Origin: a virus
Taxonomy: Duplodnaviria; Heunggongvirae; Uroviricota; Caudoviricetes
IMG/VR virus record: IMGVR_UViG_2974695582_000001
Span: 46,918 to 110,917 of that record
Strand: one strand, 5' to 3'
DNA length: 64,000 nt
Shown: piece after piece, positions 1 through 64,000 of the stretch
Numbering within the stretch: the stretch's first letter is position 1
How the letters are laid out: the number at the start of each line of letters is the position of its first letter
Program-made: the position numbers and the translations under genes
The notes under the pieces: generated by a model
Databases searched by the model: none
Seen by the model: the letters and a program-made list of their open reading frames with translations, nothing else
What the model was told of the DNA's origin: nothing

Positions 1-1
1 C

Positions 2-382
2 CAGCACAAGCCGGACCTGGTAATCTGTGATTACCACCAGCTATTCCAGTGCAATAGTAAGTCTAATAGCCCTACCGAGCGTGGTATGGCGGTTTCGCGA
101 GAGTTTAAGATGCTCGCTGTTACCAATAATATCCCGCTGATTGATATTACGGCGGCTACTCAGTCTGACCTTTCCGACCGTGACTCTCCTCCGATGATGA
201 GTCAGGTTGCTTGGTCCAAGGCTATCGAATATGATGCCGATATGGCTTTCGCTGTCCACCGTCATGAGGAATCTGACCTGGTGGAGATTGTATGCCGAAA
301 GAATCGTCACGGTAGCATGTTCGACTTCTATCTTGACTGGGATATTGACCGTGGTGTCGTGAACGAGAAGTTTAATCTTTGA
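2..382 (+). CDS. replicative DNA helicase (DnaB-like), C-terminal part; 5' end lies upstream of the window
   Basis: The open frame runs from the window edge. The C-terminal motifs ...EIVCRKNRHGSMFDFYLDWDIDRG... are typical of the DnaB C-terminus. A primase gene lies immediately downstream. Confidence 0.65.
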   Translation, partial: QHKPDLVICDYHQLFQCNSKSNSPTERGMAVSREFKMLAVTNNIPLIDITAATQSDLSDRDSPPMMSQVAWSKAIEYDADMAFAVHRHEESDLVEIVCRKNRHGSMFDFYLDWDIDRGVVNEKFNL

Positions 383-385
383 GAC

Positions 386-706
386 ATGCACAAGACGATT
401 AAGAGATTCGGGCTTGAGGGCAAAATTGGCGACGATGCTGATTTTGCCCGGCTCCGTTCTCAATACGAGAGTATGATTGTTAAAGAAATGAGGGAGCTTG
501 GTTATGTACCTGTACTAGACCTTGGTCCCTATTGGTCAACATCCTATATTCGAGAGGAATCTAGTTACGACTTTATCCTGTCGGTATATGGAATTTACGT
601 CGGAAGGAGGCGTTCATGGGAGGTAGAGGGGATTTCGAATGGGACAGAACTAGGGAGACCTACACCCCCAACCAAGTCGAAGCCACAATCCGGGCCTGCG
701 GAGTAG
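386..706 (+). CDS. hypothetical protein (overlaps the primase start in another frame; uncertain)
   Basis: 106-aa ORF with no strong SD. Its 3' 90 nt overlap the primase ORF. Confidence 0.25.
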   Translation: MHKTIKRFGLEGKIGDDADFARLRSQYESMIVKEMRELGYVPVLDLGPYWSTSYIREESSYDFILSVYGIYVGRRRSWEVEGISNGTELGRPTPPTKSKPQSGPAE

Positions 707-1713
707 ATGTTGAGGGCGAAACACATAACGACTTCCTGTGCTTCTGCCCCTTTCACGGAAATCGATTCAGTCCATCATTTAGTGTTTCCAAGACAAGTGG
801 TGCTTATATCTGCTTCAACCACTCTTGTGGAATGAGCGGAACTCTAATTGACCTAGTCAAGAAGATTCCAAAGAGAGATGGTACATTCAGAAATGAATTT
901 GCTGCTCGTAGGCTTATACTTAAGAAGGGTAGCGAAACGGAACAGGCTTTTGTAGACCAGATTGAAAAGTTGCTTGAGCCTGTTGTGGAGTTTCCTGAAT
1001 TTCCTCAAAAGACGTTGGACCGAATGTATGATGACTTCTGGCAAAATCCGGAGGCGGTTCGGTACATGGTTGAAGAAAGAGGATTTGAAGAGGAGACTCT
1101 AGAATATTTTCGCATCGGATTCTCTGCAAAGAAGGATATTATTGCGGTTCCTATGCATTCTCCTAAGGGAATTCCGGTGGGTGTTATTGGCAGACCAGCC
1201 GACAAAGAGAACAAGTTCTTCAAGAACTCTCAAGGTCTCCCAACAAGTAAGACTCTCTGGAATATCCATAGGGCTAAGAAGCATGGAGAAGTTGTTGTTG
1301 TATGCGAAGCGTCTTTTGATGCAATGAGAATTCATCAGGCGGGCTTTCCGAATGTCGTTGCCTGTCTTGGTGGTAACTTTAGTCCATATCACTTTGAGCA
1401 ATTGAATCGTCACTTTAGTCGAATCATCATCATGACCGACTTTGATAAGAAGGAAAAGCACATCTACAGAAATTGTAGAAAGTGTAAGAGAAAGGGTTTG
1501 AACCTTTGCGTGGGACACAATCCAGGCCGTGACCTTGGTGCTACAATTGCGGCGGGTCTTCACAGAAAAGATGTCCTTTGGGCTTCTTACGAAGAGGGAA
1601 TGGTATACCCTGGTATGGCTAAGGATGCAGGAGATATGACGGATGCAGAAATCCGGCAATGCCTCAAGAATGCAGTCCAGAACTTTGTTTACGAAGGCTG
1701 GCAACTGTACTGA
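616..1713 (+). CDS. DNA primase (DnaG-like, CHC2 zinc finger + TOPRIM)
   Basis: Strong SD (GGAAGGAGG) 7 nt upstream. CHC2 zinc finger C-x-x-H...C motif (FLCFCPFHGNRFSPSFSVSKTSGAYICFNHSCG). TOPRIM-like EASFDAMRIHQAG, and DxD in MTDFD. Confidence 0.85.
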   Translation: MGGRGDFEWDRTRETYTPNQVEATIRACGVDVEGETHNDFLCFCPFHGNRFSPSFSVSKTSGAYICFNHSCGMSGTLIDLVKKIPKRDGTFRNEFAARRLILKKGSETEQAFVDQIEKLLEPVVEFPEFPQKTLDRMYDDFWQNPEAVRYMVEERGFEEETLEYFRIGFSAKKDIIAVPMHSPKGIPVGVIGRPADKENKFFKNSQGLPTSKTLWNIHRAKKHGEVVVVCEASFDAMRIHQAGFPNVVACLGGNFSPYHFEQLNRHFSRIIIMTDFDKKEKHIYRNCRKCKRKGLNLCVGHNPGRDLGATIAAGLHRKDVLWASYEEGMVYPGMAKDAGDMTDAEIRQCLKNAVQNFVYEGWQLY

Positions 1714-1823
1714 GGTATGGGAGGAACCTTCCTCCCAAGCTTGCCTTTGCGGAAGCGAAGGTGGTACAATAGTAAGTAGAAGCCTCGGTAGTAGGCTCAA
1801 ATATATAGGAGATTATAAAACAA

Positions 1824-2531
1824 ATGGCAAAGACGATTAAGGGACTTGCGTCCATTCAGGCAAACCAGAAGGCACAGCAGGAGCGTGCTGAGGCAGGTAA
1901 CCGCCCCAAGGCGGATTGGTTCAAGTTTCCAAAGGGACAGCCGAATGTAGTTGTTCGATTCCTTCAGGAGCTTGACCCTGGTATGGAGAATTACCGTGAG
2001 GACCGTGGTATTGGCTTCATTGCAACCGAGCACAATGCGCCTGGCCCTGATGGCTGGAAGCGTCGTGGACTCTGCACTGTTGATGATGGTGCGTGCTACG
2101 CTTGTGAGCGTCACAAGTTGGATTACAAGGCCGGTTGGAGGCAGAAGCAGAACCTTTACATCAACGTTCTTGCTGACCTAGGCGATGGCCCAAAGGTTTA
2201 CATTCTTACTCGTAATGCGAATTCCGTTTTCGCTCAGAACCTTATTCAGGAGGCTCTTGATGAGGGAAGCATTACGAATGCAAATTACCGTCTGACCAAG
2301 ACTGGTGAGGGAACTCAGACTCAGTGGTCGTTGAAGCGTCTTAAGGACGAGCCTTTCAATGACGAGAAGGCTGAGGTTTGGGACCTTGACCAGGCTGCCG
2401 TCCGTGAGGTAGAGTACGAGAAGCAGCCCGAGTATTACGGTGCTGTTGCGTCTGAGGACGATGCACCTGCTTCGGCTTCTTCTTCACCTTCTATGGCGAA
2501 GCCACAGTCTAACGCTGACGACGAGTGGTGA
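1824..2531 (+). CDS. putative ssDNA-binding protein with acidic C-terminal tail
   Basis: Sits between primase and polymerase. Ends ...SEDDAPASASSSPSMAKPQSNADDEW, an SSB/gp2.5-like acidic tail with terminal aromatic. Has an internal Cys/His cluster CTVDDGACYACERH. Confidence 0.45.
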   Translation: MAKTIKGLASIQANQKAQQERAEAGNRPKADWFKFPKGQPNVVVRFLQELDPGMENYREDRGIGFIATEHNAPGPDGWKRRGLCTVDDGACYACERHKLDYKAGWRQKQNLYINVLADLGDGPKVYILTRNANSVFAQNLIQEALDEGSITNANYRLTKTGEGTQTQWSLKRLKDEPFNDEKAEVWDLDQAAVREVEYEKQPEYYGAVASEDDAPASASSSPSMAKPQSNADDEW

Positions 2532-2532
2532 T

Positions 2533-2578
2533 GTGATTTAGCTGGAACCCCCGCTGTTGATTCGGCGGGGGTTCTTTG
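2533..2578 (+). terminator. Rho-independent terminator hairpin overlapping a promoter
   Basis: aaCCCCCGCtgttgattcGGCGGGGGttctttg: GC stem plus T-rich tail. Confidence 0.55.
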
Positions 2579-2585
2579 CTATGAT
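2557..2585 (+). promoter_or_regulatory. sigma70/HrdB-like promoter (TTGATT-N17-TATGAT), leaderless onto the HNH gene
   Basis: -35 TTGATT at 2557-2562. -10 TATGAT at 2580-2585. The ATG at 2591 is 6 nt downstream. Confidence 0.5.
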
Positions 2586-2590
2586 AGAAC

Positions 2591-2887
2591 ATGTTCGAAT
2601 TTACACCAGAGTACAAGAGGTACATTGAGAGTGACAGATGGAAGCTGGTCTGTGCTCGGTATTGGGCTGTGTACGGCAAAAAGTGCCAGGCATGTGGCTC
2701 ACGTAAAAACCTGCACGTTCATCATAATACGTATGAGCGGTTTGGTCGGGAAGTATTGAAAGACCTCACAGGAGTTTGCCAGGCATGTCACAGAGAGATT
2801 CATAGACTTCATCGGCGGGATAGACGAAAGAGCCTGAGGTCTGTTACACTAAGCTTCGTAAACGCAAAGAAAATTAGACGTCTGTGA
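2591..2887 (+). CDS. HNH endonuclease
   Basis: HNH/zinc motif CQACGSRKNLHVHHNTYERFG...CQACHREIH. Confidence 0.8.
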   Translation: MFEFTPEYKRYIESDRWKLVCARYWAVYGKKCQACGSRKNLHVHHNTYERFGREVLKDLTGVCQACHREIHRLHRRDRRKSLRSVTLSFVNAKKIRRL

Positions 2888-2915
2888 CCCATTAGCCTAG
2901 AAGTGTCACAGCAGA

Positions 2916-5900
2916 TTGTTAGGAGAAAAGGCTTTGGCTTATACAGAACTGCATTTGCACGATTACTATTCAACTCTGGACGGATTGAATTCTCCAGACG
3001 AGTACATGATTCGTGCCAAGGAGTTGGGAATGACCCATCTCGCACAGACAAATCACGGTACCCTGCTTGGTCACCGTGAATTCCAGAAGTCTGCAAAGAA
3101 CGCTGGAATTGTTCCGATTCTCGGTGTTGAGGCGTACATTTCGCCTACCGACCGATTCGACCGACGCGCAAAGAATAAGCGTACTGACGGAACGAACGTG
3201 TACAATCACCTTATCATTCTTGCTCAGGGTGAGACGGGAATGAAGACTCTTCAGACTCTCAATGAGAAGGCGTGGACTGAGGGATTCTATAACAAGCCAC
3301 GTATTGATATGGAGCTTCTTGAAGAGCACAATGATGGCCTTATCATTCTTTCTGGCTGTCTTAACTCGATGCTGTGCAAGGCAATTGAGGCGGGTAACGT
3401 TGAAGAGGCTCACAGGATTGCCCTTGAATTTCGGCGGATTCTTGGTGACAGGTTTTACATTGAAGTTCAGGCTCACAACCCTGTGTATATGAACCAGGCT
3501 CTATTCGAGATTGCTGACAAGAATGGAATCAAGCCTGTTGTTACTTCTGACTGTCACTATGCTCGTAAGGAAGACCTTTGGATTGAAGAGGCTATGCTCA
3601 TTCTGTCTACGAATCCAAAGTTCAGTCGAGACTTTGACTTTACCAAGTCTCAGAAGATGGACATGCTTGAGCGGTTCAATTATCTGTATCCAGACAGGGT
3701 CATGACCTTTGAGGAAATCCAGATTTACCTAAAGTCTGCTGAGGAGCAGCTTACGGATTTCTCAAGGAATGGTTTCGAGCGAGAGGATATTGTCAAGAAT
3801 ACAGAGGAAATTGCTTCTCGAATTGAGGAATACGCTTTCCATCAGAACCTTGACCTTCTTCCTAAGCCTAAGAATGGTAATCCAGACGAGTTGCTAGAAA
3901 AGAAGGCTCGGGCGGGTTTGCGTAATCGTGGTCTGGATAAGGACCCGGTATATGTAGAAAGGCTTGAGGAAGAGCTTGAAATCATCAAGTCAAAGGATTT
4001 CTCGACGTACTTCCTTGTTGTGGCTAATACGATTAAGTGGGCAAAGGACAATGAGATTCTTGTTGGTCCCGGCCGTGGTTCTGGTGCTGGCTCTCTTGTG
4101 AACTATGCTCTTGGAATTACAGAAGTTGACCCGATTAAGTGGGGTCTTCTGTTCTTCCGATTCATTAACCCAGAGCGAAATGACTTCCCTGACATTGATA
4201 CCGACTTTGAGGACCGTAGGCGTAACGAAATCAAGGACTATCTTACGAGAAAGTTCAAGCACGTTGCCTCTATTGCCACGGTTGGTTATTTCAAGGATAA
4301 GGGTGTTGTTCGAGACGCAGCACGAGTGTTCCGAATTGACCCGGCTGAAACAGATGAGGCGTTGAAGACCATCGCCACTTTTGAGGAGTATCAGACTTCA
4401 AAGGCTACTGAGGGGTATCGTAAGAAGTATCCTGAGGTAGAGAAGTTGGCGAATGAGCTTCGTGGTCGTATTCGTCAGACTGGTATGCACGCTGCTGGTA
4501 TTGTTATCTCTAAGGAGCCGATTGCTAACTTTGCTCCGATTGAGACTGCTGCTGACCCAAAGGATAAGACGGCTCCCCGTAGGGCTCTTGTGGCTCTGGA
4601 TATGAATGAGGCTGCTGACCTTGGTCTGATTAAGTTGGATGCACTTGGGCTTAAGACCCTTTCCGTGATGGGTGATGCGGTGAAGATGATTGAGCAGCGT
4701 ACTGGTCGAAAGATTGTCCTGACTGACATTCCTCTTGAGGATAAGAAGGTTTATGACATGATTTCGGCGGGTCACACAAAGGGTATCTTCCAGTGTGAGG
4801 CTGGTCCGTATACAGGACTCATCATGAATATGGGTGGTATCTCCTCCTTCGCTGAACTTGCAGCCTCTAACGCTCTTGTTCGTCCGGGTGCGATGAATAC
4901 CATTGGTGCTGAGTATATCGCTCGAAAGAATGGTGAATCTCCGGTTACGTATCCTCACGAGGATATGAAGTGGTTTACTGAAGAGACTTATGGTGAGATT
5001 CTTTATCAGGAGCAGGTTATGCTTACGATGACCGAACTTGCCGGAATGTCTATGGCAACCGCTGATAAGGTTCGTAAGATTATTGGTAAGAAGAAGGATG
5101 TCAGTGAATTTGAGCAGTACAAGGCTGAATTCGTTGAGGGTGCTTCAAAGAAGGTTTCTAAGGCTGTGGCTGAAAAGCTGTGGCACGACTTTGAGGCTCA
5201 CGCTGGTTACTCCTTTAACAAGAGTCACGCCGTGGCTTATTCCATGATTTCTTACTGGACTGCATGGCTCAAGACGTACTACCCAATTGAGTTCGTTTAC
5301 GCTATGATGAAGAACGAGAACGATAAGGATGTCCGTACCACTTACCTCATTGAGGCTAAGCGAATGGGTGTGAAGGTCAAGTTGCCTCACGTTAACCATT
5401 CCGACCTTGACTTCTCTGTGGAAGAGGATGGTATTCGATTCGGTCTTGCCAACATCAAGTTCATTTCGACCAATCTTGGTACCAAGTTGATTGAGGCTCG
5501 TCCTTATGAAAACTATGCTGCGCTTGAGGCGAAGGTTACTGAGAAGGGCAATGGGCTTAACATCAGGGTTCTCAAGGCTCTGAATGCAATTGGTGCAGCC
5601 ACGTTTGCTGATAATCCTAAGCGAGGAGATGAGCGACACTTCTTCTATGAGTATCTGAGTATTCCCGCTTTCGAAATTCCTGACATGCCTGAGGGTGTTC
5701 GTAATCAGTTCACTCCATTGAGCGCTTTCCGTGAAGATGAAACCAGTATCATTATGGGAATGGTCAAGAATGTGAAGCGTGGAAAGGGATGGTCTCGTAT
5801 TGAAGTTGTTGATGAAACTGGTGAGGCTTCATTCTTCCATAAGGAAGATACTCTGATTGCACCAGGTAATATGTACGCAATGCTGATTGCCAATAAGCGA

Positions 5901-6224
5901 TTGGCTCGGTATGTTGAAATCAGTGATTTCGTGCGGGGTTCTTCGAATACATTCGTAAGATATGTATATTCAAAGAATCTGTCCCATGTGACAGAAGGCT
6001 TCTACTATGTAGTTTCCAATCAGACTCGTAAGACGAGGGCTGGAAAGAACATGGCCGACCTAGTCCTTGCGGATGGGGAAAAGAACCTGTATCCTGTACT
6101 AGTGTTCCCACAGATGTTCCACAAGGCTTATGGCTTCTGCAAGGAAGGTGGAGTTATTGAGGCAACTCTAAAGGAGACTCAGGACGGAGACAGTTACTTC
6201 CTTGACGAAGTAATTCCGCGCTAA
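2916..6224 (+). CDS. dnaE: DNA polymerase III alpha subunit (DnaE-type, PHP + pol domains)
   Basis: 1102 aa. N-terminal PHP motif ELHLHDYYSTLDG. GxGSGAGS finger region. Pol III alpha-like length. TTG start inferred. Confidence 0.9.
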   Translation: MLGEKALAYTELHLHDYYSTLDGLNSPDEYMIRAKELGMTHLAQTNHGTLLGHREFQKSAKNAGIVPILGVEAYISPTDRFDRRAKNKRTDGTNVYNHLIILAQGETGMKTLQTLNEKAWTEGFYNKPRIDMELLEEHNDGLIILSGCLNSMLCKAIEAGNVEEAHRIALEFRRILGDRFYIEVQAHNPVYMNQALFEIADKNGIKPVVTSDCHYARKEDLWIEEAMLILSTNPKFSRDFDFTKSQKMDMLERFNYLYPDRVMTFEEIQIYLKSAEEQLTDFSRNGFEREDIVKNTEEIASRIEEYAFHQNLDLLPKPKNGNPDELLEKKARAGLRNRGLDKDPVYVERLEEELEIIKSKDFSTYFLVVANTIKWAKDNEILVGPGRGSGAGSLVNYALGITEVDPIKWGLLFFRFINPERNDFPDIDTDFEDRRRNEIKDYLTRKFKHVASIATVGYFKDKGVVRDAARVFRIDPAETDEALKTIATFEEYQTSKATEGYRKKYPEVEKLANELRGRIRQTGMHAAGIVISKEPIANFAPIETAADPKDKTAPRRALVALDMNEAADLGLIKLDALGLKTLSVMGDAVKMIEQRTGRKIVLTDIPLEDKKVYDMISAGHTKGIFQCEAGPYTGLIMNMGGISSFAELAASNALVRPGAMNTIGAEYIARKNGESPVTYPHEDMKWFTEETYGEILYQEQVMLTMTELAGMSMATADKVRKIIGKKKDVSEFEQYKAEFVEGASKKVSKAVAEKLWHDFEAHAGYSFNKSHAVAYSMISYWTAWLKTYYPIEFVYAMMKNENDKDVRTTYLIEAKRMGVKVKLPHVNHSDLDFSVEEDGIRFGLANIKFISTNLGTKLIEARPYENYAALEAKVTEKGNGLNIRVLKALNAIGAATFADNPKRGDERHFFYEYLSIPAFEIPDMPEGVRNQFTPLSAFREDETSIIMGMVKNVKRGKGWSRIEVVDETGEASFFHKEDTLIAPGNMYAMLIANKRLARYVEISDFVRGSSNTFVRYVYSKNLSHVTEGFYYVVSNQTRKTRAGKNMADLVLADGEKNLYPVLVFPQMFHKAYGFCKEGGVIEATLKETQDGDSYFLDEVIPR

Positions 6225-6263
6225 AATGGCGGCCCTTCGGGGCCGCAAGCTTTAAGGAGGAAA

Positions 6264-6443
6264 ATGGAAGAAACATTTGAGGTTGACCTTTCTCAATTCC
6301 TGGCTGCTATTATTGAGTCTATGGGTGGAGAAGTCAGGATTCCTTATGACACCCTGCAAAGTGATGCGAAGGGTATTGCCATCGATTTTGAAGAAGATGG
6401 CGCAATTCTTGTTCTAAGTCTAGTTGAGGAGATTCCATCATGA
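6264..6443 (+). CDS. hypothetical small acidic protein
   Basis: 59-aa ORF with AAGGAGG SD 4-10 nt upstream. Its stop overlaps the dut start (ATGA). Confidence 0.45.
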   Translation: MEETFEVDLSQFLAAIIESMGGEVRIPYDTLQSDAKGIAIDFEEDGAILVLSLVEEIPS

Positions 6444-6877
6444 TGGTCGAGTATAAGTTGCTGAGTGAAAAGGCTCAGGCTCCCGTTTTTATGCGGGATG
6501 GGGATGCAGGTGCAGATATCTGTACGACGGAGGCATTTGTTCTAGCCCCTGGTGAGCGCAAGATGGTTCATACTGGGGTGGCTATTGCTGTCCCCGATGG
6601 GTATGCTGCTTTCGTACATCCACGCTCCAGTCTTGCAGCTATACATGGTATCTCTGTTGTAAATGCGCCTGGCACAATTGACGCCGGGTATCGTGGTGAG
6701 GTTTGTGTAATTCTCATCAATCACGGAGATGTTTCTATGGAATTCTCTGAGGGTCAGCGTATTGCCCAGCTTGTATTTCAGCGTGTTGAGCATCCAAGTT
6801 TTGTATTTGTTCGTGAATTTACTGATGACCGAACAGAGCGTGGAACTGGCGGATTTGGCTCGACGGGCACGGTCTGA
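6440..6877 (+). CDS. dut: dUTP diphosphatase (dUTPase)
   Basis: Conserved dUTPase motifs: AGADI, HPRSSLA, VVNAPGTIDAGYRGEV, RIAQLV, GGFGSTG. Confidence 0.9.
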   Translation: MMVEYKLLSEKAQAPVFMRDGDAGADICTTEAFVLAPGERKMVHTGVAIAVPDGYAAFVHPRSSLAAIHGISVVNAPGTIDAGYRGEVCVILINHGDVSMEFSEGQRIAQLVFQRVEHPSFVFVREFTDDRTERGTGGFGSTGTV

Positions 6878-6894
6878 CGTAGTACAATAGAAGT

Positions 6895-7095
6895 ATGATG
6901 AACGGCTACTTCCTCAGGGGAATCACAGAAGACAATATTCTTGTTTTCAGAAGTGATGACCCTGAGGAGCTTCTACGTATTATCAAGCGACTATGCGCCA
7001 GCCGCGATAAACAAATTAGAGCGCTAGCAGAACAACTAGAAATTGACTGGAACAGTCGAGAAAATACAAGAAAAGGTAATAATAAAACTAGATGA
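6895..7095 (+). CDS. hypothetical protein
   Basis: 66-aa ORF in operon context. Confidence 0.4.
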   Translation: MMNGYFLRGITEDNILVFRSDDPEELLRIIKRLCASRDKQIRALAEQLEIDWNSRENTRKGNNKTR

Positions 7096-8117
7096 GTTTC
7101 GAAGATTTTGTTTCCAAACTGGACCCCAAGACAGCTAAGCGTCTTCAGGTTGCTCAGGAGATTGAGACTACTCAGCTCCCATTGGCAAGTATTGGTCTAA
7201 CTCATGCTCTGAATGGAGGAATTGGCCAAGGTCGCGTTTCGACATTCTACGGCAATCAGAGTAGTGGTAAGTCCCTTGTTCTTATGCAGACGATTGGTCA
7301 GCTACAGAAGCAAGGATTTGTATGTGCCTATGGAGACGCAGAGGGCACCTATACAAAGGAATTTGGAAAGCGTCTCGGAATCAACAATGATGAGTTGATT
7401 TACGTTCGTAAGAAGTCTACTGGTGCAATGACGGATAAGATTATTCCGCTAATTGAGGCTGGTGTAGACTTCCTTGTGGTCGATAGTATCAGTGACTTGC
7501 TTCCAGAAGTATTTGTTGGAACTGATGGTAATGTCAAGGAATTTGCTGATATGAAGCAGATTGGTGCTCACGCAAAGTCTATTACAGCAATGTTGAATGC
7601 TATTCACTATGCTAACGAAAAGACGGCGGTGGCCCTTATCAGTCAGACCACAACAAAGATTGAGAACACCTACGTTCAGCAGGTTCCTCACGGAGGCCAG
7701 AAGGTTTTGTTTGGCTCTTCCCAGATTGTTAAGTTGACATCTAGTAATACGGATGCCAAGCAGATTAAGGGAATGGTCCAGCAGGGTGATAGGCTTGTTG
7801 AGAAGCCAATTGGTCGAAAGGTTGATTTGCTTGTAGAGAAGAACAAGTTGGGTCCTCAGCATCGTCGTTGTTCATACGACATGTATTACGACGGCCCGGC
7901 TGTAGGTGTTGACCTTGCTGGTGAGGTCTTTGATATGGCTGTAGACTTTGGTGTTGTAAACAAGTCTGGAGCATGGTACGATTACCAGGATAAGACAATT
8001 TACACTCAGGGTCGTCCAGCGTTCCTTGAGGAGATTAAGAAGGATGATGAGCTGTACTCTCAGTTGAAGAAGGAGGTTAACATCGCTCTAAATGGTGGTG
8101 TTATTGACGACGAGTGA
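7092..8117 (+). CDS. RecA/UvsX-like recombinase
   Basis: Walker A GNQSSGKS in a RecA-like context (GGIGQGRVSTFYGNQSSGKSLV). 341 aa. Confidence 0.75.
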   Translation: MSFEDFVSKLDPKTAKRLQVAQEIETTQLPLASIGLTHALNGGIGQGRVSTFYGNQSSGKSLVLMQTIGQLQKQGFVCAYGDAEGTYTKEFGKRLGINNDELIYVRKKSTGAMTDKIIPLIEAGVDFLVVDSISDLLPEVFVGTDGNVKEFADMKQIGAHAKSITAMLNAIHYANEKTAVALISQTTTKIENTYVQQVPHGGQKVLFGSSQIVKLTSSNTDAKQIKGMVQQGDRLVEKPIGRKVDLLVEKNKLGPQHRRCSYDMYYDGPAVGVDLAGEVFDMAVDFGVVNKSGAWYDYQDKTIYTQGRPAFLEEIKKDDELYSQLKKEVNIALNGGVIDDE

Positions 8118-8305
8118 AGTTTAGTGATTTCGTTGCTCAGGAACAAGAGGCAGAGGCTCCGAAGGGAATTCCTGTTGATGGTGGCTTTAGCTGTCAGACA
8201 TGTTATGAGCAATGCGACGAGGCGGAGTATTTCCGCATTGAAAAGATTTTGAAGTGGAAGTGTTCGGAGGGACACATTTCCTATGTTGAGGACTTTATTC
8301 TCTGA
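8114..8305 (+). CDS. hypothetical Cys-rich protein
   Basis: 63-aa ORF with C-x2-C...C motifs. Confidence 0.4.
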   Translation: MKFSDFVAQEQEAEAPKGIPVDGGFSCQTCYEQCDEAEYFRIEKILKWKCSEGHISYVEDFIL

Positions 8306-8416
8306 GATAGTGGAGAATGTCAGTTTGTTTCTCAGCGGTATGCTTTTGGGGGTGGCTTTGGGAATCATTGCCACCCTCATTGGTGTTACGGCATATATGA
8401 ATAGAGATAAAGAATA

Positions 8417-8644
8417 ATGTGGTGGTCGTGGGTTTTGACCGCAGTAGGTGTCACAGGTCTATATTTTGCTGGCAAGAACAATAAGCTCGGATGGGCTATT
8501 GGAATCTTTGCCCAGACCTTGTGGACAGCATATGCTCTGACTACAGAGCAGTATGGTTTCCTAGTATCAGCCTTTGCGTATGGCTGGGTGTATGTGAAGA
8601 ACTATCTAGCTTGGAGGAAAATTGAGCGAAGCGGAAGAGATTAA
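8417..8644 (+). CDS. hypothetical membrane protein
   Basis: 75 aa with two hydrophobic helices. Confidence 0.45.
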   Translation: MWWSWVLTAVGVTGLYFAGKNNKLGWAIGIFAQTLWTAYALTTEQYGFLVSAFAYGWVYVKNYLAWRKIERSGRD

Positions 8645-8930
8645 GCGAGATGGCGCTATCCCGGTAAAGAATTCCGGCCGGGGTATTCAAAAGGGCGATG
8701 CCATCCTTGAGCCATTTCTGGTAGACTATAAGGAATACAGCAAGTCCTTTGGTGTAACTCAGGAAATGTGGGCAAAGGTTTCTACAGATTCAATCAAGAA
8801 TGGTCGTAGGCAGCCAGCCCTTAAGTTGGTCATCGGTAAGGAAGGCGAAGTTAGAACCCGCCTTTGGGTTATTGGTGACAAGATGTTTCATGAGATGCTT
8901 GAGGCATGGAGGGAAAAGTATGACGTGTGA
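8622..8930 (+). CDS. hypothetical protein
   Basis: 102-aa ORF. Confidence 0.45.
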   Translation: MSEAEEIKRDGAIPVKNSGRGIQKGDAILEPFLVDYKEYSKSFGVTQEMWAKVSTDSIKNGRRQPALKLVIGKEGEVRTRLWVIGDKMFHEMLEAWREKYDV

Positions 8931-9135
8931 GTATGAAGATGGTTGCTGTGATACTTGCGACGGAAAGGGAACATCATATGATGAGCAAACAGGGGGCAAG
9001 TGTTGGGATTGCTATGGCACTGGCCACGTTCATGAGATTGAGGTAACCTTTAAGCAGAGTGGAGTAATTACAGCAGAGCAAATTAACCGAGCAATCGGAC
9101 GTAGTATTCAGCAGAGTCGGAGGTTCCAGGGTTGA
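8920..9135 (+). CDS. DnaJ-type zinc-finger mini-protein
   Basis: ATG after GGAGGG SD. Repeated CxxCxGxG motifs (CCDTCDGKGTSY...CWDCYGTGHV). Confidence 0.45.
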   Translation: MTCEYEDGCCDTCDGKGTSYDEQTGGKCWDCYGTGHVHEIEVTFKQSGVITAEQINRAIGRSIQQSRRFQG

Positions 9136-9461
9136 GTGACGAAAACCCCCTAGAGACTGTGTCGGTCATTACTGAATTCAATGACCTGACTGAGTTTATG
9201 CAGGATGACCAGCTAGATAGAGCACTAGAGCTAGCCATTCGATGCATTGCGCAACCAGATGTTGCAGCGGTAAAGGCTCCGAAGTTGATTGTTGAACTAC
9301 AGGCAATCTCTTTCAAGTTTGCGGTAAAGGCTGTTGAGTATGCGACCATTAAGAAGGACCGGGCTGGTACTGATAACAACCATCGAAAGAACGTTTATTA
9401 TTCAACCAAGGAAGCGCTAGACCGATTGGTTGATGCGCTGAAGTACGCGGCTAGAGCTTAA
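9132..9461 (+). CDS. hypothetical protein
   Basis: 109-aa ORF. Confidence 0.45.
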   Translation: MSDENPLETVSVITEFNDLTEFMQDDQLDRALELAIRCIAQPDVAAVKAPKLIVELQAISFKFAVKAVEYATIKKDRAGTDNNHRKNVYYSTKEALDRLVDALKYAARA

Positions 9462-9524
9462 ACTAGTCAACCAGGATTATGCGTGTTATAATGGTTGTAC
9501 AATAAATAACATTAAGGAAACAAA

Positions 9525-10307
9525 TTGAAGCGAGAGATTGTACAGGGTCTCAAGTTTCGTAAGCAGCCTAAGGGATTTGACGCCAATGAGTTGGCCGATA
9601 TCCTTGAGGCTGCTTATCTGAAGCAGCGACGCCCTGATAAGCATACACAAAAGAAGACCTTTTCCCCGAGTACAATTGGTTATGGGCATGGAACATGTCC
9701 TCGATATTGGTTCTTGGCATTTACTGGCGGGATGTTCATTGATTCCGTTGATGCTCTAGGGATTGCCAATATGTCCAATGGTACTCAGGCTCACGAACGT
9801 ATTGAGAAGTTGTTCGATGATTCAGGTATCCGCCTTGGTAATGAAATTGAAGTCACGATGTCTGACCCGCCTATTCGTGGGTTTGCTGATGTTGAAATCA
9901 ATTGGAAGGGCGAAGAGATTATTGGTGAAATCAAGACAACAAGGCAGGAAGCGTTCCTTGTTCGTCAGGCTACAATGAAGCCTACACCGAATCACCTGTT
10001 TCAGATTCTCATTTACATGAAGGCCCGTGAGCGTAGAATGGGATTCCTTTTGTATGAGAATAAAAATTCTCAGGAATTCCTTATTCTCCCAATTGAGATG
10101 AATGAAGCCAATTCAAAGATTATTGATAATGCACTGAATTGGATGCGAGAAACTTATAAGGCATACACAGAGGGAACGGTTCCTAATCGGCCGTTGCAGA
10201 AGCGCAGCAAGATTTGTAAGGCGTGCCCCTTCTATGAGTGGTGCTGGAGTGACGATTCTCCTGAGGGAACTATTGATATTCCTGTAATGGAGGTTCCAAA
10301 GATTTGA
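9525..10307 (+). CDS. PD-(D/E)xK nuclease, Cas4/RecB-like exonuclease with C-terminal Cys cluster
   Basis: TTG start after AAGGAAA. Motifs GFADVEI / EIKTT / QILIYMKA. C-terminal CKACPFYEWC cluster (Fe-S type). Confidence 0.6.
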   Translation: MKREIVQGLKFRKQPKGFDANELADILEAAYLKQRRPDKHTQKKTFSPSTIGYGHGTCPRYWFLAFTGGMFIDSVDALGIANMSNGTQAHERIEKLFDDSGIRLGNEIEVTMSDPPIRGFADVEINWKGEEIIGEIKTTRQEAFLVRQATMKPTPNHLFQILIYMKARERRMGFLLYENKNSQEFLILPIEMNEANSKIIDNALNWMRETYKAYTEGTVPNRPLQKRSKICKACPFYEWCWSDDSPEGTIDIPVMEVPKI

Positions 10308-10585
10308 GACCGTGTGCATATGCTGAGTGTGGTCGTTTGTTTGAGGCAAAGACGCATAATCAGCGATATTGTTCAGACGAATGCTGCCGCAAGGCAACCA
10401 ATGCTCGCTTGATGGAGCAGTATTATGAAAAGAAGGCTCGAAGGCAGGGCCACATTCGTGTATGCAAGAACGTTGGCTGCGAAACGAGACTGTCTAGATA
10501 TAACGATGACAGTGAATGTCAACGTTGTGCTGCGGCTAAGGAAACAGAGCGCCGTAAGCAGTTGCTGAATCTTGTAGGAATTTAA
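10304..10585 (+). CDS. hypothetical zinc-ribbon protein
   Basis: 93 aa with multiple CxxC pairs. Confidence 0.45.
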   Translation: MRPCAYAECGRLFEAKTHNQRYCSDECCRKATNARLMEQYYEKKARRQGHIRVCKNVGCETRLSRYNDDSECQRCAAAKETERRKQLLNLVGI

Positions 10586-10586
10586 T

Positions 10587-11174
10587 ATGTCACTTTTGGA
10601 TTTGAAGAAAACCAAGGCGAGTAAGGTTATGGGCATCGACTGCTCAACCCACTCGCTGGCTTTTACAATCTTCTTTAATAGGAGACCTGTGAAGTGGGGC
10701 AAGATTAATTTTGAGGGCTCCGACGTTTTTGAGAGGCTGGAGGATGCAGCAAATAAGCTGCGGGCTGTGAAGGACGAGTTTGATGTGGACTACATCGCGT
10801 TCGAGAGCGCCATCCTAGCCAGAACCAAAAATGCTGACGTGACAATCAAACTAGCGATGGTGTATGGTGCTTGTATCGCTGAGCTGATGAGAAAGAACGT
10901 TAAGGTGGTTACGGTGAAGCCGCTAACGTGGCAGTCGTACATTGGTAATCCAAACTTCAAGCCTGCTGAGAAGCTAGCTTTGAAGAAGGAGTTCCCGGAC
11001 AAGTCTGCTTCATGGTATTCTACGAAGATTAGAGAGATGCGTAAGCAGCGTACGATGGACTACTTCAATAAGAAGTGGCCTCACATGGAGCTAACGGATA
11101 ATGATGTTGGTGACAGTGCGGGAATTGCTTACTACGCCTACTACTCCTTGACCACTCGTGGTAGAGTAGATTAA
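10587..11174 (+). CDS. RuvC-like Holliday junction resolvase
   Basis: N-terminal MGIDCSTHSLAFTIF (RuvC motif I-like) and DYIAFE. Lies in the recombination cluster. Confidence 0.55.
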   Translation: MSLLDLKKTKASKVMGIDCSTHSLAFTIFFNRRPVKWGKINFEGSDVFERLEDAANKLRAVKDEFDVDYIAFESAILARTKNADVTIKLAMVYGACIAELMRKNVKVVTVKPLTWQSYIGNPNFKPAEKLALKKEFPDKSASWYSTKIREMRKQRTMDYFNKKWPHMELTDNDVGDSAGIAYYAYYSLTTRGRVD

Positions 11175-11211
11175 AGGTGCTGGGGCTCGTCCCCAAGCTT
11201 TAGGAGGAGAA

Positions 11212-11421
11212 ATGTCAGATTACATGGATTGTGATGCCTGTGACTGGGTTGACATTGAGGTAGGGATGCAAATGGTTCGTCCCGACCATTTTTGCCGGGT
11301 TAAGGCTCATAGAATCGATGCTTATGCATATTATGATAATCTTAGGGGCCAAGAGCTGATTGATGCCGTTGAAGAAAATTGGCCACCGTTTTGGGATGAG
11401 TCATTGGAGAGTATCGAATGA
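11212..11421 (+). CDS. hypothetical protein
   Basis: 69-aa ORF after AGGAGGAG SD. Confidence 0.45.
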   Translation: MSDYMDCDACDWVDIEVGMQMVRPDHFCRVKAHRIDAYAYYDNLRGQELIDAVEENWPPFWDESLESIE

Positions 11422-11927
11422 TTATTGTGGGAACGGGTCATCGGCCCGAAAAGATTACCGATAGAGATTGGCTTCTGGAGCAGATTACCTATGTGTACAT
11501 GCTTGCCGGGGCTGAAAAGGTAATTCAAGGTTGTGCTGCTGGTGCAGACCTTCTTTTGGCCAGGGTTGCATATGTTATGGGAATCCCTTACGTCGCAGCT
11601 AAGCCTTGGGAGAATCATAAGGCCAGAATGGGCGGGTCTTCTGGATTCAAGAATGAAGATGCTGTCGTTTATGACAAGATGATTAAGTATGCTTCTGAGG
11701 TTGTTAATGTGACTGGGGAAATTGACTATCCCGGTCCGTGGGCGTACTTCCGTCGAAATGAATGGATGGTTGACCAAATTACTCCAGAGACGGGAATCGT
11801 TTTGGCTGTATGGGATGGAACCCCTAGTGGTACGTCTCATTGTCTTGAGTATGCTAAGAAAAAGGGGATTCGAGTCTTCCAACTTGACCCCAAAAACAAT
11901 AAGGTGATTGGATGGCTAAAGCAGTAA
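11418..11927 (+). CDS. Rossmann-like DprA/SLOG (DUF2493-type) family protein
   Basis: GTGHRP...GCAAGADLLLARVA...AVWDGTPSGTSH: SLOG/DprA-like nucleotide-binding fold. Confidence 0.4.
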   Translation: MIIVGTGHRPEKITDRDWLLEQITYVYMLAGAEKVIQGCAAGADLLLARVAYVMGIPYVAAKPWENHKARMGGSSGFKNEDAVVYDKMIKYASEVVNVTGEIDYPGPWAYFRRNEWMVDQITPETGIVLAVWDGTPSGTSHCLEYAKKKGIRVFQLDPKNNKVIGWLKQ

Positions 11928-12063
11928 AGAAGTACCTTTCCGAAAAGTGGCTCTATAGACAGCATGTCGTTTTGCGCAGAAGCCCAGAGTCCATTGCGGA
12001 AGAGTGCAGAGTTGCGGTAAGAACTATTTACCGCAAGCTCGAAGACCTAGAGAGAAAGAATAA

Positions 12064-12690
12064 ATGAGATATACAATTTTTAGTGTAGACAATTCACGTC
12101 AACACTATATTGAAAAGATGAGACATCAACTTCGTAACGAGGAATATGTTGAAACGGAAGTTGTTGATGGTCGTGACCCTGACCAATTGAGGCGGGCGAT
12201 GAAGAAGTATCCTTATGAAATTAACTACGATGCCAAGGTAGGTCATCTAGGTATTTGGTACACAGTTCTCAATGCTATGGAACATGCACCAATTGTAACC
12301 TTTGAAGATGATGCTATTCTGAATGATGAGTTTATGACTCATTTTAATTGGCGGATTGGTGAGCTTCCCGGAGACACAGATTTCTTCTCGCTGTTTCTTC
12401 CTAGAGACAGTGACCATCTGTACACTGAAGACAAGTCTAGAGGCAATTTCATTTGTGAGACATATCAGAGATATGGTGGAGTTTCTATGCTTCACACAAT
12501 GCATGGTCGAGATATGATTAAGGAATTGCTCAAGAGGGATGGCATTACGGGACAGTATGATGACACTCTCTATATGTACGCCAAGAAGGGCGAATTGCGC
12601 GGGTATTGTTCAAAGCCTAAATATCCGGACCTAGTTTACATCTCAGGCTTTGAAGAAAGCATTGTTCAGGAAACGGAGAATTATAGATGA
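12064..12690 (+). CDS. putative glycosyltransferase (GT25-like)
   Basis: 208 aa with weak GT25-type N-terminus. Adjacent to a second GT-like gene and a cytidylyltransferase. Confidence 0.3.
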   Translation: MRYTIFSVDNSRQHYIEKMRHQLRNEEYVETEVVDGRDPDQLRRAMKKYPYEINYDAKVGHLGIWYTVLNAMEHAPIVTFEDDAILNDEFMTHFNWRIGELPGDTDFFSLFLPRDSDHLYTEDKSRGNFICETYQRYGGVSMLHTMHGRDMIKELLKRDGITGQYDDTLYMYAKKGELRGYCSKPKYPDLVYISGFEESIVQETENYR

Positions 12691-13343
12691 GAATGCTTGT
12701 AATTGTTCCTACACGTGGTAGGCCAGAGAACATTGTTCGTTTGGACAAGGCCATGCTTGACACAGAGGTCGATGTTGAGGTAATGTACTGTGTTGATGAA
12801 GACGACCCGCGACTGGCAGATTATGTCAGGACCGGAATTCCTCTAGTGGTTGGACCCAGAAAGCGACTCGTTGGAACACTGAATGATGTTGCCACACAGT
12901 TTGCTGACGATTATGATATTGTTGCCTTCCTTGGTGATGATGTTCTTCCTAAGACTCATCGTTGGGACAACATCCTTCGTGACAACTTCAAGCCAAACAT
13001 GGTAGCCTACGGAAACGATGGTCACCAGGGAGAGGGTCTTCCTACGGGAGTGTTTTTGGATGCTCGCATCGTAACTGGACTTGGCTACATGGTTCCGCCA
13101 ACATTTATTCACCTCTTCGCAGATAATTACTGGAAGACGTTGGGTGAGGCTCTTGGAACCTTGACGTATCTTCCGGGGGTTGACATGGAGCATCTGCACC
13201 CTTACGCTGGTAAGGCAGAGCACGACGAAACTTATGCACAGGCGAATGCTGGTCCTGTGTGGGAGAATGATGAGCGTGCATTTAATGAATACGTCAAGAA
13301 TGAATTGGCGTTCGATGTGGAGATTCTACAGCTTAATGAGTAA
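12687..13343 (+). CDS. putative nucleotide-diphospho-sugar glycosyltransferase
   Basis: N-terminal LVIVPTRGRPENI (GT-A-like), with a DD-containing segment. Confidence 0.35.
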   Translation: MRMLVIVPTRGRPENIVRLDKAMLDTEVDVEVMYCVDEDDPRLADYVRTGIPLVVGPRKRLVGTLNDVATQFADDYDIVAFLGDDVLPKTHRWDNILRDNFKPNMVAYGNDGHQGEGLPTGVFLDARIVTGLGYMVPPTFIHLFADNYWKTLGEALGTLTYLPGVDMEHLHPYAGKAEHDETYAQANAGPVWENDERAFNEYVKNELAFDVEILQLNE

Positions 13344-13782
13344 CATTGTTTATACAGGTGGAACATTTGATTTGTTCCATGAAGGACATATTGAGCTTCT
13401 TCGCTCTTGTCATCGAATTGCGGCGGGTGGAGAAGTTATCGTTGGTTTGAATACCGACGAATTTATTGCAGCATTCAAGAACAATCCGCCAATTCAGTCA
13501 TATCGGGAAAGAGCGCTTATGCTTGAATCTTGCCGATATGTTGATAGGGTTGTTCCCAACATCGGAAATGGTAGTTCGACTGTGACTATTCAGGACCAGA
13601 TTGATAATGGTTCTGTAATTGACATTGTGGCTATTGGTTCTGATTGGGCTGGTCGTGATTATTATGGCCAAATGGGGTTTACAAAGAAATGGCTTGATGA
13701 TAGAGATATCATCTTGATTTACATTGACAGAAGGACAGGAATGTCCACAACCAAGATTAAGGATAAGTTGAAGAATGCCTGA
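13336..13782 (+). CDS. cytidylyltransferase (HxGH nucleotidyltransferase, TagD/RfaE-domain-II-like)
   Basis: YTGGTFDLFHEGHIELL is the canonical (T/H)xGH motif. Start chosen at ATG 13336, overlapping the upstream stop. Confidence 0.7.
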   Translation: MSNIVYTGGTFDLFHEGHIELLRSCHRIAAGGEVIVGLNTDEFIAAFKNNPPIQSYRERALMLESCRYVDRVVPNIGNGSSTVTIQDQIDNGSVIDIVAIGSDWAGRDYYGQMGFTKKWLDDRDIILIYIDRRTGMSTTKIKDKLKNA

Positions 13783-13939
13783 AAAGGGACAACACTACGC
13801 TCCCTGGCCTGAGGATGATAACTGGACGTATCGCGGAATTCCAGTTCCGGGTCGTCTAAAGGCTACATGGAATAACGTTTCTGGCCGGTGGTGGAGACAA
13901 GGCGTTGATGACGCTCTTGATAGGGAGGATTCAGAATGA
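13775..13939 (+). CDS. hypothetical small protein
   Basis: 54 aa. ATGA overlaps at both ends. Confidence 0.3.
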   Translation: MPEKGQHYAPWPEDDNWTYRGIPVPGRLKATWNNVSGRWWRQGVDDALDREDSE

Positions 13940-14424
13940 AAGAACTTGTATTTGTTGACACTGAGACTACGGGTCTTGATGCATCGTCTGATAAGTTGGT
14001 AGAGCTTTCTTATGCCACGCTTAACAGTGACATTAAGACTCTGTACTTTGGTGTAACTGAGGTTCCGAGTTTTATTGATGACCTCACTCAATTCTTTAAG
14101 CGTGGTGTTGATAAGATGCCTCGCGCAACGAATGGAGAATTGCTTGAGTTTTCGATGGTTTTGGGAAATAACACAATGGTTGCGGCTAATCCAGCATTCG
14201 ACCAGAGTTTCTTGAAGGTAAATGGGCTTTGGAATGCCCACTACCGAATGCTTGACATTGAGTCTTATGCTATGTCAAAGTTGGACCTGGACCAAATTCC
14301 CTCAATGTTCCAGATTGTTCAGGAACTTGAGAAGCGCGGTTACAGCTTGACACAGCCCGACCATTCGTCATACAATGACGTTAAGGCCCTACGTGAGGCG
14401 TACAACATTTTGAGGTATATGTAA
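13936..14424 (+). CDS. DnaQ-like 3'-5' exonuclease (DEDD family)
   Basis: Exo I motif FVDTETTGLD. Confidence 0.75.
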   Translation: MKELVFVDTETTGLDASSDKLVELSYATLNSDIKTLYFGVTEVPSFIDDLTQFFKRGVDKMPRATNGELLEFSMVLGNNTMVAANPAFDQSFLKVNGLWNAHYRMLDIESYAMSKLDLDQIPSMFQIVQELEKRGYSLTQPDHSSYNDVKALREAYNILRYM

Positions 14425-14973
14425 ATGATTATTGGCTTGGCTGGATATGCTAGGTCAGGTAAGGATTCGGCTGCCGATGCTCTAGAGAGCATCGGCTTTC
14501 GCCGTATTGCCTTCGCTGACAAGTTGAGAGAATTCATGTACGAGATGAATCCCCCACTGAATTGCAATGGAATGATTGTAAGTTTGCGGGATGTCATTGA
14601 TAAGCATGGATGGAATGGATACAAGGAGACCATTTGGGCTCAGGATATTAGAAGGTGGATGCAGATAGTTGGTACTAACTGTGTTCGTGGTATTCTCGGA
14701 AATGAAATTTGGGCGGATGCTACATTTAATTCCATGTATATGGATAAGAATTATGTGGTGACAGATGTTCGTTTCATTAACGAAGCCAATGGTATTAGGC
14801 AGCGTGGTGGAAGAATGTATAGGATTGTTCGAGAAGGCATTGGTCCTGCGAATAATCACGTTTCCGAAACTGCCCTCGACAATTACGATTACGATGGATT
14901 CATTCATAATGATGGAACTCTTGAGGAGTTTCACGATAGTGTAAGGAGAAGGATTCTTGAGGGTAGGAGTTGA
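14425..14973 (+). CDS. P-loop kinase, putative deoxynucleoside monophosphate kinase
   Basis: GLAGYARSGKDS P-loop. Lies in a nucleotide-metabolism cluster. Confidence 0.45.
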   Translation: MIIGLAGYARSGKDSAADALESIGFRRIAFADKLREFMYEMNPPLNCNGMIVSLRDVIDKHGWNGYKETIWAQDIRRWMQIVGTNCVRGILGNEIWADATFNSMYMDKNYVVTDVRFINEANGIRQRGGRMYRIVREGIGPANNHVSETALDNYDYDGFIHNDGTLEEFHDSVRRRILEGRS

Positions 14974-15526
14974 CCTAGATGGAGTGTGCTACGACTTTGC
15001 ACACTCTTTTCGCCGGGCTCTATTTGAGCTAGGCGTATACAATGACTATAAGGTAGTAGAAGGAGAGCCTGACAATTGGCACTTCTACCTTGACTGGGGA
15101 CTGACGCAAGACGAATTTGTACAGTTTTGCCATCAGGGTGTAGACCGTGGTACAGTCTTTGGGTATGGCGGACCAAGGGATGATGCTCCAGCAGCTCTCA
15201 GCTTTTTGAGGGCGATGGGACATTCTATCCATATCGTTACCGACCGCTCTTTTGGTACGGTCCCTGAGAATTCCCACGATGTCACTAGAAAGTGGCTCTC
15301 CCACTTTGGGTTTGAGTATGATACACTTACCTTCTCAGCAGACAAGACGTGTGTTCCTACTGATGTCTTCATTGAGGATAAGTTGGAAAACTATGATGCG
15401 CTTGTTGCTGCGGGTGTTGACTGCTATCTTGTTGACCGACCCTGGAATCAAGATGGTGATGATGGTCGTAAGAGGATTAAGAGCATTCAGCAGTTTGCCA
15501 CTATTGTGGGAAACATGACTGTTTGA
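14957..15526 (+). CDS. 5'(3')-deoxyribonucleotidase (HAD superfamily)
   Basis: VDLDGV HAD motif I at the N-terminus. About 189 aa. Confidence 0.6.
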   Translation: MRVGVDLDGVCYDFAHSFRRALFELGVYNDYKVVEGEPDNWHFYLDWGLTQDEFVQFCHQGVDRGTVFGYGGPRDDAPAALSFLRAMGHSIHIVTDRSFGTVPENSHDVTRKWLSHFGFEYDTLTFSADKTCVPTDVFIEDKLENYDALVAAGVDCYLVDRPWNQDGDDGRKRIKSIQQFATIVGNMTV

Positions 15527-15569
15527 CTTTTCAGTCAACTAAGATTACAATTGTATCAGAAAGGATAAT

Positions 15570-15746
15570 ATGCCAATTTATACATACTGGTGTCAGTGTT
15601 GTGATGATGACCAAGAAAAGATTGTCAGCATTGATGACCGTGATAATCAGAAGTGCGAGGCTTGTGGCAATCGGCTTGTTCGAGCCATTGATAAGCCAGG
15701 CGCAGTTTGGGCACCGACTAGCACAGGCGGAGGTTTGAGGGTATAA
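15570..15746 (+). CDS. FmdB-family zinc-ribbon protein
   Basis: MPIYTYWCQCCD...CEACGN is a classic FmdB CxxC...CxxC ribbon. 58 aa. Confidence 0.55.
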   Translation: MPIYTYWCQCCDDDQEKIVSIDDRDNQKCEACGNRLVRAIDKPGAVWAPTSTGGGLRV

Positions 15747-16054
15747 TGGCACCTAGAGCAAAGCAGCTTGCCAATCCGAATGCGTGGTGGGAGCAAGCAT
15801 ACAAGAATCATCCTGACATTGAGGCTTCATTCGAATACGATTTCAATGGTGATGTGATGGTTCCTGGCACAAAGTTTAAGGTCAAATACCACAGAGGAGA
15901 GTTTAAGTTTCGTTGTTTGGCAACCAATAAGAGGACTGGTAAGGTCTGGATTGATTGTATGGAGATTGGCTCTGCATTCAGGAGCTTCTATCCCGAATCA
16001 ATCAAGGGAGTTGTAAAGCCTAAGGTTAGGCGACGACGAACAAAGAAGGCATGA
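15746..16054 (+). CDS. hypothetical protein
   Basis: 102-aa ORF. Confidence 0.45.
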   Translation: MAPRAKQLANPNAWWEQAYKNHPDIEASFEYDFNGDVMVPGTKFKVKYHRGEFKFRCLATNKRTGKVWIDCMEIGSAFRSFYPESIKGVVKPKVRRRRTKKA

Positions 16055-16269
16055 GGCGTTTTAACCTAGTAAGAAATGAAGATGAGTCCGGTGTCTCAGG
16101 CACCGGAACCGTCGCACAGGGAGTCCAGTTTGGTGATGGAACTTGTGCGATGCGGTGGCTAACCGAAACTGCTTCTACGGCAGTTTATGATAGCATCAGT
16201 GACCTTGAGAAGATTCATGGTCATGGCGGTAAGACCGTCGTAGAATGGATTGATACTGTAAATGTCTAA
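16051..16269 (+). CDS. hypothetical protein
   Basis: 72-aa ORF. Confidence 0.4.
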   Translation: MRRFNLVRNEDESGVSGTGTVAQGVQFGDGTCAMRWLTETASTAVYDSISDLEKIHGHGGKTVVEWIDTVNV

Positions 16270-16804
16270 TGAAATCGAATTGCTCGATAGATACGAGCAA
16301 ATCAACAAGGTAGCCCAGATGTATATCAAGGGCACGACGAACCCAACTACTATTTCTAAGGAGTTGGGTATTAAGCGTGCTCAGGCAATTGAACTCATTG
16401 AAGAGTGGCGTGAAATTGCCAAGAGTAATGATGATATTAAGGACCAGGCTGCGGAAGCGTTGCAGGCTGGTATTCAGCATTACGCCATGATTACAGAGAA
16501 GTTGTGGGAAACCGTTGAGCAGGCTGATGCCGCATTCGATTACAAGACAAAGAATGCTGTGCTTAAGAATGTAGCAGACATTGAGGCTAAGAAGATTGAT
16601 ATGCTTCAAAAGGCCGGGCTTTATGATGATGCTGCCATTGGTGATGAGCTTGCAGAGATGGAAGAAAAGCAGGCTATCCTTATTTCCATTCTTAAGGAAG
16701 TTACCAGTGATTGTGAGCACTGCAAGTATGAAGTAGCCAGACGCCTAGCAAAGGTAACTGGTAAGACTGAACCAGTGAACATTCCTGGGGAGGTGATTAG
16801 CTAA
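16262..16804 (+). CDS. putative terminase small subunit
   Basis: 180 aa with HTH-like N-terminus and coiled coil. Immediately upstream of the terminase large subunit. Confidence 0.4.
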   Translation: MSNEIELLDRYEQINKVAQMYIKGTTNPTTISKELGIKRAQAIELIEEWREIAKSNDDIKDQAAEALQAGIQHYAMITEKLWETVEQADAAFDYKTKNAVLKNVADIEAKKIDMLQKAGLYDDAAIGDELAEMEEKQAILISILKEVTSDCEHCKYEVARRLAKVTGKTEPVNIPGEVIS

Positions 16805-16844
16805 TACCCTGCCACCGAAAGGTGGTGGGGATATTGGCGTTTCT

Positions 16845-18659
16845 ATGTCGAACTTTGATTTTAATGAGCTTCTGAATATGCTGGACGGAGAGGACTTCGA
16901 ACAGCGTCCAGTCTCCATTGAGGAATTTGTACAGAGCGAGGATTACCTTAATCTACCTCCGCTTTCAGAAAATCAGTACAAGCTTATCAAGGCAAGCAGT
17001 CAAATTTACAAGAAGTCAACTTTGGCGGCTTTGTATGGTGAAGAGGCAGCCGAGAAAAGATTTGCCGAAACGATGAATGAGGTCATTTTCCAGCTCGGTA
17101 AGGGAAGTGGTAAGGGATACACGTCCTCTATTGCTTGTGCATATATTGTGTATCTTTTGCTGTGTCTAAAGGACCCGGCCAAGTATTATGGCAAGCCACC
17201 TGGTGACCACATTGCTATTCTGAACATCGCTATTAATGCTGCGCAGGCTCAGAACGTCTTCTTTAAGTATTTCAAGCAGCGTATTACCTCAAGCCCCTGG
17301 TTTGTAGGAAAGTATACTGAGAAGTCTGGAGAGTTCCAGTTCGATAAGAATATCTTTGTTTATTCTGGTCACTCTGAGCGTGAGGCTTGGGAGGGTTATA
17401 ACGTAATCTTCGTAATTCTTGATGAGATTTCCGGTTTTGCTCTTGATTCAACTTCTGGAAATGAGCAAGCCAAGACGGCTTCCGCAGTTTACAAGATGTA
17501 CAAGCAGTCTGTCACTTCACGATTCCCTGAGTTTGGTAAGGTAGTCTTGCTTTCCTTCCCACGATTCAAGAACGACTTTATCCAGCAAAGGTACGCTGAT
17601 GTTATTGCGGAGAAGGAAGTAATTATCAGAAGCCACCGTTTCAAGGTTGACCCTGCACTTCCGGATGGAACTGAGGGCAATGAGTTTGAAATTGAGTGGG
17701 AAGAAGACCAGATTATTTCTTACCGAATTCCTAAGATTTTTGCTCTGAAGCGACCAACTTGGGAAATCAATCCTCTCATCAAGCTTGACGATTTGATGGC
17801 GGCGTTCTACGATGACCCCATTGACTCACTCTCTCGTTTCGCATGTATGCCACCTGACGCGATTGACGCGTTCTTCAAGGACCGTGCGAAGATTGAGCTA
17901 GCTTTTTCTAAGCAGTCCACTCTAAATGAGGACAACAGTTTCCGCCCGAACTTTATTCCGGACCCTGAGAAAAGGTACTACGTCCACGTAGACCTTGCTC
18001 GTGTCCATGACCATGCGGCGGTTGCTCTGGCTCACGTAGAAAAGTGGGAGCAGAGAAATATCGGTGGTAAGATGACGGAACCGGCTCCGGTTGTTGTGGT
18101 GGACCAGGTTCGTTACTGGACGCCTAGCAAGACGAAGAACGTAGACTTTACTGAGATTCGTGAATATATCCTGAGCCTGAAGAGACGCGGGTTCAATATC
18201 CGTCTCGTTACATTTGACCGATGGGAGTCTGCTGACACCATGCAGTACCTTAACGACCGGGGTTTGAAGGCTGAGCGTCTATCTGTAGCAAAGAAGCACT
18301 ATGAAGACTTTGCGATGGTTATTGCTGAGCAAAGAGTAGTCGGTCCTAGTATTGAATTGCTTATCGATGAGCTTCTTCAGCTTAGGATTATGAAGAATGA
18401 CAGAGTTGACCACCCAAGAAAGGGAAGTAAGGACCTTTCTGACGCGGTTTGTGGAGCAATCTATAACGCAATTGCCCATACACCTAGAAACCTAGATGAA
18501 ACAGTTGAAGTGAAGACTCTTGAATCTGTCAGAAAGGAAATCAGAAGAAATTCTATCGAAGAGTATGAGCAGATGAAGAATGATGGAGTCATCCGACCAC
18601 CAAAGAGGAAAATGCCTCAGGAGCTTGAAGAATTTCTTGCCAGAATCTCTACCGTCTAG
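16845..18659 (+). CDS. terminase large subunit
   Basis: ATPase Walker A (LGKGSGKGYTS) and Walker B (VIFVILDEIS). C-terminal RNaseH-like nuclease motifs (YVHVDLARVHDHAA, DLSDAVCGAIY). Confidence 0.8.
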   Translation: MSNFDFNELLNMLDGEDFEQRPVSIEEFVQSEDYLNLPPLSENQYKLIKASSQIYKKSTLAALYGEEAAEKRFAETMNEVIFQLGKGSGKGYTSSIACAYIVYLLLCLKDPAKYYGKPPGDHIAILNIAINAAQAQNVFFKYFKQRITSSPWFVGKYTEKSGEFQFDKNIFVYSGHSEREAWEGYNVIFVILDEISGFALDSTSGNEQAKTASAVYKMYKQSVTSRFPEFGKVVLLSFPRFKNDFIQQRYADVIAEKEVIIRSHRFKVDPALPDGTEGNEFEIEWEEDQIISYRIPKIFALKRPTWEINPLIKLDDLMAAFYDDPIDSLSRFACMPPDAIDAFFKDRAKIELAFSKQSTLNEDNSFRPNFIPDPEKRYYVHVDLARVHDHAAVALAHVEKWEQRNIGGKMTEPAPVVVVDQVRYWTPSKTKNVDFTEIREYILSLKRRGFNIRLVTFDRWESADTMQYLNDRGLKAERLSVAKKHYEDFAMVIAEQRVVGPSIELLIDELLQLRIMKNDRVDHPRKGSKDLSDAVCGAIYNAIAHTPRNLDETVEVKTLESVRKEIRRNSIEEYEQMKNDGVIRPPKRKMPQELEEFLARISTV

Positions 18660-18662
18660 GGG

Positions 18663-18691
18663 TTGACACAATCTGTGAGAGGAGTTAAACT
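18663..18691 (+). promoter_or_regulatory. sigma70/HrdB-like promoter TTGACA-N17-TAAACT
   Basis: -35 at 18663-18668. -10 at 18686-18691. Confidence 0.45.
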
Positions 18692-18723
18692 AGAAACTAA
18701 TTAACCAAATTAGTTGCAAAGAG

Positions 18724-18963
18724 ATGAAGATTACTCTAATTAATACTAATGAAGTATGTGAGTGCGTGAGCAAGCACATCCCGAAGCCCAATAAGATGTA
18801 CAGGGTTGACTACAGCGATGGATACGTGTACGTTTGTCCTACTGCCTACTACAACCTGGTGGCTTTGGAAGAGGAGTACGTCAAGTATGGTGGACTTCCG
18901 CCCGGCTCTGTTCGTAAGCACTTCTCTGAGTTCACACATGACCTATACAGACTCTTGACATGA
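18724..18963 (+). CDS. hypothetical protein
   Basis: 79-aa ORF. Confidence 0.45.
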   Translation: MKITLINTNEVCECVSKHIPKPNKMYRVDYSDGYVYVCPTAYYNLVALEEEYVKYGGLPPGSVRKHFSEFTHDLYRLLT

Positions 18964-19017
18964 GACCCCGTCCGGGGTTAAGCTTCTAGCAAGTCAAACA
19001 ACGGAAGGAATCAAGAA

Positions 19018-19308
19018 ATGTCTAGTGTGGAAGAACGATTCGAGCTTGCACGCAATGCTGTTGAGGCTGTATCTCAGGTTACGAAGGACATGCACGCTAT
19101 TGGTGTGTATGATGAGCCTGAGTATCGAGCGGCTGCGGTATTGCTCATCACCTTGAGTCGTGCTATGGTTGTTCTTGACCCCGAGAAGACGCGGGATTAC
19201 AGCAAGCAGGCTCTTGAAGAGGCTAAGTCTGATATCCTGAAGACTCGTCCTGACCTTGCCGGTTTGCTTGATGGTAAGAAGGACGTTGGGCTTGGTCAGT
19301 ACCTCTGA
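19018..19308 (+). CDS. hypothetical protein
   Basis: 96-aa ORF with GGAAGGAA SD. Confidence 0.45.
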   Translation: MSSVEERFELARNAVEAVSQVTKDMHAIGVYDEPEYRAAAVLLITLSRAMVVLDPEKTRDYSKQALEEAKSDILKTRPDLAGLLDGKKDVGLGQYL

Positions 19309-19371
19309 TTGCGCAAAGCGCGGGGTTGTGGTAGACTAAAAACATGAGAAGGCCACTCAACAAAGGCCACT

Positions 19372-19442
19372 GTGGATATAGTGAAGTGGTATAACGGGTG
19401 TTTTGGGAACATCTGACGTCGGTTCGATTCCGGCTATCCGCA
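19372..19442 (+). tRNA. tRNA-Pro (anticodon TGG)
   Basis: Manual cloverleaf. Acceptor gtggata/tatccgc. Anticodon stem ggtgt/acatc with loop tttggga. T-arm gtcgg-ttcgatt-ccggc. Confidence 0.5.
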
Positions 19443-19569
19443 CGATGGGGGATGTAGAAGACCTCCAGGAGTATCGAAGGCCCCTAAATTAATGGGGAGC
19501 GCACCTGAGGATACGAAAACGATACACAGGGGACGCCCATCGCAGTATTGTGTCTCTTCTACAAGCTTC

Positions 19570-19644
19570 CGGGATGTAGCTCAGCTTGGTCAGAGCGCGC
19601 CGTTTGGGGCGGTGAAGTCGAAGGTTCGAATCCTTTCATCCCGA
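19570..19644 (+). tRNA. tRNA-Pro (anticodon TGG), second copy or variant
   Basis: Acceptor cgggatg/catcccg. D tagctcagcttggtcagagc. Anticodon loop tttgggg. T-loop ttcgaat. AAGCTT lies immediately 5' of the gene. Confidence 0.45.
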
Positions 19645-19679
19645 CTTCCTGAAATAAATGCCATGCAAAGGAAAGAGAA

Positions 19680-20183
19680 ATGAATGACATAATGACACGC
19701 GAGGACCTAATCCTTGCGATTGAGGCTAGAGACGGTTTAGACTGTTTCTTGTGTAAGAAGCCTTTTCTTGAAGGTGAAGAGGTTACTATTGACCACTGGT
19801 ACCCACAGTCTGTAGCATATGCAGAGGGTTGGACGTATGAGCAGGTTAATGACCTTTCTAACCTTAGGAAGGCTCACAGACTCTGCAACACTCAAAAGAG
19901 TGACCTTGTTCCAAATCCTGATGGTACGCTTCCTGAGCGTCCACGCAAGGATAGAACAATCAGGGTGCCTCGTCCAATGTCATGTGATACCTGCATGAAT
20001 GGTAGGATTCTTCTTCTTGGAGAATTCTGTCCGGATTGTAATTCTGGACCACAGCCAGCAAAGTTTCCTAAGACTTTGCAGAAGAGACCAAAGGAGTGTG
20101 ACCACTCAAGGTTCCACTGCTGGATGTGTGTAATTGGACATATCCCTCGCAAGTCTGCAATAGAAGCGATAATTACTGGTTGA
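19680..20183 (+). CDS. HNH endonuclease
   Basis: HNH motif TIDHWYPQS...NLRKAHRLCNTQK, with C-terminal CxxC pairs. Confidence 0.7.
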   Translation: MNDIMTREDLILAIEARDGLDCFLCKKPFLEGEEVTIDHWYPQSVAYAEGWTYEQVNDLSNLRKAHRLCNTQKSDLVPNPDGTLPERPRKDRTIRVPRPMSCDTCMNGRILLLGEFCPDCNSGPQPAKFPKTLQKRPKECDHSRFHCWMCVIGHIPRKSAIEAIITG

Positions 20184-20185
20184 GC

Positions 20186-20213
20186 TTGACACCCCAGTCG
20201 TCAAGTGATAAGG
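20186..20213 (+). promoter_or_regulatory. promoter TTGACAC-N-TGaTAAGGT (extended -10)
   Basis: -35 at 20186-20191. Extended -10 TGATAAGGT. Precedes tRNA-Gln. A near-identical promoter sits at 21168. Confidence 0.45.
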
Positions 20214-20286
20214 TAGTAACACGCCTTAAGGAACCGGCGATAATGTTCCTCGCAGTTACATCTCTGCGACAGCAAAAGATGGCAAT

Positions 20287-20359
20287 GCTCGCTAGCACAA
20301 TTGGCAGTTGCACTCCGCTCTGGACGGAGAGGTTCCAGGTTCGAATCCTGGGCGGGCAG
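20287..20359 (+). tRNA. tRNA-Gln (anticodon CTG)
   Basis: Acceptor tgctcgc/gcgggca. Anticodon stem ctccg/cggag with loop ctctgga. T-arm ccagg-ttcgaat-cctgg. Confidence 0.5.
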
Positions 20360-20387
20360 CAAGGTTGGTGAACCTTAAAATCACTTA

Positions 20388-20458
20388 TGCGTCCGTAGTG
20401 TAGTGGTAGCACACGAGCTTCCAAACCTCTTAGTCCGGGTTCGATTCCTGGCGGGCGT
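20388..20458 (+). tRNA. tRNA-Trp-like (anticodon CCA, weak anticodon stem)
   Basis: Acceptor gcgtccg/cgggcgt. D gtgt-agtggta-gcac. Loop ttccaaa. T-arm ccggg-ttcgatt-cctgg. Confidence 0.4.
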
Positions 20459-20589
20459 GCTTGTAAGGAGGTGTTACGATGAGGCGTATCAAAGCGCTAA
20501 TCAAGACACTAGTTGCTTCTAAGTTGTTCAAGGTAGCCCTTGACAAGTGGAAGCAAAGGAAGTATCGTAGTAATAAGTAAGAACAACGT

Positions 20590-20713
20590 TTTCGGGTCGG
20601 CAGGATGAGGGTTATCTAACCTACTATAAATTACACGCAATGGTAATTCCTGGTGGATTCCAGGGAGTGTGGTGACTATAACACTATCTCCCTCGCCAAT
20701 CACATATCCGAAT
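20590..20713 (+). ncRNA. Y RNA-like ncRNA (Ro60-binding type), locus 1
   Basis: 5' ttCGGGTCGGcaGGATGAGGGTTATCTAACc resembles the hY RNA GGUCCGAUGGUAGUGGGUUAUC motif. 3' cCCTCgccaatcaCATATCCGaat can pair with the 5' end. A TTGACA-N-TAGTAA promoter sits at 20550-20578. Confidence 0.5.
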
Positions 20714-20717
20714 ACAT

Positions 20718-20792
20718 TGGGGTATAGCTCGGTCTGGTGAGAGCACTCCGCTGATAACGGAGCGGTCGTGGGTTCAAATCCCACTGCCCCAA
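20718..20792 (+). tRNA. tRNA-Ile (anticodon GAT)
   Basis: Acceptor tggggta/tgcccca. Anticodon stem ctccg/cggag with loop ctgataa. T-arm gtggg-ttcaaat-cccac. Confidence 0.6.
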
Positions 20793-20793
20793 C

Positions 20794-20897
20794 TTTATGG
20801 GTCGGATGGAAACCTTTATCATAAGTTCAACTCTTATTATTCCCGCTCATGGGAATAGGGCGTGGTGCCCACTGGTTTACTGCAACATACCCATTAT
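20794..20897 (+). ncRNA. Y RNA-like ncRNA, locus 2
   Basis: 5' tttATGGGTCGGATGGaaacctttatca. 3' cATACCCATtat is complementary to the 5' end. Lies between tRNA-Ile and tRNA-Ser. Confidence 0.4.
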
Positions 20898-20984
20898 GGA
20901 AGGTCAATCCGATTGGCGACGGAACTTGTCTTGAAAACAAGCGAGGTGTGAAAGCCCTTAGGAGTTCGACTCTCCTACCTTCCG
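20898..20984 (+). tRNA. tRNA-Ser (anticodon TGA), type II
   Basis: Acceptor ggaaggt/accttcc (perfect). Anticodon stem cttgt/acaag with loop cttgaaa. Long variable arm. T-arm aggag-ttcgact-ctcct. Confidence 0.6.
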
Positions 20985-21167
20985 CTTTACCCTAAGGAGT
21001 AAAATTGACTGAGACAGAAAATGTCGGTCCTTCTTCCTATCAGCTAGCAATCATCCTTGCGCTTCAGAGCAAGCATGTGTATGCTAATACGGTAGATGAG
21101 AATGAGATTGCAAGACGACGTAAGGCAAGCAAGAGGGCGCGACTACAGCGCAGAGTAAATAGAAGGC

Positions 21168-21196
21168 TTGACACGACACGTCGCTCATGATAAGGT
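21168..21196 (+). promoter_or_regulatory. promoter TTGACAC-N17-TGaTAAGGT
   Basis: Same architecture as the 20186 promoter. Precedes tRNA-Asp. Confidence 0.45.
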
Positions 21197-21274
21197 TTTA
21201 ACAGTGCTGAGGGACCGGATGATTTCAGGTAGCACGCTGGTTGGGTATTTCCAGTCCTCACAAAATTCCCACAT

Positions 21275-21351
21275 GCCTCGTGGGGTTGCTAGGTTGTGGC
21301 CACTCCCCTGTCAAGGGAGACATCAGGCGGGTTCGATTCCCGTACGGGGCG
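21275..21351 (+). tRNA. tRNA-Asp (anticodon GTC), atypical D and variable regions
   Basis: Acceptor gcctcgt/acggggc. Anticodon stem ctccc/gggag with loop ctgtcaa. T-arm gcggg-ttcgatt-cccgt. Confidence 0.45.
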
Positions 21352-21376
21352 CTTTCGTAAATGAACAAAAGGAGTT

Positions 21377-21586
21377 ATGCTGATGGCAGCACGAGTTAAG
21401 AAGTTTGACCTTGTTGAGCTTGACAAGGACGGCTGGTTCTCTGCTAAGGTTAGTGGAAAGTTCCGGGGTCTGGTCGAGAAGACTGGACGAAGCAATTACA
21501 CACTTCATCTTGGCAAGGATGATGTAACTAACTTCAAGACTAAGAAGGCTCTTGAGACTTGGCTCACCGAGAAGTGGGCAGTTTAA
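21377..21586 (+). CDS. hypothetical protein
   Basis: 69-aa ORF after AAGGAG SD. Confidence 0.45.
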   Translation: MLMAARVKKFDLVELDKDGWFSAKVSGKFRGLVEKTGRSNYTLHLGKDDVTNFKTKKALETWLTEKWAV

Positions 21587-21610
21587 GTAAAACAACAAAA
21601 TATTGAAAGC

Positions 21611-21683
21611 GTTCGGGTCGGATGCATTCGTTTATCACTCATTGGCGACTAAATAACGATTGCTCTAACATATCCGTGCACAA
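21611..21683 (+). ncRNA. Y RNA-like ncRNA, locus 3 (compact, about 70 nt)
   Basis: 5' gTTCGGGTCGGATGcattcGTTTATCACTCATTGg resembles hY1 GUUAUCUCAAUUG. 3' aaCATATCCGtgcac pairs with the 5' CGGAT. Confidence 0.5.
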
Positions 21684-21687
21684 CTTC

Positions 21688-21849
21688 TAGCCCCTAAAGA
21701 TTTCGGGTCGGATGTTCTTTGGTTAACTCAATTGGAATGAAAAGTTCTGGGTTCGAATCCCAGCGGGTCCACTCTTGGGCCTGTAGTTTAACTGGCAAAA
21801 CTAAAACCCGAGGAACGCTTATATATCCGTGATTATCTTTAGGGGCTAA
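21688..21849 (+). ncRNA. YrlA-like Y RNA with embedded tRNA-like module, locus 4
   Basis: 13-bp terminal stem TAGCCCCTAAAGA/TCTTTAGGGGCTA. Inner TTCGGGTCGGATG...GGTTAACTCAATTGGAATG Y motif. tRNA-like T-arm ctgggttcgaatcccag followed by cgggtcc. 3' partner tATATATCCGtga. Followed by AAGCTT. Confidence 0.55.
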
Positions 21850-21874
21850 GCTTTTGTCTAGAAAAGGAGAGACA

Positions 21875-22060
21875 ATGCCTCGCTACGAAAAGAAGCCCAA
21901 GATTAATGCCAACCTGGTTAAGCGCTATGACGAGGAGTATTACCGAGTGCTTGACGACAACGAAATGATGCTGCTAAAGTGTAAGGGCAATGTTCGGCCT
22001 GAGGGTCGGATGCAGGAAACCAAGACGCATATCATCAGCTATTACATTGAGGTGGATTAA
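21875..22060 (+). CDS. hypothetical protein
   Basis: ATG after AAAAGGAGAG SD. 61 aa. Confidence 0.45.
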   Translation: MPRYEKKPKINANLVKRYDEEYYRVLDDNEMMLLKCKGNVRPEGRMQETKTHIISYYIEVD

Positions 22061-22426
22061 ATGTTGAACTGGCTAGGCCAGGATGTTAAGGTTGGCTCTG
22101 TAGTTTTTCGCGGGGCTCGACAAGGAAACTCTTCCAGTCACAAGATTGGTGTGGTAGAGTCTATTAACGAGAAGACGCGAAAGGCTCGGGTTGCCTGGAA
22201 GTACGAATGTGGTGGTCAGTGGATTCGACCTGATGGGGAAAAGCCCTACTTTGTTGAAGGCCCTTACAAGTTGAGTGACAAGTCAAAGGGGAGTCCTGAC
22301 GTTGGTCCTCTTGTGGTTGTACCTCATGGCCTGCTAGCATCAGCAGAGAACATGATTCAGGGAGTCGAAATGGCCAAGGCACAGAATGTTCCCGCTTCCG
22401 AGTTTGACAACTTTGTTCAAATCTAA
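22061..22426 (+). CDS. hypothetical protein
   Basis: 121-aa ORF. Confidence 0.45.
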   Translation: MLNWLGQDVKVGSVVFRGARQGNSSSHKIGVVESINEKTRKARVAWKYECGGQWIRPDGEKPYFVEGPYKLSDKSKGSPDVGPLVVVPHGLLASAENMIQGVEMAKAQNVPASEFDNFVQI

Positions 22427-22498
22427 TTGAATAGCCGGATGGTCTCCGGCAAGCTTCTAACAACAATATGCCCAGTTTGGGCCGAAAGGATATATAAA

Positions 22499-24115
22499 AT
22501 GTCTAATGCACTTGGTAAGTACGCCGGTAGCCAGAAGGCTGCAAAGGTTGCGACTCCTCAGACAAAGCGGACTCCGGGCCGTACGGATGAGGTAAAGAAC
22601 AACGCGGGCGGGTTTGTGTTTAAGGTTGACGACAAGTCTCGACTTGAGCGTTTCCTTATCCTTGGTACTGATAAGGGTACCTACTACGTTGGTGAGCAGA
22701 AGTTGACGGCTCAGAACGTTTCTTTCCTGAAGAACCTGGTTCAGAAGGATGAGCGTCTGGTTGTGGACACGCTTGTTGACGTTTCTGTAAATGGTCGTGC
22801 GCTTAAGAATTCTCCTGCGCTGTTCGCTCTGGCCACGGTTATGACGGAGGGCAAGGATAAGGCTTACGCTCGTGAGGCCGTTCAGAAGGTTGCTCGTACT
22901 TCTACCCACCTTTTCGAGTACGCACAGTACATCGATGACCTGGGTGGTTGGGGTCGTGCAAAGCGTCGTTCTGTCGCTGAGTGGTACGAGAACAAGTCTC
23001 TGGATACGCTTGCGTATCAGGCTGTTAAGTACCGTCAGAGGAATGGTTGGACGCACCGTGACCTGTTCCGTCTGTCTCACCCTCAGGGTGTGGACCAGGG
23101 TGTTGGTAACTTCATCCTTGGTAAGGACGCAGAGTCTGAGGTGGAAATTCTTAAGGGCTTCGCTGAGATGCAGTCTGCGACTTCGGTCAAGGACGTTATC
23201 AAGACGCTGGAGACTTTTAAGAACCTTCCGTGGGAGACCATCCCTACTCAGTTCCTCAAGGACGTGAAGGTGTGGAAGACTCTCTTCTACAATGGTCAGC
23301 TTCGTGGCCAGGCTCTCATTCGCAACATCACTCGACTCGCTCGAATTGGTGCGTTTGATGACATGGTTTTCGCAACTGACTACGCGAATGCAATTGCTAA
23401 CCAGGAAATGATTCAGAAGACTCGTCTTCACCCAATCAACTTCCTGAATGCGGTTGTTGTTCATGAGTACGGTCAGATTGACCGTAACGGCTACAGCATG
23501 TGGAGTGCCGGACGTAAGAAGGATTGGAAGTCTAATGGAAAGATTGTGGATGCTCTCAATGAGGGATTCCACATGGCGTTCAAGGCTGTCGAGCCTTCTG
23601 GCAAGAGGACTCTTGTTGCGACTGACGTTTCTGGCTCAATGAGTCAGAGCGCTATCGGACTCGACCTTTCTTGTGCTCAGGTTTCTGCGGCTGTTGCTAT
23701 GACGGTTGCTCGCACCGAGCCTTACAGTGACATTGTTGGCTTCTCTAGCAGCATTGTTGACTTGGGTATTACCGCAAAGAGTTCTTTTGCCGACGCAATG
23801 CGTAAGGTGAGTAACAGGAACTTCGGTGGTACGGATGCGGCTGCTGCAATTAAGTACGCTGACCAGAAGGGAATTCAGGTTGACACCTTCGTCGTTATCA
23901 CTGATAACGAGACGTGGGGCGGAAGCCAGAAGCCTTTCCAGGCACTTAAGCAGTACCGTCAGAAGACCGGAATCGATGCGCGTCTAGCGGTTCTTGGTGT
24001 TGCGTCTACGGACTTCAGCATCGCTGACCCAACTGACCGTGGTATGATGGACTTCGTTGGTTTCGATGCCAATGCGCCAAGGGCTCTTGCAGACTTCAGC
24101 GCTGGTCGTATCTGA
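22499..24115 (+). CDS. rsr: Ro60/TROVE-domain ribonucleoprotein (Rsr ortholog) with C-terminal vWA/MIDAS
   Basis: Direct similarity to the Ro60 TROVE core: RLERFLILGTDKGTYYVGEQKL versus human [22 protein letters not shown], plus PALFALA. vWA MIDAS motif VATDVSGSMS. About 538 aa from ATG 22499. Confidence 0.9.
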   Translation: MSNALGKYAGSQKAAKVATPQTKRTPGRTDEVKNNAGGFVFKVDDKSRLERFLILGTDKGTYYVGEQKLTAQNVSFLKNLVQKDERLVVDTLVDVSVNGRALKNSPALFALATVMTEGKDKAYAREAVQKVARTSTHLFEYAQYIDDLGGWGRAKRRSVAEWYENKSLDTLAYQAVKYRQRNGWTHRDLFRLSHPQGVDQGVGNFILGKDAESEVEILKGFAEMQSATSVKDVIKTLETFKNLPWETIPTQFLKDVKVWKTLFYNGQLRGQALIRNITRLARIGAFDDMVFATDYANAIANQEMIQKTRLHPINFLNAVVVHEYGQIDRNGYSMWSAGRKKDWKSNGKIVDALNEGFHMAFKAVEPSGKRTLVATDVSGSMSQSAIGLDLSCAQVSAAVAMTVARTEPYSDIVGFSSSIVDLGITAKSSFADAMRKVSNRNFGGTDAAAAIKYADQKGIQVDTFVVITDNETWGGSQKPFQALKQYRQKTGIDARLAVLGVASTDFSIADPTDRGMMDFVGFDANAPRALADFSAGRI

Positions 24116-24167
24116 AACACTGCCCCCTCTTCGGAGGGGGCAAGCTTGTTTAAGGAGAAACATTTGA

Positions 24168-25118
24168 ATGTTTATGTACAATGATGTAATGGTAAATTAT
24201 CAGCAAAGAGTTGAGCATGATTATATGGACTTCTATGGAGATAGCTTTATGTCTCCAATGAAGTTGAATACGATGTCTCGTGTGGTCCACATCCTTGAAG
24301 TGAGAAGCTTGGATGTTGAGGTTACAGTCAACTGTGAGACTGGTTACGGCTTTTCTACGGCGGTGGTAATTTCAACGCTACTGGCAGCCCTGAAAAATAT
24401 TGATGATGGCTTCATTTACAATCTAGCTCGTAAGAAGATGGAATCTCAGATGGGGTTTCAGGTTGACGATTTGATTCCTGGCTATGTTGCTAAGCCAACT
24501 GACGTAAGTTACAGTATGGACGGTGGAACGAGTTGGGATTTCACCATTGTTGCTTCTGTATGTCGTGGCCCCATTCAAAAGCCCAATCTGGTTTTGATTA
24601 AGCAAGAGGACAAGTTCGGTGGCCTTGTTTTGAGACTCGAATATTATTCCGGGGTTCACAAGGGATACATCGAAATGGATGTAGATGAAGACATTATGAT
24701 TAATGGAAGTCAAGCCATGCTTCAGCAGGCTCAAGAGCTTCTATGGATTAGGGCATATGAGAAGATGCCTATGCTTGCACCAGACCTTTCCTATATGAGA
24801 TACACTGAAGGTTTGCTAAATGGAGGAAAGTATCATACTGGAAAGTATCAGGCTCCGAAGGCTGACCCTTATTTCTCAGGTCCACTTGCACAACCGGCCA
24901 AAAAGGCGTATGGTGGTAAGGACAAGAGGGTTGATGAATTGCCGGGTGTCAAGGAAATGGTAAAGCATCCTGTAACTGGTAGTCGTGATACCCTGGAGAG
25001 AGTCATCATTAGTTTGAATGACTCATATGATTGGTCAAGAGAAGAAATCGCGGATTGGCTTGAGACTCTTGACATTGATATTACCTTTAAGACTAAGGAG
25101 ATAAATGAACAAGATTGA
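24168..25118 (+). CDS. hypothetical protein
   Basis: 316-aa ORF with AAGGAGAAA SD. Confidence 0.5.
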   Translation: MFMYNDVMVNYQQRVEHDYMDFYGDSFMSPMKLNTMSRVVHILEVRSLDVEVTVNCETGYGFSTAVVISTLLAALKNIDDGFIYNLARKKMESQMGFQVDDLIPGYVAKPTDVSYSMDGGTSWDFTIVASVCRGPIQKPNLVLIKQEDKFGGLVLRLEYYSGVHKGYIEMDVDEDIMINGSQAMLQQAQELLWIRAYEKMPMLAPDLSYMRYTEGLLNGGKYHTGKYQAPKADPYFSGPLAQPAKKAYGGKDKRVDELPGVKEMVKHPVTGSRDTLERVIISLNDSYDWSREEIADWLETLDIDITFKTKEINEQD

Positions 25119-25311
25119 CGAGAAGGCTGAGGAGCTTAAGAAGACCATTGACGAGATTGGTATGTCGGTATACACTGGCTACACTCTTGCTGATGCTATT
25201 CGTGAAGGTTCTTCTGTTTCCGAGAAGGAACGTGGTTGGGGAGATGGCGCAACTGCATGTGCTCTGACCGCCGCTGTGATTGGTGCTAAGTCTCGTGGCT
25301 ATGTCGATTGA
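25105..25311 (+). CDS. hypothetical protein
   Basis: 68-aa ORF after AAGGAG. Confidence 0.45.
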   Translation: MNKIDEKAEELKKTIDEIGMSVYTGYTLADAIREGSSVSEKERGWGDGATACALTAAVIGAKSRGYVD

Positions 25312-25405
25312 CATTAGCTGGGTCAGATGATAGTATGTAGTTAGTTGGTCGGGTAGCAGTGGTACTGCTCATAAAGTAGTCCCCTTTGGGACATGCCTGA
25401 CTTAT

Positions 25406-25478
25406 GGTCCCGTAGCTCAGTGGATAGAGCAACGGCTTGCGGAGCCGTGTGTCGGAGGTTCGAATCCTCTCGGGACTA
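25406..25478 (+). tRNA. tRNA-Arg (anticodon GCG)
   Basis: Acceptor ggtcccg/cgggact. D tagctcagtggatagagc. Anticodon stem acggc/gccgt with loop ttgcgga. T-arm ggagg-ttcgaat-cctct. Confidence 0.5.
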
Positions 25479-25482
25479 CTTT

Positions 25483-25556
25483 GCCCCTGTATTGGCCCGG
25501 TCTTCTAAACCAGAGGTGCATAACGGATGATGCTGGTTCGAATCCAGTCGGGGGTG
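25483..25556 (+). ncRNA. tRNA-like element (acceptor + T-arm, non-canonical D/anticodon region)
   Basis: Acceptor gcccctg/cgggggt. T-arm gctgg-ttcgaat-ccagt. No canonical anticodon arm could be folded. Confidence 0.3.
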
Positions 25557-25667
25557 CGCTATGAAAATGCTGCGAAAGAACTCTTCTTGGCAAAATTGGT
25601 CCAAGACATATGGCAGTCCTAGAAAAAGAAACGATAGGGCTTTTGAAAAGAGGCAGTGGGTGAGAGA

Positions 25668-25835
25668 ATGCCAGAGCGAAAGCTGACGGTATATTATGAA
25701 CTGAGTGATTCGGTAGATGAAGATGCTTTCTTTGAGCATGTTCATCAATTTTTTTGTAAAAATCCGAATGACCCTGAGGTGGAAGATTGTCCACTTTACG
25801 CAATGACAGCGCAGGACGTAGTTGAGGAAGAATAA
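25668..25835 (+). CDS. hypothetical small acidic protein
   Basis: 55 aa after GGTGAGAG. Confidence 0.3.
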   Translation: MPERKLTVYYELSDSVDEDAFFEHVHQFFCKNPNDPEVEDCPLYAMTAQDVVEEE

Positions 25836-25848
25836 TAGGCGTGCTATC

Positions 25849-26442
25849 ATGAGACTAAGAAAGTTTCATGGAGGTTGGATGCCAAAGAGAAAGTTTTTCT
25901 ACGATACTGAATTTCATGAAGACGGAAATACCATTGACCTAATTTCAATTGGTATTGTTCGTGGAGATGGAAAAGAATATTATGCAGTATCGTCAGAGGC
26001 AAATTATAAGCGGGTTTATGAGAACAGTTGGCTCATGAATCATGTAATGAATACTATCCCATACATCGTGGTAGAAATTCCAAATGATGGTGGATATACA
26101 ATTATTCCAACTGGTCCTAATGTGAAGACTCGTGCTCAGATTAGGGATGAGATTCTTGACTTCATCGGTGAAAGCCGAGGAGAATTTAATGACCCACATG
26201 GAGAACCGAAGGCAGAGCTTTGGGCGTGGTATGCTGATTATGACCACGTTGCTTTGTGTCAGTTGTTTGGTAAGATGATTGACCTTCCCGAAACCTTGCC
26301 GATGTTCACCAGAGATTTGCGTCAACATTGGGAGTACAAGGGGTATCCTGAGCTTCCAAGACAGCCTGAAGGAGAGCACAATGCTCTTGACGATGCTAGA
26401 CACAATCTGGTAATGTGGAAGTATCTGGAAGGGCTTGATTGA
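25849..26442 (+). CDS. DEDDh 3'-5' exonuclease (RNase T/oligoribonuclease-like)
   Basis: Exo I motif FFYDTEFHEDG. Exo III motif HNALDDARHN (H-x4-D). Confidence 0.7.
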   Translation: MRLRKFHGGWMPKRKFFYDTEFHEDGNTIDLISIGIVRGDGKEYYAVSSEANYKRVYENSWLMNHVMNTIPYIVVEIPNDGGYTIIPTGPNVKTRAQIRDEILDFIGESRGEFNDPHGEPKAELWAWYADYDHVALCQLFGKMIDLPETLPMFTRDLRQHWEYKGYPELPRQPEGEHNALDDARHNLVMWKYLEGLD

Positions 26443-26570
26443 TGTGGAAGAGTACACGCTGACTTTGCAGTTGACTGTTAAGGTCGAAGCACCTAGTCTA
26501 GGAGATGCGCTAGACGCTGTGATGGACACTTTTGGTCCGGGTAGCACATGTGGCGCAGATGTGGTAGAGT

Positions 26571-26795
26571 ATGAGGTACTTAAGCATGTTGAATCTAAGT
26601 GACCTTGAGAAGTCTGGACTGACTGTAAAGAAGTTCTGTGGACTAGACATTCAAGAAAATGTGGGTTGCACGGGAGAGGCTGTTGGTGATATGATTATTG
26701 AGATGGAAGACGAGAAACAAGTATCCATCCCAGTATGTCAGCAACACCTAGACCTGATTCAATCCGAGTTTGACGTCGAGAACCTAAGTATTTGA
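26571..26795 (+). CDS. hypothetical protein
   Basis: 74-aa ORF. Confidence 0.4.
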   Translation: MRYLSMLNLSDLEKSGLTVKKFCGLDIQENVGCTGEAVGDMIIEMEDEKQVSIPVCQQHLDLIQSEFDVENLSI

Positions 26796-26821
26796 CAAGA
26801 CGTACGGACTCTTGCTATGAT
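26792..26821 (+). promoter_or_regulatory. promoter TTGACA-N18-TATGAT
   Basis: -35 at 26792-26797. -10 at 26816-26821. Precedes tRNA-Ala. Confidence 0.45.
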
Positions 26822-26833
26822 AGAAGAGTTCCT

Positions 26834-26908
26834 GGGGGTTTAGCTCATCGTAGGTAGAGCATCTGATTTGCAATCAGAAGGTGGCCGGTTCGAGCCCGGC
26901 AATCTCCA
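26834..26908 (+). tRNA. tRNA-Ala (anticodon TGC)
   Basis: Acceptor gggggtt/aatctcc with G3:U70. Anticodon stem tctga/tcaga with loop tttgcaa. T-arm gccgg-ttcgagc-ccggc. Confidence 0.6.
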
Positions 26909-27012
26909 CTGACCATATTTGGTCTACAAAGGGGGTGTACAGAATGTTGTACACACTACTAGTAATCTTGGTAATCATCGTTATCTTGATGCTTATCTTC
27001 TAAGGAGGTAAG

Positions 27013-27102
27013 ATGAGAGGCAGCGATGTAGTATGGACAATTGCAGGTGTGCTGTTCGCAATTGCTTTGATTGTATGGCTTGCGGACAACGTAAGCTTCT
27101 GA
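27013..27102 (+). CDS. hypothetical 29-aa membrane peptide
   Basis: ATG 6 nt after AAGGAGG. A single hydrophobic helix. Confidence 0.3.
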   Translation: MRGSDVVWTIAGVLFAIALIVWLADNVSF

Positions 27103-27181
27103 TACAGCGAAGCTTGGCTGGACCGATACGAACCCCATCGTATCCTACGAAAGTAGCCCGAGGGTTAGGGACCAGCATTTT

Positions 27182-27254
27182 GCTCCGGTAGCTCAGTTGG
27201 CAGAGCAGGCGGCTCTTAACCGTCGTGTCGGGAGTTCAAGTCTCCCTCGGAGTA
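27182..27254 (+). tRNA. tRNA-Lys (anticodon CTT)
   Basis: Acceptor gctccgg/tcggagt. D tagctcagttggcagagc. Anticodon stem ggcgg/ccgtc with loop ctcttaa. T-arm gggag-ttcaagt-ctccc. Confidence 0.55.
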
Positions 27255-27270
27255 CGTATAATATAATATG

Positions 27271-27302
27271 CCCCCGTTAGAATAATCTGGCGGGGGTTTT
27301 CT
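27271..27302 (+). terminator. Rho-independent terminator
   Basis: CCCCCGttagaataatctggCGGGGGttttctttt. Confidence 0.6.
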
Positions 27303-27324
27303 TTTAACCAAAGGAGAAGTAAAC

Positions 27325-28131
27325 ATGTTTGGTCGTCGTAACAAGCCTGCCTTCGTTGCTGATAACACTAAGCGAGTTCTGAAGACTGTCAAGGTTATTA
27401 AGCGTGACCCTTCTACGGCTGCTGCGCCTGTTGACATGATTAAGAAGGTTGGCGTTTCCTTCGAGAAGAAGGTTGAGTCTGCTGTCAATCTGAATAAGAA
27501 TGTCAGTGGTCCTTCTCGCGGTGTTGTTTGGAATGTAATTGGTCTGCTTGATGAGTCTTACTCTATGGACCCGTTTTTCTATGATGGCACTGTTCAGGAA
27601 ATTGTTGACCGCGTCCTTGCTTGGTCTGCATCCGTTGATGCTGATGGTCTGGTGCCTTTCGGCGGGTTTGCTAACAGTCACGTTTGGCATGGTGACGTTG
27701 ACCTGACGAACGTTAATAACGTCGTTGCTACAAATGGCTGGTCCCCGTGGGGTGGTACCAACCTTGCTGACTCTCTGAAGGCTATCCTTGACATGGTTAA
27801 GGACATGGGAGATGCTTGGCAGGAGAACCCCATCCTTCTGTTCATTGTGACGGATGGTATGCCTCAGAACCAGGCTCTTGTGAAGCAGTACATTCAGGAG
27901 CTTTCTCAGTATCCTGTGTTCATCAAGATTCTGCGGGTTGGAAATGACCCTGGCGCTAAGGCTTTTGTTGAGGACCTTGACAACATGAACACTGGTCGTC
28001 TGGTTGACAATGTTGAGGCTCCGGATGATGGTCTGCACAAGGGTATGTCTGATGACAAGTTCAATGCTGCTATGATTCACGACATGGACAAGTACGTCAA
28101 TGAGGCTACTGCGGCGGGGCTGCTTAGCTGA
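27325..28131 (+). CDS. von Willebrand factor A (vWA) domain protein (TerY-like)
   Basis: MIDAS motif LLDESYSM. Also GGTNLADSL and FIVTDG. Confidence 0.7.
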   Translation: MFGRRNKPAFVADNTKRVLKTVKVIKRDPSTAAAPVDMIKKVGVSFEKKVESAVNLNKNVSGPSRGVVWNVIGLLDESYSMDPFFYDGTVQEIVDRVLAWSASVDADGLVPFGGFANSHVWHGDVDLTNVNNVVATNGWSPWGGTNLADSLKAILDMVKDMGDAWQENPILLFIVTDGMPQNQALVKQYIQELSQYPVFIKILRVGNDPGAKAFVEDLDNMNTGRLVDNVEAPDDGLHKGMSDDKFNAAMIHDMDKYVNEATAAGLLS

Positions 28132-28301
28132 TGACAAACGAGCGACTTGATGATATGGTAGAAGCATGGCATACATCAGGTGATGAAGAAACTCGTAGTC
28201 TCCAGGAGTATCTTGGGATGAACGACTACGAGTTTCGCATCTGGGTTGTCACTGCAAAGATTCCACAGTCTTACCTTGACAGACATCCTGAGATGATGTA
28301 A
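28131..28301 (+). CDS. hypothetical small protein
   Basis: 56 aa. ATGA overlap with the vWA stop. Confidence 0.3.
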   Translation: MTNERLDDMVEAWHTSGDEETRSLQEYLGMNDYEFRIWVVTAKIPQSYLDRHPEMM

Positions 28302-28332
28302 GATATAAGAACAAGGCGTCGAAAGACGCTAT

Positions 28333-28406
28333 GGCGGCTTAGCTCATCTGGTTAGAGCGTTCCCCTCATAAGGGAAAGGCAACTGGTTCGAATCCAGTAG
28401 CCGCTA
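28333..28406 (+). tRNA. tRNA-Met (anticodon CAT; elongator or Ile-lysidine type)
   Basis: Acceptor ggcggct/agccgct. D tagctcatctggttagagc. Anticodon stem ttccc/gggaa with loop ctcataa. T-arm actgg-ttcgaat-ccagt. Confidence 0.6.
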
Positions 28407-28407
28407 C

Positions 28408-28480
28408 TGCGCGGTAGTGGAGTTCGGTTCCACGCAGGGCTCATAATCCTGAAACACCGGTTCGAATCCGGTCTGCGCCA
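28408..28480 (+). tRNA. tRNA-fMet-like initiator (anticodon CAT)
   Basis: 1:72 mismatch (T·C). GGG/CCU-type anticodon stem caggg/tcctg with loop ctcataa. T-arm accgg-ttcgaat-ccggt. Confidence 0.45.
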
Positions 28481-28481
28481 C

Positions 28482-28553
28482 GGTCCTTTAGCTTAGTTGG
28501 TAAAGCGCGGGTGTGAAGTACCTGAGTCTGCGGTTCGATTCCGTGATGGACCA
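28482..28553 (+). tRNA. tRNA-Phe (anticodon GAA)
   Basis: Acceptor ggtcctt/atggacc. D tagcttagttggtaaagc. Anticodon stem cgggt/acctg with loop gtgaagt. T-loop ttcgatt. Confidence 0.55.
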
Positions 28554-28704
28554 CGTGGTAAATACAAAGAAGAATCCATTGCACAAGGCTCAATCAAGAA
28601 TTGAAGCCGAAGCATGGATTGACAGCACTGGTAAGAGTAAGTATCCTGGTGAGAAGCTAATTATTCATCGTCAGGGTTCCGAGTGGCACGTATATAAGGG
28701 GTAA
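28513..28704 (+). CDS. hypothetical protein (5' end overlaps tRNA-Phe; true start may be internal)
   Basis: 63-aa ORF. Confidence 0.3.
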   Translation: MKYLSLRFDSVMDHVVNTKKNPLHKAQSRIEAEAWIDSTGKSKYPGEKLIIHRQGSEWHVYKG

Positions 28705-28840
28705 AGATGGGAATCTTCAGCAAGAGTCCGAAGCCTGTTTCTTCAGGTGATGATTCAACTGAGGAGGAGAAGGCAGACCAGAAGTTGAAGTTTGCTACGG
28801 CATCTGTTAGGTTTGGTCCTGTTGGTAAGAGGGAGAAGAC

Positions 28841-29056
28841 ATGGAAGACATCAGAACAGTAAGTGATGAGCGTCTTAATCGTCCTGGTCCGGGTTCTCTG
28901 ACAGACGAGCGAGCGGCTGAAGCCCTTGGTCTTGACATGGATGAACTTATCCGTATCATGGATGTATGGATGGAGTTCGCTGGTGAGAACGCCAAGGAAC
29001 GAATGAGGCGTCGCAACGAACGACTTGCAAACGCTCAGCGAACTGTGGTAAGGTAA
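28841..29056 (+). CDS. hypothetical protein
   Basis: 71-aa ORF. Confidence 0.4.
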   Translation: MEDIRTVSDERLNRPGPGSLTDERAAEALGLDMDELIRIMDVWMEFAGENAKERMRRRNERLANAQRTVVR

Positions 29057-29060
29057 TCAC

Positions 29061-29222
29061 ATGAGTTGCTTCAAGGTCAGTCAAGAGAAGTTGAAGGAAA
29101 AGATTCCGGCCATCAAGGATATCTTTCTATACATGAAGAGTGAAGAGTTTCAGCGAGAGATGGAAGAAACTCTGAAACATCCGTCAACAAGAGTCAATTA
29201 TCTTGAGTTGATGAAGCGATAA
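29061..29222 (+). CDS. hypothetical small protein
   Basis: 53-aa ORF. Confidence 0.35.
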   Translation: MSCFKVSQEKLKEKIPAIKDIFLYMKSEEFQREMEETLKHPSTRVNYLELMKR

Positions 29223-29244
29223 GTAAGACGCCCGAAAGGGCAAT

Positions 29245-29330
29245 GGATGTATAACACGTAATTGGTAGCGTCGCGGCCTGTAAAGCCGTTGTCCGAAAGG
29301 GCTCTGGGGGTTCAAGTCCCTCTGCATCCA
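29245..29330 (+). tRNA. tRNA-Tyr (anticodon GTA), type II
   Basis: Acceptor ggatgta/tgcatcc. Anticodon stem gcggc/gccgt with loop ctgtaaa. Long variable arm. T-arm ggggg-ttcaagt-ccctc. Confidence 0.55.
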
Positions 29331-29332
29331 CT

Positions 29333-29406
29333 GTGACTGTAGCATAACTGGCTAATGCACTACGTTGTGGTCGTAGCAAATGCGGGTTCAAATCCCGTCA
29401 GTCACC
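29333..29406 (+). tRNA. tRNA-His (anticodon GTG)
   Basis: Acceptor gtgactg/cagtcac. D tagcataactggctaatgc. Anticodon stem ctacg/cgtag with loop ttgtggt. T-arm gcggg-ttcaaat-cccgt. Confidence 0.6.
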
Positions 29407-29408
29407 CC

Positions 29409-29480
29409 GGTCCTTTGTTGCGAGTGGTTAGCAATCGGTCTGCAAAACCGAATACGTCGGTTCGAATCCGACAAGGGCCT
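29409..29480 (+). tRNA. tRNA-Cys (anticodon GCA)
   Basis: Acceptor ggtcctt/aagggcc. Anticodon stem tcggt/accga with loop ctgcaaa. T-arm gtcgg-ttcgaat-ccgac. Confidence 0.5.
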
Positions 29481-29859
29481 CTATACATTCCCCACCTGAA
29501 TGTAGAGGGTAACCGAAAGTGTAAAAGTCAGCTAACTGACTGCCTGTGTAAGTGGAACGGGACGCTTCTAGCAGAGCGATTTGTCTAAAGGGATAGCCCG
29601 TAAAATCCTTTAGTGCCAGAGACTACAATGTGCTAGCATTGCTGGTAGTTCCGGGGAAGAGCCTAGTCAGCTTCAGCCGGTTTTGTTATAGTAGCAATAA
29701 AAGTAATAAGGTGTTTCACCAGTCGTCACCTTGTAAATCTAGGCTGGAGTAGCTAATCAAAGTTAGGGGCGTGGAGCCCAAACCTTTGAGAATGGCCGGG
29801 GATGGTTCTCCCTGCTGCGAATGAACCCTAGAGCGTAAGCTAGTTAATCTTACGCACAT

Positions 29860-29931
29860 TCCCTCGTAGCTCAACGGCAGAGCAGAGAGCTGTTAACTCT
29901 AAGGTTGTTGGTTCGAGTCCAGCCGGGGGAG
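29860..29931 (+). tRNA. tRNA-Asn (anticodon GTT)
   Basis: Acceptor tccctcg/cggggga. D tagctcaacggcagagc. Loop ctgttaa. T-arm gttgg-ttcgagt-ccagc. Confidence 0.5.
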
Positions 29932-30040
29932 CTTGGTGGTATCGGTTGAATACCCACAAAGGATAATCCGTATATCCTGGTAGACGCGCTTTCGCGGCGG
30001 GTTATCTGAATGTAAAGGAGTCACGTCCAATCAACCACTT

Positions 30041-30111
30041 GCCTCTATGGTGTAAAGGATGCACAATAGTCTTCGGAACTATTAGTCCGGGTTCGAATCC
30101 TGGTGGGGGTA
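30041..30111 (+). tRNA. tRNA-Arg (anticodon TCG)
   Basis: Acceptor gcctcta/tgggggt (G·U rich). D gtgt...gcac. Anticodon stem atagt/actat with loop cttcgga. T-arm ccggg-ttcgaat-cctgg. Confidence 0.5.
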
Positions 30112-30131
30112 CTTTAATAGAAGGAGATGAG

Positions 30132-30308
30132 ATGCCGACTGTAAGAGTTGGAGAAATCGTCAAGATTACTGGTGGACAGCGTTCAGGCAACAAGGCTAAG
30201 GTCTTGGCTAACCTGAACGCTTTTGCAATTAAGGCGCAAGTTATCGGTGGTAAGCATGATGGTCAGATTTTAGAAAACGTCAGATTCAACCATTACGAGA
30301 AGGCTTGA
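30132..30308 (+). CDS. hypothetical small protein
   Basis: ATG after AGGAGATGAG. 58 aa. Confidence 0.4.
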   Translation: MPTVRVGEIVKITGGQRSGNKAKVLANLNAFAIKAQVIGGKHDGQILENVRFNHYEKA

Positions 30309-30333
30309 CACCAATCTTGGGCTGAGTTACACT
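30305..30333 (+). promoter_or_regulatory. promoter TTGACA-N17-TACACT
   Basis: Upstream of tRNA-Arg(CCT). Confidence 0.4.
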
Positions 30334-30343
30334 TGGCTCATGA

Positions 30344-30415
30344 GCTTCTGAAGTTCAACGGATGAACAACTCCCTCCTAAGGAGTAGGCTGCTGGTTCGA
30401 ATCCAGTCAGGAGCA
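30344..30415 (+). tRNA. tRNA-Arg (anticodon CCT)
   Basis: Acceptor gcttctg/caggagc. D aagttcaacggatgaac. Anticodon stem actcc/ggagt with loop ctcctaa. T-arm gctgg-ttcgaat-ccagt. Confidence 0.55.
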
Positions 30416-30720
30416 CTTCAGTTCTGGTAAAAATCCAGTCTGAGTTTATACAGAGTTTGGAAGGTAAGCCGGTTCGATTCCGGCAGACTGATGGGTCAGG
30501 GCGCGGTTCGAGTCCGCTATATAAATATGGGTGCAAATAGGGTAGCTCCCGCCGAGTCAGGTTCGAATCCTGGCACTCTGTATAAAGCTTACAAGACACG
30601 GGGGCTTGGCCCGTCCTCCAATCATGAGTCTTGGGTCTCAGTCCAATCGAGATTTAGAGTTAACGGGCTTGCCAGGGGTAGCTTGGTTTCGACTTTGCTG
30701 GATGACATATGAACGCAACC
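30416..30720 (+). other. cluster of degenerate tRNA fragments / T-arm-like hairpins (no intact cloverleaf)
   Basis: Four GGTTCGA(A/T/G)TCC T-arm hairpins, at 30470, 30497, 30560 and about 30690. One has a perfect 7-bp acceptor-like pairing (cagtctg/cagactg) but only about 25 nt between acceptor and T-arm. Confidence 0.4.
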
Positions 30721-30883
30721 CTTCTTGGTCAAAGAAGTAAAACGGGCCAAAACAATAAATGCAAACTCTAAGAATGCATCTGCATACGCCCTTGCGGCGT
30801 AAGAGCCGGGTTTGTCGTTGACCTAGGAACAGAACAACGACTAGACAAAATGTGTAGATAATGTGTAAGACCCTTCAGTGTGA

Positions 30884-30912
30884 TTGACATGGTTGTGTAA
30901 CGGTTATATGCT
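30884..30912 (+). promoter_or_regulatory. promoter TTGACA-N17-TATGCT
   Basis: Drives the downstream small ORF. The 5'UTR contains a T-arm-like hairpin gcgggttcgactcccgc. Confidence 0.45.
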
Positions 30913-30968
30913 AGATAGTAAAGGACGCGGGTTCGACTCCCGCCTACTCCACACAGAAAGATAAGGTA

Positions 30969-31148
30969 ATGAAAGTAAGCAATCTCTACATCTACGGTTC
31001 CAGTGAGTTCCTAAGTAGACTGGAAGAAGAGTACGTATTCATGGGTAGACAAGTGAGGCTTGAGGATGGTAGGCTTATCGTATTCGCTCTTCCAAAGAAG
31101 CGAAAGAAGCGTAATGGTCCTCAGAAGGGTCGTCAGCGGAGACGTTGA
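30969..31148 (+). CDS. hypothetical small basic protein
   Basis: 59 aa. C-terminus is KKRKKRNGPQKGRQRRR. Confidence 0.35.
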   Translation: MKVSNLYIYGSSEFLSRLEEEYVFMGRQVRLEDGRLIVFALPKKRKKRNGPQKGRQRRR

Positions 31149-31595
31149 CAGGCAGGGTCGAAACCTGCTAAGGTATAATCAAGAGGTCAGGCAGTCGGAC
31201 AAGGCTTAGGCGGGTGAGAGTAGTTCAAGCGGTGGTAACTTAAATGCCCACTTAATGATGCTCAACAAACCGGTGGGATGCGAGTGGACTAGTCCTGACC
31301 TCTTAAGCTTCAATCTGTGGATAACGAAAGGGGTCCGGCGTTCTGTGAACTGGCAGTCGGGTAGCCTGGCATGATACAATAAGCCTCTAGCGGGGCTAGT
31401 CACCCAAGAGTAAAGTTCATTGAGGGTGAGCAGATTGAAACCTCGGTTGCGAGAGGGCCAACGGGTATGCTAAGGTGGTGTACAACACCAAAGCACAAAG
31501 GAGATAGGAGCACCAATTAAATGGGTGCTGTGTATCGCAACCAAGCTTCCTTCGTAAGCTGTAATGTAGTAAACAAAAACACGAAGGGTATTAAA

Positions 31596-32483
31596 ATGGG
31601 TTACATTGTTTTCGCTAGCATCTTTATCCTTATTGGACTGATTGCTTTTGGAGTCAGCTTCGCTGCACGAAATGAGCCGGGGGTTCGTAAGGGTGCATAT
31701 GGTGTAGTTGCGGGAATGTTTGTACTGCTTCTGGTTACAACTGCTTTCAATTCTGTTACTAGTGTCGGTGCTCGTAGTGTTGGTATTCAGACCGCTTTTG
31801 GTCGATACCAGGGAACGCTTGACAATGGTCTTCAGATTGTTGCTCCGTGGTCCGAGCATGAGGATTTCTCTACTCGAATGCAGTACCTTGACCTTGACGG
31901 AGAAAAGTGGAGTGATGGTGCTCCGGTAACTTTTAGCGACGGTGGTTCTGGTGTTGTGTTCGCTACTCCTCGTTGGGAGATTAGCGAGAATGGTGCTGGT
32001 GACCTCTGGAAGAAGTACAAGAACTTTGATGCTGTTCGTGACCAGCTCGTTAAGTCTTCCGCTAAGGATTCTTTCCGTGCAGTCATGACTGACTACAGCC
32101 CGAATGAGGCTCGTGCGAAGGTGCGTGAGGTTACTGCTAAGGTGAAGGATGACCTTCAGAGTACCCTTGGCAAGTACGGTATCAAGGTTGACTCCATTAG
32201 CATTCGTGACATCGGTCTGAACAAGCGTGCTCAGGATTCTCTTGACAAGGTCGTAGAGGCTAAGAACAAGATTGAGCGTGCAAAGGCAGAGCAGGAGCAG
32301 GCCAAGATTGAGGCTGAGACTGTGAAGATTCGCGAGAAGAGTGGTCAGCTTACTCCTGAGGCTCTTGCTAACAGGTGTCTTGACATCATGGACAAGTGGA
32401 GTAAGAACAACAACGGTACTGCTCCCGCTGCTGGCTTCGGCTGTGGTAGTGTGGGTGTTCCGTTCACTGTCACCAACAAGTGA
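31596..32483 (+). CDS. SPFH/Band-7 (prohibitin/HflK-like) domain membrane protein
   Basis: N-terminal TM helix. SPFH core VGIQTAFGRYQGTLDNGLQIVAPW. Ala/Glu-rich coiled coil. Confidence 0.7.
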   Translation: MGYIVFASIFILIGLIAFGVSFAARNEPGVRKGAYGVVAGMFVLLLVTTAFNSVTSVGARSVGIQTAFGRYQGTLDNGLQIVAPWSEHEDFSTRMQYLDLDGEKWSDGAPVTFSDGGSGVVFATPRWEISENGAGDLWKKYKNFDAVRDQLVKSSAKDSFRAVMTDYSPNEARAKVREVTAKVKDDLQSTLGKYGIKVDSISIRDIGLNKRAQDSLDKVVEAKNKIERAKAEQEQAKIEAETVKIREKSGQLTPEALANRCLDIMDKWSKNNNGTAPAAGFGCGSVGVPFTVTNK

Positions 32484-32531
32484 CGGGTGCGGGCTTCGGC
32501 CCGCAAGCTTATTACTAACGAGGGAGTTGAA

Positions 32532-32825
32532 ATGGCTACCGGTAAGGAACGCGGCTTTAAGGACTGGCACGGAAGTAAGGGTTTCCGTCGTAGCGCTCGT
32601 AATTACACTGAGCCTGACGAAATTACTCGCTCTCCTTCTAAGCCCAAGAACACTAAGAAGTGGTGTAAGGGTGTTGTAGGACGTAAGCACACGCTTGCTC
32701 TTTACAACAAGTACACCTTTACTCACAACTACAAGTGCCTGAAGTGCGGAAAGGAATTCTGGGGTAAGCTTAACCTGGACAATTTCGATATGGTTGAAAT
32801 GACCTGGGAACAGGTCAATGGCTGA
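32532..32825 (+). CDS. hypothetical zinc-ribbon protein
   Basis: ATG after GAGGGAG. Contains CKG...CLKCG. Confidence 0.45.
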   Translation: MATGKERGFKDWHGSKGFRRSARNYTEPDEITRSPSKPKNTKKWCKGVVGRKHTLALYNKYTFTHNYKCLKCGKEFWGKLNLDNFDMVEMTWEQVNG

Positions 32826-32904
32826 TTTCCTAGTTGACTAGTTGGACATGGATTTCCTCCCAAGATATAATGGTTATACAATCCATCAAAGTTGGGAGGA
32901 AATT

Positions 32905-33321
32905 ATGAGCGATACTTTCCTAGAACAAATGGGATTTAAGTTCATCTCCGACCTTTTGACGGAAATCCGAGATGGCCAAAAGAGATTGGAGGATAAAATG
33001 GCAGACCTACAGACTGAAGTTGTAGAACTTCGTGAAGCAGTTTCAGGCGTTTCAGCACGTGTTGACGCTCTCGTTGGTCCACTCACGGACGCCGTTAGAG
33101 AGGCACAGGATGCTCTAGCAGCCGAAAGAGAGGCAGCAGCTAATCTTGCAGCAGCGGAGGACCAGGAGGACGTTGAGCAGAACCAGGCTCTTGCAGACGC
33201 CAAGGCAGCGACAGACGCAGCCCTAGCAAATGCTCAGCAGGCCGCTGATGAAATCAGTGCCGAGACTGACCGCCTTAATGCAGTTGCTCAGCCAACAACC
33301 CCAGAAGAGCCTCAGGCTTGA
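32905..33321 (+). CDS. hypothetical coiled-coil protein (Ala/Gln/Glu-rich)
   Basis: ATG after GGAGGAAA. Low-complexity coiled coil. Confidence 0.45.
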   Translation: MSDTFLEQMGFKFISDLLTEIRDGQKRLEDKMADLQTEVVELREAVSGVSARVDALVGPLTDAVREAQDALAAEREAAANLAAAEDQEDVEQNQALADAKAATDAALANAQQAADEISAETDRLNAVAQPTTPEEPQA

Positions 33322-33348
33322 TTCTGATACGATAACTAAATAGCTTGG

Positions 33349-33372
33349 GAACCCCGCTTCGGCGGGGTTTTC
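33349..33372 (+). terminator. Rho-independent terminator
   Basis: CCCCGCttcgGCGGGGtttt. Confidence 0.6.
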
Positions 33373-33390
33373 CTGTTCTAAGGAGAATTT

Positions 33391-33648
33391 ATGAAGAGTC
33401 GTAAGAAGTTTCTCTGCCTTGATTGTAAGGTGGACACGGGTAAGATTGGTGAGCACTACATGCTTGTTGATGAGACCTGGCACTTGACTGGTCTCCGAAA
33501 GTATGGGATGCTCTGTATTGAACACGTTGAGAGCCGGATTGGAAGAGAGCTTGTTCCGTCTGACTTCAACAACAGTTATTTGAACAATGCCCGAACGGGC
33601 ATCATTAGCCAGAAGCTTGCTAGCAGGATGGGCCTTCTGGTATCATAG
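33391..33648 (+). CDS. hypothetical protein
   Basis: 85-aa ORF after AAGGAGAA. Contains CLDCK. Confidence 0.45.
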   Translation: MKSRKKFLCLDCKVDTGKIGEHYMLVDETWHLTGLRKYGMLCIEHVESRIGRELVPSDFNNSYLNNARTGIISQKLASRMGLLVS

Positions 33649-33656
33649 ATTTATCG

Positions 33657-33810
33657 TCCCTGTAGCTTAAAAGGAAGAGCGCAGTAAAAACGGAGACTGG
33701 TCATGATAGGATGGTTGCAGAAGCACCGAATGGCTTTAGCGGGTCTGTAGGGAAGCGCGTTATCCAAGCCTATCTAACATTGGGTGTGAGTTCGAATCTC
33801 ACCAGGGACA
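33657..33810 (+). ncRNA. tRNA-like RNA with about 80-nt insertion (YrlA-like Y RNA candidate, or intron-containing tRNA)
   Basis: Perfect 7-bp acceptor gtccctg/cagggac. D-arm tagcttaaaaggaagagc. T-arm gtgag-ttcgaat-ctcac. The insert carries GATAGGATGG and CCTATCTAACATTGG, which are Y-motif-like. Confidence 0.45.
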
Positions 33811-33981
33811 CATGGGTATTTTAAGAGTTGGTGCACAGGTAATTGTATGTGAAAATCATACACACAATGGTAGAAATTGGAAGGACGTAACGGGATACGT
33901 TTTGATGATTACCCGCAAGACAGTGACAATTTCAACTTCTCATGGTCAGATTAACCTTCCTAGAAATAAGGTGGTTGCAGT

Positions 33982-34260
33982 ATGAGTTACATTGTTTACC
34001 GAGATGTATTTGGAATGGAACAGGAAGATACTCTTCTGGATAAGATTGATAAGCTGGATGACGAAATCATCAAGAGGTATCAGCAAGGATATGTTGATGA
34101 TGAATTCGGGCCGGGTATGAGTCTTGAAGAGGCTGAGGCTTATGTAAAGGAGAAGGGTTATCATTGCTATCCATTCCCTGAGCCTCGTAGTTTTGATACT
34201 CTTCTCATCCTGTATAAGATGATTGAGAATGGAGAGATTAATTTTGAATTTCCGAAGTAA
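33982..34260 (+). CDS. hypothetical protein
   Basis: 92-aa ORF. Confidence 0.45.
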   Translation: MSYIVYRDVFGMEQEDTLLDKIDKLDDEIIKRYQQGYVDDEFGPGMSLEEAEAYVKEKGYHCYPFPEPRSFDTLLILYKMIENGEINFEFPK

Positions 34261-34264
34261 GACA

Positions 34265-34846
34265 ATGATTGGTTTGAGTGCACTGGTTGCTGCTGTTATT
34301 CCGGCAACATTTATGGCTACTGCTGAAGGTGCAACTCCCAAGACGTTGAAGGCTTATACGACTGGGTATTCGTGGTATGATAATACTCCTGCGGGTTCTG
34401 GTGATATCAGCCACCCTGTTCTGCATAGGAAGGCTGGTGGTAAGGGAACATATACCGACCCTGTAACTATTGCGGTTGGTCATTCCATTATTAATGGAAA
34501 GGATATTCTGGATTACCCCAAGGGTACTAAGTTTTATATTCCAAATGTTCGCAAGTATTTCATTGTTGAAGATACTTGCGGGGACGGAAGGACTCCTCAA
34601 AATGGGCCATGTCACAGCTTGACCAAGGCTCCAAAGGGTGTTACAGTATGGCTAGACCTTTGGATTGGTGGTGGGTCTTCTACTCGCAAGCAGGCAGATG
34701 ACTGTATGTCCAAGGTGACAGATGGAAACGGAGCAATCCACACAGCCATCTTGAATCCTCGCAAGGACTATGTTACAGTCAGTGGAGACATTCTTCTCAA
34801 TGGCAAGTGTCGTGCTAGTTACGGAAACACAGCAAAGGTGAGGTAA
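34265..34846 (+). CDS. secreted protein, possible RlpA/3D-domain-like cell-wall binding or hydrolase
   Basis: Signal peptide MIGLSALVAAVIPATFMATAEG. Mature region YTTGYSWYDNTPAGSG...CGDG (DPBB/3D-like). Confidence 0.35.
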   Translation: MIGLSALVAAVIPATFMATAEGATPKTLKAYTTGYSWYDNTPAGSGDISHPVLHRKAGGKGTYTDPVTIAVGHSIINGKDILDYPKGTKFYIPNVRKYFIVEDTCGDGRTPQNGPCHSLTKAPKGVTVWLDLWIGGGSSTRKQADDCMSKVTDGNGAIHTAILNPRKDYVTVSGDILLNGKCRASYGNTAKVR

Positions 34847-35014
34847 TGGGACTCTTTAATCGTACTGGTTTTAGCAAGGGTCAGAAGGTTTATGTTGTAA
34901 AGAAGGCCGAATACGGCCGGATTACCGAAATCAAGCGTGATGGCATGATTAAGGTAGATGGATACAAGACTGGGGAGATGTGGGTTCGAGCAACCGACAT
35001 TGAGTCAGGTAATT
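34847..35014 (+). CDS. hypothetical small protein (KOW-like)
   Basis: 55 aa. ATG overlaps the upstream stop. Confidence 0.35.
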
Positions 35015-35034
35015 GATAAAGCCCTTCGGGGCAT

Positions 35035-35124
35035 GGAAGTGTGGCTGAGTCCGGTTTAAGGCGCTTCACTGCTAATGAAGTGGTTTCGTAAAGAGGCCCG
35101 CAGGTTCGAATCCTGTCACTTCCG
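35035..35124 (+). tRNA. tRNA-Ser (anticodon GCT), type II
   Basis: Acceptor ggaagtg/cacttcc. Anticodon stem cttca/tgaag with loop ctgctaa. Long variable arm. T-arm gcagg-ttcgaat-cctgt. Confidence 0.6.
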
Positions 35125-35143
35125 CGTATTGTATAATAGTTCC

Positions 35144-35455
35144 ATGAGTCTATTTCAAGGAACACCTAAGTATCAGCAGAGCGGGTTCATCAAGAAACAT
35201 TCCTTGAGCCTTGCTCTGCTGACTCTTTTTGTGGTACAGTCAATCATTGTCTGGTGCAGTGGCTACTCCGACTGGAGAGCTGACCAGATTACACACAAGC
35301 AGGATGTTGCAATCTGGCCGGGGTTCGTGGTTTACTATCTCTACCAGATGTCAGTCAGCATCGTAGCTGATACATACGGGGCTCTCCTTCTGGTACTATT
35401 TGCTAAATGGTTCTATGAAAAGGGAAGCCCAGAGTCAAACGACGAGGAGAAGTAA
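35144..35455 (+). CDS. hypothetical membrane protein
   Basis: 103 aa with three predicted TM helices. Confidence 0.45.
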   Translation: MSLFQGTPKYQQSGFIKKHSLSLALLTLFVVQSIIVWCSGYSDWRADQITHKQDVAIWPGFVVYYLYQMSVSIVADTYGALLLVLFAKWFYEKGSPESNDEEK

Positions 35456-35734
35456 TTGCTAACATGGCTTTTGAGCAGCGCCGTACTCGGTGTTATGCTA
35501 GCCATTCTTAGGTTGGGTTGGAAGGTTATTCGCGGATATGATAAGGCTCGAAAAGAGCTTATTCCGGCAGTTTCTTCAAATAGAGCTGGGGTAACCATTC
35601 TAAGACGCAAAAAGTTCAGAGCGGTTAAAACAGCTCTAGGCTTCAAAGAGCTTGCTGGGGGTCATATCAACTATAAAGAATATGAACCTCAACGCAATAT
35701 GAGCATTATGGAATACAACCTTACACTCAAGTGA
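35456..35734 (+). CDS. hypothetical membrane protein
   Basis: 92 aa with an N-terminal TM helix. Confidence 0.45.
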   Translation: MLTWLLSSAVLGVMLAILRLGWKVIRGYDKARKELIPAVSSNRAGVTILRRKKFRAVKTALGFKELAGGHINYKEYEPQRNMSIMEYNLTLK

Positions 35735-35770
35735 TTTGCATTTTAACTACACGGCATGTATAGTTAAAGT

Positions 35771-36232
35771 ATGACAGAGAAAAGATGTAGCTTTCCAGAT
35801 TGCGAATACCCCTTCCTAGCGAAGGGGTATTGCAACAATCACTATCAGCAATCAAGGTCTGGTAGAGAGCTTGTTCCAGTAAGGCCAAGGTCAAAAAATG
35901 GTTCTGGAACGATTAACACAGATGGCTATAGAATCGTCTATAAGCCTGGCCATCCCAATTGCCAATCAAATGGTAGGATTGCCGAACATCGTTGGGTCAT
36001 GTCGGAAAGTCTTGGAAGACCTCTTGAGGAGTATGAAGAGGTTCATCACAAGAATGGTGACAGACTTGACAATCGCCTTGAGAATCTGGAACTATGGGTT
36101 CGTAGGCAGCCGCCTGGACAACGGGCGGAAGACTTGCTAGAGTGGGCATACGAAATCATTAGACGATATGGAGATGAAAATGACTCACGTTTCAGCAATC
36201 TTTTCAGTGGACGACCTGAACAAGGCAATTGA
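35771..36232 (+). CDS. HNH homing endonuclease (HNH_3-like)
   Basis: GYRIVYKPGHP...GRIAEHRWVM...EVHHKNGDRLDNRLENLEL. Confidence 0.65.
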   Translation: MTEKRCSFPDCEYPFLAKGYCNNHYQQSRSGRELVPVRPRSKNGSGTINTDGYRIVYKPGHPNCQSNGRIAEHRWVMSESLGRPLEEYEEVHHKNGDRLDNRLENLELWVRRQPPGQRAEDLLEWAYEIIRRYGDENDSRFSNLFSGRPEQGN

Positions 36233-37247
36233 GGACGGTTGGGTCAGGGTCCAGACGAATGAGGATAATACCCTCTCTATTTACAATTATACAGAAGCGA
36301 GCCAGTATAAGCGTTACTGGAATGATGTGACGCTGAATTGTCGGGGTTTGATTCTCGACAGCTACAATCACATTGTGGCACGTCCTTGGAAGAAGTTCTT
36401 CAATTTCGGTGAGCGTCCGCTTCTGTTTTCTACGGATGACCCAGTTGAGGTAACGGATAAGAAGGATGGCTCATTGGGTATTCTTTACCAGCACCCAATG
36501 ACTGGTGATTACCGAATTGCAACTCGTGGCTCTTTTCTTTCTGACCAGGCAATTCACGCAACAAACGTCTGGGATAACAAGTACAGCCACATTGCAGACC
36601 CGTGGCACGGAGTAACCTTCTTGTTTGAGATTGTGTACCCTGAGAACCGCATTGTTTTGGATTATGGTGAGACTGATGACCTTATCCTTCTTGGTGCAGT
36701 TCAGAATCAGTACGGTTGGTACTACGGTCCCAACGAGGCTGCGGGTATGCTCAACTGGACTGGCCCGGTCACAGAGGTCTTTGAGTACCGCACCACGAAC
36801 GACTGCTTCAAGGTGCATCGCTCAAATGCTGAGGGTCTGGTAATTCGGTGCGGTAGTGAGATGGTCAAGTTGAAGCAGGAGGACTACGTAGCTTTGCACA
36901 AGCTAGTTACGGGTCTGAACGAGCGGGCTGTGTGGGAGCGCTTGATGGCAGGTGAGAGTCGTGATACTATCTGTTCATCGCTTCCGGATGAGTTCCACGG
37001 ATTTGTTGACAAGGTGGCCGATGAGCTGGAGACTCAGTTCAAGGAGATTTACCACTCTTCTCACGTGAGTTACTGCGAGATTCTTAACAAGATGCCTGGA
37101 AAGTCGGCACTTCCTAAGAATGAGTGGCGTAAGTTGTTTGCATCATATGCGGTAAAGATGCCCAACTACGACCTTATATTCAATTACTTGGACAACCGTC
37201 CGGTTGCTGAGTCAATTTGGAAGATGATTCGTCCGAAGGGTGAGTAA
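36180..37247 (+). CDS. ATP-dependent RNA ligase, Rnl1 (T4 RnlA)-like
   Basis: Nucleotidyltransferase motif I VTDKKDGSLGILY (KxDGSL as in T4 Rnl1). 355 aa. A Pnk-like kinase lies downstream. Confidence 0.6.
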   Translation: MTHVSAIFSVDDLNKAIEDGWVRVQTNEDNTLSIYNYTEASQYKRYWNDVTLNCRGLILDSYNHIVARPWKKFFNFGERPLLFSTDDPVEVTDKKDGSLGILYQHPMTGDYRIATRGSFLSDQAIHATNVWDNKYSHIADPWHGVTFLFEIVYPENRIVLDYGETDDLILLGAVQNQYGWYYGPNEAAGMLNWTGPVTEVFEYRTTNDCFKVHRSNAEGLVIRCGSEMVKLKQEDYVALHKLVTGLNERAVWERLMAGESRDTICSSLPDEFHGFVDKVADELETQFKEIYHSSHVSYCEILNKMPGKSALPKNEWRKLFASYAVKMPNYDLIFNYLDNRPVAESIWKMIRPKGE

Positions 37248-37269
37248 TTAAATGTGGTCCCTGATTCCC

Positions 37270-37310
37270 CCGGCATATCTGTTACTTGGAATTGCCGGGG
37301 GTTCTTGGGT
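37270..37310 (+). terminator. Rho-independent terminator
   Basis: CCCCCGGCAtatctgttacttggaatTGCCGGGGGttctt. Confidence 0.55.
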
Positions 37311-37406
37311 TAACTTTTCGTTCTGGTCTGGTCTACTGACACTATGTGTGGTAGGGTGGGTCAAGTTAAGTTAACCGCTGCGGGCTAGTCCCGCAAGCTT
37401 GGAGGT

Positions 37407-37679
37407 ATGATGGATTACGAAAAGATTATTGATGGATATAACGACCTTCGTGAAACATGTCTTGTAATTGCTAAGCTTAACGATGAATTGATGGGTCCAG
37501 ATAGATGGCTGAAGTTTGCCATTCAGGATTCTGACATCACGCTGATGTTTACAGAGCGAGGCATCGTGTGCTATGGTAGTGCTTACACGACACAGACTAT
37601 GGACAACGAACACTTCAGTTTCATGATTCCGTTTGAATACATAGAGGAGTTTGAGGCAAATGCTAGAGCTGGTGATTAA
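37407..37679 (+). CDS. hypothetical protein
   Basis: 90-aa ORF after GGAGG. Confidence 0.45.
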   Translation: MMDYEKIIDGYNDLRETCLVIAKLNDELMGPDRWLKFAIQDSDITLMFTERGIVCYGSAYTTQTMDNEHFSFMIPFEYIEEFEANARAGD

Positions 37680-38085
37680 CCGGGGGATTCCGGGAAGCGG
37701 TAAGTCAACGTATGCTCGCAAGTGGGTATTCGATGGAACTCCGCTCAATCGTCGTGCTAGAGTTAACCGTGATGACATCCGTAAGCAGCTTTACGGAGTT
37801 GACTTCGGGGTTCCAGTTGAGGAGACTGCTGTAACTGCTGTCGAGTACGCTATGATTCGCTCTTTGCTTGAGCGCGGAGTGTCTGTTATTGTTGACGACT
37901 GCAACATCAGTCAGCGATACATTACTGCATTTACAAAGATTGCAAAGGAGTTTGATGCTGAGGTGAGGGTAAACCTTATCGATGTTGAGCTTGATGTTGC
38001 AATCCAGCGTAATCAGGGCAGGGAGCGTTTCGTTCCTGTCCATGTAATTGAGGACATGTATAGGCGACTTCAGGAGCAACTGTGA
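37651..38085 (+). CDS. polynucleotide kinase-like P-loop kinase (Pnk/zeta-toxin fold)
   Basis: Walker A GIPGSGKST. Walker B-like IVDDCN. 144 aa. Confidence 0.55.
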   Translation: MRQMLELVINRGIPGSGKSTYARKWVFDGTPLNRRARVNRDDIRKQLYGVDFGVPVEETAVTAVEYAMIRSLLERGVSVIVDDCNISQRYITAFTKIAKEFDAEVRVNLIDVELDVAIQRNQGRERFVPVHVIEDMYRRLQEQL

Positions 38086-38276
38086 TGATTCTTGGAATTC
38101 TCGGCGGGATTCTGGTAACATGGTTTCTCGCCGGGTTTGTCCTTGCAGGAGTATGGACTATTCTTGCAAGTGAACCTGCTGACAAGTTTATCGGAGTAGT
38201 TGTAATCGTAGTTGCTTCTGTGATATGGTGGTTCCTAGTAGGAACACACATTAATTGGGATGGTCTAATTGAATAA
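38082..38276 (+). CDS. hypothetical membrane protein
   Basis: 64 aa with two TM helices. Confidence 0.4.
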   Translation: MMILGILGGILVTWFLAGFVLAGVWTILASEPADKFIGVVVIVVASVIWWFLVGTHINWDGLIE

Positions 38277-38493
38277 TATTCCAGAAGCAGATTATTTCGA
38301 TTCGATTGAGGTCCTTCCACACGAAGAAGATTTCACCATGTGGAAGGTTGTTGGAATCAGAATTGATATGGACAACATCAAGTCCACCATCTTGAAGGAT
38401 TACATCGCGAACAAGGCCCTTGCGGAAGCGTTCGTAAGATGGTACACTGATAAGTATTGGTTGGACATGTTCGGTGGGGCGCAAGACTGCTGA
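38269..38493 (+). CDS. hypothetical protein
   Basis: 74-aa ORF. Confidence 0.4.
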   Translation: MNNIPEADYFDSIEVLPHEEDFTMWKVVGIRIDMDNIKSTILKDYIANKALAEAFVRWYTDKYWLDMFGGAQDC

Positions 38494-38515
38494 ACGATGC
38501 GGCTTCGGCCGCAAG

Positions 38516-38546
38516 CTTGACAACATCTGATGTTGTCTGTTAAGAT
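38516..38546 (+). promoter_or_regulatory. promoter TTGACA-N19-TAAGAT with operator-like inverted repeat
   Basis: AAGCTTGACAACATCtgaTGTTGTC: the -35 lies within a 9-bp inverted repeat. Precedes tRNA-Leu. Confidence 0.4.
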
Positions 38547-38561
38547 AGAATACATAAGCAA

Positions 38562-38644
38562 GCCCGTGTGGTGGAATTCGGCAGACACGCTAGTCTTAGG
38601 AACTAGTCTCTTCGGGGGTGCAGGTTCAAGTCCTGTCACGGGTA
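38562..38644 (+). tRNA. tRNA-Leu (anticodon TAG), type II
   Basis: Acceptor gcccgtg/cacgggt. Anticodon stem ctagt/actag with loop cttagga. Long variable arm. T-arm gcagg-ttcaagt-cctgt. Confidence 0.6.
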
Positions 38645-38673
38645 CGTAAAGATTAACAATCAAGGAGTTAATA

Positions 38674-38868
38674 ATGGGTTACAAGTTTGGTCAGGGCGCT
38701 AAGGTTAAGTCTAAGAAGACTGGCAATGAGAGCACTGTCCGGATGCGAGACAATTCGCATCCCAAGGGAAATCGATATATTCTCGCTAATGGTGAGAATC
38801 TTTTCGAGAGTGAAGTGACTGTTCCCGACCCGCCTGCGAAGAAGAAGGGTCTTTTCCGCAGGAAGTGA
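38674..38868 (+). CDS. hypothetical protein
   Basis: 64-aa ORF after AAGGAG. Confidence 0.45.
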   Translation: MGYKFGQGAKVKSKKTGNESTVRMRDNSHPKGNRYILANGENLFESEVTVPDPPAKKKGLFRRK

Positions 38869-38906
38869 TAAATCTGGGGCTTCGGTCCCAAGCTTAGGAG
38901 GTCATA

Positions 38907-39107
38907 ATGGCTAGAAAAGTTGCTAACGAAACTCCAGTCAGAGTTCATGACCCAAGACAACTAAATGCAGCTCATAGAAATAAGCTAGGAATCATCAAGG
39001 ATAGTGAAAAGAAAATCGGTGGTGTCTGGTCATATAAGGTGAAGTTGAACAATGGTCCTGAACTTTGGTTTGATGAGGGAGAGCTAAGAGTTCTCAAGAA
39101 CACATGA
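38907..39107 (+). CDS. hypothetical protein
   Basis: 66-aa ORF after TAGGAGG. Confidence 0.45.
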   Translation: MARKVANETPVRVHDPRQLNAAHRNKLGIIKDSEKKIGGVWSYKVKLNNGPELWFDEGELRVLKNT

Positions 39108-39292
39108 AACTACCACATTATATTAGTAGGAAGTCTTGGTCTCAGGGAGACCGAGTTGTTGTAGCAGTTGGACAACACAAGGGTAAGCATGGTACAGTGA
39201 AGCTGTTCGCCACGAAGCACAATTACTTGGTGCTTCTTGATGGTGAAGATAGACCAAGACAATTTCATAAAGGTGCTCTAGACCCAGAATAG
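39104..39292 (+). CDS. hypothetical protein
   Basis: 62-aa ORF. Confidence 0.4.
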   Translation: MKLPHYISRKSWSQGDRVVVAVGQHKGKHGTVKLFATKHNYLVLLDGEDRPRQFHKGALDPE

Positions 39293-39306
39293 GGGGATAA
39301 ATTAAT

Positions 39307-39468
39307 ATGGCTAACGAAAAGAATCCAGTACCCAAGTCAGCTAAGTATTCCGTGAAGTGCGAAAAGTCTAATACGGGCAAGCACAAGCCACAGACATATG
39401 AGGGCAAGTACCAGGGTAAGGCTATTAAGTGGAAGGCTTGCACTGAGTGCGGCGGTACGCTAAAGTAA
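39307..39468 (+). CDS. hypothetical small zinc-ribbon protein
   Basis: 53 aa. Contains CEKS...CTECGG. Confidence 0.35.
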   Translation: MANEKNPVPKSAKYSVKCEKSNTGKHKPQTYEGKYQGKAIKWKACTECGGTLK

Positions 39469-39489
39469 CACCAAGCCCTTCGGGGCAAT

Positions 39490-39561
39490 GCCGGTTTAGC
39501 TCAGCGGAAGAGCGTCTGCCTTACAAGCAGAGGGCCGGGGGTTCAACTCCCTCAACCGGTA
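39490..39561 (+). tRNA. tRNA-Val (anticodon TAC)
   Basis: Acceptor gccggtt/aaccggt. D tagctcagcggaagagc. Anticodon stem tctgc/gcaga with loop cttacaa. T-arm ggggg-ttcaact-ccctc. Confidence 0.6.
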
Positions 39562-39653
39562 CGCTATGAGAAAGTTTAAGATTGAGGAATGGTGTGGCCC
39601 ATTCCTCATCATCTTTGTAGCTATAATGATTATCTATAGTGAAAACAAATAAT

Positions 39654-39727
39654 GGCGGTGTAGCCCAATGGCAGGAGGCGGCAGATTCAAAACCTGTACA
39701 GTGTGGGTTCGAATCCCACCACCGCTA
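39654..39727 (+). tRNA. tRNA, class I, apparent anticodon CAA (Leu-like, unusual)
   Basis: Acceptor ggcggtg/caccgct. T-arm gtggg-ttcgaat-cccac. Best anticodon fold gcaga/cctgt with loop ttcaaaa and a short variable arm. Confidence 0.4.
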
Positions 39728-39831
39728 CATGTCTCTTGGAAGACCACCGGGCGAAGTCCCGAATCCAAGTGGTGGTACAAAACCACGACAGCCGCGACCT
39801 TCTACAGGTCCTAAAAGATAAAAGGAGAATC

Positions 39832-40020
39832 ATGATGAAGTTTGTTAAGGTTGATGAAGACGCTTACGAGGTTACCGTTAATCTCGACACCATTCGTAGG
39901 ATTGGTGAACTTCAGGGTGATGAGCGAAATGAGGTCATTGGTACCAGTTTCCAAAATGCCCATGAGCGACTTTCGCAGCCTGAGGCAACTGAGGTTGCTG
40001 AGGAAGTAACCGCAGCATGA
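39832..40020 (+). CDS. hypothetical protein
   Basis: ATG after AAAAGGAGAA. About 62 aa. Confidence 0.45.
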   Translation: MMKFVKVDEDAYEVTVNLDTIRRIGELQGDERNEVIGTSFQNAHERLSQPEATEVAEEVTAA

Positions 40021-40067
40021 TGAACGGCCCCGGAAACGGGGCCAAGCTTTTGAGAGAAGGTGGTTAA

Positions 40068-40292
40068 ATGTCCAAGTGGATTCAGCCGGGTAACCGGATT
40101 ATGGACAAGGCGTATTTGCGCGATGGCAGCGTGACATATACTGGTGAGCAGCTAGTGCTAGCACTTTTGTTGCACACCAAGGGTCGAACTAAGCGAGGCT
40201 CTGGTGAGCTTGAGCAAGTTGCTAAGATGCTTGATGACCCAAACATCAATCGAAAGAGGACACCCCGTAGGAAGCCTAAGAAGGCAGCCTGA
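40068..40292 (+). CDS. hypothetical protein
   Basis: 74-aa ORF after GAGAAGG. Confidence 0.45.
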   Translation: MSKWIQPGNRIMDKAYLRDGSVTYTGEQLVLALLLHTKGRTKRGSGELEQVAKMLDDPNINRKRTPRRKPKKAA

Positions 40293-40327
40293 CGGGGTTT
40301 TCCCGTTTTACGATAAAGGAGAATGAA

Positions 40328-40681
40328 ATGGCACAGATAATTATTAACCGTTCTGAATCCCGCTGCGGTAATTGTGGAAGGCAAGCCTTTATGGAAGAGA
40401 CTGGCCATTATACAGTTGCTGGATATAAGGACAATGGTGAGCCTGGTTGCGGAGAGGTCTGGGATAGTGTAAGCTCTGACTATCTGAACATTCCGGCGAT
40501 GCTTGTTGCTGGTGAAGATGGATACTGGTTCGCAGAAAATTTGCGAGGGCTTCCTGTTTATGATGCTAGCAGTCCAGAACCGATTGGAGTTTATGGTGGC
40601 CCGTCAAGAAAGGATGCGGAAGTGTCAGCGCTGCGGCGTCAAGCGGATATCCCCGTTTCTTCAGACGACGATTTGCGGTGA
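40328..40681 (+). CDS. hypothetical protein
   Basis: 117-aa ORF after AAAGGAGAA. Confidence 0.45.
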   Translation: MAQIIINRSESRCGNCGRQAFMEETGHYTVAGYKDNGEPGCGEVWDSVSSDYLNIPAMLVAGEDGYWFAENLRGLPVYDASSPEPIGVYGGPSRKDAEVSALRRQADIPVSSDDDLR

Positions 40682-40716
40682 ATGCAAGGCTCTCGATATT
40701 ATTTTGGAGGTAACTA

Positions 40717-40884
40717 ATGGCAGATTGGTACAGGACACACAATGTGAGTCCGGAAGCAGTGAGTGAAGAAGAGTATCGTGATTGGCTTGCTGTGAATGTG
40801 AGTGTTGAAGAGGCAGACCGTTTCTGGTATGGTGTTGAAGACGCAGAGTTTCTAGGGGATGATGACTATGGCCGGACTTCCTAA
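40717..40884 (+). CDS. hypothetical small acidic protein
   Basis: 55 aa after GGAGG. Confidence 0.35.
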   Translation: MADWYRTHNVSPEAVSEEEYRDWLAVNVSVEEADRFWYGVEDAEFLGDDDYGRTS

Positions 40885-41095
40885 GAAACTGTACTATGTT
40901 CTTATCAAGCCTGGTGGTAAGCCTCTTGGGTATGGTAAGAAGGGTGGCGGTAAGTACACAAGTCGTTCCGCTGCTGAATCTCAGGCAGAAGATTTGAAGA
41001 AGCAAGGTGTCAATGTGACTTTGTGGGAATCTTCAGAGATTGATTGGACTGAAGTTCCAATTTCGGTTCCAGAGAACCAGGAACCTCTATGGTAA
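40859..41095 (+). CDS. hypothetical protein
   Basis: 78-aa ORF. Confidence 0.4.
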   Translation: MMTMAGLPKKLYYVLIKPGGKPLGYGKKGGGKYTSRSAAESQAEDLKKQGVNVTLWESSEIDWTEVPISVPENQEPLW

Positions 41096-41772
41096 AGGTA
41101 CTATTCGTAACTGGTGCCGGGATTTCTGCTAATGCGGGAATCCCAACATACCGTGACGGAGGTTCATCATGGAAGGATGCCGACCTTGAGAAAAAGTCTC
41201 ACGCGTCCCGTTATGGCAACCACCTAGATGAGCTGTGGGATAAGCATTGGGGGCCTGTAGCAAAGGCTATGGGGCAGGCTGAGCCGACACAGACTCATCG
41301 TGCGATTGCTGAGTTTCAGAAGGACAACCCCAGCATCGTAGCAACTCAGAACATCGATGACTTGCACGAACGGGCGGGGTCTGATAACGTAGCTCATGTG
41401 CACGGAAGTATGGTCATTAAGTGCATCCGATGTAAGCGAAGCCACCTTGAAACAAAGTGGTTTGGCAAGGGTGCACCTGTATGTCCTCACTGTGGAAAGT
41501 CTAAGACTCGTCCAGATGTGGTACTCTTTGGTGAGAAGTTGGACCTGAAGATGTTTGCTGCACTTGAGTCTTTCGCTAAGCATGATGCAGATGTTATTGT
41601 TGCTGTTGGAACCTCACTGAATGTGTTTCCTGCGGCGGGTTTGGTAATGGATAATATCGCAAAGTCTGTCATCATCAATAAGGAGAAGACACCTTTCGAC
41701 AAGTTCGCGTACAAGGTCTACAATGATGATTGTGATTCCGTAATTGATGAAGTCCTAGGAGGACTAAACTAA
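41089..41772 (+). CDS. Sir2-family NAD-dependent protein deacylase / ADP-ribosyltransferase (sirtuin)
   Basis: Sir2 family motifs: GAGISANAGIPTYR, QNIDDLHERAG, catalytic HG (AHVHGS). Zn ribbon CIRC...CPHC. Also RPDVVLFGE. Confidence 0.85.
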   Translation: MVKVLFVTGAGISANAGIPTYRDGGSSWKDADLEKKSHASRYGNHLDELWDKHWGPVAKAMGQAEPTQTHRAIAEFQKDNPSIVATQNIDDLHERAGSDNVAHVHGSMVIKCIRCKRSHLETKWFGKGAPVCPHCGKSKTRPDVVLFGEKLDLKMFAALESFAKHDADVIVAVGTSLNVFPAAGLVMDNIAKSVIINKEKTPFDKFAYKVYNDDCDSVIDEVLGGLN

Positions 41773-42249
41773 ATGGTAACGTATGTCAAGGGTGATGCGA
41801 CCAATCCTCAGGGTGATGGTCCAAAGATTATCGCTCACGTCTGCAATGATGAGGGCGGATGGGGAGCAGGATTTGTTCTGGCAGTTGATAAGTTGTCTCC
41901 GCGCCCGAAGAATTTTTACAAGAATGAGTACGCGTTCTATATGAACGCTGGTTATGCATTCATGCCTCTTGGCGTGATTGACGTTGTTCCTGTTGGTGGG
42001 GATGTTTATGTGTGCAATATGGTTGCCCAACATCGCACAATTCGTTCAGTTGAAAAGCCTATCTGTTACAAGTCTCTTGAGATTTGCCTGACTAAGTTGG
42101 CTGAGTATGCTGTTGCTGAAAACGCAACAGTTCATATGCCTCGCATTGGCTGCGGTCTTGCGGGTGGCAACTGGGATGTGGTAGAGTCAATTATCAACCG
42201 CACACTGACTCTTCGAGATGTGGATGTCACTGTGTATGACCTTCCGTAA
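41773..42249 (+). CDS. macrodomain protein (ADP-ribose binding/hydrolase)
   Basis: Macro-fold motifs: VKGDATNPQGDGPKIIAHVCNDEGGWGAGF and IGCGLAGGNW. Lies immediately after the sirtuin gene. Confidence 0.65.
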   Translation: MVTYVKGDATNPQGDGPKIIAHVCNDEGGWGAGFVLAVDKLSPRPKNFYKNEYAFYMNAGYAFMPLGVIDVVPVGGDVYVCNMVAQHRTIRSVEKPICYKSLEICLTKLAEYAVAENATVHMPRIGCGLAGGNWDVVESIINRTLTLRDVDVTVYDLP

Positions 42250-42306
42250 GGAGGGTGCGGGGAAACCCGCAAGCTTCATTGGTTCGAAAACAAAGGAGAA
42301 TAACCA

Positions 42307-44232
42307 ATGCGACCTAATGCAAATGTTGCTGAACGCCAGGGTGACCTTGGTGGACAGAAGATTGCAATGACGTTCGACCAGAATAGCCTTGCGCATCTTA
42401 TGAGGGTTATGACTGACCTGTATTCTGACCCTGAGCTTGCAGTTATTCGCGAGTATAGCACAAATGCGTGGGATTCCCACAAGGCCGCTGGTGTTACCCG
42501 CCCAATTGAGGTTACGCTTCCTAATGGTCTCTCGCCTTTCTTCAAGGTGAAGGACTTCGGTCTTGGTATGGATATCTCTGATATTGAGAATATCTATTCT
42601 CAGTATGGTGCTTCTACTAAGCGTGACACTGATGACCAGGTTGGTATGCTTGGGCTTGGTTGTAAGTCTGCTCTTTCTTACACTCAGCAGTTCAATGTTG
42701 TTGCTGTAAAGAATGGCCGGAAGTACAATGTGGCTGTAAGTCGTACCGAAGATGGTTCTGGAATGATGGAAATTGTTCTGGACACTGAAACTGATGAGCC
42801 AAATGGTGTTGAAATTATTGTTCCGGTAAAGCGTGGACATAACTTTCAGCGGAAGGCCATTGAGTTCTATCAGTTCTGGGAAAAGGGCAGTGTCCTGGTT
42901 GATGGAACTGAGCCGAATTACATTTCTGGCCGGGAGGTCAAGGATGGTATTCTGATGGTTCCTGACCTGTCCAAGGATTATCTTGTTATGGGTAATGTTG
43001 GATACCCTCTAGCTGATAATTATCAGCTTGGTAATCGTAACTACTACTCAAAGTATGGTGTTGTGGCTCGTGTGGACATTGGAGATGTGAATTTCACTCC
43101 TTCCCGTGAGTCTCTGCACTACACTAAGATGACTGAGGCAACGATTAACCGGATTCGTGAGGAATTCAAGGCTGGTTTGGACGGAATCGTTGAGCGTGAT
43201 GTTGCTGCATGTAAGTCTCAGGAAGAGGCTCTGAATACTTATCTTGAGTGGTACAATCTTCTTGGTGGTGGCTATAATCGCTATCCATTCCCTGACTGTG
43301 AGTACCAGGGTAAGAAGGTTCCTCTGAAGATTAACCATCCGTTCCTGTCTTACAAGGTGAATCACACGCGGTATGCTGTTGATTCTCATGCATGGATTGA
43401 CATTAAGACTGCCCGCGATACTCCGATTATTTATGGATTCGCTGGAGAAAAGATTAGTGGTCATCAGCGTGAGAAGATGCGTACATGGCGAACGATGAAT
43501 GGCTTTGAGTCCAACAACATTCTTATTTGCGACGAGCTTCCTGAGATTCTTGAGGAAGACTGGATTCCTGAGTCTAAGATTTATTCTTGGGAGGATGTTA
43601 AGAAGGCTAAGGCTCCGGGACAGAAGACTGGTCGTCCGAAGGCTATGTTTGATGTGTGGCTTCCGGGGGCTGTCAGAATCAAGTCGGTAACGGCTGACGA
43701 TTTTCCTGACGACGCTAGGATTGCTCTGGTGGCTCCGAGGGACGTTCCTAATAACAAGGTGGTTCTAAAGTTTATTGAAGAGCATGACGATGTCATGATT
43801 GTTCGCCTTCAGTCTTATCGTTGGGAGAAGTTCAGGAAGTCGTACCCGCAGGCATTGAATCTTGGTGACATGCTTGCTAAGATGTACAACGAGTCGGTAG
43901 AAGCACTGACCGATGATGACAAGTTCAACTTGGGCCTTGACTATCGGGTGCGAAGTCTGCTACAGTCACTTAATGAGGCAGAAATCAATGACCCTGAGCT
44001 TGTGAAGGCTATCATTGCTGCAAAGGAGGTCACTCCTAGTGCTACGCTCAAGCGATATGAGCAGATGAATGACCTGTTTTCCGGGCATTACTTTGTCCGA
44101 AGGTCTAGTCTGAACATCAATAGGATTAACCCGCTTGAGAAGTACACTCTGCTTCAGAATTCGTACTACAATTACGATGTGAAGCACGCTACTGTTTACA
44201 TTAATGCCGCTTATGAGGCTTTCGTAAAGTGA
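42307..44232 (+). CDS. GHKL-family ATPase domain protein (possibly rIIA-like)
   Basis: GHKL motifs: N-box EYSTNAWDS, G1 DFGLGMD, G2 GMLGLGCKSALSY. 641 aa. Followed by a 336-aa partner ORF. Confidence 0.6.
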   Translation: MRPNANVAERQGDLGGQKIAMTFDQNSLAHLMRVMTDLYSDPELAVIREYSTNAWDSHKAAGVTRPIEVTLPNGLSPFFKVKDFGLGMDISDIENIYSQYGASTKRDTDDQVGMLGLGCKSALSYTQQFNVVAVKNGRKYNVAVSRTEDGSGMMEIVLDTETDEPNGVEIIVPVKRGHNFQRKAIEFYQFWEKGSVLVDGTEPNYISGREVKDGILMVPDLSKDYLVMGNVGYPLADNYQLGNRNYYSKYGVVARVDIGDVNFTPSRESLHYTKMTEATINRIREEFKAGLDGIVERDVAACKSQEEALNTYLEWYNLLGGGYNRYPFPDCEYQGKKVPLKINHPFLSYKVNHTRYAVDSHAWIDIKTARDTPIIYGFAGEKISGHQREKMRTWRTMNGFESNNILICDELPEILEEDWIPESKIYSWEDVKKAKAPGQKTGRPKAMFDVWLPGAVRIKSVTADDFPDDARIALVAPRDVPNNKVVLKFIEEHDDVMIVRLQSYRWEKFRKSYPQALNLGDMLAKMYNESVEALTDDDKFNLGLDYRVRSLLQSLNEAEINDPELVKAIIAAKEVTPSATLKRYEQMNDLFSGHYFVRRSSLNINRINPLEKYTLLQNSYYNYDVKHATVYINAAYEAFVK

Positions 44233-44292
44233 GTAGTGGCCCCCGAATGGGGGCAAGCTTCTGCAAATAACTAATATTAGGAGAAAATACAG

Positions 44293-45303
44293 ATGAAGTA
44301 TAATCTCGTTCAGGTTGAGGATGGCGGAGAAGCGAACCTTACCGTCGTTCACGATGGAGAGATGTACGTCGCTACGGACAGTCACCCCAATTTTCAGCGA
44401 ATTGTTGCTGGTCTGGCTGTAGGAGATGAAAGTGTAGTCGAACTCTTTGATGTTCAGAAGACTGCACAGAGGCGATTCGACCGGCTTTCCGAGCGGGTTA
44501 CTGTCGCAAATGGCAAGGTGTACCTTGATGGTGAAGAGGCTGACAATGCTCTTACTCAGCAGGTTATTCACTTTGTAAATCAGGGTGTTGAGGATTTCAA
44601 GCCTCTTGTTGCCTTCTTTGAGAAGGTTGAGACTAACCCAAACAGTCACAGTCGAGAGCAGCTTTACACTTGGCTTCGTGACCGCAACATTACCCTTACT
44701 GAGGATGGTAACTTCATTGCTTACAAGGGTGTTCGTGTTGAGAACGATGAGTATTTCAGCATTTCTACCGGAAAGGCTATTTCGAATGGCGTAGAGTACA
44801 ATGGCGCAATTCCTAACCCTCTCGGTGCTATCGTTGAGATGCCTCGTTCTGAGGTTCAGCACAATCCTGCGGTTGGCTGTCACACTGGTCTGCACGCTGG
44901 TACGTGGGGTTACGCGTCCGGGTTTGCTCGTGGTGCTGTTCTGACCGTTGAGATTAATCCTCGCGACGTGGTTTCTGTTCCTACGGACTGTGATGCTGCT
45001 AAGTTGAGGGTCTGTCGATACATTGTCAAGGACGTTACTGAGACTGAGCTTGACGCAGCAGTCTACAGCACGTACCCTGACCTTGATGGTTACGACGACG
45101 AAGAGTATGACGACTACGGCTATGAGGACGACGACGAGCCGGATGTTGACACGGAAGAGACTCCTCAGGTACAGTCTGAGGAGAAGGAAGTAACCGAGTC
45201 AACTGGTGTCGTGACTGCTGATGTGTCTAGTGCAATTACCTGGCGTCCTGTAGAGTCCAACTGGGCTCCGGAGGACCCTGACGCACCTTGGAACCGAGTC
45301 TAA
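44293..45303 (+). CDS. hypothetical protein (putative rIIB-like partner), acidic C-terminus
   Basis: 336 aa. Acidic C-terminal region (DLDGYDDEEYDDYGYEDDDEPDVD), lying about 60 residues before the end. Adjacent to the GHKL gene. Confidence 0.3.
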   Translation: MKYNLVQVEDGGEANLTVVHDGEMYVATDSHPNFQRIVAGLAVGDESVVELFDVQKTAQRRFDRLSERVTVANGKVYLDGEEADNALTQQVIHFVNQGVEDFKPLVAFFEKVETNPNSHSREQLYTWLRDRNITLTEDGNFIAYKGVRVENDEYFSISTGKAISNGVEYNGAIPNPLGAIVEMPRSEVQHNPAVGCHTGLHAGTWGYASGFARGAVLTVEINPRDVVSVPTDCDAAKLRVCRYIVKDVTETELDAAVYSTYPDLDGYDDEEYDDYGYEDDDEPDVDTEETPQVQSEEKEVTESTGVVTADVSSAITWRPVESNWAPEDPDAPWNRV

Positions 45304-45345
45304 TCGGTTCGGCCCTTCGGGGCCAAGCTTTGAAAGGAGAATGTC

Positions 45346-45513
45346 ATGTTTGACCCTGAAGACTGGTTTCCTGAGGATGTTCTAGAGGAGCTTGAGGAAA
45401 GCGACACAAGCCTTGTTGACATTCTCCCTGAGGAACTGCTACAGTATCTGCAAGACGAAGATGATGACCGAAATCATTGGGACCGATACGACGAGATGCC
45501 TTGGAATGGGTGA
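45346..45513 (+). CDS. hypothetical small acidic protein
   Basis: 55 aa after AAAGGAGAA. Confidence 0.4.
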   Translation: MFDPEDWFPEDVLEELEESDTSLVDILPEELLQYLQDEDDDRNHWDRYDEMPWNG

Positions 45514-45518
45514 TATTA

Positions 45519-46298
45519 ATGTCTAAGATTATGATTCTTGGTGACGTTCATGGCGAGACTAAGTGGCTTGTCAACATGATTAACAAGGCAAAGCGGGCGG
45601 GTGTCAAGAAGATTGTTCAGGTTGGTGACTTCGGAATGTGGACTCACGAGGCTGAGGGTCACCGGTTCCTTGACCGCTCGAATGAGGAGCTTCGTAAGCA
45701 TGGAATTAAGCTCTATTTCGTTGGCGGTAACCATGAGAACTGGGACCACCTAAATTGGCATGAGAAGAATGGCGCAAAGGACTGGAATGGACATACGTTC
45801 ATTCGGTCTCACATCCTTTACACTGGTCGAGTTAATCGCTGGGTTTGGGGTGAGAAGGGTGAGGAGAAGGTTTTCCAGGCCGTTGGTGGCGCATGGTCAA
45901 TTGACCGTCGTCGGCGGGTTGTGGGAAAGACTCTTTGGCTTGATGAGACTATTCCAGACCAGGTTGTTTATGGACTGGAGAAGGCCAATCGTAAGTGTGA
46001 CTATCTGTTCACTCATGATGGTCCTACCTGTCTTCCCTATGCCAATCTGAAGCCTGACCCTGACTCTCATATCCATCGTCAGAAGATGGACCGAATTGGA
46101 CTTGCAACCCGGCCGAATCTGTGGTTTCATGGTCACTATCACAAGTGGATGGAGTACAGCTTTGAGCACACGCAGAGGAGCGATTTCGCCTTTGTGTATG
46201 GTCTTGACCGGGATTACCAGTTCTATTCTTATGTGATTCTGGACACAGTTTCCGATGATGTGGAGACTGCAACAGGTAAGGTTATTGAGCACAGTTAA
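45519..46298 (+). CDS. calcineurin-like metallophosphoesterase (Ser/Thr phosphatase fold)
   Basis: Motifs ILGDVHGE, VGDFG, GGNHE and HGHYH. Confidence 0.75.
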   Translation: MSKIMILGDVHGETKWLVNMINKAKRAGVKKIVQVGDFGMWTHEAEGHRFLDRSNEELRKHGIKLYFVGGNHENWDHLNWHEKNGAKDWNGHTFIRSHILYTGRVNRWVWGEKGEEKVFQAVGGAWSIDRRRRVVGKTLWLDETIPDQVVYGLEKANRKCDYLFTHDGPTCLPYANLKPDPDSHIHRQKMDRIGLATRPNLWFHGHYHKWMEYSFEHTQRSDFAFVYGLDRDYQFYSYVILDTVSDDVETATGKVIEHS

Positions 46299-46387
46299 GT
46301 CATTTGCCATTTGAAAGTATTTCCAATACAATAAAATGTATGGAGGTCAAAGCCTCCGACAGATTTTTGAGGAGGTGTACAATTCAA

Positions 46388-46825
46388 ATGGCAAATGAAG
46401 AGAAGAACGAGCCTCGTATCCTTTCTGATGACGAGCGTGCTGCTTCCCTAAAGGAGGCTGACGCAAAGGCTGCAAAGGCAGATTACAAGCCTGTTACTGC
46501 TCAGTCTGCTGTTGCGGTTCACGGACCACACGGTGTTGAGGAGGCTGCTGCTAAGCGTGCGAAGGATGCTGGGGTTACTGACCCTGCCTTCGTTAATTAC
46601 GCTGAGGCTCTGGAGAATTACCAGGCCCGTCCAGACGTTGAGCCACTAGATGAGCGTCGCGCTCGTGAGGGTGGACGTGATTTCCAGGCTGCTGCATTCC
46701 GTCGTGAAATCGGTGGAACTGACAATTCTGGAGTTACCACTTCTGAGGACGTTACTACTGGTGCGGCTGAGGATAACAAGGACAACAACAAGACTGTTGC
46801 TGCTCGTAAGCCTGCTTCCAAGTAA
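46388..46825 (+). CDS. hypothetical Ala/Lys-rich protein
   Basis: ATG after GAGGAGG. 145 aa. Confidence 0.45.
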   Translation: MANEEKNEPRILSDDERAASLKEADAKAAKADYKPVTAQSAVAVHGPHGVEEAAAKRAKDAGVTDPAFVNYAEALENYQARPDVEPLDERRAREGGRDFQAAAFRREIGGTDNSGVTTSEDVTTGAAEDNKDNNKTVAARKPASK

Positions 46826-46837
46826 GGTTAACGATTT

Positions 46838-46883
46838 TGCTAAAAACCCGGTGTTGACAAAACACCGGGTTTTTGCTTATACT
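46838..46883 (+). promoter_or_regulatory. terminator hairpin overlapping promoter TTGACA-N18-TATACT
   Basis: aaaaACCCGGTGTTgacaAAACACCGGGTttttg. -35 at 46854-46859. -10 at 46878-46883. tRNA-Lys(TTT) lies downstream. Confidence 0.55.
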
Positions 46884-46894
46884 AGGTAAACAAT

Positions 46895-46967
46895 GATTCG
46901 TTAGCTCAGTTGGCAGAGCGGGGAACTTTTAATTCCACGGTCCTCGGTTCGAGTCCGAGACGAATCA
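46895..46967 (+). tRNA. tRNA-Lys (anticodon TTT)
   Basis: Acceptor gattcgt/acgaatc. D tagctcagttggcagagc. Loop cttttaa. T-arm ctcgg-ttcgagt-ccgag. Confidence 0.6.
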
Positions 46968-47037
46968 CTATTGACACAGCAGTGTCAAGAATGTTAAGAT
47001 GTTTGTATAATGCAACTTAAGCGAAAGGTAAGGACTA

Positions 47038-47271
47038 ATGCCTAATCTCGATTACAAGGCAGCACACCGATTTGTTCGTGAGCAGCGTAGGGCTGGTAAT
47101 GATGTCAGGTGGGAGCAGTGGGACATGGTTTTCTGGAAGCCCACTCGTCATGGATTTACTAGCACTAATGGTGCTTTTCGGAATGGGCGTTGGGGCGTAG
47201 AGTCTCGAATTGCCGTCAATTCTGATGGAGTGTGGATGGTCCCTAAGAAGAATGTCAAGACTACTCGATGA
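47038..47271 (+). CDS. hypothetical protein
   Basis: 77-aa ORF. Confidence 0.45.
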   Translation: MPNLDYKAAHRFVREQRRAGNDVRWEQWDMVFWKPTRHGFTSTNGAFRNGRWGVESRIAVNSDGVWMVPKKNVKTTR

Positions 47272-47560
47272 ACTAGGTCTGGACCCTGAAGATTTTGAAT
47301 GGCAAGACTTGGCTCTGTGCTCTAATATGCCGACGAGTTTCTTTTATGACCAGTATGAGTCAGACCAAGAAACGGCAAGAGCTACAGACCAAGTCTGTCT
47401 TCATTGTCCAGTTCAGAAGCAGTGCTTTTTCGCAGGAGCCGAAGGAGAGCACGGTGTTTGGGGCGGGGTATACTGGAATGGCGCTGGTAAACCCGACAAG
47501 AACAGAAACTCACATAAGACTGAAGAAGTGTGGGAAGATATACGGAATAAGGTAGCATGA
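47252..47560 (+). CDS. WhiB-like (Wbl) Fe-S transcription factor
   Basis: C-x26-C-x2-C-x5-C (ALC...VCLHCPVQKQC) followed by a GVWGG turn. Actinobacteria/actinophage-specific family. Confidence 0.75.
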   Translation: MSRLLDELGLDPEDFEWQDLALCSNMPTSFFYDQYESDQETARATDQVCLHCPVQKQCFFAGAEGEHGVWGGVYWNGAGKPDKNRNSHKTEEVWEDIRNKVA

Positions 47561-47817
47561 GTCTATACACAAACAATGTAAGAAAGATTTTCAAGACCAT
47601 GCGAGCCCCGTATCCCAACTTTGTGGTTGACATTGTTGAATATCCTGACTACCTCTCTTTGAGAGTGTACAAGGACAATATCGAATCTTTCAGTGAGCCA
47701 CAGAAGGTGGCACTTGCTGAATATCTCTATCAAGTAAGAGATGCAATTAGGTCCGAATGTAAATGTCACATTGAAGGAGTCGAGAATGCGCCACCGTCTA
47801 GAGGAAGACAGGGATAA
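47557..47817 (+). CDS. hypothetical protein
   Basis: 86-aa ORF. Confidence 0.45.
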   Translation: MSLYTNNVRKIFKTMRAPYPNFVVDIVEYPDYLSLRVYKDNIESFSEPQKVALAEYLYQVRDAIRSECKCHIEGVENAPPSRGRQG

Positions 47818-47983
47818 CTATCCTCTGATTTACATCATTCAGGAGGGTGTTTGGGGGTTTCTCGTTCAAGAGAACGCCTTCTACTCTCAGGTGAAGTATA
47901 GCGTTGACGGATTTGAATATAATACCAGTTTGGACAATGATGAGTTCATCATTCCAAACCAGATTGGATACGAGAGAGGTTAA
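47786..47983 (+). CDS. hypothetical protein
   Basis: ATG after AAGGAG. 65 aa. Confidence 0.4.
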   Translation: MRHRLEEDRDNYPLIYIIQEGVWGFLVQENAFYSQVKYSVDGFEYNTSLDNDEFIIPNQIGYERG

Positions 47984-48222
47984 TGAGCCAAGCGGAATGC
48001 AGTTCTTGCGGGAAGCAGCACAATGACCTGAGAGCACATAAGTCGAAATTGCTAGTTGGTACTACGTTTCTTATGTGCCCTACCTGTCGCGCTGGGAAGA
48101 TGGAGCCTAGATTTGCCATCATCCTTGCTGGCAGGTCTCAGGGAGTGGATGTTGTTTCAGAGTATGTTAGGAATAGGCGATATTGTGGCGCTGATATCCT
48201 GGCTAAGGAACTAATGGTCTAA
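47983..48222 (+). CDS. hypothetical Cys-rich protein
   Basis: 79 aa. Contains CSSCG...CPTC. Confidence 0.45.
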   Translation: MSQAECSSCGKQHNDLRAHKSKLLVGTTFLMCPTCRAGKMEPRFAIILAGRSQGVDVVSEYVRNRRYCGADILAKELMV

Positions 48223-48261
48223 CAACTAAAAATGGGCGGGTTTGGAGACAAATCCCGCTGA

Positions 48262-48334
48262 CCCTGGTTAGTTTAATTGGTAAAACGGTCGATTTATAGT
48301 CGGCTATATACAGGTTCGAATCCTGTACTGGGGA
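48262..48334 (+). tRNA. tRNA-Ile (apparent anticodon TAT, AUA-reading)
   Basis: Acceptor ccctggt/actgggg. D tagtttaattggtaaaac. Anticodon stem gtcga/tcggc with loop tttatag. T-arm acagg-ttcgaat-cctgt. Confidence 0.45.
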
Positions 48335-48385
48335 CTTTCAAAAGGCAAATTGGACTTTTAAGTTCTACAGATATATACTTTAAAC

Positions 48386-48817
48386 ATGTCCAGACTAGTG
48401 AATCTAGCTAAGACTGCGGCTGAAAGACCAACGGAGACAATTGAGGGTATCATTGGTACTGCGGTTCTCTTGGTTGGTCTTTGGTTCGTAAGTCCATTTT
48501 ACAAGGCATCTACGTCCGTTTCGGCACAGGCTTGGGCAAGTGGAACTATTCCACAGTACATTGGTGCTGCTCAAGCAATTGTAGGTGCTTTGCTTCTTTA
48601 CGCACTGGTCAGAAAGAATTGGACAAGGAGGCAAGCGGTTCGTCGTCAGACAACGTTTGCCATTTTTGTTCTCTACCTCTTTTATGGATTCTCTTCTACA
48701 ATCATCCTAGGGATGGGGAGGGTGTCATGGATTGCCACATTCGCGCTTGCGCTAATTTCAGGTGTGGCACATCTGAGGTTGAAGTGGGAGGAGGGTGAAG
48801 CTAATGCCCGAAATTAG
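48386..48817 (+). CDS. hypothetical membrane protein (4 TM)
   Basis: 143 aa, hydrophobic. Confidence 0.45.
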   Translation: MSRLVNLAKTAAERPTETIEGIIGTAVLLVGLWFVSPFYKASTSVSAQAWASGTIPQYIGAAQAIVGALLLYALVRKNWTRRQAVRRQTTFAIFVLYLFYGFSSTIILGMGRVSWIATFALALISGVAHLRLKWEEGEANARN

Positions 48818-49106
48818 TCAGGCTTGGCTTGCCCTGCTAGGTGCTGTCATTGGTGGTTCGGGTCTTAAATTCGTTGAACATTGGCTAAGTCGCTCTAAGG
48901 TTAGAGAAGATGCCGCTCTACAAATGCGTACTGAACTTAGGGATGAAATTAAGGTCCTTCGTGAAGAATTGCGCACAGTAGAAGATGAGCTTGATAAGTG
49001 GCGAGGCAAGTATTACGAATTGATGGATGAGTTCATGAAGGCCAAGGGTGACCTAGCGGAAGCTTTGCGTAAAGCGCAGAGTAAAATCAATAATGAGGAT
49101 TCCTGA
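48795..49106 (+). CDS. membrane-anchored coiled-coil protein (holin/lysis-accessory-like)
   Basis: N-terminal TM helix plus a charged coiled coil. Confidence 0.4.
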   Translation: MKLMPEISQAWLALLGAVIGGSGLKFVEHWLSRSKVREDAALQMRTELRDEIKVLREELRTVEDELDKWRGKYYELMDEFMKAKGDLAEALRKAQSKINNEDS

Positions 49107-49176
49107 CCGGTACTCAATGCGAGCGGGGCGCAATATCCCCGCACCCTAAACGATTGTGTAGTACAATGGTTACGGA

Positions 49177-49467
49177 TTGGAGGTGTCGAATTTGGCATTT
49201 TTTGTTGTAAACTCATTTTACTACAATGAGGAAACTGGGAACATGTTTCTCTATCTGACTAAGCCAACAGAGGTTTCATACGAACACTCTGCTGAATATG
49301 CTGCTGAGGATATTTACGAAGCTCAGATTTTCCTAGATGGTGGAATTAGTCTTATTGGTAAGAACAGACCACCTTCTGAGGATGGTACGATTCCTGGTGG
49401 AATGTACGGTCGTACTGCTAACCCTTCCGGTACAGTCACGGCCCCTCTCGAAGAGGCTCCCGAGTAA
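49177..49467 (+). CDS. hypothetical protein
   Basis: 96-aa ORF. Confidence 0.4.
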   Translation: MEVSNLAFFVVNSFYYNEETGNMFLYLTKPTEVSYEHSAEYAAEDIYEAQIFLDGGISLIGKNRPPSEDGTIPGGMYGRTANPSGTVTAPLEEAPE

Positions 49468-49470
49468 GAC

Positions 49471-49500
49471 TTGACAGAGGCTTGACGCTTCTGGTAAGGT
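49471..49500 (+). promoter_or_regulatory. promoter TTGACA-N18-TAAGGT (tandem -35 boxes)
   Basis: Upstream of the tRNA-Glu pair. Confidence 0.4.
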
Positions 49501-49608
49501 ATTAAGTACAAGGTAAGGCAACCGCCCAAGAGTTGCCGACTGTGTTGGACTAAGGAACCAACATAGAGGGTGCGGCATCACTACTTTATCTACATGCATG
49601 GCACTCAT

Positions 49609-49684
49609 GCTCCGGTGGTCTAGTCTGGTCTAGGATACTTGACTCTCAATCAAGAGGGCACGGGTTCGAATCCCGTTCGGAGTA
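49609..49684 (+). tRNA. tRNA-Glu (anticodon CTC)
   Basis: Acceptor gctccgg/tcggagt. D gtctagtctggtctagga. Anticodon stem cttga/tcaag with loop ctctcaa. T-arm acggg-ttcgaat-cccgt. Confidence 0.55.
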
Positions 49685-49789
49685 CAAGCATTGACAATCG
49701 AGCGTACTAGCGCTAGTATTGAGAGAAACCGCAAGATTGTTAATGACTAGGTTGAGTAGCTACCATTACGAACGCTCAATAACCGACAT

Positions 49790-49864
49790 GCCCCGTTAGT
49801 CTAGTGGCCTAGGATTCCGGATTTTCACTCCGCGAGAACATCGGTTCGAATCCGATACGGGGTA
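49790..49864 (+). tRNA. tRNA-Glu (anticodon TTC)
   Basis: Acceptor gccccgt/acggggt. D gtctagtggcctagga. Loop ttttcac. T-arm atcgg-ttcgaat-ccgat. Confidence 0.55.
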
Positions 49865-49865
49865 C

Positions 49866-50054
49866 ATGGGTATTACAGGAAACACACCAAAGTATAAGCG
49901 TGGAGACAGAGTTTACTCAAAGACTTATGGCAGCAATGCTACGGTAGTCGCGGTAGACAACGACAACGCTGTACCGATTTACATTATCAGAATTGACGGC
50001 TCAAAGAAGGACAGCTACAATATTTACGAGCGTCAACTAGGTAATGCACGATAA
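49866..50054 (+). CDS. hypothetical small protein
   Basis: 62-aa ORF. Its start abuts the tRNA-Glu 3' end. Confidence 0.4.
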   Translation: MGITGNTPKYKRGDRVYSKTYGSNATVVAVDNDNAVPIYIIRIDGSKKDSYNIYERQLGNAR

Positions 50055-50258
50055 AATTATTGGGCTTCGGCCCAAGCTTTGTAAGTGGATGGAATGCGAT
50101 AGAGATAAAGGCCGTAAGTAACGTACGTATCTTCAGCGGTGGGGACTCTAACGATGCTGTTCTCCCGTCCCCAAGGGTCCAGATTGGCAGCGAAACTTAC
50201 AAATGTGAGGTTGCATCACGGCTTCGGGCCTCCAAAAATAATCATGAAACCGTGACCC

Positions 50259-50332
50259 TCCGTAGTAGTGAAATGGTATCACTTCTGCTTGCCAAGCAGA
50301 CAGCGCGAGTTCGATTCTCGTCTACGGGACCA
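50259..50332 (+). tRNA. tRNA-Gly (anticodon GCC), genomically encoded CCA
   Basis: Acceptor tccgtag/ctacggg. D gtga-aatggta-tcac. Anticodon stem tctgc/gcaga with loop ttgccaa. T-arm gcgag-ttcgatt-ctcgt. 3' ACCA. Confidence 0.6.
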
Positions 50333-50335
50333 TGA

Positions 50336-50378
50336 ACAGGCACACCGGGTAAAGCCGCACTGCCTGTCTTTTTTATCC
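50336..50378 (+). terminator. Rho-independent terminator
   Basis: ACAGGCAcaccgggtaaagccgcacTGCCTGTcttttttat. Confidence 0.55.
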
Positions 50379-50400
50379 ATAAACAAAGTTAGGATTAGCA

Positions 50401-50922
50401 ATGATTCAGATTGGTATTCGCGTCCGAGTTCTCGATAACTATTCTGGTGGTCTTGGAAATACGATTGGTCGTACTGGCAAGGTTCTTCGTGCTAGCTCGG
50501 AAGGTCTCTACCTCCTTGACATCAAGGGCAGTCGTAAGGCTTCCTGGGGTGACTACACCTACGAGCGAGACGTTATTGTGAAGGCTGACGAAATTGAGCC
50601 GGTCTCCTTCGACCTGAAGGATGCTCAGGGACGTAAGATTGAGCTTGGCGACAAGGTTGCTTACGGTCCTCTCGGTGGTGGTGTTACTATCGGTACTGTT
50701 GTTGATATCGATGAGCGCGAGGGGCGATACGGTTACAAGACTACGAAGTTCCGTCTTGAGACTAATGGTAAGGATTATTTCAACGATGGTGGTGACCGAA
50801 CGATTTCGGGCGGTCACCTTAAGACTTATCGTTGGTATGAGCACTCTGGACGATGTGTTATCATCGAAAAGAATCCGATTAATGCGGATGTGTTTGAACT
50901 GCGCTCGGTTCCTATGCCATGA
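50401..50922 (+). CDS. hypothetical protein (tandem KOW/SH3-like repeats)
   Basis: 173-aa ORF. Confidence 0.5.
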   Translation: MIQIGIRVRVLDNYSGGLGNTIGRTGKVLRASSEGLYLLDIKGSRKASWGDYTYERDVIVKADEIEPVSFDLKDAQGRKIELGDKVAYGPLGGGVTIGTVVDIDEREGRYGYKTTKFRLETNGKDYFNDGGDRTISGGHLKTYRWYEHSGRCVIIEKNPINADVFELRSVPMP

Positions 50923-51086
50923 AGAAGCCAAAGCCACTAGGAAAGGGAAACTACAGAGTTTGCCCTACTTGCGGAGGCCAAGGCGTTAAGGCTAATATGC
51001 GTAAGTATCCAAAGAGTCCAACAAATGATGCTGTCGTTTGGGAAGACTGCAAAACTTGCAAGACTGTTGGTTGGATTGAGGCTTGA
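50919..51086 (+). CDS. DnaJ-type zinc-finger mini-protein
   Basis: ATGA overlap. Contains CPTCGGQG...CKTCKTVG. Confidence 0.45.
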   Translation: MKKPKPLGKGNYRVCPTCGGQGVKANMRKYPKSPTNDAVVWEDCKTCKTVGWIEA

Positions 51087-51112
51087 CAGCCCTGGTCTGA
51101 CTGTGTTACAGT
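51084..51112 (+). promoter_or_regulatory. promoter TTGACA-N17-TACAGT driving a Y RNA plus tRNA-Gly
   Basis: -35 at 51084-51089. -10 at 51107-51112. The Y-RNA motif begins about 10 nt downstream. Confidence 0.45.
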
Positions 51113-51121
51113 AGATATATC

Positions 51122-51224
51122 GGGTCGGACGGATAGGGTTATCTAACAATCAATTGATGATGAGCCTTCGGGCAACCCTGCGGCGGGTATAGCCGCATCT
51201 CCCTTCCTCAACATATCCGATGTA
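51122..51224 (+). ncRNA. Y RNA-like ncRNA, locus 5
   Basis: atCGGGTCGGACGGATAGGGTTATCTAACAATCAATTGATGatgag resembles hY4 GGUCCGAUGGUAGUGGGUUAUC and hY1 ...AAUUGAUUG. Has an internal gcc-ttcg-ggc hairpin. 3' ACATATCCGATG pairs with the 5' TCGGA. Confidence 0.55.
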
Positions 51225-51227
51225 TTT

Positions 51228-51298
51228 GCGGGTGTAGTTTAATGGTAGAACAACAGACTTCCACTCTGTTAGCGGGGGTTCGATTCCCCCTACCCGCT
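51228..51298 (+). tRNA. tRNA-Gly (anticodon TCC)
   Basis: Acceptor gcgggtg/tacccgc. D tagtttaatggtagaac. Anticodon stem acaga/tctgt with loop cttccac. T-arm ggggg-ttcgatt-ccccc. Confidence 0.6.
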
Positions 51299-51310
51299 CG
51301 AAACGAATGT

Positions 51311-51345
51311 CCCCGCTGGTAAAAACTGGCGGGGCTTCGTTGTTT
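51311..51345 (+). terminator. Rho-independent terminator
   Basis: CCCCGCtggtaaaaactgGCGGGGcttcgttgtttc. Confidence 0.5.
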
Positions 51346-51363
51346 CTATGGTAAGATGGAGTC

Positions 51364-51561
51364 ATGGAAGAAATCGTATCCTACAGCTTTGCTGTAGACA
51401 TCTACAAGAATGATTCTGGAACCTTCACCTATGGTGTCTTCCAGGAGATTGAGTCAGATGAGGATGACGAGCTACAGTTGCTTGAGACTGGTGAAGCTGA
51501 TACACTTGCTGAAGCAGCCGAGATTGCTGGTCGTAGCATCAAGACATTGTTCGTCGTCTGA
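51364..51561 (+). CDS. hypothetical acidic protein
   Basis: 65-aa ORF. Confidence 0.4.
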   Translation: MEEIVSYSFAVDIYKNDSGTFTYGVFQEIESDEDDELQLLETGEADTLAEAAEIAGRSIKTLFVV

Positions 51562-51604
51562 ATTTTATGGCAAATTTTGACGAGGGTTCGTAAAGGGCCT
51601 TCTA

Positions 51605-51676
51605 TCCCCCTTAGTGTAATTGGCAGCACGACTGTCTTTGGAACAGTTAGTTCGAGTTCGAGTCTCGCCGGGGGAG
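51605..51676 (+). tRNA. tRNA-Gln (anticodon TTG)
   Basis: Acceptor tccccct/cggggga. D gtgt-aattggca-gcac. Anticodon stem actgt/acagt with loop ctttgga. T-loop ttcgagt. Confidence 0.5.
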
Positions 51677-51700
51677 CAACCATAACAAAAGGAGAAGTTA

Positions 51701-51937
51701 ATGGTTATCGCAGCAACTATCATTTGGATTATCGGAATGGTAATGGTTCTTGTCTTCGGATTTGCAGTTGCCCTTACTGGGGAACTTCATGAAGAGGAAC
51801 CTCTTGATGGGCTTTTCAAGAGTTGGGGCGGAACGAGGTTTTACAGTCTGTACTTCCTTATCCTGATTCTTTGTCTGCCCATTTGGCCACTCATCCTGGT
51901 TTCTATCTGGATTGTTGCCCTGGTTAGGGGATGGTAA
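51701..51937 (+). CDS. hypothetical membrane protein
   Basis: 78 aa with 2-3 TM helices. Confidence 0.45.
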   Translation: MVIAATIIWIIGMVMVLVFGFAVALTGELHEEEPLDGLFKSWGGTRFYSLYFLILILCLPIWPLILVSIWIVALVRGW

Positions 51938-51938
51938 G

Positions 51939-52154
51939 ATGATTTTCCTGTGGATTTATCTGGCCGGGTTGACGTTCTGCTTGCTCGGTGGTACAGTTAC
52001 TGCATTCATTGAGAAGCGTAGGTTCAAGGAAGACAGGGTTTCTGCTACCGCATGGGCTTCAATTGCTCTTTATTCTATCTGGTGGCCGTTCATTGTCGTT
52101 CTTAATATTATCTGTCTTCCATTCGAATTCTTCGACAGAAGGAATGGTCGATAA
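51939..52154 (+). CDS. hypothetical membrane protein
   Basis: ATG after AGGGGATGG. 71 aa with two TM helices. Confidence 0.4.
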   Translation: MIFLWIYLAGLTFCLLGGTVTAFIEKRRFKEDRVSATAWASIALYSIWWPFIVVLNIICLPFEFFDRRNGR

Positions 52155-52204
52155 GATTTCGGGGAGTTTACTCCCCAAGCTTCCATTACAAAAAGGAGAA
52201 GATA

Positions 52205-52663
52205 ATGGATATTCTGTTCTGGATTTGGGTAGTACCGGCAGGATTTTTCACCGCTCTGTTCTTGCTGATTGTACTATTCGCATCACTGATTAACATTCAG
52301 ACAGGAGCGGTGGTTGGTGGACTTGCAATTGGTGTTTTCGGTCCGCCTGTTGCTGTAGTTCTTGGCGCTCTTTGGCCAGTTACTTGGCCTCTCTTCTCTC
52401 TGTTTGGTCGTCTCGATGACAAGCGAACTGAGAAGAGGAATGCTGAATATGAGAAGCGTCTTTCTGAAGGGGAGGGTTATGGTAAGCTGATGAAGATTAC
52501 TGAAGTTTACTCTCACCTTGAGGACAAGGGTTATCTCGGTTCGGTGGTCAAGGTTATTCAGTGGAATGACCCCGCCAAGGAAAAGGCTTACGTCGAGTTT
52601 GTTGACCAGAGCATTCGTTCTGGCCGATTCTATTGGTCGCATGACATGATGGAAGAGGTCTGA
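52205..52663 (+). CDS. hypothetical membrane protein
   Basis: 152 aa. N-terminal TM helices plus a soluble C-terminus. Confidence 0.45.
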   Translation: MDILFWIWVVPAGFFTALFLLIVLFASLINIQTGAVVGGLAIGVFGPPVAVVLGALWPVTWPLFSLFGRLDDKRTEKRNAEYEKRLSEGEGYGKLMKITEVYSHLEDKGYLGSVVKVIQWNDPAKEKAYVEFVDQSIRSGRFYWSHDMMEEV

Positions 52664-52705
52664 TACAGTTGGGGCGAAAGCCCCAAGCTTTCGTAAAGGA
52701 GGACA

Positions 52706-53017
52706 TTGATGAATGTGCTGATTGGTCTTGCGATTCTGGCTGTCATCCTGTACAGTTATGAACGCAACCGAGGAGTCCAGGCGGCTCGAAAGTCTCGCGA
52801 GAGGTTGGAAGCTCTGAAGAAGGGTGAGAATTATGGCCGGTGGTTTACCATCGCTAGCTCCCTTGACTCAGACCGAGTGTACTATGGTAAGGTAATCAGG
52901 TGGGAAGTTCCTGAAGACCCTAATGATGTTGCCGAACTGTACTGCGTAGAAGGTTCTAACCCTGATGGCTGGACTCCTTCGTTTGTTTGGCCGAAGGATG
53001 ACCTTATTCTTCAGTAG
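52706..53017 (+). CDS. hypothetical membrane-anchored protein
   Basis: 103 aa after AAAGGAGG. Confidence 0.45.
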   Translation: MMNVLIGLAILAVILYSYERNRGVQAARKSRERLEALKKGENYGRWFTIASSLDSDRVYYGKVIRWEVPEDPNDVAELYCVEGSNPDGWTPSFVWPKDDLILQ

Positions 53018-53058
53018 TATCTCTGCCCGAAAGGGCAAGCTTTCAAAAAGGAGGAAGT

Positions 53059-53259
53059 ATGATTGCGCTTCTCATGACTATTTATCTCATCGGATTCCTT
53101 GGCATGGCAGGCTTTATTCTGTTCGCCTTGGGTGTTGGTGCGATGTTCGGTAGTTTTCCCACATCAGATGTTTGGAAGGCTTTCGCTTATGCTTCCGTCT
53201 GGCCAGTTCTTATTGTGTGGGGTTTTTGCAATTTCGTTATTTACAAGATTAGGAACTAA
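53059..53259 (+). CDS. hypothetical membrane protein
   Basis: 66 aa after AAAGGAGG. Confidence 0.45.
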   Translation: MIALLMTIYLIGFLGMAGFILFALGVGAMFGSFPTSDVWKAFAYASVWPVLIVWGFCNFVIYKIRN

Positions 53260-53874
53260 ATGGATTTCAATCAACTGCGTGAAATGATTCCTCTTGCAAC
53301 TGGAGAGAAACTTCACGTAATGGAAATGAAGCCATATCCAAACATTACCCTCGCTATGCCGGGTAGGCATCAGAATGATACTACTCCAATTGGCGGGGAT
53401 TTTGTTGTTATGGTGGACGATGATTCAATGGGTTGGGTCAGGCATCAGTTCACTCACGGTGACCTTTGGGATGACCTTGAAAAGAAGATGCAAACGGACC
53501 TTGAAGGTGCTACAGTGCTTATGCGGGACTACGCAAAGGTGGTTCGTGGCTCTGACCCTGTAATGCCTGGTTGGGATTTTCAGCGGGGTGGTTATGATGG
53601 AGAGGGCTCAGACCCTTGGGAAACTACCATGCATCCTCAGACTTTTCTCTACGCAGTTCAGTGTCTTGCTGTAGCTGAGCATCGTCGGTACTGGCAGCAT
53701 GAGTGTCAGGGTGGTGGAAGGTACTTGCCAGCACGGTTCTCTATGGGTATCATAGAACGCAAGTGGACAGCAGCAGACGCTAAGTCTTATCAGTATCGTG
53801 GTCGTCAAGGTCTTGAGAATCTGATTAAGGAGAAGGGTCGTCCTACGCCACTTAAGAAGTTTGCTGAGTCGTAA
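53260..53874 (+). CDS. hypothetical protein
   Basis: 204-aa ORF. Confidence 0.5.
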   Translation: MDFNQLREMIPLATGEKLHVMEMKPYPNITLAMPGRHQNDTTPIGGDFVVMVDDDSMGWVRHQFTHGDLWDDLEKKMQTDLEGATVLMRDYAKVVRGSDPVMPGWDFQRGGYDGEGSDPWETTMHPQTFLYAVQCLAVAEHRRYWQHECQGGGRYLPARFSMGIIERKWTAADAKSYQYRGRQGLENLIKEKGRPTPLKKFAES

Positions 53875-53931
53875 AACCCGGCAAAATTTGGGGGCCTTTC
53901 GTAAAGGCTCTCAAGCTTGTATACTAGACCT

Positions 53932-54195
53932 ATGAGAGAAATTTGCGAAGAACTAGCGCACTGGTTTTTGGTGCATGACTATAAATGGAAGTTTGATTAT
54001 GGCCACGGAAATCCGGATGCGGATGACATTGAGGCTGTAGTTAACCGAGCAATGCAATTGCTGAGTGTTGAAGATACTGATACCAGACTTGAAGTTGGTC
54101 GTCTTATCTTCATGAAGAATGCTGAGCTGGGTTTGGTAGACATCTTTGTCCACGCTGGAACAATTGGAGAAAATGATGAAGACAGCAACGTTTGA
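53932..54195 (+). CDS. hypothetical protein
   Basis: 87 aa. Confidence 0.4.
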   Translation: MREICEELAHWFLVHDYKWKFDYGHGNPDADDIEAVVNRAMQLLSVEDTDTRLEVGRLIFMKNAELGLVDIFVHAGTIGENDEDSNV

Positions 54196-54598
54196 TTACA
54201 CTGAGATGGCCGTAGTTGACAGCAGCTTTATTGACGCTGTTTACTACAACGACAAGACGAGTGAACTTGCGGTAAGTATGCTTAACGGAGACACGCATTT
54301 CTATGGCGCTGTCCCCGCCCGCACCTTCTACAGCCTTGTTGATGGTCCATCCGCTGGTGCTGCTTACAACCGTGAGGTTAAGGACCAGTTCACGAACCTT
54401 GGCAACGGGCCAGTTCATGAGGTACAGTTTATTTCATACGAGCCTGGCGTTAACAAGCGCTTCCAGGTTCATGCTACAGTAAAGTATCAGCAGTTCTTTG
54501 ACGCTGAGACTGCTGCGGACGCTGCCAAGCAGATGGAGAAGTACATGGCTCCAAACTATGGTAACGTATCAATCACGGAGGTAAAGGAAATTGGGTGA
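54173..54598 (+). CDS. KTSC-domain protein
   Basis: SSFIDAVYYNDKTSELAVSMLNGDTHFYGAVPARTFYSLVDGPSAGAAYN matches the KTSC (lysyl-tRNA synthetase C-terminal-like) signature. Confidence 0.55.
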   Translation: MMKTATFDYTEMAVVDSSFIDAVYYNDKTSELAVSMLNGDTHFYGAVPARTFYSLVDGPSAGAAYNREVKDQFTNLGNGPVHEVQFISYEPGVNKRFQVHATVKYQQFFDAETAADAAKQMEKYMAPNYGNVSITEVKEIG

Positions 54599-54902
54599 CG
54601 TTCGTAAGGTCCGTACACTAACGGAACTTCACGAAATTATGAACAACCATGATAAGGTTGTTCTTGACTTGGCTGCACCTTCTTGGTGTGTTCCTTGTCA
54701 GAGACTTTCCCCGCATTTTAAGAAGGCTGCGGAAAAGTCGGACGCTGCTTTTGTTGAGGTAGATATTGAGGATGCTGAAGAGGATATTCTCAACACCTAT
54801 CCAACTCAGTCGGTTCCTACGGTTCTCCTCTTGCAGAAGGGTGAACCAACGGTTACACTGAAGGGACGAACTTCGGTCGCACTGCTTAAGGAGATTGCAT
54901 AA
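54591..54902 (+). CDS. thioredoxin
   Basis: WCVPC active site in a roughly 100-aa thioredoxin-fold context. Confidence 0.8.
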   Translation: MGDVRKVRTLTELHEIMNNHDKVVLDLAAPSWCVPCQRLSPHFKKAAEKSDAAFVEVDIEDAEEDILNTYPTQSVPTVLLLQKGEPTVTLKGRTSVALLKEIA

Positions 54903-54954
54903 TCTCGGCGGGTATCGTAAGGTACCCGCAAGCTTCCAACAAAGGAGAAATGAC

Positions 54955-55134
54955 ATGACCGCTCAGGACCTTGGTGCTACTCCTCAGCAGCTCATTAATA
55001 AGGCTGAAGGAATGCTCAATCAGATTTCGGAATATCCCACAGAGCGTGATGAGCCTCGAATTATTAAGGCTCGTGCTCTTATCGAACTGGCTCAAGCTAA
55101 GATTGCTCTAAAGGAATTCCACAGGGCTCGATAA
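54955..55134 (+). CDS. hypothetical small protein
   Basis: 59 aa after AAAGGAGAAA. Confidence 0.4.
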   Translation: MTAQDLGATPQQLINKAEGMLNQISEYPTERDEPRIIKARALIELAQAKIALKEFHRAR

Positions 55135-55191
55135 AGAGCCGGGCCGAAAGGCCCAAGCTTCCTACCAACTAAACAGAAAAGGATTAGGAAA

Positions 55192-55428
55192 ATGGTTGAG
55201 ATTACCGCTGAGCAGGAGAAGCAGAGCCGGGATTTCGTTAAGGCTGCGACTCTCCTTGCCGTTCATGTTCACGCTGTGAATGAGGCAATTGCTCTTAACG
55301 ATATGGACCTTCTTAAGGGCAGTGTTGAGTTTGGCACTGAGTTCTCTCAGAAGATTCTTGCTCAGGTTCCTGAGGACATTCAGATGGAAGTTATGCTCGA
55401 AGTTCTCGCGGGTGCGATGGGTCTCTGA
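55192..55428 (+). CDS. hypothetical protein
   Basis: 78-aa ORF after AGGAAA. Confidence 0.45.
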   Translation: MVEITAEQEKQSRDFVKAATLLAVHVHAVNEAIALNDMDLLKGSVEFGTEFSQKILAQVPEDIQMEVMLEVLAGAMGL

Positions 55429-55485
55429 TGTACAATTAGGCTAGGGGAGAAATCCCCTAGCTTTTTTGTATTGGAGGAAGCTTGT

Positions 55486-55710
55486 ATGTCCATTGAATCA
55501 TGGGAGAATGAAGGAGGTTTTATCCAGATGACTCATTCATACATTGATGGAATGGGTTTTGAAGAGATGCACGAGGGTAGCCAGCAAGATTGTCTAACTA
55601 AGCAGTGTCGTAGGGAGCGACGGTATTACCGCAGCATCCCGTCAATCGACCCGTGGCCCGAGGGTTCAGGACCCTACGGAACTGACCCGTGGATGCAGGA
55701 AGGTATCTGA
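55486..55710 (+). CDS. hypothetical protein
   Basis: ATG after GGAGGAAG. 74 aa. Confidence 0.4.
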   Translation: MSIESWENEGGFIQMTHSYIDGMGFEEMHEGSQQDCLTKQCRRERRYYRSIPSIDPWPEGSGPYGTDPWMQEGI

Positions 55711-55714
55711 GAAA

Positions 55715-56209
55715 ATGCATGTCGTACCTAAATTTGAAGGTGACCATAGATTCCTCAGCAACTTTTACCACGCGCCTACACGTTTTGTTTTGGCCGATGA
55801 CATCATAGTCATGCCGACTGGCGAACACGCTTTCCAGGCTGCCAAGTGCAACGCGATGCTTGACAAGTCGGAAAAGTTGGAGTACGTTCGTCGTGTTGCA
55901 ACTGCTGAAACTCCCGGCATCGCCAAGCAGGAAGGGCAGAAGGTCAAGATTGACCTTGACCATTGGGAGTCGGTTCGTGTAGATTGTATGCGTGAAGTTG
56001 TCTTCCAAAAGTTCTTGCAGCATCCTGACTTAAGAACACAGCTTCTTAAAACAGGCGATGCTATGCTTGTGGAAGGAAATACCTGGGGTGATAAATTCTG
56101 GGGAAGAGTAGATGGCAAGGGTTTTAATAAGCTCGGTGTCATTTTGATGGAAGTGCGTGGATACTGGCTTTGGCAGACACGCAGAAATAGCCCGGAGATG
56201 GGGTCATGA
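55715..56209 (+). CDS. NADAR-domain protein (YbiA-like; putative ADP-ribose processing / DNA-ADP-ribose glycohydrolase)
   Basis: FLSNFY, EHAFQAAK, W..VR...M, LLKTGDAMLVE, DKFWGRVDGKGFNKLGVILMEVR: canonical NADAR/DUF1768 signature. Confidence 0.8.
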   Translation: MHVVPKFEGDHRFLSNFYHAPTRFVLADDIIVMPTGEHAFQAAKCNAMLDKSEKLEYVRRVATAETPGIAKQEGQKVKIDLDHWESVRVDCMREVVFQKFLQHPDLRTQLLKTGDAMLVEGNTWGDKFWGRVDGKGFNKLGVILMEVRGYWLWQTRRNSPEMGS

Positions 56210-56367
56210 GCGACAGACAACCTAATTTTGCTGTGCGAGATGAAGTAGTGTATCTGGGAATGCTTGGTATTGTAAGACGAGTTCTTCTTGGCAAGAATAT
56301 CAGATACGTTGTGGAATTTGAGCATGGCAGACAGACAATTCCCGAAGGAAAGTTGAAGAGGGCATGA
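56206..56367 (+). CDS. hypothetical small protein
   Basis: 53 aa. ATGA overlap. Confidence 0.35.
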   Translation: MSDRQPNFAVRDEVVYLGMLGIVRRVLLGKNIRYVVEFEHGRQTIPEGKLKRA

Positions 56368-56489
56368 GTCAGAGGTATCGTAAGGCTCAGCGTCTTATTG
56401 CATCCCGCCGTTATTTTCGGCGGGTTCGTAATAGATGGCGCAAATATGGATGTTCGTGTGGAAAGCACAACATGAGAGGCAATAAGTAA
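56364..56489 (+). CDS. hypothetical small basic Cys-containing peptide
   Basis: 41 aa. ATGA overlap. Confidence 0.25.
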   Translation: MSQRYRKAQRLIASRRYFRRVRNRWRKYGCSCGKHNMRGNK

Positions 56490-56491
56490 AT

Positions 56492-56650
56492 ATGGAACCG
56501 AAATACAAGGTCGGGCAAAGAGTAAAGTATGACAATCGAACAGGCATCATTCGTAAGGTCTGGACTACAGACCCCAATGAGACTAAGTATACTGTTGACT
56601 TTTTGCCTGGTAAGCACATTCTGAAGGAAACTCAGATTACAAAGGCTTAA
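56492..56650 (+). CDS. hypothetical small protein (KOW-like)
   Basis: 52-aa ORF. Confidence 0.35.
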   Translation: MEPKYKVGQRVKYDNRTGIIRKVWTTDPNETKYTVDFLPGKHILKETQITKA

Positions 56651-56668
56651 AAATCTTGTTGGGAGGGG

Positions 56669-56697
56669 TTGACAACTTCTCCCAAGCTCGTTAAACT
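56669..56697 (+). promoter_or_regulatory. promoter TTGACA-N17-TAAACT
   Basis: Lies within a gggaggGGTTGACAACTTctccc hairpin context. Confidence 0.45.
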
Positions 56698-56773
56698 AGA
56701 AAAAGAATAAATAATTAATAGCAAAGAGAAGAATATCTAATAACTAAACAATTAGGATAACTGGGGATAAATA

Positions 56774-56962
56774 ATGAGTCTATCAGTAATCGTGATTCTG
56801 GCTATTGCTCTTGTCATCTTCATCACCAAGGACGGAATGAATAAGATTCATGCGTTCATCGCTGTTCTTTTTGGTGTATATCTTGGTGGAACAGAATGGG
56901 GTGGCAACCTTAAGGGTTGGACAGACAGTTTTGCGGAAATGATTTCTCAGATTCAATTCTGA
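56774..56962 (+). CDS. hypothetical membrane protein
   Basis: 62 aa with two TM helices. Confidence 0.45.
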   Translation: MSLSVIVILAIALVIFITKDGMNKIHAFIAVLFGVYLGGTEWGGNLKGWTDSFAEMISQIQF

Positions 56963-57037
56963 GAAAATTATGGCAGATTTTCGGGAGGGTTCGTAAAGGA
57001 CCCTCCTAAGCTTTTGTACCTAACAAAGGATAATAAC

Positions 57038-57286
57038 ATGAATGAAACTGTTACTCTCGACAAGGAATTGGTTGTCGATATGTTTTCCGCTCTCCTTGCA
57101 ACTAAGTCTTTGCTTGAGTCTATCTTTGCAGGAGAAAGGCCCGGCCCTGAGCTTGGTCAGGCTGTGGTAAACACGATTCAGCAGGCTCTTGACAGCACCC
57201 CTGAGGATGTGAGAGGGTTGGTCATCGAAGCAATCGTCAAGAACATCGGTAGTGACAACCTGCTTGAAACTGTTGAGCCTGAGTGA
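57038..57286 (+). CDS. hypothetical protein
   Basis: ATG after AAAGGA. 82 aa. Confidence 0.45.
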   Translation: MNETVTLDKELVVDMFSALLATKSLLESIFAGERPGPELGQAVVNTIQQALDSTPEDVRGLVIEAIVKNIGSDNLLETVEPE

Positions 57287-57335
57287 TACAGTTGGCCTTC
57301 GGGCCAAGCTTCCAATTAGGAAAAGGAGAGATAAG

Positions 57336-57983
57336 ATGCGTGAGTATTCAAAGACCGATAACCTTTACAAGCGCAACCCGAAGAAGAAGTCTGAGCTGCT
57401 TGTTGGAGAGTACACCCGTCCTGAGTTCGCTCTTATCAATTCTTGGTGGGTTACTGAGAAGGTTGACGGTACCAACGTACGTCTTTGGTTTGACAAGGAC
57501 GAGAACACCAATTATGGTGGTCGCACAGACAATGCACAGTTCAGCCCGGTTCAGCAAGAGTTTATGTCTAACCTTGTTGATTCTATCAAGGAGGATGCGG
57601 TAAGTCTTATTCATCGTCATGGATTGAATGAGCTGCTTATCTTCGGTGAGCTTTATGGACCGAAGATTCTTTCTGGCGGGAATTATTCTGACAGTCTAGA
57701 CTTTCGAGCGTTTGACATGATGGTCAATAACCGGGTATGGTTGAATCCTGATTCGGTGAACCAGAATGCGTCAGACCTTGGTCTGAAGATGGTTCCTAAT
57801 TTTGGAATGATGACCACTGCTCAGATTTTCTTGATGGTTGCGGGTGGCTTTAAGTCCACCTTTGCGAAGAACCCTGAGTTTGATGCTGAGGGTGTAATTG
57901 CTCAACCTCCAGTTAATCTTTATGACCAGCGTGGTGAGCGTGTTAAGTTCAAGTTGAAGACAAAGGATTTGAGGCACGTCTAA
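57336..57983 (+). CDS. RNA ligase Rnl2-like nucleotidyltransferase domain protein
   Basis: N-terminal YSKTDNLY...WVTEKVDGTNVRLWF parallels T4 Rnl2 YSSLENHY...REKIHGTNFSL, with a KxDG motif I. 215 aa (no C-terminal domain). Confidence 0.5.
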   Translation: MREYSKTDNLYKRNPKKKSELLVGEYTRPEFALINSWWVTEKVDGTNVRLWFDKDENTNYGGRTDNAQFSPVQQEFMSNLVDSIKEDAVSLIHRHGLNELLIFGELYGPKILSGGNYSDSLDFRAFDMMVNNRVWLNPDSVNQNASDLGLKMVPNFGMMTTAQIFLMVAGGFKSTFAKNPEFDAEGVIAQPPVNLYDQRGERVKFKLKTKDLRHV

Positions 57984-58031
57984 GGTCTTAATGCCCCGAA
58001 AGGGGCAAGCTTCCCAACTGATGGAGAGATA

Positions 58032-58304
58032 ATGAATTACATTCAGGAAATGCTTGATGAGCTTTCCGAAACTTTGCCGGGTCTGCCTGATGAGCTTCTT
58101 GACCTCTACGCTTTGCTTGTGGCTGTCAAGGGTGATAAGGTGACTCTGAAGGATGTGCATGAGGCTTGGGCCATCTGGAAGAATCGTATTCGACCCGACC
58201 ATAAGTCACTCATTCCATTTGATGAGCTGACTTTTGAAGTGCAAGAGCTTGACCGTAAGTATGCTGATGGAATCGCAAAGGTGAGTGAGAATTACAATGG
58301 CTGA
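58032..58304 (+). CDS. hypothetical protein
   Basis: 90-aa ORF. Confidence 0.45.
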   Translation: MNYIQEMLDELSETLPGLPDELLDLYALLVAVKGDKVTLKDVHEAWAIWKNRIRPDHKSLIPFDELTFEVQELDRKYADGIAKVSENYNG

Positions 58305-58503
58305 GATGCCCGAAGAGATGAAGAATCTCGGTGTTCTTATCGCAGTATCCAAGATTATTGAGGTCTTCAGTGACCTTGTTCAGGCTGCTGACAAGGCTAG
58401 CCCTGAAATTAAGGCTTTCGTAAAGCCGTTCGAGAATGAAGTTGACAAGACTGCAAAGGCTCTTGAGTCTCTGTTTGGCAAGGATTTTCTCGAAGGTAAG
58501 TGA
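58285..58503 (+). CDS. hypothetical protein
   Basis: 72-aa ORF. Confidence 0.4.
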   Translation: MRITMAEMPEEMKNLGVLIAVSKIIEVFSDLVQAADKASPEIKAFVKPFENEVDKTAKALESLFGKDFLEGK

Positions 58504-58547
58504 AATTCTGGCGGGTTCGTAAGAGCCTGCCAAGCTTAGGAGGAATC

Positions 58548-58751
58548 ATGGAATCTAACTATAAGTATGAGATTACCGTAATGGAATCTGAAAGGGGTTG
58601 GGGTCGGAATTCTTGGACAGAAGAATTCGATACCCCAGAAAAGGCACAGGAACGCATTGATGAAATCAATGGTCGTAATAAGCCTGGTCCTGCCCCTGAC
58701 TATTACATGCAGGCGTATGCAGAGATTCGTGCCGTCCTGAAGACAGCTTGA
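58548..58751 (+). CDS. hypothetical protein
   Basis: ATG after AGGAGGAA. 67 aa. Confidence 0.45.
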   Translation: MESNYKYEITVMESERGWGRNSWTEEFDTPEKAQERIDEINGRNKPGPAPDYYMQAYAEIRAVLKTA

Positions 58752-58776
58752 CACAACCATGGAAGGTTGGTAGTAT
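58748..58776 (+). promoter_or_regulatory. promoter TTGACA-N17-TAGTAT, leaderless onto the next ORF
   Basis: The ATG at 58784 is 8 nt after the -10 element. Confidence 0.45.
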
Positions 58777-58783
58777 CTGAATC

Positions 58784-58963
58784 ATGAGATACGAAGTGAA
58801 AGAAGAGGTTACAAAGGATGGCCGAAAGGCAATAGTCAATTGGGTCATCTGGGATAACATCGAAGGACGCGTTTTTGCCCGGTTTAAGGACAAGGAGACG
58901 CCTGACAGCATCCTTGCAAAGTGGTATGCTGCTCAAGAGGCAGCCGAAGCAAAGGGAGAGTAA
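58784..58963 (+). CDS. hypothetical small protein (probably leaderless)
   Basis: 59-aa ORF. Confidence 0.4.
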   Translation: MRYEVKEEVTKDGRKAIVNWVIWDNIEGRVFARFKDKETPDSILAKWYAAQEAAEAKGE

Positions 58964-58966
58964 AGC

Positions 58967-59347
58967 ATGATTGAGTACAACACTACATGTAATGTAAACG
59001 GAACTAACATTCTTTGTGATTTGAAGTATGACAAGGCGAATCCGGCCGAAGTCAGCTTTACATTCCATGTTAACGAGAACTCTCCCGAATGGGTCTTTTC
59101 CAGGGACCTTCTTGGTGAGGTAATGTCTAGTCGTGGTAAGGCTGGTCAGGGTGACGTTCTTCTTTATGACCACGGTGACGCAGTTAGCTTGCTTTTGCGT
59201 TCACCTGAGGGAAAGGGTCTCGCTATTTTCCAGCGAGAGGTCATTAAGGAATTCGTTGATGAGATGTACAATGAAGTTCCAAAGCATGATGATGTCCTTC
59301 CTCTCGATGATGACAGCTTGCAGGAATGGCTAGAGGGTTTGGTTTAA
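58967..59347 (+). CDS. hypothetical protein
   Basis: 126-aa ORF. Confidence 0.5.
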   Translation: MIEYNTTCNVNGTNILCDLKYDKANPAEVSFTFHVNENSPEWVFSRDLLGEVMSSRGKAGQGDVLLYDHGDAVSLLLRSPEGKGLAIFQREVIKEFVDEMYNEVPKHDDVLPLDDDSLQEWLEGLV

Positions 59348-59365
59348 TAAGCTCTTGGGGGTACA

Positions 59366-59551
59366 ATGAACTCAGGAGGAAATATGTATCTGGATTTCAG
59401 CATGAACCCCGGCCTAGATGTTTGGCTAGGCATTCGTCCACCTGAGTGGGACGAAGATGATTTCGATGATTGGGAGGACGAAGAGTTCAAAGTAAACCAG
59501 AAGCGTCGAATCATTCGGATTCGGAAGTCAAATTTCCGGCGAGAATTTTAG
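59366..59551 (+). CDS. hypothetical acidic protein
   Basis: 61-aa ORF. Confidence 0.4.
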   Translation: MNSGGNMYLDFSMNPGLDVWLGIRPPEWDEDDFDDWEDEEFKVNQKRRIIRIRKSNFRREF

Positions 59552-59613
59552 AGGGTTCGTAAAGGACTCTTTTGCCCCTTCGGGGGCAAGCTTACTAGGG
59601 TTGAGGTGAAGGG

Positions 59614-59642
59614 TTGACAACAGGTCCCCGCTCCCCTAGAGT
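59614..59642 (+). promoter_or_regulatory. promoter TTGACA-N17-TAGAGT
   Basis: Streptomyces-type -10 TAGAGT. Confidence 0.45.
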
Positions 59643-59657
59643 ATGTGAGGTAGGCGC

Positions 59658-59843
59658 ATGAAGATTGAAGAGGGAGACTACCGTTTCAAGGATGGTGTGG
59701 ACATGCGCATCGTCGGGTTTGAGCGGCGGGTCTTGACAACCTACGTAAAGTTTGTTCCACTACATAACGGCAAGGTGTGCGGTCCAGTACGGGTCATCAC
59801 TCTTGAGTACGCGAGAGAGCGACTGGAGAGGTTGACAGGCTAG
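59658..59843 (+). CDS. hypothetical protein
   Basis: 61-aa ORF. Confidence 0.4.
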   Translation: MKIEEGDYRFKDGVDMRIVGFERRVLTTYVKFVPLHNGKVCGPVRVITLEYARERLERLTG

Positions 59844-59892
59844 ACAGACTCAGGTAAGGTAGTAACCACAACGACAGCCAAGGAGGCAAAAA

Positions 59893-60243
59893 ATGAAGGT
59901 TTCGACTCGCGTTTCTCGCAACGGTGGCATCTCCATTAAGAAGCTTGGCCGTGACAATCAGTCGCACAAGGCTGGTACGGTGGTCATGCGTAACGTGCGC
60001 TTCAACGGCTCCATCCTGGGTGACCTGATTGAGGAGTCCAAGAACCGCTACGTGCCTCGCGTCAAGTCCAGCGTTGGTTTCTCTTCTGATGGTGACCTGG
60101 TGGTTACTCAGGGTATCTCTGACTGGGGTCAGGCTCGTTACATCAAGTCTCTTGGTGGTTACTACAACATCAAGAACGGTCAGCGTGTCGAGTCTGCTGC
60201 TTACGTCTACATCGTTGGCTCCAAGATTTACTACACCAACTGA
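59893..60243 (+). CDS. hypothetical protein
   Basis: 116-aa ORF after AAGGAGG. Confidence 0.5.
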   Translation: MKVSTRVSRNGGISIKKLGRDNQSHKAGTVVMRNVRFNGSILGDLIEESKNRYVPRVKSSVGFSSDGDLVVTQGISDWGQARYIKSLGGYYNIKNGQRVESAAYVYIVGSKIYYTN

Positions 60244-60273
60244 TTGACAGTTCTGGCAAGCATCCTGTAGAGT
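60244..60273 (+). promoter_or_regulatory. promoter TTGACA-N18-TAGAGT
   Basis: Upstream of the Lsr2-like gene. Confidence 0.45.
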
Positions 60274-60302
60274 CTTAACTACCAACCAAGAGGGAGAACA
60301 AA

Positions 60303-60875
60303 ATGACTGAGCGTGAGTACCTGATTTCACTCGGACTGGCCAAGGCTGGTCGTGGCCGATACTCCAAGGATGCCCGTGAGGCTCTGGACAAGGCAAAGGC
60401 TGATGGTATGCAGTTTGACCTTACCCCGGCCGATGTCGCCAAGCTGGAGCGCAAGAACAAGCCTACCCGTAAGGCGGTAGCTGTTGCTCCGAAGGAGTCT
60501 CGTCCGTCTCAGGATTCGTACAACGCTAAGGCGGTTCGGGCATGGGGTGAGCAGACTGGAGCCATCGAAAAGGGCAAGCGTGGTAAGCTGCCTACGGCTC
60601 TCATCAACGCTTACCTTGCAGCGAACAAGTCTGAGCCTGCGAAGAAGGTGGTGCGGGTTTCTGGTAGTCGTCAGAAGGTCCGTGACGTGGCTGTGGGCTA
60701 CACTTACGCTCGTCGTGGCCCGAAGGACCCTGCCTTTGTTTCTGAGCCTCTGGTAGCTGTACAGAGCTGCGGCGGGTGCTCTAAGGGTATCTCGTTCTGT
60801 GGCTGCAAGTCTGGCCCGACTGCCCCGAAGTACCTTGGTGGTGAGGTTCTGCTGTTGACTCGACCGTCTGAGTGA
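60303..60875 (+). CDS. Lsr2-like nucleoid-associated DNA-binding protein (tandem RGR DNA-binding motifs)
   Basis: AKAVRAWGEQTGAIEKGKRGKLPTALINAYLAANK matches the Lsr2 C-terminal AT-hook-like domain (...IREWAR.NG..VS.RGRIP...AY). There is a second AGRGRYS motif near the N-terminus. Confidence 0.65.
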   Translation: MTEREYLISLGLAKAGRGRYSKDAREALDKAKADGMQFDLTPADVAKLERKNKPTRKAVAVAPKESRPSQDSYNAKAVRAWGEQTGAIEKGKRGKLPTALINAYLAANKSEPAKKVVRVSGSRQKVRDVAVGYTYARRGPKDPAFVSEPLVAVQSCGGCSKGISFCGCKSGPTAPKYLGGEVLLLTRPSE

Positions 60876-60884
60876 TGTACAGTA

Positions 60885-61256
60885 GTGGTCAGTGGGGGAG
60901 AGAAAAGCTCTCCCCCCAACCTAAGGAGATTTATGTACGACTCTTCAGCACGTCGTCGCGGTGAGGATACTGGCGTTCGTCTTGCCAATTCAAATCACCG
61001 GGCAGACCGACTTTATCGCGCGGTGGCCAATAAGCTGCTTGACGCTATGGAAAACTACACTTTCAATGTCCAGACGTTCGCTAATTTCCTGGTAAAGACT
61101 TCTCCTGATGTCATTAAGCACCGACTTATGCAGTTCGCACTCGCTATTGCAGATGCAAATGCTGATGAGTACATGGGCGGTAACATGACTGATGGACCTA
61201 TCAATGGTATGCGTGTGAAGGAAGCTGTAGAAGTGTACAACCTTCCCAGGGGTTGA
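60885..61256 (+). CDS. hypothetical protein
   Basis: 123-aa ORF. Confidence 0.45.
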   Translation: MVSGGEKSSPPNLRRFMYDSSARRRGEDTGVRLANSNHRADRLYRAVANKLLDAMENYTFNVQTFANFLVKTSPDVIKHRLMQFALAIADANADEYMGGNMTDGPINGMRVKEAVEVYNLPRG

Positions 61257-61282
61257 CAGAAGCTTCTCCAGCCTGCTAGTCT
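61253..61282 (+). promoter_or_regulatory. promoter TTGACA-N18-TAGTCT
   Basis: Upstream of the DUF932-like gene. Confidence 0.35.
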
Positions 61283-61323
61283 TTAGACATCGAGCAAGAC
61301 ACACCAACTAAGGAGACGTAAGA

Positions 61324-62346
61324 ATGCCCGCTGGTATCGAGACGTACAAGGAAATGGCCGCTTTCGCTTCTCTCCGTCAGCCTGCATGGCATGACCTCGG
61401 AACGGTTTTTGACAAGCCTGTTTCGACTGAGGAAATGCTTAAGCTGGCTCACATGCACAACTGGAATCTGCGATTTGAGGATGCATCCGACTGGATGCCT
61501 GGCTTCACTTTCGTGGATGAGACGCTTCACGTGGTTCGTGATAATCCGTTCATTCCCGGTCAGAAGGATGTTCTGGGAACTGTCGGTGGTCGGTATAACA
61601 TCTTCTCGAATGAGCAGATTTTCGACTTCGCTGACACTCTGACGGATGGTCGGCGTCGGTGGGAAACGGCCGGAAGCATTAAGAATGGTCAGAAGGTTTT
61701 CGCTACTCTTGTGGCAACTGATGACCTTGTCCTTGACCCGAATGGTTCTGCTGACACCATCAAGCGCTATATCATGCTGGTTTCCAGCCATGACGGTTCT
61801 ACCACCATGATTATCAAGATGGTGAATACCCGAGTGGTTTGCCAGAATACCCTTAACATTGCTCTTGGTGAGAAGGGTGCTGAGTTCAAGATTCGCCACA
61901 CTCAGGGAATGGAAACCAAGATTCAGGATGCTAAGAAGGCTCTGAGTCTGGCGACTGTTTACGACGAGGCTTTCGAAAAGGGAATGCAGGCTCTCTTTGA
62001 GGCTGAGATGACTCTTACTCAGTTTGAGAAGATTGTTATGGATATCTTCCCGGAGCCGGAAGAGGATGTTCGTGGAAGCCAGAAGAAGTGGGACACCAAG
62101 ATGGACACCATTCTGAACATCTGGCAGAATTCCACTGGTGAGGTTGAGAATCTGCCGAATTCCGCTTACAAGGGATTCAATGTTCTCACTGGATGGAACC
62201 AGTGGCACCGTGGAATCCGAAAGGACAAGAGCGGTAACCCGAACACGGAGAACTTCCTTGCGGCTGGTGCTGGATTCGATGTCAAGACGAACGAATTCCG
62301 CACTGAGGTTTTTGAGCGTATGCAGGAATTCGCTCTGACTGTCTGA
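61324..62346 (+). CDS. phage/plasmid-like protein, possibly DUF932 (TIGR03299) family
   Basis: 340 aa. The N-terminal PAWHDLG-like segment recalls the DUF932 VPWHGLG motif. Tentative. Confidence 0.3.
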   Translation: MPAGIETYKEMAAFASLRQPAWHDLGTVFDKPVSTEEMLKLAHMHNWNLRFEDASDWMPGFTFVDETLHVVRDNPFIPGQKDVLGTVGGRYNIFSNEQIFDFADTLTDGRRRWETAGSIKNGQKVFATLVATDDLVLDPNGSADTIKRYIMLVSSHDGSTTMIIKMVNTRVVCQNTLNIALGEKGAEFKIRHTQGMETKIQDAKKALSLATVYDEAFEKGMQALFEAEMTLTQFEKIVMDIFPEPEEDVRGSQKKWDTKMDTILNIWQNSTGEVENLPNSAYKGFNVLTGWNQWHRGIRKDKSGNPNTENFLAAGAGFDVKTNEFRTEVFERMQEFALTV

Positions 62347-62398
62347 GGCTTTACGGCGGCCCCTTCGGGGGCCGCAAGCTTTTATCTAAGGAGATAAC

Positions 62399-62563
62399 AT
62401 GAATGAATTCGGCTGGTCTGTTTTCGGTTCTGCTGCGATTGGCGGGATTTCGACGGCAGTTGCCAATGGAGCTTTTGACCAACACTGGAATTTCTTTGTA
62501 GTATGGATTCTGTTGTTCTTGCTGTATTGGGCTATCCGATTCGGTCTTGACTTGGATTGGTAA
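62399..62563 (+). CDS. hypothetical membrane protein
   Basis: 54 aa after AAGGAGATAA. Two TM helices. Confidence 0.4.
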   Translation: MNEFGWSVFGSAAIGGISTAVANGAFDQHWNFFVVWILLFLLYWAIRFGLDLDW

Positions 62564-62576
62564 GGAGGTAGGATAT

Positions 62577-62825
62577 ATGGAAATGATTAACCTGTCCAAG
62601 GCAATGCGGACAGAGGTGGTTGACGGTAGGATTTATTTCGACCTTGAGCAGTTGCTAGGAATCATGTACGACGTTTGCAATAAGTCGGCTGTCATGGCAA
62701 CAGACCACCAAGACCCTGTCTTGGGCACGATGACTCTAGGCGTAGCCAACATGTGTAAGGCTCTGGACGACGTTCTGACGCTCCAGAAGGAAGCACATGG
62801 GCTGACTCACCCGAAGGCTACTTGA
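62577..62825 (+). CDS. hypothetical protein
   Basis: ATG after GGAGG. 82 aa. Confidence 0.45.
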   Translation: MEMINLSKAMRTEVVDGRIYFDLEQLLGIMYDVCNKSAVMATDHQDPVLGTMTLGVANMCKALDDVLTLQKEAHGLTHPKAT

Positions 62826-63047
62826 AGCGCTCACAGAGCGATTTTCGGGGGTTGCCCTGACCAAGCAAACATGCTACACTAATTACATGTTCGTTAGGTG
62901 ATAAGGACACCTTTTCTCTTAAAGGATTCCGGTACCTCTATCAGTCAGGTCAGGCGAGAGGCTAAGTAACAGTCGGCAGTTATGCCGGAATCCCTTCACA
63001 ATTAGATAGTTGTTTACAAATGTCCAATTAACAGAAGGAGAATTAAG

Positions 63048-63152
63048 ATGCCTGAGGTTTACGATTACGATGACGAGTCGCAGGATGTTTTCGTTGAATC
63101 GGATTCTCCTGTTGACAGCGTTTACATTCCGGATGGACTGACCGATTTTTAG
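63048..63152 (+). CDS. hypothetical small acidic peptide
   Basis: 34 aa after GAAGGAGAA. Confidence 0.3.
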   Translation: MPEVYDYDDESQDVFVESDSPVDSVYIPDGLTDF

Positions 63153-63162
63153 GAGTTAACTT

Positions 63163-63432
63163 ATGCGCACCGGACTTGAGAACACTAAGCAAGAGACGCT
63201 TGAAATCTTGATTACAAACCTTAAGTCCGGTGTGCTTAAGGTTATTGATATGGGTCCGGCCGCTTTGGTTTCCGACAATCCAAAGGAATGCCCGCCCGCA
63301 GCAGCTTTTGAAACCAACATGATGATTCTTCAAGCCTTTGAGGCGGAATGCCTCAGGCGTGGAATCGATTTTGATTCCATTGGTCCAAACATTCGAGAAA
63401 TTGAGGACCGCTGGCTTGAAGCCCGACAATAA
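63163..63432 (+). CDS. hypothetical protein
   Basis: 89-aa ORF after AGGAG. Confidence 0.45.
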   Translation: MRTGLENTKQETLEILITNLKSGVLKVIDMGPAALVSDNPKECPPAAAFETNMMILQAFEAECLRRGIDFDSIGPNIREIEDRWLEARQ

Positions 63433-63448
63433 GGAATAGGTAAAGACA

Positions 63449-63658
63449 TTGGCAATTGTTCGTATCAGCACTGTACTTAAGAATGCTCCGTCCGTTGGCA
63501 TTCAGGCTTGCGTCTATGGCGTTGAGTGTGAAACCATTGAGTCTAAGGACCCGGCTGGAATTGTTTTTGAACTAATGGGAAGCCGTGAGAAGATTGCCAA
63601 CGTCGTTGGCCGCACTGGTTCCCGCATTCTGAGTATCGCTGAGCCTGTAGGTAAGTAA
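63449..63658 (+). CDS. hypothetical protein (TTG start)
   Basis: 69-aa ORF. Confidence 0.35.
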   Translation: MAIVRISTVLKNAPSVGIQACVYGVECETIESKDPAGIVFELMGSREKIANVVGRTGSRILSIAEPVGK

Positions 63659-63663
63659 GAGAT

Positions 63664-63692
63664 GCCCCGTCAGAAATGGCGGGGTTTTCTCG
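63664..63692 (+). terminator. Rho-independent terminator
   Basis: CCCCGtcagaaatggCGGGGttttctcg. Confidence 0.55.
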
Positions 63693-63762
63693 TCCCTGGT
63701 AGCTTCTTGACAGGGCTACCAAGCTTGATGTACAGTCTTAGCAGAAGGAAGGGAGAGCCAGA

Positions 63763-64000
63763 GTGGCTAAGGCAGGGTCTACCATCGAAAAGGTTTTTGT
63801 CAAGGACAGGGGAATTTGCTGGCTATGCCGCAAGCTTGTTGACAAGGAAGAGGCTACGCGTGACCATGTCATTCCGTACTCTCTTGGTGGTCCGAACAAT
63901 GAGCCTAATCTAAGGCTGGCACACAGGAAGTGTAACGAGAAGCGAGCGAATCAAATCAGGATTTCTAAGAAGGAAAGCCTGAAGATTCTTATTGAATGTC
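63763..64000 (+). CDS. HNH endonuclease (partial, continues beyond the window; GTG start inferred)
   Basis: CWLCRKLVDKEEATRDHVIPYSLGGPNNEPNLRLAHRKCNEKRANQ is an HNH motif. The overlapping 63662 ORF in another frame is judged spurious. Confidence 0.5.
   Translation, partial: MAKAGSTIEKVFVKDRGICWLCRKLVDKEEATRDHVIPYSLGGPNNEPNLRLAHRKCNEKRANQIRISKKESLKILIEC

Follow-up and report, generated by a model that had tools for sequence, protein, structure and literature searches.

A conserved TCGTAA hairpin cap, probably a recognition site, at gene and tRNA junctions of Streptomyces phage Comrade

A subset of the hairpins in Streptomyces phage Comrade (cluster BE2, Gilsonvirus; genome of 129 kb) carries the cap TCGTAA, which is probably a hitherto undescribed recognition site. 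Our preferred reading, to which we assign a probability of roughly 0.4, is that the capped hairpins are recognized as RNA on the sense strand. Cluster BE Streptomyces phages are large and lytic, with genomes of ~130 kb that carry more than 30 tRNAs and a tmRNA, and to our knowledge their gene regulation has hardly been studied. In the genome announcements and other literature that we searched there was no mention of intergenic signals in these phages, no description of such a capped hairpin and no transcriptome for the cluster. An element that persists across genera, singles out a definite set of gene and tRNA junctions and is found again next to the putative origin offers a handle on how the long co-directional transcripts of cluster BE phages are sorted, processed or timed, and points to a putative reader protein.

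Six capped hairpins within a larger hairpin set

Comrade carries a general set of intergenic stem-loops, with stems of 6-10 bp, GAAA or UUCG caps in the ordinary members and a near-invariant AAGCTT directly 3' of most of them; ordinary hairpins also stand 2-3 nt 5' of the expected RNase P cleavage sites at tRNA 5' ends. The six capped hairpins are a subset of this set. Their positions in the window, which is the whole 64,000-nucleotide stretch analysed, are given below with related features of the same region.

Site A, 51561..51602, + strand: upstream element AATTTTATGGCAAATTTTGAC, then hairpin GAGGGUUC-GUAAA-GGGCCUUC at 51582-51602, its 3' end 2 nt from tRNA-Gln (51605); fold -10.9 kcal/mol, matrix 41 bits, covariance model 34.9 bits.
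Site B, 53874..53914, + strand: AACCCGGCAAAATTTG, then hairpin GGGGGCCUUU-CGU-AAAGGCUCUC in the other register at 53888-53914, followed by AAGCTT, a TATACT -10 box (53920-53925) and the leaderless ATG of gene 193 (53932); -15.2 kcal/mol, matrix 33 bits.
Site C, 54908..54929, + strand: hairpin GCGGGUAUC-GUAA-GGUACCCGC, followed by AAGCTT, a Shine-Dalgarno sequence and the start of gene 196; -16.9 kcal/mol, matrix 21 bits, covariance model 25.1 bits.
Site D, 56963..57007, + strand: AAAATTATGGCAGATTTTCGG, then hairpin GGGAGGGUUC-GUAAA-GGACCCUCCU at 56983-57007, followed by AAGCTT and gene 203; -18.4 kcal/mol, matrix 40.5 bits, covariance model 41.5 bits.
Site E, 58509..58532, + strand: hairpin UGGCGGGUUC-GUAA-GAGCCUGCCA without the upstream GGCA element, followed by AAGCTT, a Shine-Dalgarno sequence and gene 207; -18.3 kcal/mol, matrix below 12 bits, covariance model 26.7 bits.
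Site F, 59534..59572, + strand: CCGGCGAGAATTTTAG, overlapping the end of gene 210, then hairpin AGAGGGUUC-GUAAA-GGACUCUUU at 59550-59572, with an ordinary UUCG hairpin and AAGCTT (59573-59593) directly 3' and a TTGACA-17-TAGAGT promoter (59614-59642) downstream of both; matrix 33 bits.
tRNA-Ser(GCU) variable arm, 35082..35098, + strand: capped hairpin GGUUUC-GUAAA-GAGGCC; covariance model 17.3 bits, E 0.07.
Stem-less copy of the 10-mer, 52690..52702, + strand: TTCGTAAAGGAGG, just 3' of an ordinary hairpin and AAGCTT, forming the leader and Shine-Dalgarno sequence of gene 190.
Canonical terminator, 55438-55463 followed by TTTTTTG: unlike the capped hairpins in appearance.

The original prediction of a hairpin sub-family with a shared loop held for all six examples, which lie on the + (sense) strand in intergenic DNA or before tRNA-Gln and fold at -9.2 to -18.4 kcal/mol, far more stably than their own shuffles (z of -3.0 to -4.8). 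The predicted association with start codons is not general: site A abuts tRNA-Gln and site F precedes a second hairpin and a promoter, although where neither a tRNA nor a second hairpin follows, the hairpin lies 16-37 nt from the start codon. The 10-mer TTCGTAAAGG occurs five times in the window against 0.12 expected, always on the + strand, always intergenic and always inside 51.5-59.6 kb. A position matrix trained solely on sites from other phages scored five of the six Comrade sites at 21-41 bits (null maximum ~16), and a covariance model whose training set excluded sites C and E recovered all six, every one on the + strand; both match almost nothing else in the 129 kb genome. An excess of the bare 7-mer TTCGTAA (36 vs 6) was dropped as motif evidence because it mostly reflects codon usage, CGT being an in-frame Arg codon before AAx in 28 of 40 coding matches.

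Intrinsic terminators were considered and rejected, as the hairpins lack a U-tract and each stem is followed by AAGCUU or a tRNA; a lax T-run rule admits site D alone (AAGCTTTTGT), and terminator-like sites show no enrichment (9 vs 8.4 expected). Searches of the window with Rfam returned only tRNAs and the tmRNA at gathering score, and left the hairpins unmatched even at E values up to 5.

Structure and conservation of the cap

A conserved loop on variable stems had been proposed. The apex is indeed conserved and the stems vary by compensation, but half of the proposed loop is paired and covarying. Only the letters TCGTAA are invariant, and in most copies they form a tetraloop (GUAA) or pentaloop (GUAAA) on an invariant closing C-G pair, which rests on U.G and U-A pairs. 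Minimum-energy folds leave GUAAA unpaired at sites A, D and F and GUAA at sites C and E. Among 22 distinct hairpins in the C-G-closed fold the loop is GUAAA in 18 and GUAA in 4, pair 1 is always C-G, and 97% of apex-anchored pairs are canonical in register, compared with 44-62% for slid partners. Opposite the invariant U's, the 3' base either toggles between A and G or changes jointly with the 5' base (U-A to A-U or G-C); at site C, for example, pair 3 has made the compensatory change from U-A to A-U. Six pairs are changed on both sides in the 18 pentaloop copies, and none of 500 shuffles reached the covariation score, so that the suggested alignment and covariance check returned covarying stems beneath a conserved cap. 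G.U pairs make up 45 of 278 (16%), and the sense RNA is at least as stable as the antisense RNA in 24 of 26 copies.

The core lies at the apex in every hairpin copy, and its letters are unchanged when the register changes to CCCUUU-CGU-AAAGGG, in which CGU rather than GUAAA is unpaired. This applies to the example at 53898 (site B), where the predicted core is present but in a different register, as a CGU triloop. CGU or CGUA likewise occupies the loop in Faust, Blueeyedbeauty and BillNye, and the register flips even between orthologs, the type I fold being that of Gilsonvirus and type II that of Faust and Blueeyedbeauty.

Loss of the loop in related phages had been named as the outcome that would count against the idea; instead, seven phages from four genera retain the core at orthologous junctions. 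Retention is 7/7 at site B (with varying register), 5/5 at site F (the five genomes that cover this junction), 5/6 at A, 6/7 at D, 5/7 at C and 3/6 at E. Orthologs of site A are found in Francob, Gilson, Faust, Blueeyedbeauty and BillNye, and those of site D in Francob, Moab, Gilson, Blueeyedbeauty and contig L041. Between relatives the stems differ by compensatory substitutions around a constant apex sequence, whereas the loops of ordinary hairpins at neighbouring junctions drift among the same genomes (GAAA, UUCG, GCAA and others). No single copy is essential, since individual phages have lost the core at individual sites (Moab A, C and E; Faust C and D). Because the core is conserved while ordinary loops drift, a U-tract is lacking and the sense RNA is the more stable, the evidence points to a sequence-specific element and not a generic terminator, as originally argued.

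The motif also reaches upstream, to ATTTTC-YGGCA-AATTTT. Its GGCA stands at a fixed 15 nt from the core in Gilsonvirus and Faust and is not conserved as a 4-mer outside them; an AU-rich/GGCA single-stranded segment precedes the core at four of the six window sites (A, B, D and F). Besides the leader of gene 190, similar stem-less copies occur in a ribosome-binding-site context in Francob, Moab and BillNye. Further stem-less copies (GGCA, 13 nt, ATCGTAAAGG) lie in the non-coding DnaA-box region of Comrade and Francob, and Karimac, from another subfamily, has them beside its own DnaA-box region, with no hairpin copies in the 12 kb examined.

Candidate readers and alternative explanations

Under the sense-strand RNA reading, the six sites would be hairpins within polycistronic RNA whose cap is recognized by a trans-acting factor, either a phage or host RNA-binding protein or an endoribonuclease. 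Such a factor might single out some gene and tRNA junctions, whose fate would then differ from that of junctions with GAAA or UUCG hairpins: for example, endonucleolytic processing within the AU-rich segment, a change in stability, or a change in the read-through or translation of the unit downstream. We infer both that the reader acts on RNA and what its action would be; our analysis identified no candidate protein for it. The cap in the tRNA-Ser(GCU) variable arm, identical in Francob, counts in favor of RNA, because there an RNA hairpin is certain and a promoter implausible. The register flip counts against a loop-reading factor, which should not tolerate such a change if it reads structure and sequence together. 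Indeed, the change of register, the stem-less copies and the fixed GGCA distance fit recognition of a linear sequence, possibly in DNA, equally well or better.

The main rival, conceivable if on balance doubtful, is that the element is a bipartite site in duplex DNA (YGGCA / AATTTT, 8-10 nt, TCGTAAAG), serving as a phage-specific promoter or as the site of a DNA-binding protein; a phage protein of this kind would also act at the DnaA-box region. The element would then have lodged in the loop as the sole unconstrained part of pre-existing hairpins. Besides the letters kept through register flips and the GGCA held 15 nt from the core, this would account for the tandem stem-less copies that adjoin DnaA boxes in two phage subfamilies and for the orientation of every copy with the genes. 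Sigma-70-type -35 boxes, including the TTGACA boxes of the early promoters, are also found in hairpin loops of the same genome, with AAGCTT and then a -10 box 3' of them, and in the conserved TATACT promoter of a leaderless gene the core of site B takes the -35 position. That site, however, is the only one with a true TATACT box, downstream of the core; the would-be -10 elsewhere lacks TAnnnT, a sigma-70-family promoter was rejected when the consensus scan did not call the motif (candidate -10 CGTAAA or TAAAGG), and HrdB-type promoters are already frequent in the region (22 vs 9.9 expected by consensus scan). Neither the annotation nor Pfam and PHROGs searches of 25 candidate proteins revealed a sigma factor or RNA polymerase, although divergent phage sigma factors can escape profile searches. 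Moreover, the GGCA spacing is 15 nt at hairpins but 13 nt at stem-less sites, the 4-mer is restricted to Gilsonvirus and Faust, and the upstream half is missing at sites C and E. The 3' half of the core (AGG, GAG, GAA, GGU) varies as pairing with the 5' U's demands, unlike a fixed word, and at site F the core retains a stem of its own despite the ordinary hairpin immediately 3'. Moab lacks a site before tRNA-Gln, so the site is not needed for expression of that tRNA.

An unlikely explanation is that no dedicated reader exists and that UC-GUAA(A)-GR is simply another stable tip, its copies related through duplication or gene conversion. GUAA is a GNRA tetraloop and GUAAA a GNRA-like pentaloop; the variable arms of Comrade long-arm tRNAs use GAAA, UUCG and UC-GUAA(A)-GR caps interchangeably; and the core has been exchanged at single sites, with the hairpin kept, for GAAA (Moab C), UUCG (Faust D), CUCG (Faust C) or bare GUAA (Faust E). 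Copies within one genome are also more alike than orthologs between genomes, as concerted evolution would produce. Yet stability alone leaves unexplained the invariant U at loop position 2 and the 5' U of pair 2, the retention of the letters in a register without a GNRA loop, the upstream element and the stem-less copies, and the persistence of this cap at four junctions across four genera while ordinary caps drift. Quite improbable is a pseudo ribosome-binding module, in which UAAAGG(A/G) after an AU-rich tract acts as a Shine-Dalgarno-like sequence, whether as a real site or as a hairpin-sequestered decoy, standby or regulated site. The 10-mer does serve in this way for gene 190 and for genes in Francob, Moab and BillNye, and gene B of Blueeyedbeauty and contig L041, which has no other Shine-Dalgarno sequence, has its start codon 8 nt past AAAGGGG in the hairpin 3' arm. 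Against this, the GG is variable (AAAGAG, AAAGAA, AAAACC), sites C, D and E have separate Shine-Dalgarno sequences further downstream, site A precedes a tRNA, and the invariant letters are UCGUAA rather than the purine run.

Depending on the reader, the element would be of use in different ways. If RNA is read, the capped hairpin would be a compact tag for Streptomyces; if DNA, it would represent a new class of promoter or operator in a host for which orthogonal expression parts are wanted.

Resemblance to known systems

The lambda nut site consists of boxA and a boxB hairpin bound by N, with the loop GAAAA or GAAGA. In both systems a conserved linear element lies a few nucleotides upstream of a short sense-strand hairpin of variable stem; the loop is a GNRA-like pentaloop in lambda and, as GUAAA, in most phage copies of the C-G-closed fold. 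Inside the Comrade hairpin cluster there is also an unannotated, arginine-rich ORF of 41 residues (56364-56489). It would be a long shot, though the first such system described in an actinobacteriophage, for the capped hairpins and upstream element to form the RNA half of a phage-encoded antitermination or RNA-processing switch like N-boxB, with a small arginine-rich reader such as this ORF and the core re-used in the DnaA-box region. Pfam detects no N-like similarity in the ORF; its sole match, to HTH_29, stays below threshold (E 0.022; 15.3 bits, cut-off 28.1). Comrade differs further in having no boxA consensus (CGCUCUUA-like) but ATTTTC-YGGCA-AATTTT upstream, six copies in 8 kb instead of one per operon, one copy that abuts a tRNA, stem-less copies, and the same letters folded with CGU in the loop in other genera.

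Processing or stabilizer hairpins of the T7 RNase III type are likewise intergenic, on the sense strand of long co-directional units and without a U-tract, and cleavage may plausibly leave hairpins of either kind at RNA ends. RNase III cuts the T7 sites, which are long irregular duplexes, whereas Comrade has stems of 6-10 bp with GNRA/UNCG caps, AAGCTT after most hairpins and a sequence-specific cap in the sub-family. Cluster K mycobacteriophages have start-associated sequences of two sorts: SAS, a word of 13 bp overlapping the ribosome-binding site at 3-8 bp from the start codon, and ESAS, formed by paired inverted repeats of 17 bp. These too are short conserved motifs upstream of many actinobacteriophage genes with a function inferred from position only, but membership was rejected, the Comrade hairpins ending 16-37 nt before a start codon or preceding a tRNA or hairpin, with unrelated sequence. 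ECF-sigma promoters combine an AAC-type -35 and a CGT-type -10 across a 16-17 bp spacer; CCGGCA-N16-CGTAAA has a matching spacing and a CGT(A) -10, and its copies are gene-oriented. Its -35, however, is not of the AAC type and not conserved across genera, the stem-less spacing differs, neither the annotation nor the 25 candidate proteins include a recognizable cognate sigma factor, and toward its 3' end the '-10' covaries in the manner of paired RNA.

A mimic of the tRNA anticodon arm, as in the thrS operator, has a stem of at least 5 bp and a loop of 7 nt in which U33 precedes the anticodon triplet and position 37 is a purine. In the second fold type UUCGUAA can be read as U33-CGU-A37-A38, for example in Faust (GACCCU-UUCGUAA-AGGGUC); this drawing is impossible in the fold adopted by five of the six window sites. 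The loop of the phage tRNA-Thr(CGU) is CUCGUAA.

Occurrence and conservation of the capped hairpins

All six hairpins that the original prediction had placed between 51.5 and 59.6 kb of the window (sites A to F, + strand) are present, and their folds lie well above shuffled controls. Site A precedes tRNA-Gln, and sites B, C, D and E precede genes 193, 196, 203 and 207. Over window 51000-60000 the sequence matches that of Streptomyces phage Comrade (NC_048728.1; 129,015 bp; 47% G+C) at 100% identity; Comrade is a Gilsonvirus of the Stanwilliamsviridae, cluster BE2, in which the + strand carries nearly all genes rightwards of 6 kb; window positions equal record positions minus 46,917. The motif TTCGTAAAGG occurs five times, where 0.12 copies are expected, and only in + strand intergenic sequence at 51.5-59.6 kb. 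A position matrix trained exclusively on sites of other phages was run over the whole Comrade genome. It gave 21-41 bits for sites A, B, C, D and F, where the null maximum was ~16, and the only remaining matches were one coding sequence (19 bits) and one copy at record position 121,602. A covariance model whose training set omitted sites C and E recovered both of them among 6/6 sites, all on the + strand.

The bare 7-mer TTCGTAA is also found more often than expected (36 versus 6), but we reject this excess as evidence for the motif, since it mainly reflects Arg-Lys codon usage. In most coding copies CGT is read in frame as Arg and the next codon is AAG or AAC; no other Arg codon is used as often here, and 92% of Lys codons are AAG. 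No Rfam family was found on the hairpins, either at the gathering score or at E values up to 5. An IMG/VR scan with GGTTCGTAAAGGAC returned two BE-type contigs and scattered single chance matches, and was uninformative because a 14-mer is too short.

Hairpins were grouped by the gene that follows them in Comrade, Francob, Moab, Gilson, Faust, Blueeyedbeauty and a 125.7 kb IMG/VR contig. The core, an invariant TCGTAA at the hairpin tip, is retained at junctions B (7/7), F (5/5), A (5/6), D (6/7), C (5/7) and E (3/6), while the stems of these orthologous hairpins differ between genomes. In BillNye, which represents a fourth genus, the core precedes tRNA-Gln. Both the predicted conservation of the loop in homologous intergenic regions and the description of a constant tip on variable stems are thus supported. 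In contrast, ordinary loops at three neighbouring junctions drift among the same genomes (UUUA, UUCG and GCAA at one; GAAA, UUCG and GAAU at another; GAAA, UUG, AUU and GAUU at the third). Francob carries the cap at three extra junctions where Comrade has plain hairpins, and the core is singly lost with the hairpin retained at Moab C (GAAA loop) and Faust D (UUCG loop). Neither the motif nor the AAGCTT hairpins described below are mentioned in the BE1 genome announcement, the phage Coruscant paper or the results of full-text literature searches. The element is an undescribed conserved cis-element of phage intergenic regions, which is a familiar kind.

Anatomy of the cap, its registers and its upstream element

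Sites A, D and F have stem-UUC-GUAAA-GGA-stem as their minimum-energy fold, and sites C and E have stem-UC-GUAA-G-stem. What had been reported as loop is partly paired stem, and the only invariant letters are T-C-G-T-A-A. The first fold was compared in 22 distinct copies taken from six genomes. All of them have C-G as pair 1; pair 2 is U.G (13) or U-A (9), and pair 3 is U-A (11), U.G (8), A-U (2) or G-C (1), while outer stem pairs alternate among G-C, C-G, A-U and G.U. The 'AGG' that follows the invariant letters varies exactly as pairing with two U's permits. In-register pairing holds in 97% of cells for these 22 copies, compared with 44-62% when the 3' partner is slid, and among 18 pentaloop copies six pairs show changes on both sides, with 0/500 shuffles reaching the observed covariation score. 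The sense RNA is at least as stable as the antisense in 24/26 copies and G.U makes up 16% of pairs; therefore, the hairpin is under selection as sense-strand RNA. The same cap is seen in the variable arm of tRNA-Ser(GCU), GGUUUC-GUAAA-GAGGCC, where other long-arm phage tRNAs carry GAAA or UUCG.

The motif is longer than first noted, with ATTTTC-YGGCA-(A/G)A(A)TTTT upstream of the core at sites A, B, D and F and their orthologs. In Gilsonvirus and Faust the start of GGCA is exactly 19 nt ahead of TCGTAA, which leaves 15 nt separating the two; outside Gilsonvirus and the genus of Faust this 4-mer is lost and an ATTTT tract 8-10 nt upstream is retained. An upstream RNA hairpin, GAAAAU...AUUUUC, occurs at Comrade site D only and was rejected as part of the element because it is not conserved.

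Several observations complicate recognition of a loop. Site B folds in another register, GCCUUU-CGU-AAAGGC, and this second register (CCCUUU-CGU-AAAGGG), in which GUAAA is not the loop, is found in Faust, Blueeyedbeauty, BillNye, Moab B and Comrade B; at junction B the fold flips between the two registers among close relatives. Moreover, GGCA-13 nt-ATCGTAAAGG occurs without any fold in three copies (record 121,495, 121,602 and 121,640, outside the window), which flank canonical terminators and lie at the margin of a putative origin or control region:

Record 121473-122930 (31473-32930 of the right-hand part of the genome, L001; outside the window): 1.4 kb non-coding region with DnaA boxes

Inverted DnaA boxes (TTATCCACA...TGGATAA) are found here together with CGGACAT/ATGTCCG repeats, two canonical terminators and several TTGACA promoters. 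Francob has the same arrangement, stem-less copies included. The layout differs in Karimac, a phage of another subfamily, whose DnaA-box region contains three or four stem-less copies with the same TCGGACATG after them; no hairpin copies were found within the 12 kb of Karimac examined. Loop recognition is further complicated by the tRNA-Ser(GCU) arm described above and by the role of TTCGTAAAGGAGG in ribosome binding, taken up below. The unusual trait of the element is that the same eight letters appear in two hairpin registers and in a stem-less form. Also on the right arm, outside the window, genes 246, 254 and 259 (L001 29378-29878, 34111-34797 and 36136-36693) are three paralogs, all matching PHROG 28435, a family without known function.

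Explanations for the conserved core

Having weighed the evidence for and against each explanation, we rank an RNA-level recognition site first, with a probability of roughly 0.4. This reading is supported by covariation inside the former 'loop', by the sense-strand bias, by the constant apical core (with site F keeping its own stem) and by the tRNA-Ser case. A site read in DNA, whether promoter, operator or iteron, comes second and is somewhat less probable. In its favour, the core letters are independent of hairpin register, stem-less copies lie inside the origin-like region and the core stands at a fixed linear spacing from GGCA. Against it, this spacing is 15 nt at the hairpin sites and 13 nt at the stem-less ones, GGCA is lost outside two genera, TAnnnT is absent and the 3' half of the core toggles between purines. 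In addition, the genome annotation contains no RNA polymerase or sigma factor, and neither was found among the 25 proteins searched.

It is improbable that the motif is simply a stable cap without a dedicated reader, as this accounts neither for the invariant U of the loop and the upstream element nor for the contrast between this cap and the drifting loops of ordinary hairpins. Least probable is a pseudo ribosome-binding site; gene 190 (52690) has TTCGTAAAGGAGG as its actual leader and Shine-Dalgarno sequence, as do genes in other phages.

More specific candidates were rejected. The core as a -35 box fits site B only, the other sites having no TAnnnT at 16-18 bp, and a promoter on the minus strand lacks conservation, since inspection shows a CATAAT-like box in Comrade sites A and D only. 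A pseudoknot between the upstream UUUU and loop AAAG was rejected because its third loop would be too short. Mimicry of a tRNA T-arm was rejected because it would place U at position 58, a CsrA-type site by the lack of conservation of GGA, a sigma-54 promoter by the wrong GG-to-GC spacing, and an AdpA box (consensus TGGCSNGWWY) by mismatches at two key positions. In addition, neither CsrA nor sigma-54 is known to occur in actinobacteria.

Two open reading frames of the window may be mentioned here. An arginine-rich ORF of 41 residues (MSQRYRKAQRLIASRRYFRRVRNRWRKYGCSCGKHNMRGNK, 56364-56489, +) is unannotated in Comrade and has an annotated small-gene counterpart in Francob, Moab and Faust; it has no Pfam match at curated thresholds, the only match being a weak one to HTH_29 (E 0.022; 15.3 bits versus a cut-off of 28.1). 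Gene 103 (22499-24115) encodes a Ro60-like RNA-binding protein, and no Y-RNA-like family was found in the whole window at the Rfam gathering score.

The wider class of AAGCTT hairpins

AAGCTT occurs 84 times in the genome, compared with about 35 expected, and ~50 copies lie directly 3' of a G+C-rich hairpin on the transcribed strand (record 48.6-121 kb). In the middle region the hairpins are capped by GAAA or UUCG, with a Shine-Dalgarno sequence and start codon after them, whereas those of the right arm carry GGTTGACA in the loop as a -35 box, with TAnnnT 17-18 bp after TTGACA and AAGCT(T) in the spacer. Tetraloop hairpins of the ordinary kind also stand just ahead of tRNA-Tyr, tRNA-Ser(GCU) and tRNA-Val and stop 2-3 nt short of the tRNA 5' end, the same placement as that of site A before tRNA-Gln.

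Whole window, including 52177, 52685, 53037, 55155, 57306, 58007, 59588: AAGCTT starts after hairpins, a large family
56661-56697; window 61260 and 63721; record 111384-117023: sigma-70-type promoters with the -35 box in a hairpin loop
29225-29244, 35015-35034, 39470-39489 and other tRNA 5' flanks: tRNA-flanking tetraloop hairpins

A U-tract is absent from all these hairpins and terminator-like sites show no enrichment, in agreement with the proposal that the capped hairpins are not generic terminators. The AAGCTT-hairpin context and the absent U-tracts place the capped hairpins, as a sequence-specific subset, within a general class of intergenic RNA hairpins that are not terminators; for this class we infer that a role in RNA processing or end protection is probable. 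Cleavage by RNase P would leave the tRNA-flanking hairpins as the 3' end of the RNA upstream.

The window includes 31 tRNA genes and a tmRNA. Several tRNAs besides tRNA-Tyr, tRNA-Ser(GCU) and tRNA-Val are each preceded by a TTGACA/TAnnnT promoter of their own, which ends 10-12 nt upstream. The tRNA at 20898-20985 is tRNA-Sec by Rfam, with a score exactly at the family threshold. tRNA-Ser(cga) (30445-30526), called by ARAGORN and annotated in the record, scores below the Rfam tRNA gathering score and folds poorly, and may be non-functional. In Blueeyedbeauty, the start codon of the gene at junction B directly follows AAGCT. Gene 193 is likely leaderless, with TATACT 6 nt before its ATG (53920-53934). 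A second gene is likely leaderless from an ATG at 58784, which TTGACA-17-TAGTAT precedes by 7 nt (58748-58786); in the record, gene 208 begins instead with the GTG at 58796.

What the first reader, a model, noticed from the sequence alone, without database searches (positions are those of the whole stretch)
55715..56209. Phage NADAR-domain protein: third component of an ADP-ribose toolkit, candidate anti-DarTG
The ORF has the full NADAR signature (FLSNFY, EHAFQAAK, WGxxxxGxGxNxLGxxLMxVR). NADAR proteins were recently shown to remove ADP-ribose from guanine in DNA, reversing DarT toxin modification. Together with the Sir2 family and macrodomain genes about 14 kb upstream, this gives the phage several ADP-ribose-processing activities.
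Basis: partly seen in the sequence, partly recalled or inferred. Interest (0 to 1): 0.65.

Follow-up and report, generated by a model that had tools for sequence, protein, structure and literature searches.

The report
Phage NADAR ADP-ribose-removing enzyme gene
This Streptomyces phage gene encodes an intact NADAR enzyme, most likely used to strip ADP-ribose that host toxins attach to phage DNA or RNA bases; this counter-defence is already proven for other phages, so the gene is a credible but untested new member of a known kind.

Summary
Window 55715-56209 (+) is gene 199 of Streptomyces phage Comrade, a 164-aa stand-alone NADAR protein. Pfam PF08719 scores E 1.2e-25. The AlphaFold model has pLDDT 94 and TM 0.76 to E. 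coli YbiA and 0.69 to ADP-ribose-bound Phytophthora NADAR. Catalytic E37, K44 and E120 are present. One pyrophosphate-contacting Arg is Gln (Q75) in Comrade. The gene is under purifying selection (dN/dS 0.21) but missing in the relative Jada.

The anti-DarT idea is reasonable but no longer new. Phage orphan NADARs (AdfN) were shown in 2025 to neutralise DarTG1, and gp199 is 44% identical to one of them, AdfN-Bas32. It is about equally similar to Streptomyces NADAR-RibA fusions linked to riboflavin synthesis, and no sister group has bootstrap support. It is not DarG1-type or T4-type. NADAR cannot reverse DarT2 (thymidine) modification.

Sir2 (41089-41772) and the macrodomain gene (41773-42249) are real. 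They form their own adjacent pair 13.5 kb away. The macrodomain is SCO6735-like, a type that removes thymidine-linked ADP-ribose.

Verdict: new member of a known kind, of modest interest.

The parts
55715..56209 (+). Gene 199 (HWB84_gp079): 164-aa stand-alone NADAR-domain protein
   Evidence: ORF. Pfam PF08719 E 1.2e-25. phrog_1017 E 6e-42. AF2 model pLDDT 94.1. Foldseek hits YbiA 2b3w at TM 0.76 and PnNADAR 8bau at TM 0.69. RefSeq annotates it as 'glycosylase'.
55751..55768 (+). FLSNFY motif (residues 13-18); S15, N16 and F17 are invariant in the family alignment
   Evidence: Sequence; conservation.
55823..55846 (+). EHAFQAAK (residues 37-44). E37 corresponds to PnNADAR E43 (distal ribose). 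K44 corresponds to PnNADAR K50 (phosphate and adenine). The same two positions are E36 and K43, the residues mutated in AdfN-T4.
   Evidence: Residue mapping from the alignment to 8bau, checked against the residue list in PMC11543638. Both are invariant in 122 of 123 homologues.
55925..55942 (+). K71-Q72-E73-G74-Q75-K76 loop. K71 corresponds to PnNADAR K75 and E. coli C7 NADAR K115, which is needed for DarT1 rescue in vivo. Q75 sits where PnNADAR has R79, a pyrophosphate contact; 106 of 123 homologues have Arg there.
   Evidence: The Gilson orthologue has Arg at this position.
56072..56104 (+). EGNTWGDKFWG (residues 120-130). E120 corresponds to PnNADAR E125, the Glu that marks the YbiA/NADAR families; DarG1 has Asp and T4-type NADARs have His at this position. 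D126 and W129 correspond to D130 and W133.
   Evidence: E120 and D126 are invariant in 123 of 123 sequences.
55438..55463 (+). Terminator-like hairpin (11-bp stem followed by a T run) just upstream of the small gene cassette. It is a consensus match only.
   Evidence: The total number of terminator-like sites in the region is not above the shuffle expectation.
55486..55710 (+). Gene 198, a 74-aa hypothetical protein that ends 4 nt before the NADAR start. No Pfam family.
56206..56367 (+). Gene 200, a 53-aa hypothetical protein. Its ATG overlaps the NADAR stop codon (ATGA), which suggests translational coupling. It is a paralogue of gene 201.
56983..57007 (+). Terminator-like hairpin (10-bp stem) after gene 202. 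It may mark the end of the gene 198-202 cassette.
41089..41772 (+). Gene 161, a Sir2 family protein with intact GAGIS, TQNID, HG and Cys4 motifs. It is genomic context and is not shown to act with the NADAR.
   Evidence: Pfam SIR2 E 1.9e-36. Best PDB hits are Sir2Af1 and CobB-type deacylases at E 1e-30. The Faust orthologue is 87% identical.
41773..42249 (+). Gene 162, an ALC1-like, SCO6735-type macrodomain that starts directly after the Sir2 stop codon. It is genomic context.
   Evidence: PDB hits 2afc/2fg1 at E 4e-40 and SCO6735 5e3b at E 5.6e-37. It keeps the equivalents of SCO6735 Val25 (in AHVCND) and Gln85 (in VAQHR). The function of SCO6735 is taken from PMC9411070.

Best explanation
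gp199 is a soluble, single-domain NADAR N-glycohydrolase made during infection. The proposed mechanism is as follows. It binds the ADP-ribose moiety through K44, K71, W84, R88, D126 and W129. It positions the distal ribose between E37 and E120. It then hydrolyses the N-glycosidic bond between ribose C1'' and the exocyclic amino group of a modified base, releasing free ADP-ribose and restoring the base. The preferred substrate would be ADP-ribosyl-guanine in phage DNA or RNA. Because the enzyme is a Glu-type NADAR, it probably also acts on ADP-ribosyl-cytosine. In biological terms it would be an orphan antitoxin-like counter-defence (AdfN-like). It would undo host ADP-ribosyltransferase attack on phage nucleic acid, from a DarT1-like toxin or a pierisin/ScARP-like enzyme, so that replication and transcription can go on.

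Shown here: the NADAR identity, the fold, the conserved catalytic residues, purifying selection, accessory-gene status, and 44% identity to an experimentally validated AdfN.

Inferred: the substrate, the host enzyme it opposes, and any effect on infection.
For: - NADAR family and fold.
- Every residue shown by structure or mutagenesis to matter in PnNADAR or E. coli C7 NADAR (PMC11543638) is present except one: E37, K44, K71, W84, R88, E120, D126 and W129.
- The closest experimentally tested relative is AdfN-Bas32 (bas32_0066): 44% identity over 146 aa, E 1e-36. It neutralises DarT1 in E. coli and rescues three phages from DarTG1, but not from DarTG2 (PMC11825919).
- All four NADAR families tested remove guanosine-linked ADP-ribose in vitro. 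The Glu-type families also remove the cytidine-linked form (PMC11125620; PMC12945103).
- The host genus has guanine/cytosine-directed ADP-ribosyltransferases, ScARP and Scabin (PMC12945103).
- The gene is orphan. Pfam finds no ADP-ribosyltransferase next to it or in the larger hypothetical proteins scanned across the genome.
- It is under purifying selection: dN/dS 0.21 against the Gilson orthologue.
- It is dispensable and patchy, as anti-defence genes often are: Jada keeps only a 26-aa remnant.
- The phage clade and AdfN-Bas32 have pI about 7.8, whereas the RibA-fused NADAR domains are acidic, pI 5.2-5.7. This is weak support.
- K71 is present in gp199 and in AdfN-Bas32. It is the equivalent of C7 NADAR K115, which is needed for DarT1 rescue in vivo. 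E. coli YbiA, which failed to rescue, has Ala there.
Against: - There is no biochemical or genetic test of this protein or of any member of its clade.
- It is equally similar to Streptomyces NADAR-GTP cyclohydrolase II fusions (about 42-45% identity), whose context points to riboflavin intermediates. It also almost reaches the TIGR02464 riboflavin N-glycosidase cut-off, 71.9 against 73.7 bits.
- Bootstrap analysis gives no supported grouping with AdfN-Bas32: 0 of 60 replicates.
- Q75 replaces the conserved Arg that contacts the ADP-ribose pyrophosphate, which could weaken ADP-ribose binding in Comrade itself.
- In-vitro activity does not guarantee activity in cells. YbiA and T4 gp30.3 expressed alone did not rescue DarT1 toxicity.
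- DarTG1 is not reported for Streptomyces in the papers I read.
- The protein lacks the basic N-terminal extension that DarG1 NADARs are proposed to use for ssDNA binding; TM to 8bat is 0.42.
Confidence: 0.55

Rival explanations
1. gp199 is a riboflavin-pathway damage-control N-glycosidase of the YbiA/COG3236 type. It would hydrolyse the reactive ribosylaminopyrimidine phosphates made by GTP cyclohydrolase II, adjusting host flavin metabolism or detoxifying the cell during infection. It would not act on nucleic acids.
For: The best PDB sequence hit is E. coli YbiA, E 3e-16. TIGR02464 'riboflavin biosynthesis intermediates N-glycosidase' scores 71.9 bits, just below its 73.7 cut-off. The closest relatives in Streptomyces genomes are NADAR fused to GTP cyclohydrolase II. 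gp199 has the Glu signature of the YbiA family. The two substrates are chemically alike, since both carry an N-ribosyl group on an exocyclic amine.
Against: No riboflavin or GTP cyclohydrolase gene is annotated anywhere in the Comrade genome. It is unclear what a lytic phage would gain. gp199 does not group with the RibA fusions, which form their own clade at 100% bootstrap, nor with K-12-type YbiA. All three independently acquired phage NADAR lineages tested so far act against DarT1. YbiA-type enzymes also hydrolyse guanosine- and cytidine-linked ADP-ribose in vitro.
Confidence: 0.12
2. gp199 degrades small soluble ADP-ribose derivatives rather than modified nucleic acid. Candidates are NAD-derived immune signals or toxic products (cyclic ADP-ribose variants, ADP-ribose-1''-phosphate) and by-products of RNA repair (Tpt1/KptA chemistry). 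It would work beside the phage's RNA ligases, polynucleotide kinase and macrodomain.
For: Iyer et al. 2022 argue from gene context that most phage Macro, NADAR, SLOG and Nudix proteins target low-molecular-weight ADP-ribose derivatives or RNA-repair products (PMC9503650). gp199 lies 1.1 kb upstream of an RNA ligase (Pfam RNA_ligase E 1.5e-17). The genome is rich in tRNAs and carries a tmRNA, a Ro-like protein, a second RNA ligase and a polynucleotide kinase. Bacterial members of the same NADAR radiation are fused to NMNAT-like nucleotidyltransferases or to Macro domains.
Against: The papers I read describe no NADAR acting on such small molecules. No Tpt1/KptA or 2H phosphoesterase was found: the two 'phosphoesterases' scanned belong to the calcineurin-like superfamily. 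Experiments on phage NADARs so far support DNA de-ADP-ribosylation.
Confidence: 0.15
3. gp199 is the antidote, or eraser, for an ADP-ribosyltransferase encoded by the phage itself, like the YarT-YbiA or DarT1-NADAR pairs. It would limit self-damage while the phage enzyme modifies host nucleic acid.
For: NADARs do serve as cognate antitoxins of ADP-ribosyltransferases in bacteria. The genome contains many unannotated small ORFs.
Against: No ADP-ribosyltransferase domain was detected in the neighbours or in about 35 of the larger Comrade proteins scanned with Pfam. The flanking genes encode 74- and 53-aa proteins, too small for a known ADP-ribosyltransferase fold. Jada lost the NADAR and is still a viable isolated phage. 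The one 'ADP-ribosyltransferase' annotation among relatives (Faust gene 156) is the Sir2 orthologue.
Confidence: 0.04

Closest known systems
AdfN-Bas32 (bas32_0066, Escherichia phage IrisVonRoten/Bas32; Johannesman et al. 2025, PMC11825919)
   Same: Both are phage-encoded, orphan, single-domain NADARs of about 150-165 aa. They share 44% identity over 146 aa. Both have the EGNTWGD motif, the Glu-type catalytic residue, the K71 equivalent and a similar pI. AdfN-Bas32 neutralises DarT1 and rescues phages from DarTG1.
   Different: The hosts are in different phyla and the phage families are unrelated. No supported common clade was found. Comrade has Gln where Bas32 has the conserved Arg. It also has a 7-residue insertion after K44 and a 15-residue C-terminal tail. 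Its activity is untested.
E. coli YbiA (PDB 2b3w), riboflavin-intermediate N-glycosidase
   Same: YbiA is the best structural and PDB-sequence match: 40% identity over 141 aa and TM 0.76. Both have the core fold without extensions and the Glu-type active site.
   Different: YbiA belongs to a separate clade with an EHTxNDAYW motif, supported at 100% bootstrap. It has Ala at the K71 position. It sits in a LexA-controlled chromosomal operon and did not rescue DarT1 toxicity in cells.
Streptomyces NADAR-GTP cyclohydrolase II (RibA) fusion proteins (TIGR02464 'ribofla_fusion' type)
   Same: They are the nearest relatives within the host genus, 42-45% identical, and share the EGN[TD]WGD motif.
   Different: They are fused to RibA and are acidic. 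They are chromosomal and sit beside conserved neighbouring genes. They form a distinct clade.
DarG1 / DarT1-associated NADAR antitoxins (BC4488 family; G. lovleyi 8bat, E. coli C7)
   Same: They belong to the same superfamily and share the catalytic Glu and Lys. The predicted chemistry is the same, hydrolysis of ADP-ribosyl-guanine.
   Different: DarG1 has Asp rather than Glu at the third catalytic position. It has a basic N-terminal extension proposed to bind ssDNA, and it is encoded beside DarT1. gp199 has none of these features. Foldseek to 8bat gives TM 0.42 and E 0.75.
AdfN-T4 (gp30.3) and the T4-like phage NADAR cluster
   Same: Both are phage orphan NADARs. The catalytic Glu and Lys have the same spacing: E36/K43 in T4 and E37/K44 here.
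   Different: BLASTP finds no detectable similarity, E 2.7. T4 has His in place of E120. T4-type NADARs remove the guanosine-linked but not the cytidine-linked modification, and AdfN-T4 needs the context of a T-even phage infection.
S. coelicolor SCO5665 NADAR, partner of ScARP (PMC12945103)
   Same: [quoted passage not shown]
   Different: The authors place it in the 'NADAR' family, not the YbiA family. I could not obtain its sequence, so no direct comparison was made here.

Membership tests
NADAR superfamily (Pfam PF08719 / DUF1768) | Profile match above the curated gathering score | tested here: met
   91.1 bits against a 35.1 cut-off, E 1.2e-25, covering profile positions 9-159 of 163.
NADAR superfamily (Pfam PF08719 / DUF1768) | Alpha-helical core flanked by small beta-hairpins (YbiA-like fold) | tested here: met
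   AF2 model pLDDT 94.1. Foldseek gives 2b3w at E 6.9e-10, TM 0.76, and 8bau at E 4.8e-8, TM 0.69. No other fold scores below E 0.1.
NADAR superfamily (Pfam PF08719 / DUF1768) | Conserved catalytic Glu and Lys in the ExxxQxxK helix (PnNADAR E43 and K50) | tested here: met
   E37 and K44, each conserved in 122 of 123 homologues.
NADAR superfamily (Pfam PF08719 / DUF1768) | Pyrophosphate-contacting residues (PnNADAR R79, W89, R93, D130, W133) | tested here: inconclusive
   W84, R88, D126 and W129 are present. The R79 equivalent is Q75 in Comrade, where 106 of 123 homologues have Arg, 10 have Lys and 5 have Gln. The adjacent K76 might compensate.
YbiA family in the sense of de Souza and Aravind (Glu-type NADAR) | Glu at the PnNADAR E125 position (Asp in BC4488/DarG1, His in T4-like phage NADARs) | tested here: met
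   E120, invariant in 123 of 123 sequences. The criterion is taken from PMC11543638.
Riboflavin-intermediate N-glycosidase (NCBIfam TIGR02464, equivalog domain) | Score at or above the curated cut-off | tested here: not met
   71.9 bits against 73.7, a narrow miss.
Riboflavin-intermediate N-glycosidase (NCBIfam TIGR02464, equivalog domain) | Fusion to, or genomic link with, RibA/RibD or other riboflavin genes | tested here: not met
   The protein is stand-alone, and no riboflavin gene is annotated in the Comrade genome. The Streptomyces relatives that do carry the fusion form a separate clade.
DarG1 (DarT1-associated NADAR antitoxin) | Encoded next to a DarT1 ADP-ribosyltransferase | tested here: not met
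   The neighbours are 74-aa and 53-aa proteins with no Pfam family. Pfam detected no ADP-ribosyltransferase in the proteins scanned.
DarG1 (DarT1-associated NADAR antitoxin) | Asp at the third catalytic position and a basic N-terminal beta-beta-alpha extension | tested here: not met
   gp199 has Glu (E120). Its NADAR domain starts at residue 10 or earlier, and TM to 8bat is 0.42.
AdfN (phage orphan NADAR that counters DarTG1; a functional class) | Phage-encoded NADAR with no cognate toxin and with intact catalytic residues | tested here: met
AdfN (phage orphan NADAR that counters DarTG1; a functional class) | Removes ADP-ribose from guanine in DNA and restores phage growth on DarTG1 hosts | not testable with these tools
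   This needs biochemistry and genetics. The only basis here is 44% identity to AdfN-Bas32.
AdfN (phage orphan NADAR that counters DarTG1; a functional class) | Phylogenetic grouping with a validated AdfN (T4, Bas32 or Bas60 type) | tested here: not met
   No BLASTP similarity to T4 gp30.3, E 2.7. Grouping of the phage clade with Bas32 was recovered in 0 of 60 bootstrap replicates. The Bas60 type was not compared.
DS32_2 NADAR anti-phage protein (NCBIfam NF053876) | Score at or above the curated cut-off | tested here: not met
   38 bits against 240. PADLOC gives only a weak hit to PDC-M42C, 32 bits.

The most novel reading that the evidence does not exclude
Comrade-type phages may carry two complementary erasers of DNA/RNA base ADP-ribosylation, matched to the enzymes of Streptomyces hosts. 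The first is the Glu-type NADAR gp199, acting on guanine- and cytosine-linked ADP-ribose, the dual product of pierisin-family enzymes such as ScARP/Scabin or of a DarT1-like toxin. The second is the SCO6735-type macrodomain gp162, acting on thymine-linked ADP-ribose, the product of DarT2. If so, pierisin-family transferases or unknown guanine/cytosine-directed relatives would act as intracellular anti-phage weapons in actinomycetes. gp199 would be the first phage enzyme known to counter cytosine ADP-ribosylation.
Probability: 0.15. Interest if true: 0.6.

Novelty: new member of a known kind. Interest (0 to 1): 0.3.

Why it matters
If gp199 removes ADP-ribose from bases, the AdfN counter-defence principle would extend from coliphages to actinophages, and to a separate, well-supported NADAR lineage (97% bootstrap) found in more than 100 Streptomyces phage genomes. 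It would also imply that Streptomyces uses guanine- or cytosine-directed nucleic-acid ADP-ribosylation against phages. That has been suggested for ScARP but not shown. A natural comparison is available for testing this, because close relatives differ in the gene: Jada lacks it and Gilson has it. As it stands, the finding is a sound functional annotation and not a discovery. NADARs in viruses were catalogued in 2012 and 2022, their guanine-ADP-ribose hydrolase activity was shown in 2023, and their anti-DarTG1 role in phages was shown in 2025.

Tried and rejected
1. Assigning the substrate by phylogeny. A neighbour-joining tree of 119 NADAR domains, with 60 bootstrap replicates run on a 100-taxon subset, shows a star-like radiation. 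The phage clade (97%), the RibA fusions (100%) and the K-12 YbiA type (100%) are each solid, but nothing links the phage clade to AdfN-Bas32, to the RibA fusions or to the Arthrobacter stand-alone NADARs. Phylogeny cannot decide the function.

2. Guilt by association in bacterial relatives. Naive ORF calling around the 80 genome loci produced mostly spurious frames in high-GC DNA. Only the domain fusions were usable: RibA, NMNAT-like nucleotidyltransferase and Macro.

3. Looking for a phage-encoded ADP-ribosyltransferase partner. Pfam scans of about 35 larger Comrade proteins found none. Divergent ADP-ribosyltransferases and small ORFs could have been missed.

4. The supplementary tables of PMC11825919, which list the NADAR accessions in the authors' tree, are not held. 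I could not check whether a Streptomyces phage NADAR was already included.

5. I could not obtain sequences of DarT1, ScARP, SCO5665 or AdfN-Bas60. The host-side question (does S. griseus carry a guanine/cytosine-directed ADP-ribosyltransferase?) and those direct comparisons therefore stay open.

6. PADLOC gave no informative hit for the NADAR, only PDC-M42C at 32 bits.

7. The promoter and terminator scan is only suggestive, because site counts do not clearly exceed the shuffle expectation.

8. I considered reading Sir2, macrodomain and NADAR as one three-part module and rejected it. Sir2 and the macrodomain are a tight, conserved pair 13.5 kb away from the NADAR, and the Sir2 resembles CobB-type deacylases.
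Full report
**Identity of the window and the ORF**

The window is Streptomyces phage Comrade (NC_048728.1; Stanwilliamsviridae, Gilsonvirus; host S. griseus ATCC 10137), record positions 46918-110917. The finding is gene 199 (HWB84_gp079), at 55715-56209 on the + strand. It has an ATG start and encodes 164 aa. RefSeq calls it 'glycosylase' and GenBank calls it 'hypothetical protein'. Orthologues in related phages carry names from 'hypothetical' to 'NADAR family protein'.

**Checking the observation**

- Pfam NADAR (PF08719) matches at E 1.2e-25, 91 bits against a 35-bit cut-off, over nearly the whole profile.
- PHROGs places the protein in phrog_1017, function unknown, E 6e-42.
- NCBIfam TIGR02464 (riboflavin-intermediate N-glycosidase domain) scores 71.9 bits, just under its 73.7 cut-off.
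The last is WGxxxGxGxNxLGxxLMxVR, one residue shorter than written.
- An AlphaFold2 model built from a 56-sequence alignment has mean pLDDT 94.1.
- Against the PDB, the model matches only NADAR structures with confidence: E. coli YbiA 2b3w (E 6.9e-10, TM 0.76) and Phytophthora NADAR bound to ADP-ribose, 8bau (E 4.8e-8, TM 0.69). The DarT1-associated NADAR of G. lovleyi, 8bat, matches weakly (E 0.75, TM 0.42).

The protein has the minimal YbiA-like core fold, without the N-terminal extension of DarG1-type NADARs.

**Active site**

I mapped the residues described for PnNADAR and E. coli C7 NADAR (PMC11543638) through the HMMER alignment to 8bau. I checked the register against the paper's residue list.

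| gp199 residue | PnNADAR equivalent | Role |
|---|---|---|
| E37 | E43 | distal ribose |
| K44 | K50 | phosphate and adenine |
| K71 | K75 (C7 NADAR K115) | needed for DarT1 rescue in vivo, not for catalysis |
| W84 | W89 | pyrophosphate contact |
| R88 | R93 | pyrophosphate contact |
| E120 | E125 | distal ribose |
| D126 | D130 | pyrophosphate contact (water-mediated) |
| W129 | W133 | pyrophosphate contact |

In an alignment of 123 family members, E37, K44, W84, E120 and D126 are invariant or nearly so.

There is one deviation. The position of PnNADAR R79, which contacts the pyrophosphate, is Gln (Q75) in Comrade. At that position 106 of 123 homologues have Arg, 10 have Lys and only 5 have Gln. 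The Gilson orthologue has Arg. This is a recent substitution in the Comrade lineage. A Lys follows it (K76). Its effect is unknown.

E120 makes this a Glu-type NADAR, the YbiA/NADAR families. DarG1 has Asp at this position and T4-like phage NADARs have His. T4 gp30.3 does show His in that column and has no BLASTP similarity to gp199, E 2.7.

**What is known about such proteins**

- NADARs hydrolyse ADP-ribose from the N2 of guanine and act as DarT1 antitoxins (PMC11543638).
[quoted passage not shown] None of them removes the thymidine-linked form. YbiA and T4 gp30.3 expressed alone do not rescue DarT1 toxicity in cells (PMC11125620).
- Johannesman et al. 2025 (PMC11825919) showed that phages carry orphan NADARs, named AdfN, that remove ADP-ribose from phage DNA and defeat DarTG1. 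Three unrelated lineages were tested (T4, Bas32, Bas60). All countered DarTG1 and none countered DarTG2.
- A 2026 paper (PMC12945103) showed that Streptomyces ScARP and Scabin ADP-ribosylate both guanosine and cytidine in DNA and RNA. Glu-type NADARs (SCO5665, YbiA types) remove both modifications, whereas DarG1 and T4 NADAR remove only the guanosine-linked one. The authors speculate that ScARP may also target actinophages. They state that numerous Streptomyces species carry DarTG2.
- Iyer et al. 2022 (PMC9503650) had already catalogued viral NADARs. They proposed low-molecular-weight ADP-ribose derivatives or RNA-repair products as the main substrates.

**Where gp199 sits among NADARs**

tblastn finds homologues in 468 phage records, including 126 Streptomyces phages, T5-like coliphages, Vibrio phages and Bacillus phage AR9. 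The T5-like hit in Escherichia phage IrisVonRoten carries locus tag bas32_0066, so it is AdfN-Bas32. It is 44% identical to gp199 over 146 residues, E 1e-36. E. coli YbiA is 40% identical, E 5e-22.

A scan of one genome per bacterial species found relatives of 35-50% identity. In Streptomyces and Streptosporangiaceae these are NADAR domains fused to GTP cyclohydrolase II (Pfam GTP_cyclohydro2 E 2e-65). In Clostridia they are fused to an NMNAT-like nucleotidyltransferase, and in one Oscillospiraceae genome to a Macro domain.

In a neighbour-joining tree with bootstrapping:
- the phage clade containing gp199 is monophyletic (97%);
- the RibA fusions (100%) and the K-12-type YbiA group (100%) are separate;
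- no sister relationship of the phage clade is supported, with Bas32 or the RibA fusions in 0% of replicates and with Arthrobacter stand-alone NADARs in 7%.

Homology therefore says 'catalytically competent Glu-type NADAR' but cannot decide between nucleic-acid and small-molecule substrates.

Two weak pointers favour the nucleic-acid reading. K71 is shared with AdfN-Bas32 and DarG1 but is Ala in YbiA, although the RibA fusions also have Lys there. The phage proteins are near-neutral to basic (pI about 7.8), while the RibA-fused domains are acidic (pI 5.2-5.7).

**Gene context and evolution**

gp199 lies in a long + strand block of small, mostly unannotated genes interspersed with tRNAs. Upstream are a KTSC-domain protein and a thioredoxin. 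An RNA ligase lies 1.1 kb downstream.

Gene 198 (74 aa) ends 4 nt before the gp199 start codon. The start of gene 200 (53 aa) overlaps the gp199 stop codon (ATGA). Two strong terminator-like hairpins, at 55438-55463 and 56983-57007, bracket genes 198-202. The scan as a whole is not above the shuffle expectation, so this is only suggestive.

Pfam detects no ADP-ribosyltransferase, riboflavin gene or Tpt1/2H enzyme in the neighbours or in about 35 larger proteins across the genome. The annotation of the full genome lists none either.

Comrade and Gilson orthologues are 77% identical, with dN/dS 0.21, which indicates purifying selection. In the close relative Jada the gene is gone except for a 26-aa C-terminal remnant, next to a LAGLIDADG endonuclease gene. 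The gene is therefore functional but accessory, which fits a conditionally useful counter-defence gene.

**The 'toolkit' claim**

Gene 161 (41089-41772) is an intact sirtuin: Pfam E 1.9e-36, with best PDB matches to Sir2Af1 and CobB/SIRT5-type deacylases.

Gene 162 (41773-42249) starts directly after the gene 161 stop codon. It is an ALC1-like macrodomain that aligns over its full length with S. coelicolor SCO6735 (5e3b, E 5.6e-37) and keeps the equivalents of SCO6735 Val25 and Gln85. SCO6735 hydrolyses thymidine-linked ADP-ribose on DNA, inhibits DarT and rescues DarT toxicity (PMC9411070).

The Sir2-macrodomain pair is conserved across the family. The Faust Sir2 is 87% identical and is annotated there as 'ADP-ribosyltransferase'. 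Many metagenomic contigs appear to carry both a NADAR and a macrodomain homologue, judging from matching longest-contig lengths.

The phage therefore does encode three NAD/ADP-ribose-related proteins. Sir2 and the macrodomain form their own unit, either a deacylase plus O-acyl-ADP-ribose deacylase or a writer-eraser pair. Nothing links them mechanistically to gp199. The more interesting possibility is that the macrodomain and the NADAR are parallel erasers for different modified bases.

**Conclusion**

The most likely function (confidence about 0.55) is an AdfN-like orphan glycohydrolase. It would remove ADP-ribose from guanine, and probably cytosine, in phage nucleic acid, countering a host DarT1-like or ScARP-like transferase.

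The rivals are a riboflavin-intermediate N-glycosidase (0.12), degradation of soluble ADP-ribose derivatives or RNA-repair by-products (0.15), and an antidote for a phage-encoded transferase (0.04). The remaining probability is unassigned.

Noticed in passing
window 41773-42249 (gene 162): This macrodomain aligns over its full length with S. coelicolor SCO6735 (E 5.6e-37) and keeps its Val25 and Gln85 equivalents. SCO6735 removes thymidine-linked ADP-ribose made by DarT2, and DarTG2 is reported in many Streptomyces. This gene, not the NADAR, is therefore the candidate anti-DarTG2 factor. It is annotated only as hypothetical.
   Followed up: partly
window 41089-41772 (gene 161) and L089:1321-2001 (Faust gene 156): The Sir2 gene directly abuts the macrodomain gene. 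It is highly conserved: 87% identical in Faust, where the macrodomain is only 55% identical. The Faust orthologue is annotated 'ADP-ribosyltransferase'. The best PDB matches are CobB/Sir2Af-type deacylases, so it is open whether the pair is a deacylase plus O-acyl-ADP-ribose deacylase or an ADP-ribosyl writer-eraser pair.
   Followed up: partly
window 56206-56367 (gene 200) and 56492-56650 (gene 201): These two proteins of about 52 aa lie immediately downstream of the NADAR and are paralogues (27% identity, pairwise BLASTP E 5e-7). The gene 200 start codon overlaps the NADAR stop codon. Gene 200 has no Pfam family; gene 201 was not scanned. Their function is unknown.
   Followed up: partly
L085 (Streptomyces phage Jada) 3402-4232: In Jada the NADAR gene is reduced to a 26-aa C-terminal remnant inside a 59-aa ORF, followed by a LAGLIDADG homing endonuclease gene. 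This is a natural NADAR-less relative that would be useful for comparison.
   Followed up: partly
window 55937-55939 (codon Q75 of gene 199): Comrade and its closest relatives have Gln where about 94% of the family has Arg or Lys, at the pyrophosphate-contacting position of PnNADAR R79. Gilson has Arg. The substitution could alter ADP-ribose affinity.
   Followed up: partly
L019, L020, L028, L030, L038, L039, L043 (Streptomyces genomes), around 6000-7100 in each: These Streptomyces chromosomes encode NADAR fused to GTP cyclohydrolase II. The same downstream ORFs recur across these loci, and one of them looked to me like a glycosyltransferase and another like a thymidylate kinase, by eye only. 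This may be a specialised biosynthetic cluster and not the housekeeping riboflavin operon.
   Followed up: no
L015, L025, L044 (Clostridia) and L050 (Oscillospiraceae): Members of the same NADAR radiation are fused to an NMNAT-like cytidylyltransferase domain, or to a Macro domain in L050. These fusions link the subfamily to NAD and ADP-ribose metabolism as well as to riboflavin.
   Followed up: no
window 58967-59347 (gene 209): This hypothetical protein matches Pfam SsgA, the Streptomyces sporulation and cell-division protein family (E 7e-15). A phage copy could manipulate host septation.
   Followed up: no
window 11418-11927 (gene 75, annotated 'GTP-binding domain'): It gives weak, sub-threshold Pfam matches to the YspA/YpsA SLOG families (E 6.5e-4). 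SLOG is another domain class tied to NAD and ADP-ribose conflicts in phages.
   Followed up: no
window 27325-28131 (gene 113) and 61324-62346 (gene 215): These hypothetical proteins have clear Pfam domains that the record does not annotate: vWA-TerF-like (E 1.2e-25) and DUF932 (E 6.6e-44).
   Followed up: no
window 12064-13782 (genes 77-79): Two glycosyltransferases are followed by a 148-aa cytidylyltransferase-like protein (Pfam CTP_transf_like E 1.3e-16). A dNMP kinase gene (82) follows after two further genes. This might be a sugar-nucleotide or DNA-modification module.
   Followed up: no
window 19372-39728 and 46895-51677: These stretches hold a dense RNA toolkit: about 30 tRNA genes, a tmRNA, a Ro-like RNA-binding protein, two RNA ligases (a third ligase-like gene is at 57336-57983) and a polynucleotide kinase. 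This fits defence against host tRNA- or mRNA-targeting nucleases.
   Followed up: no
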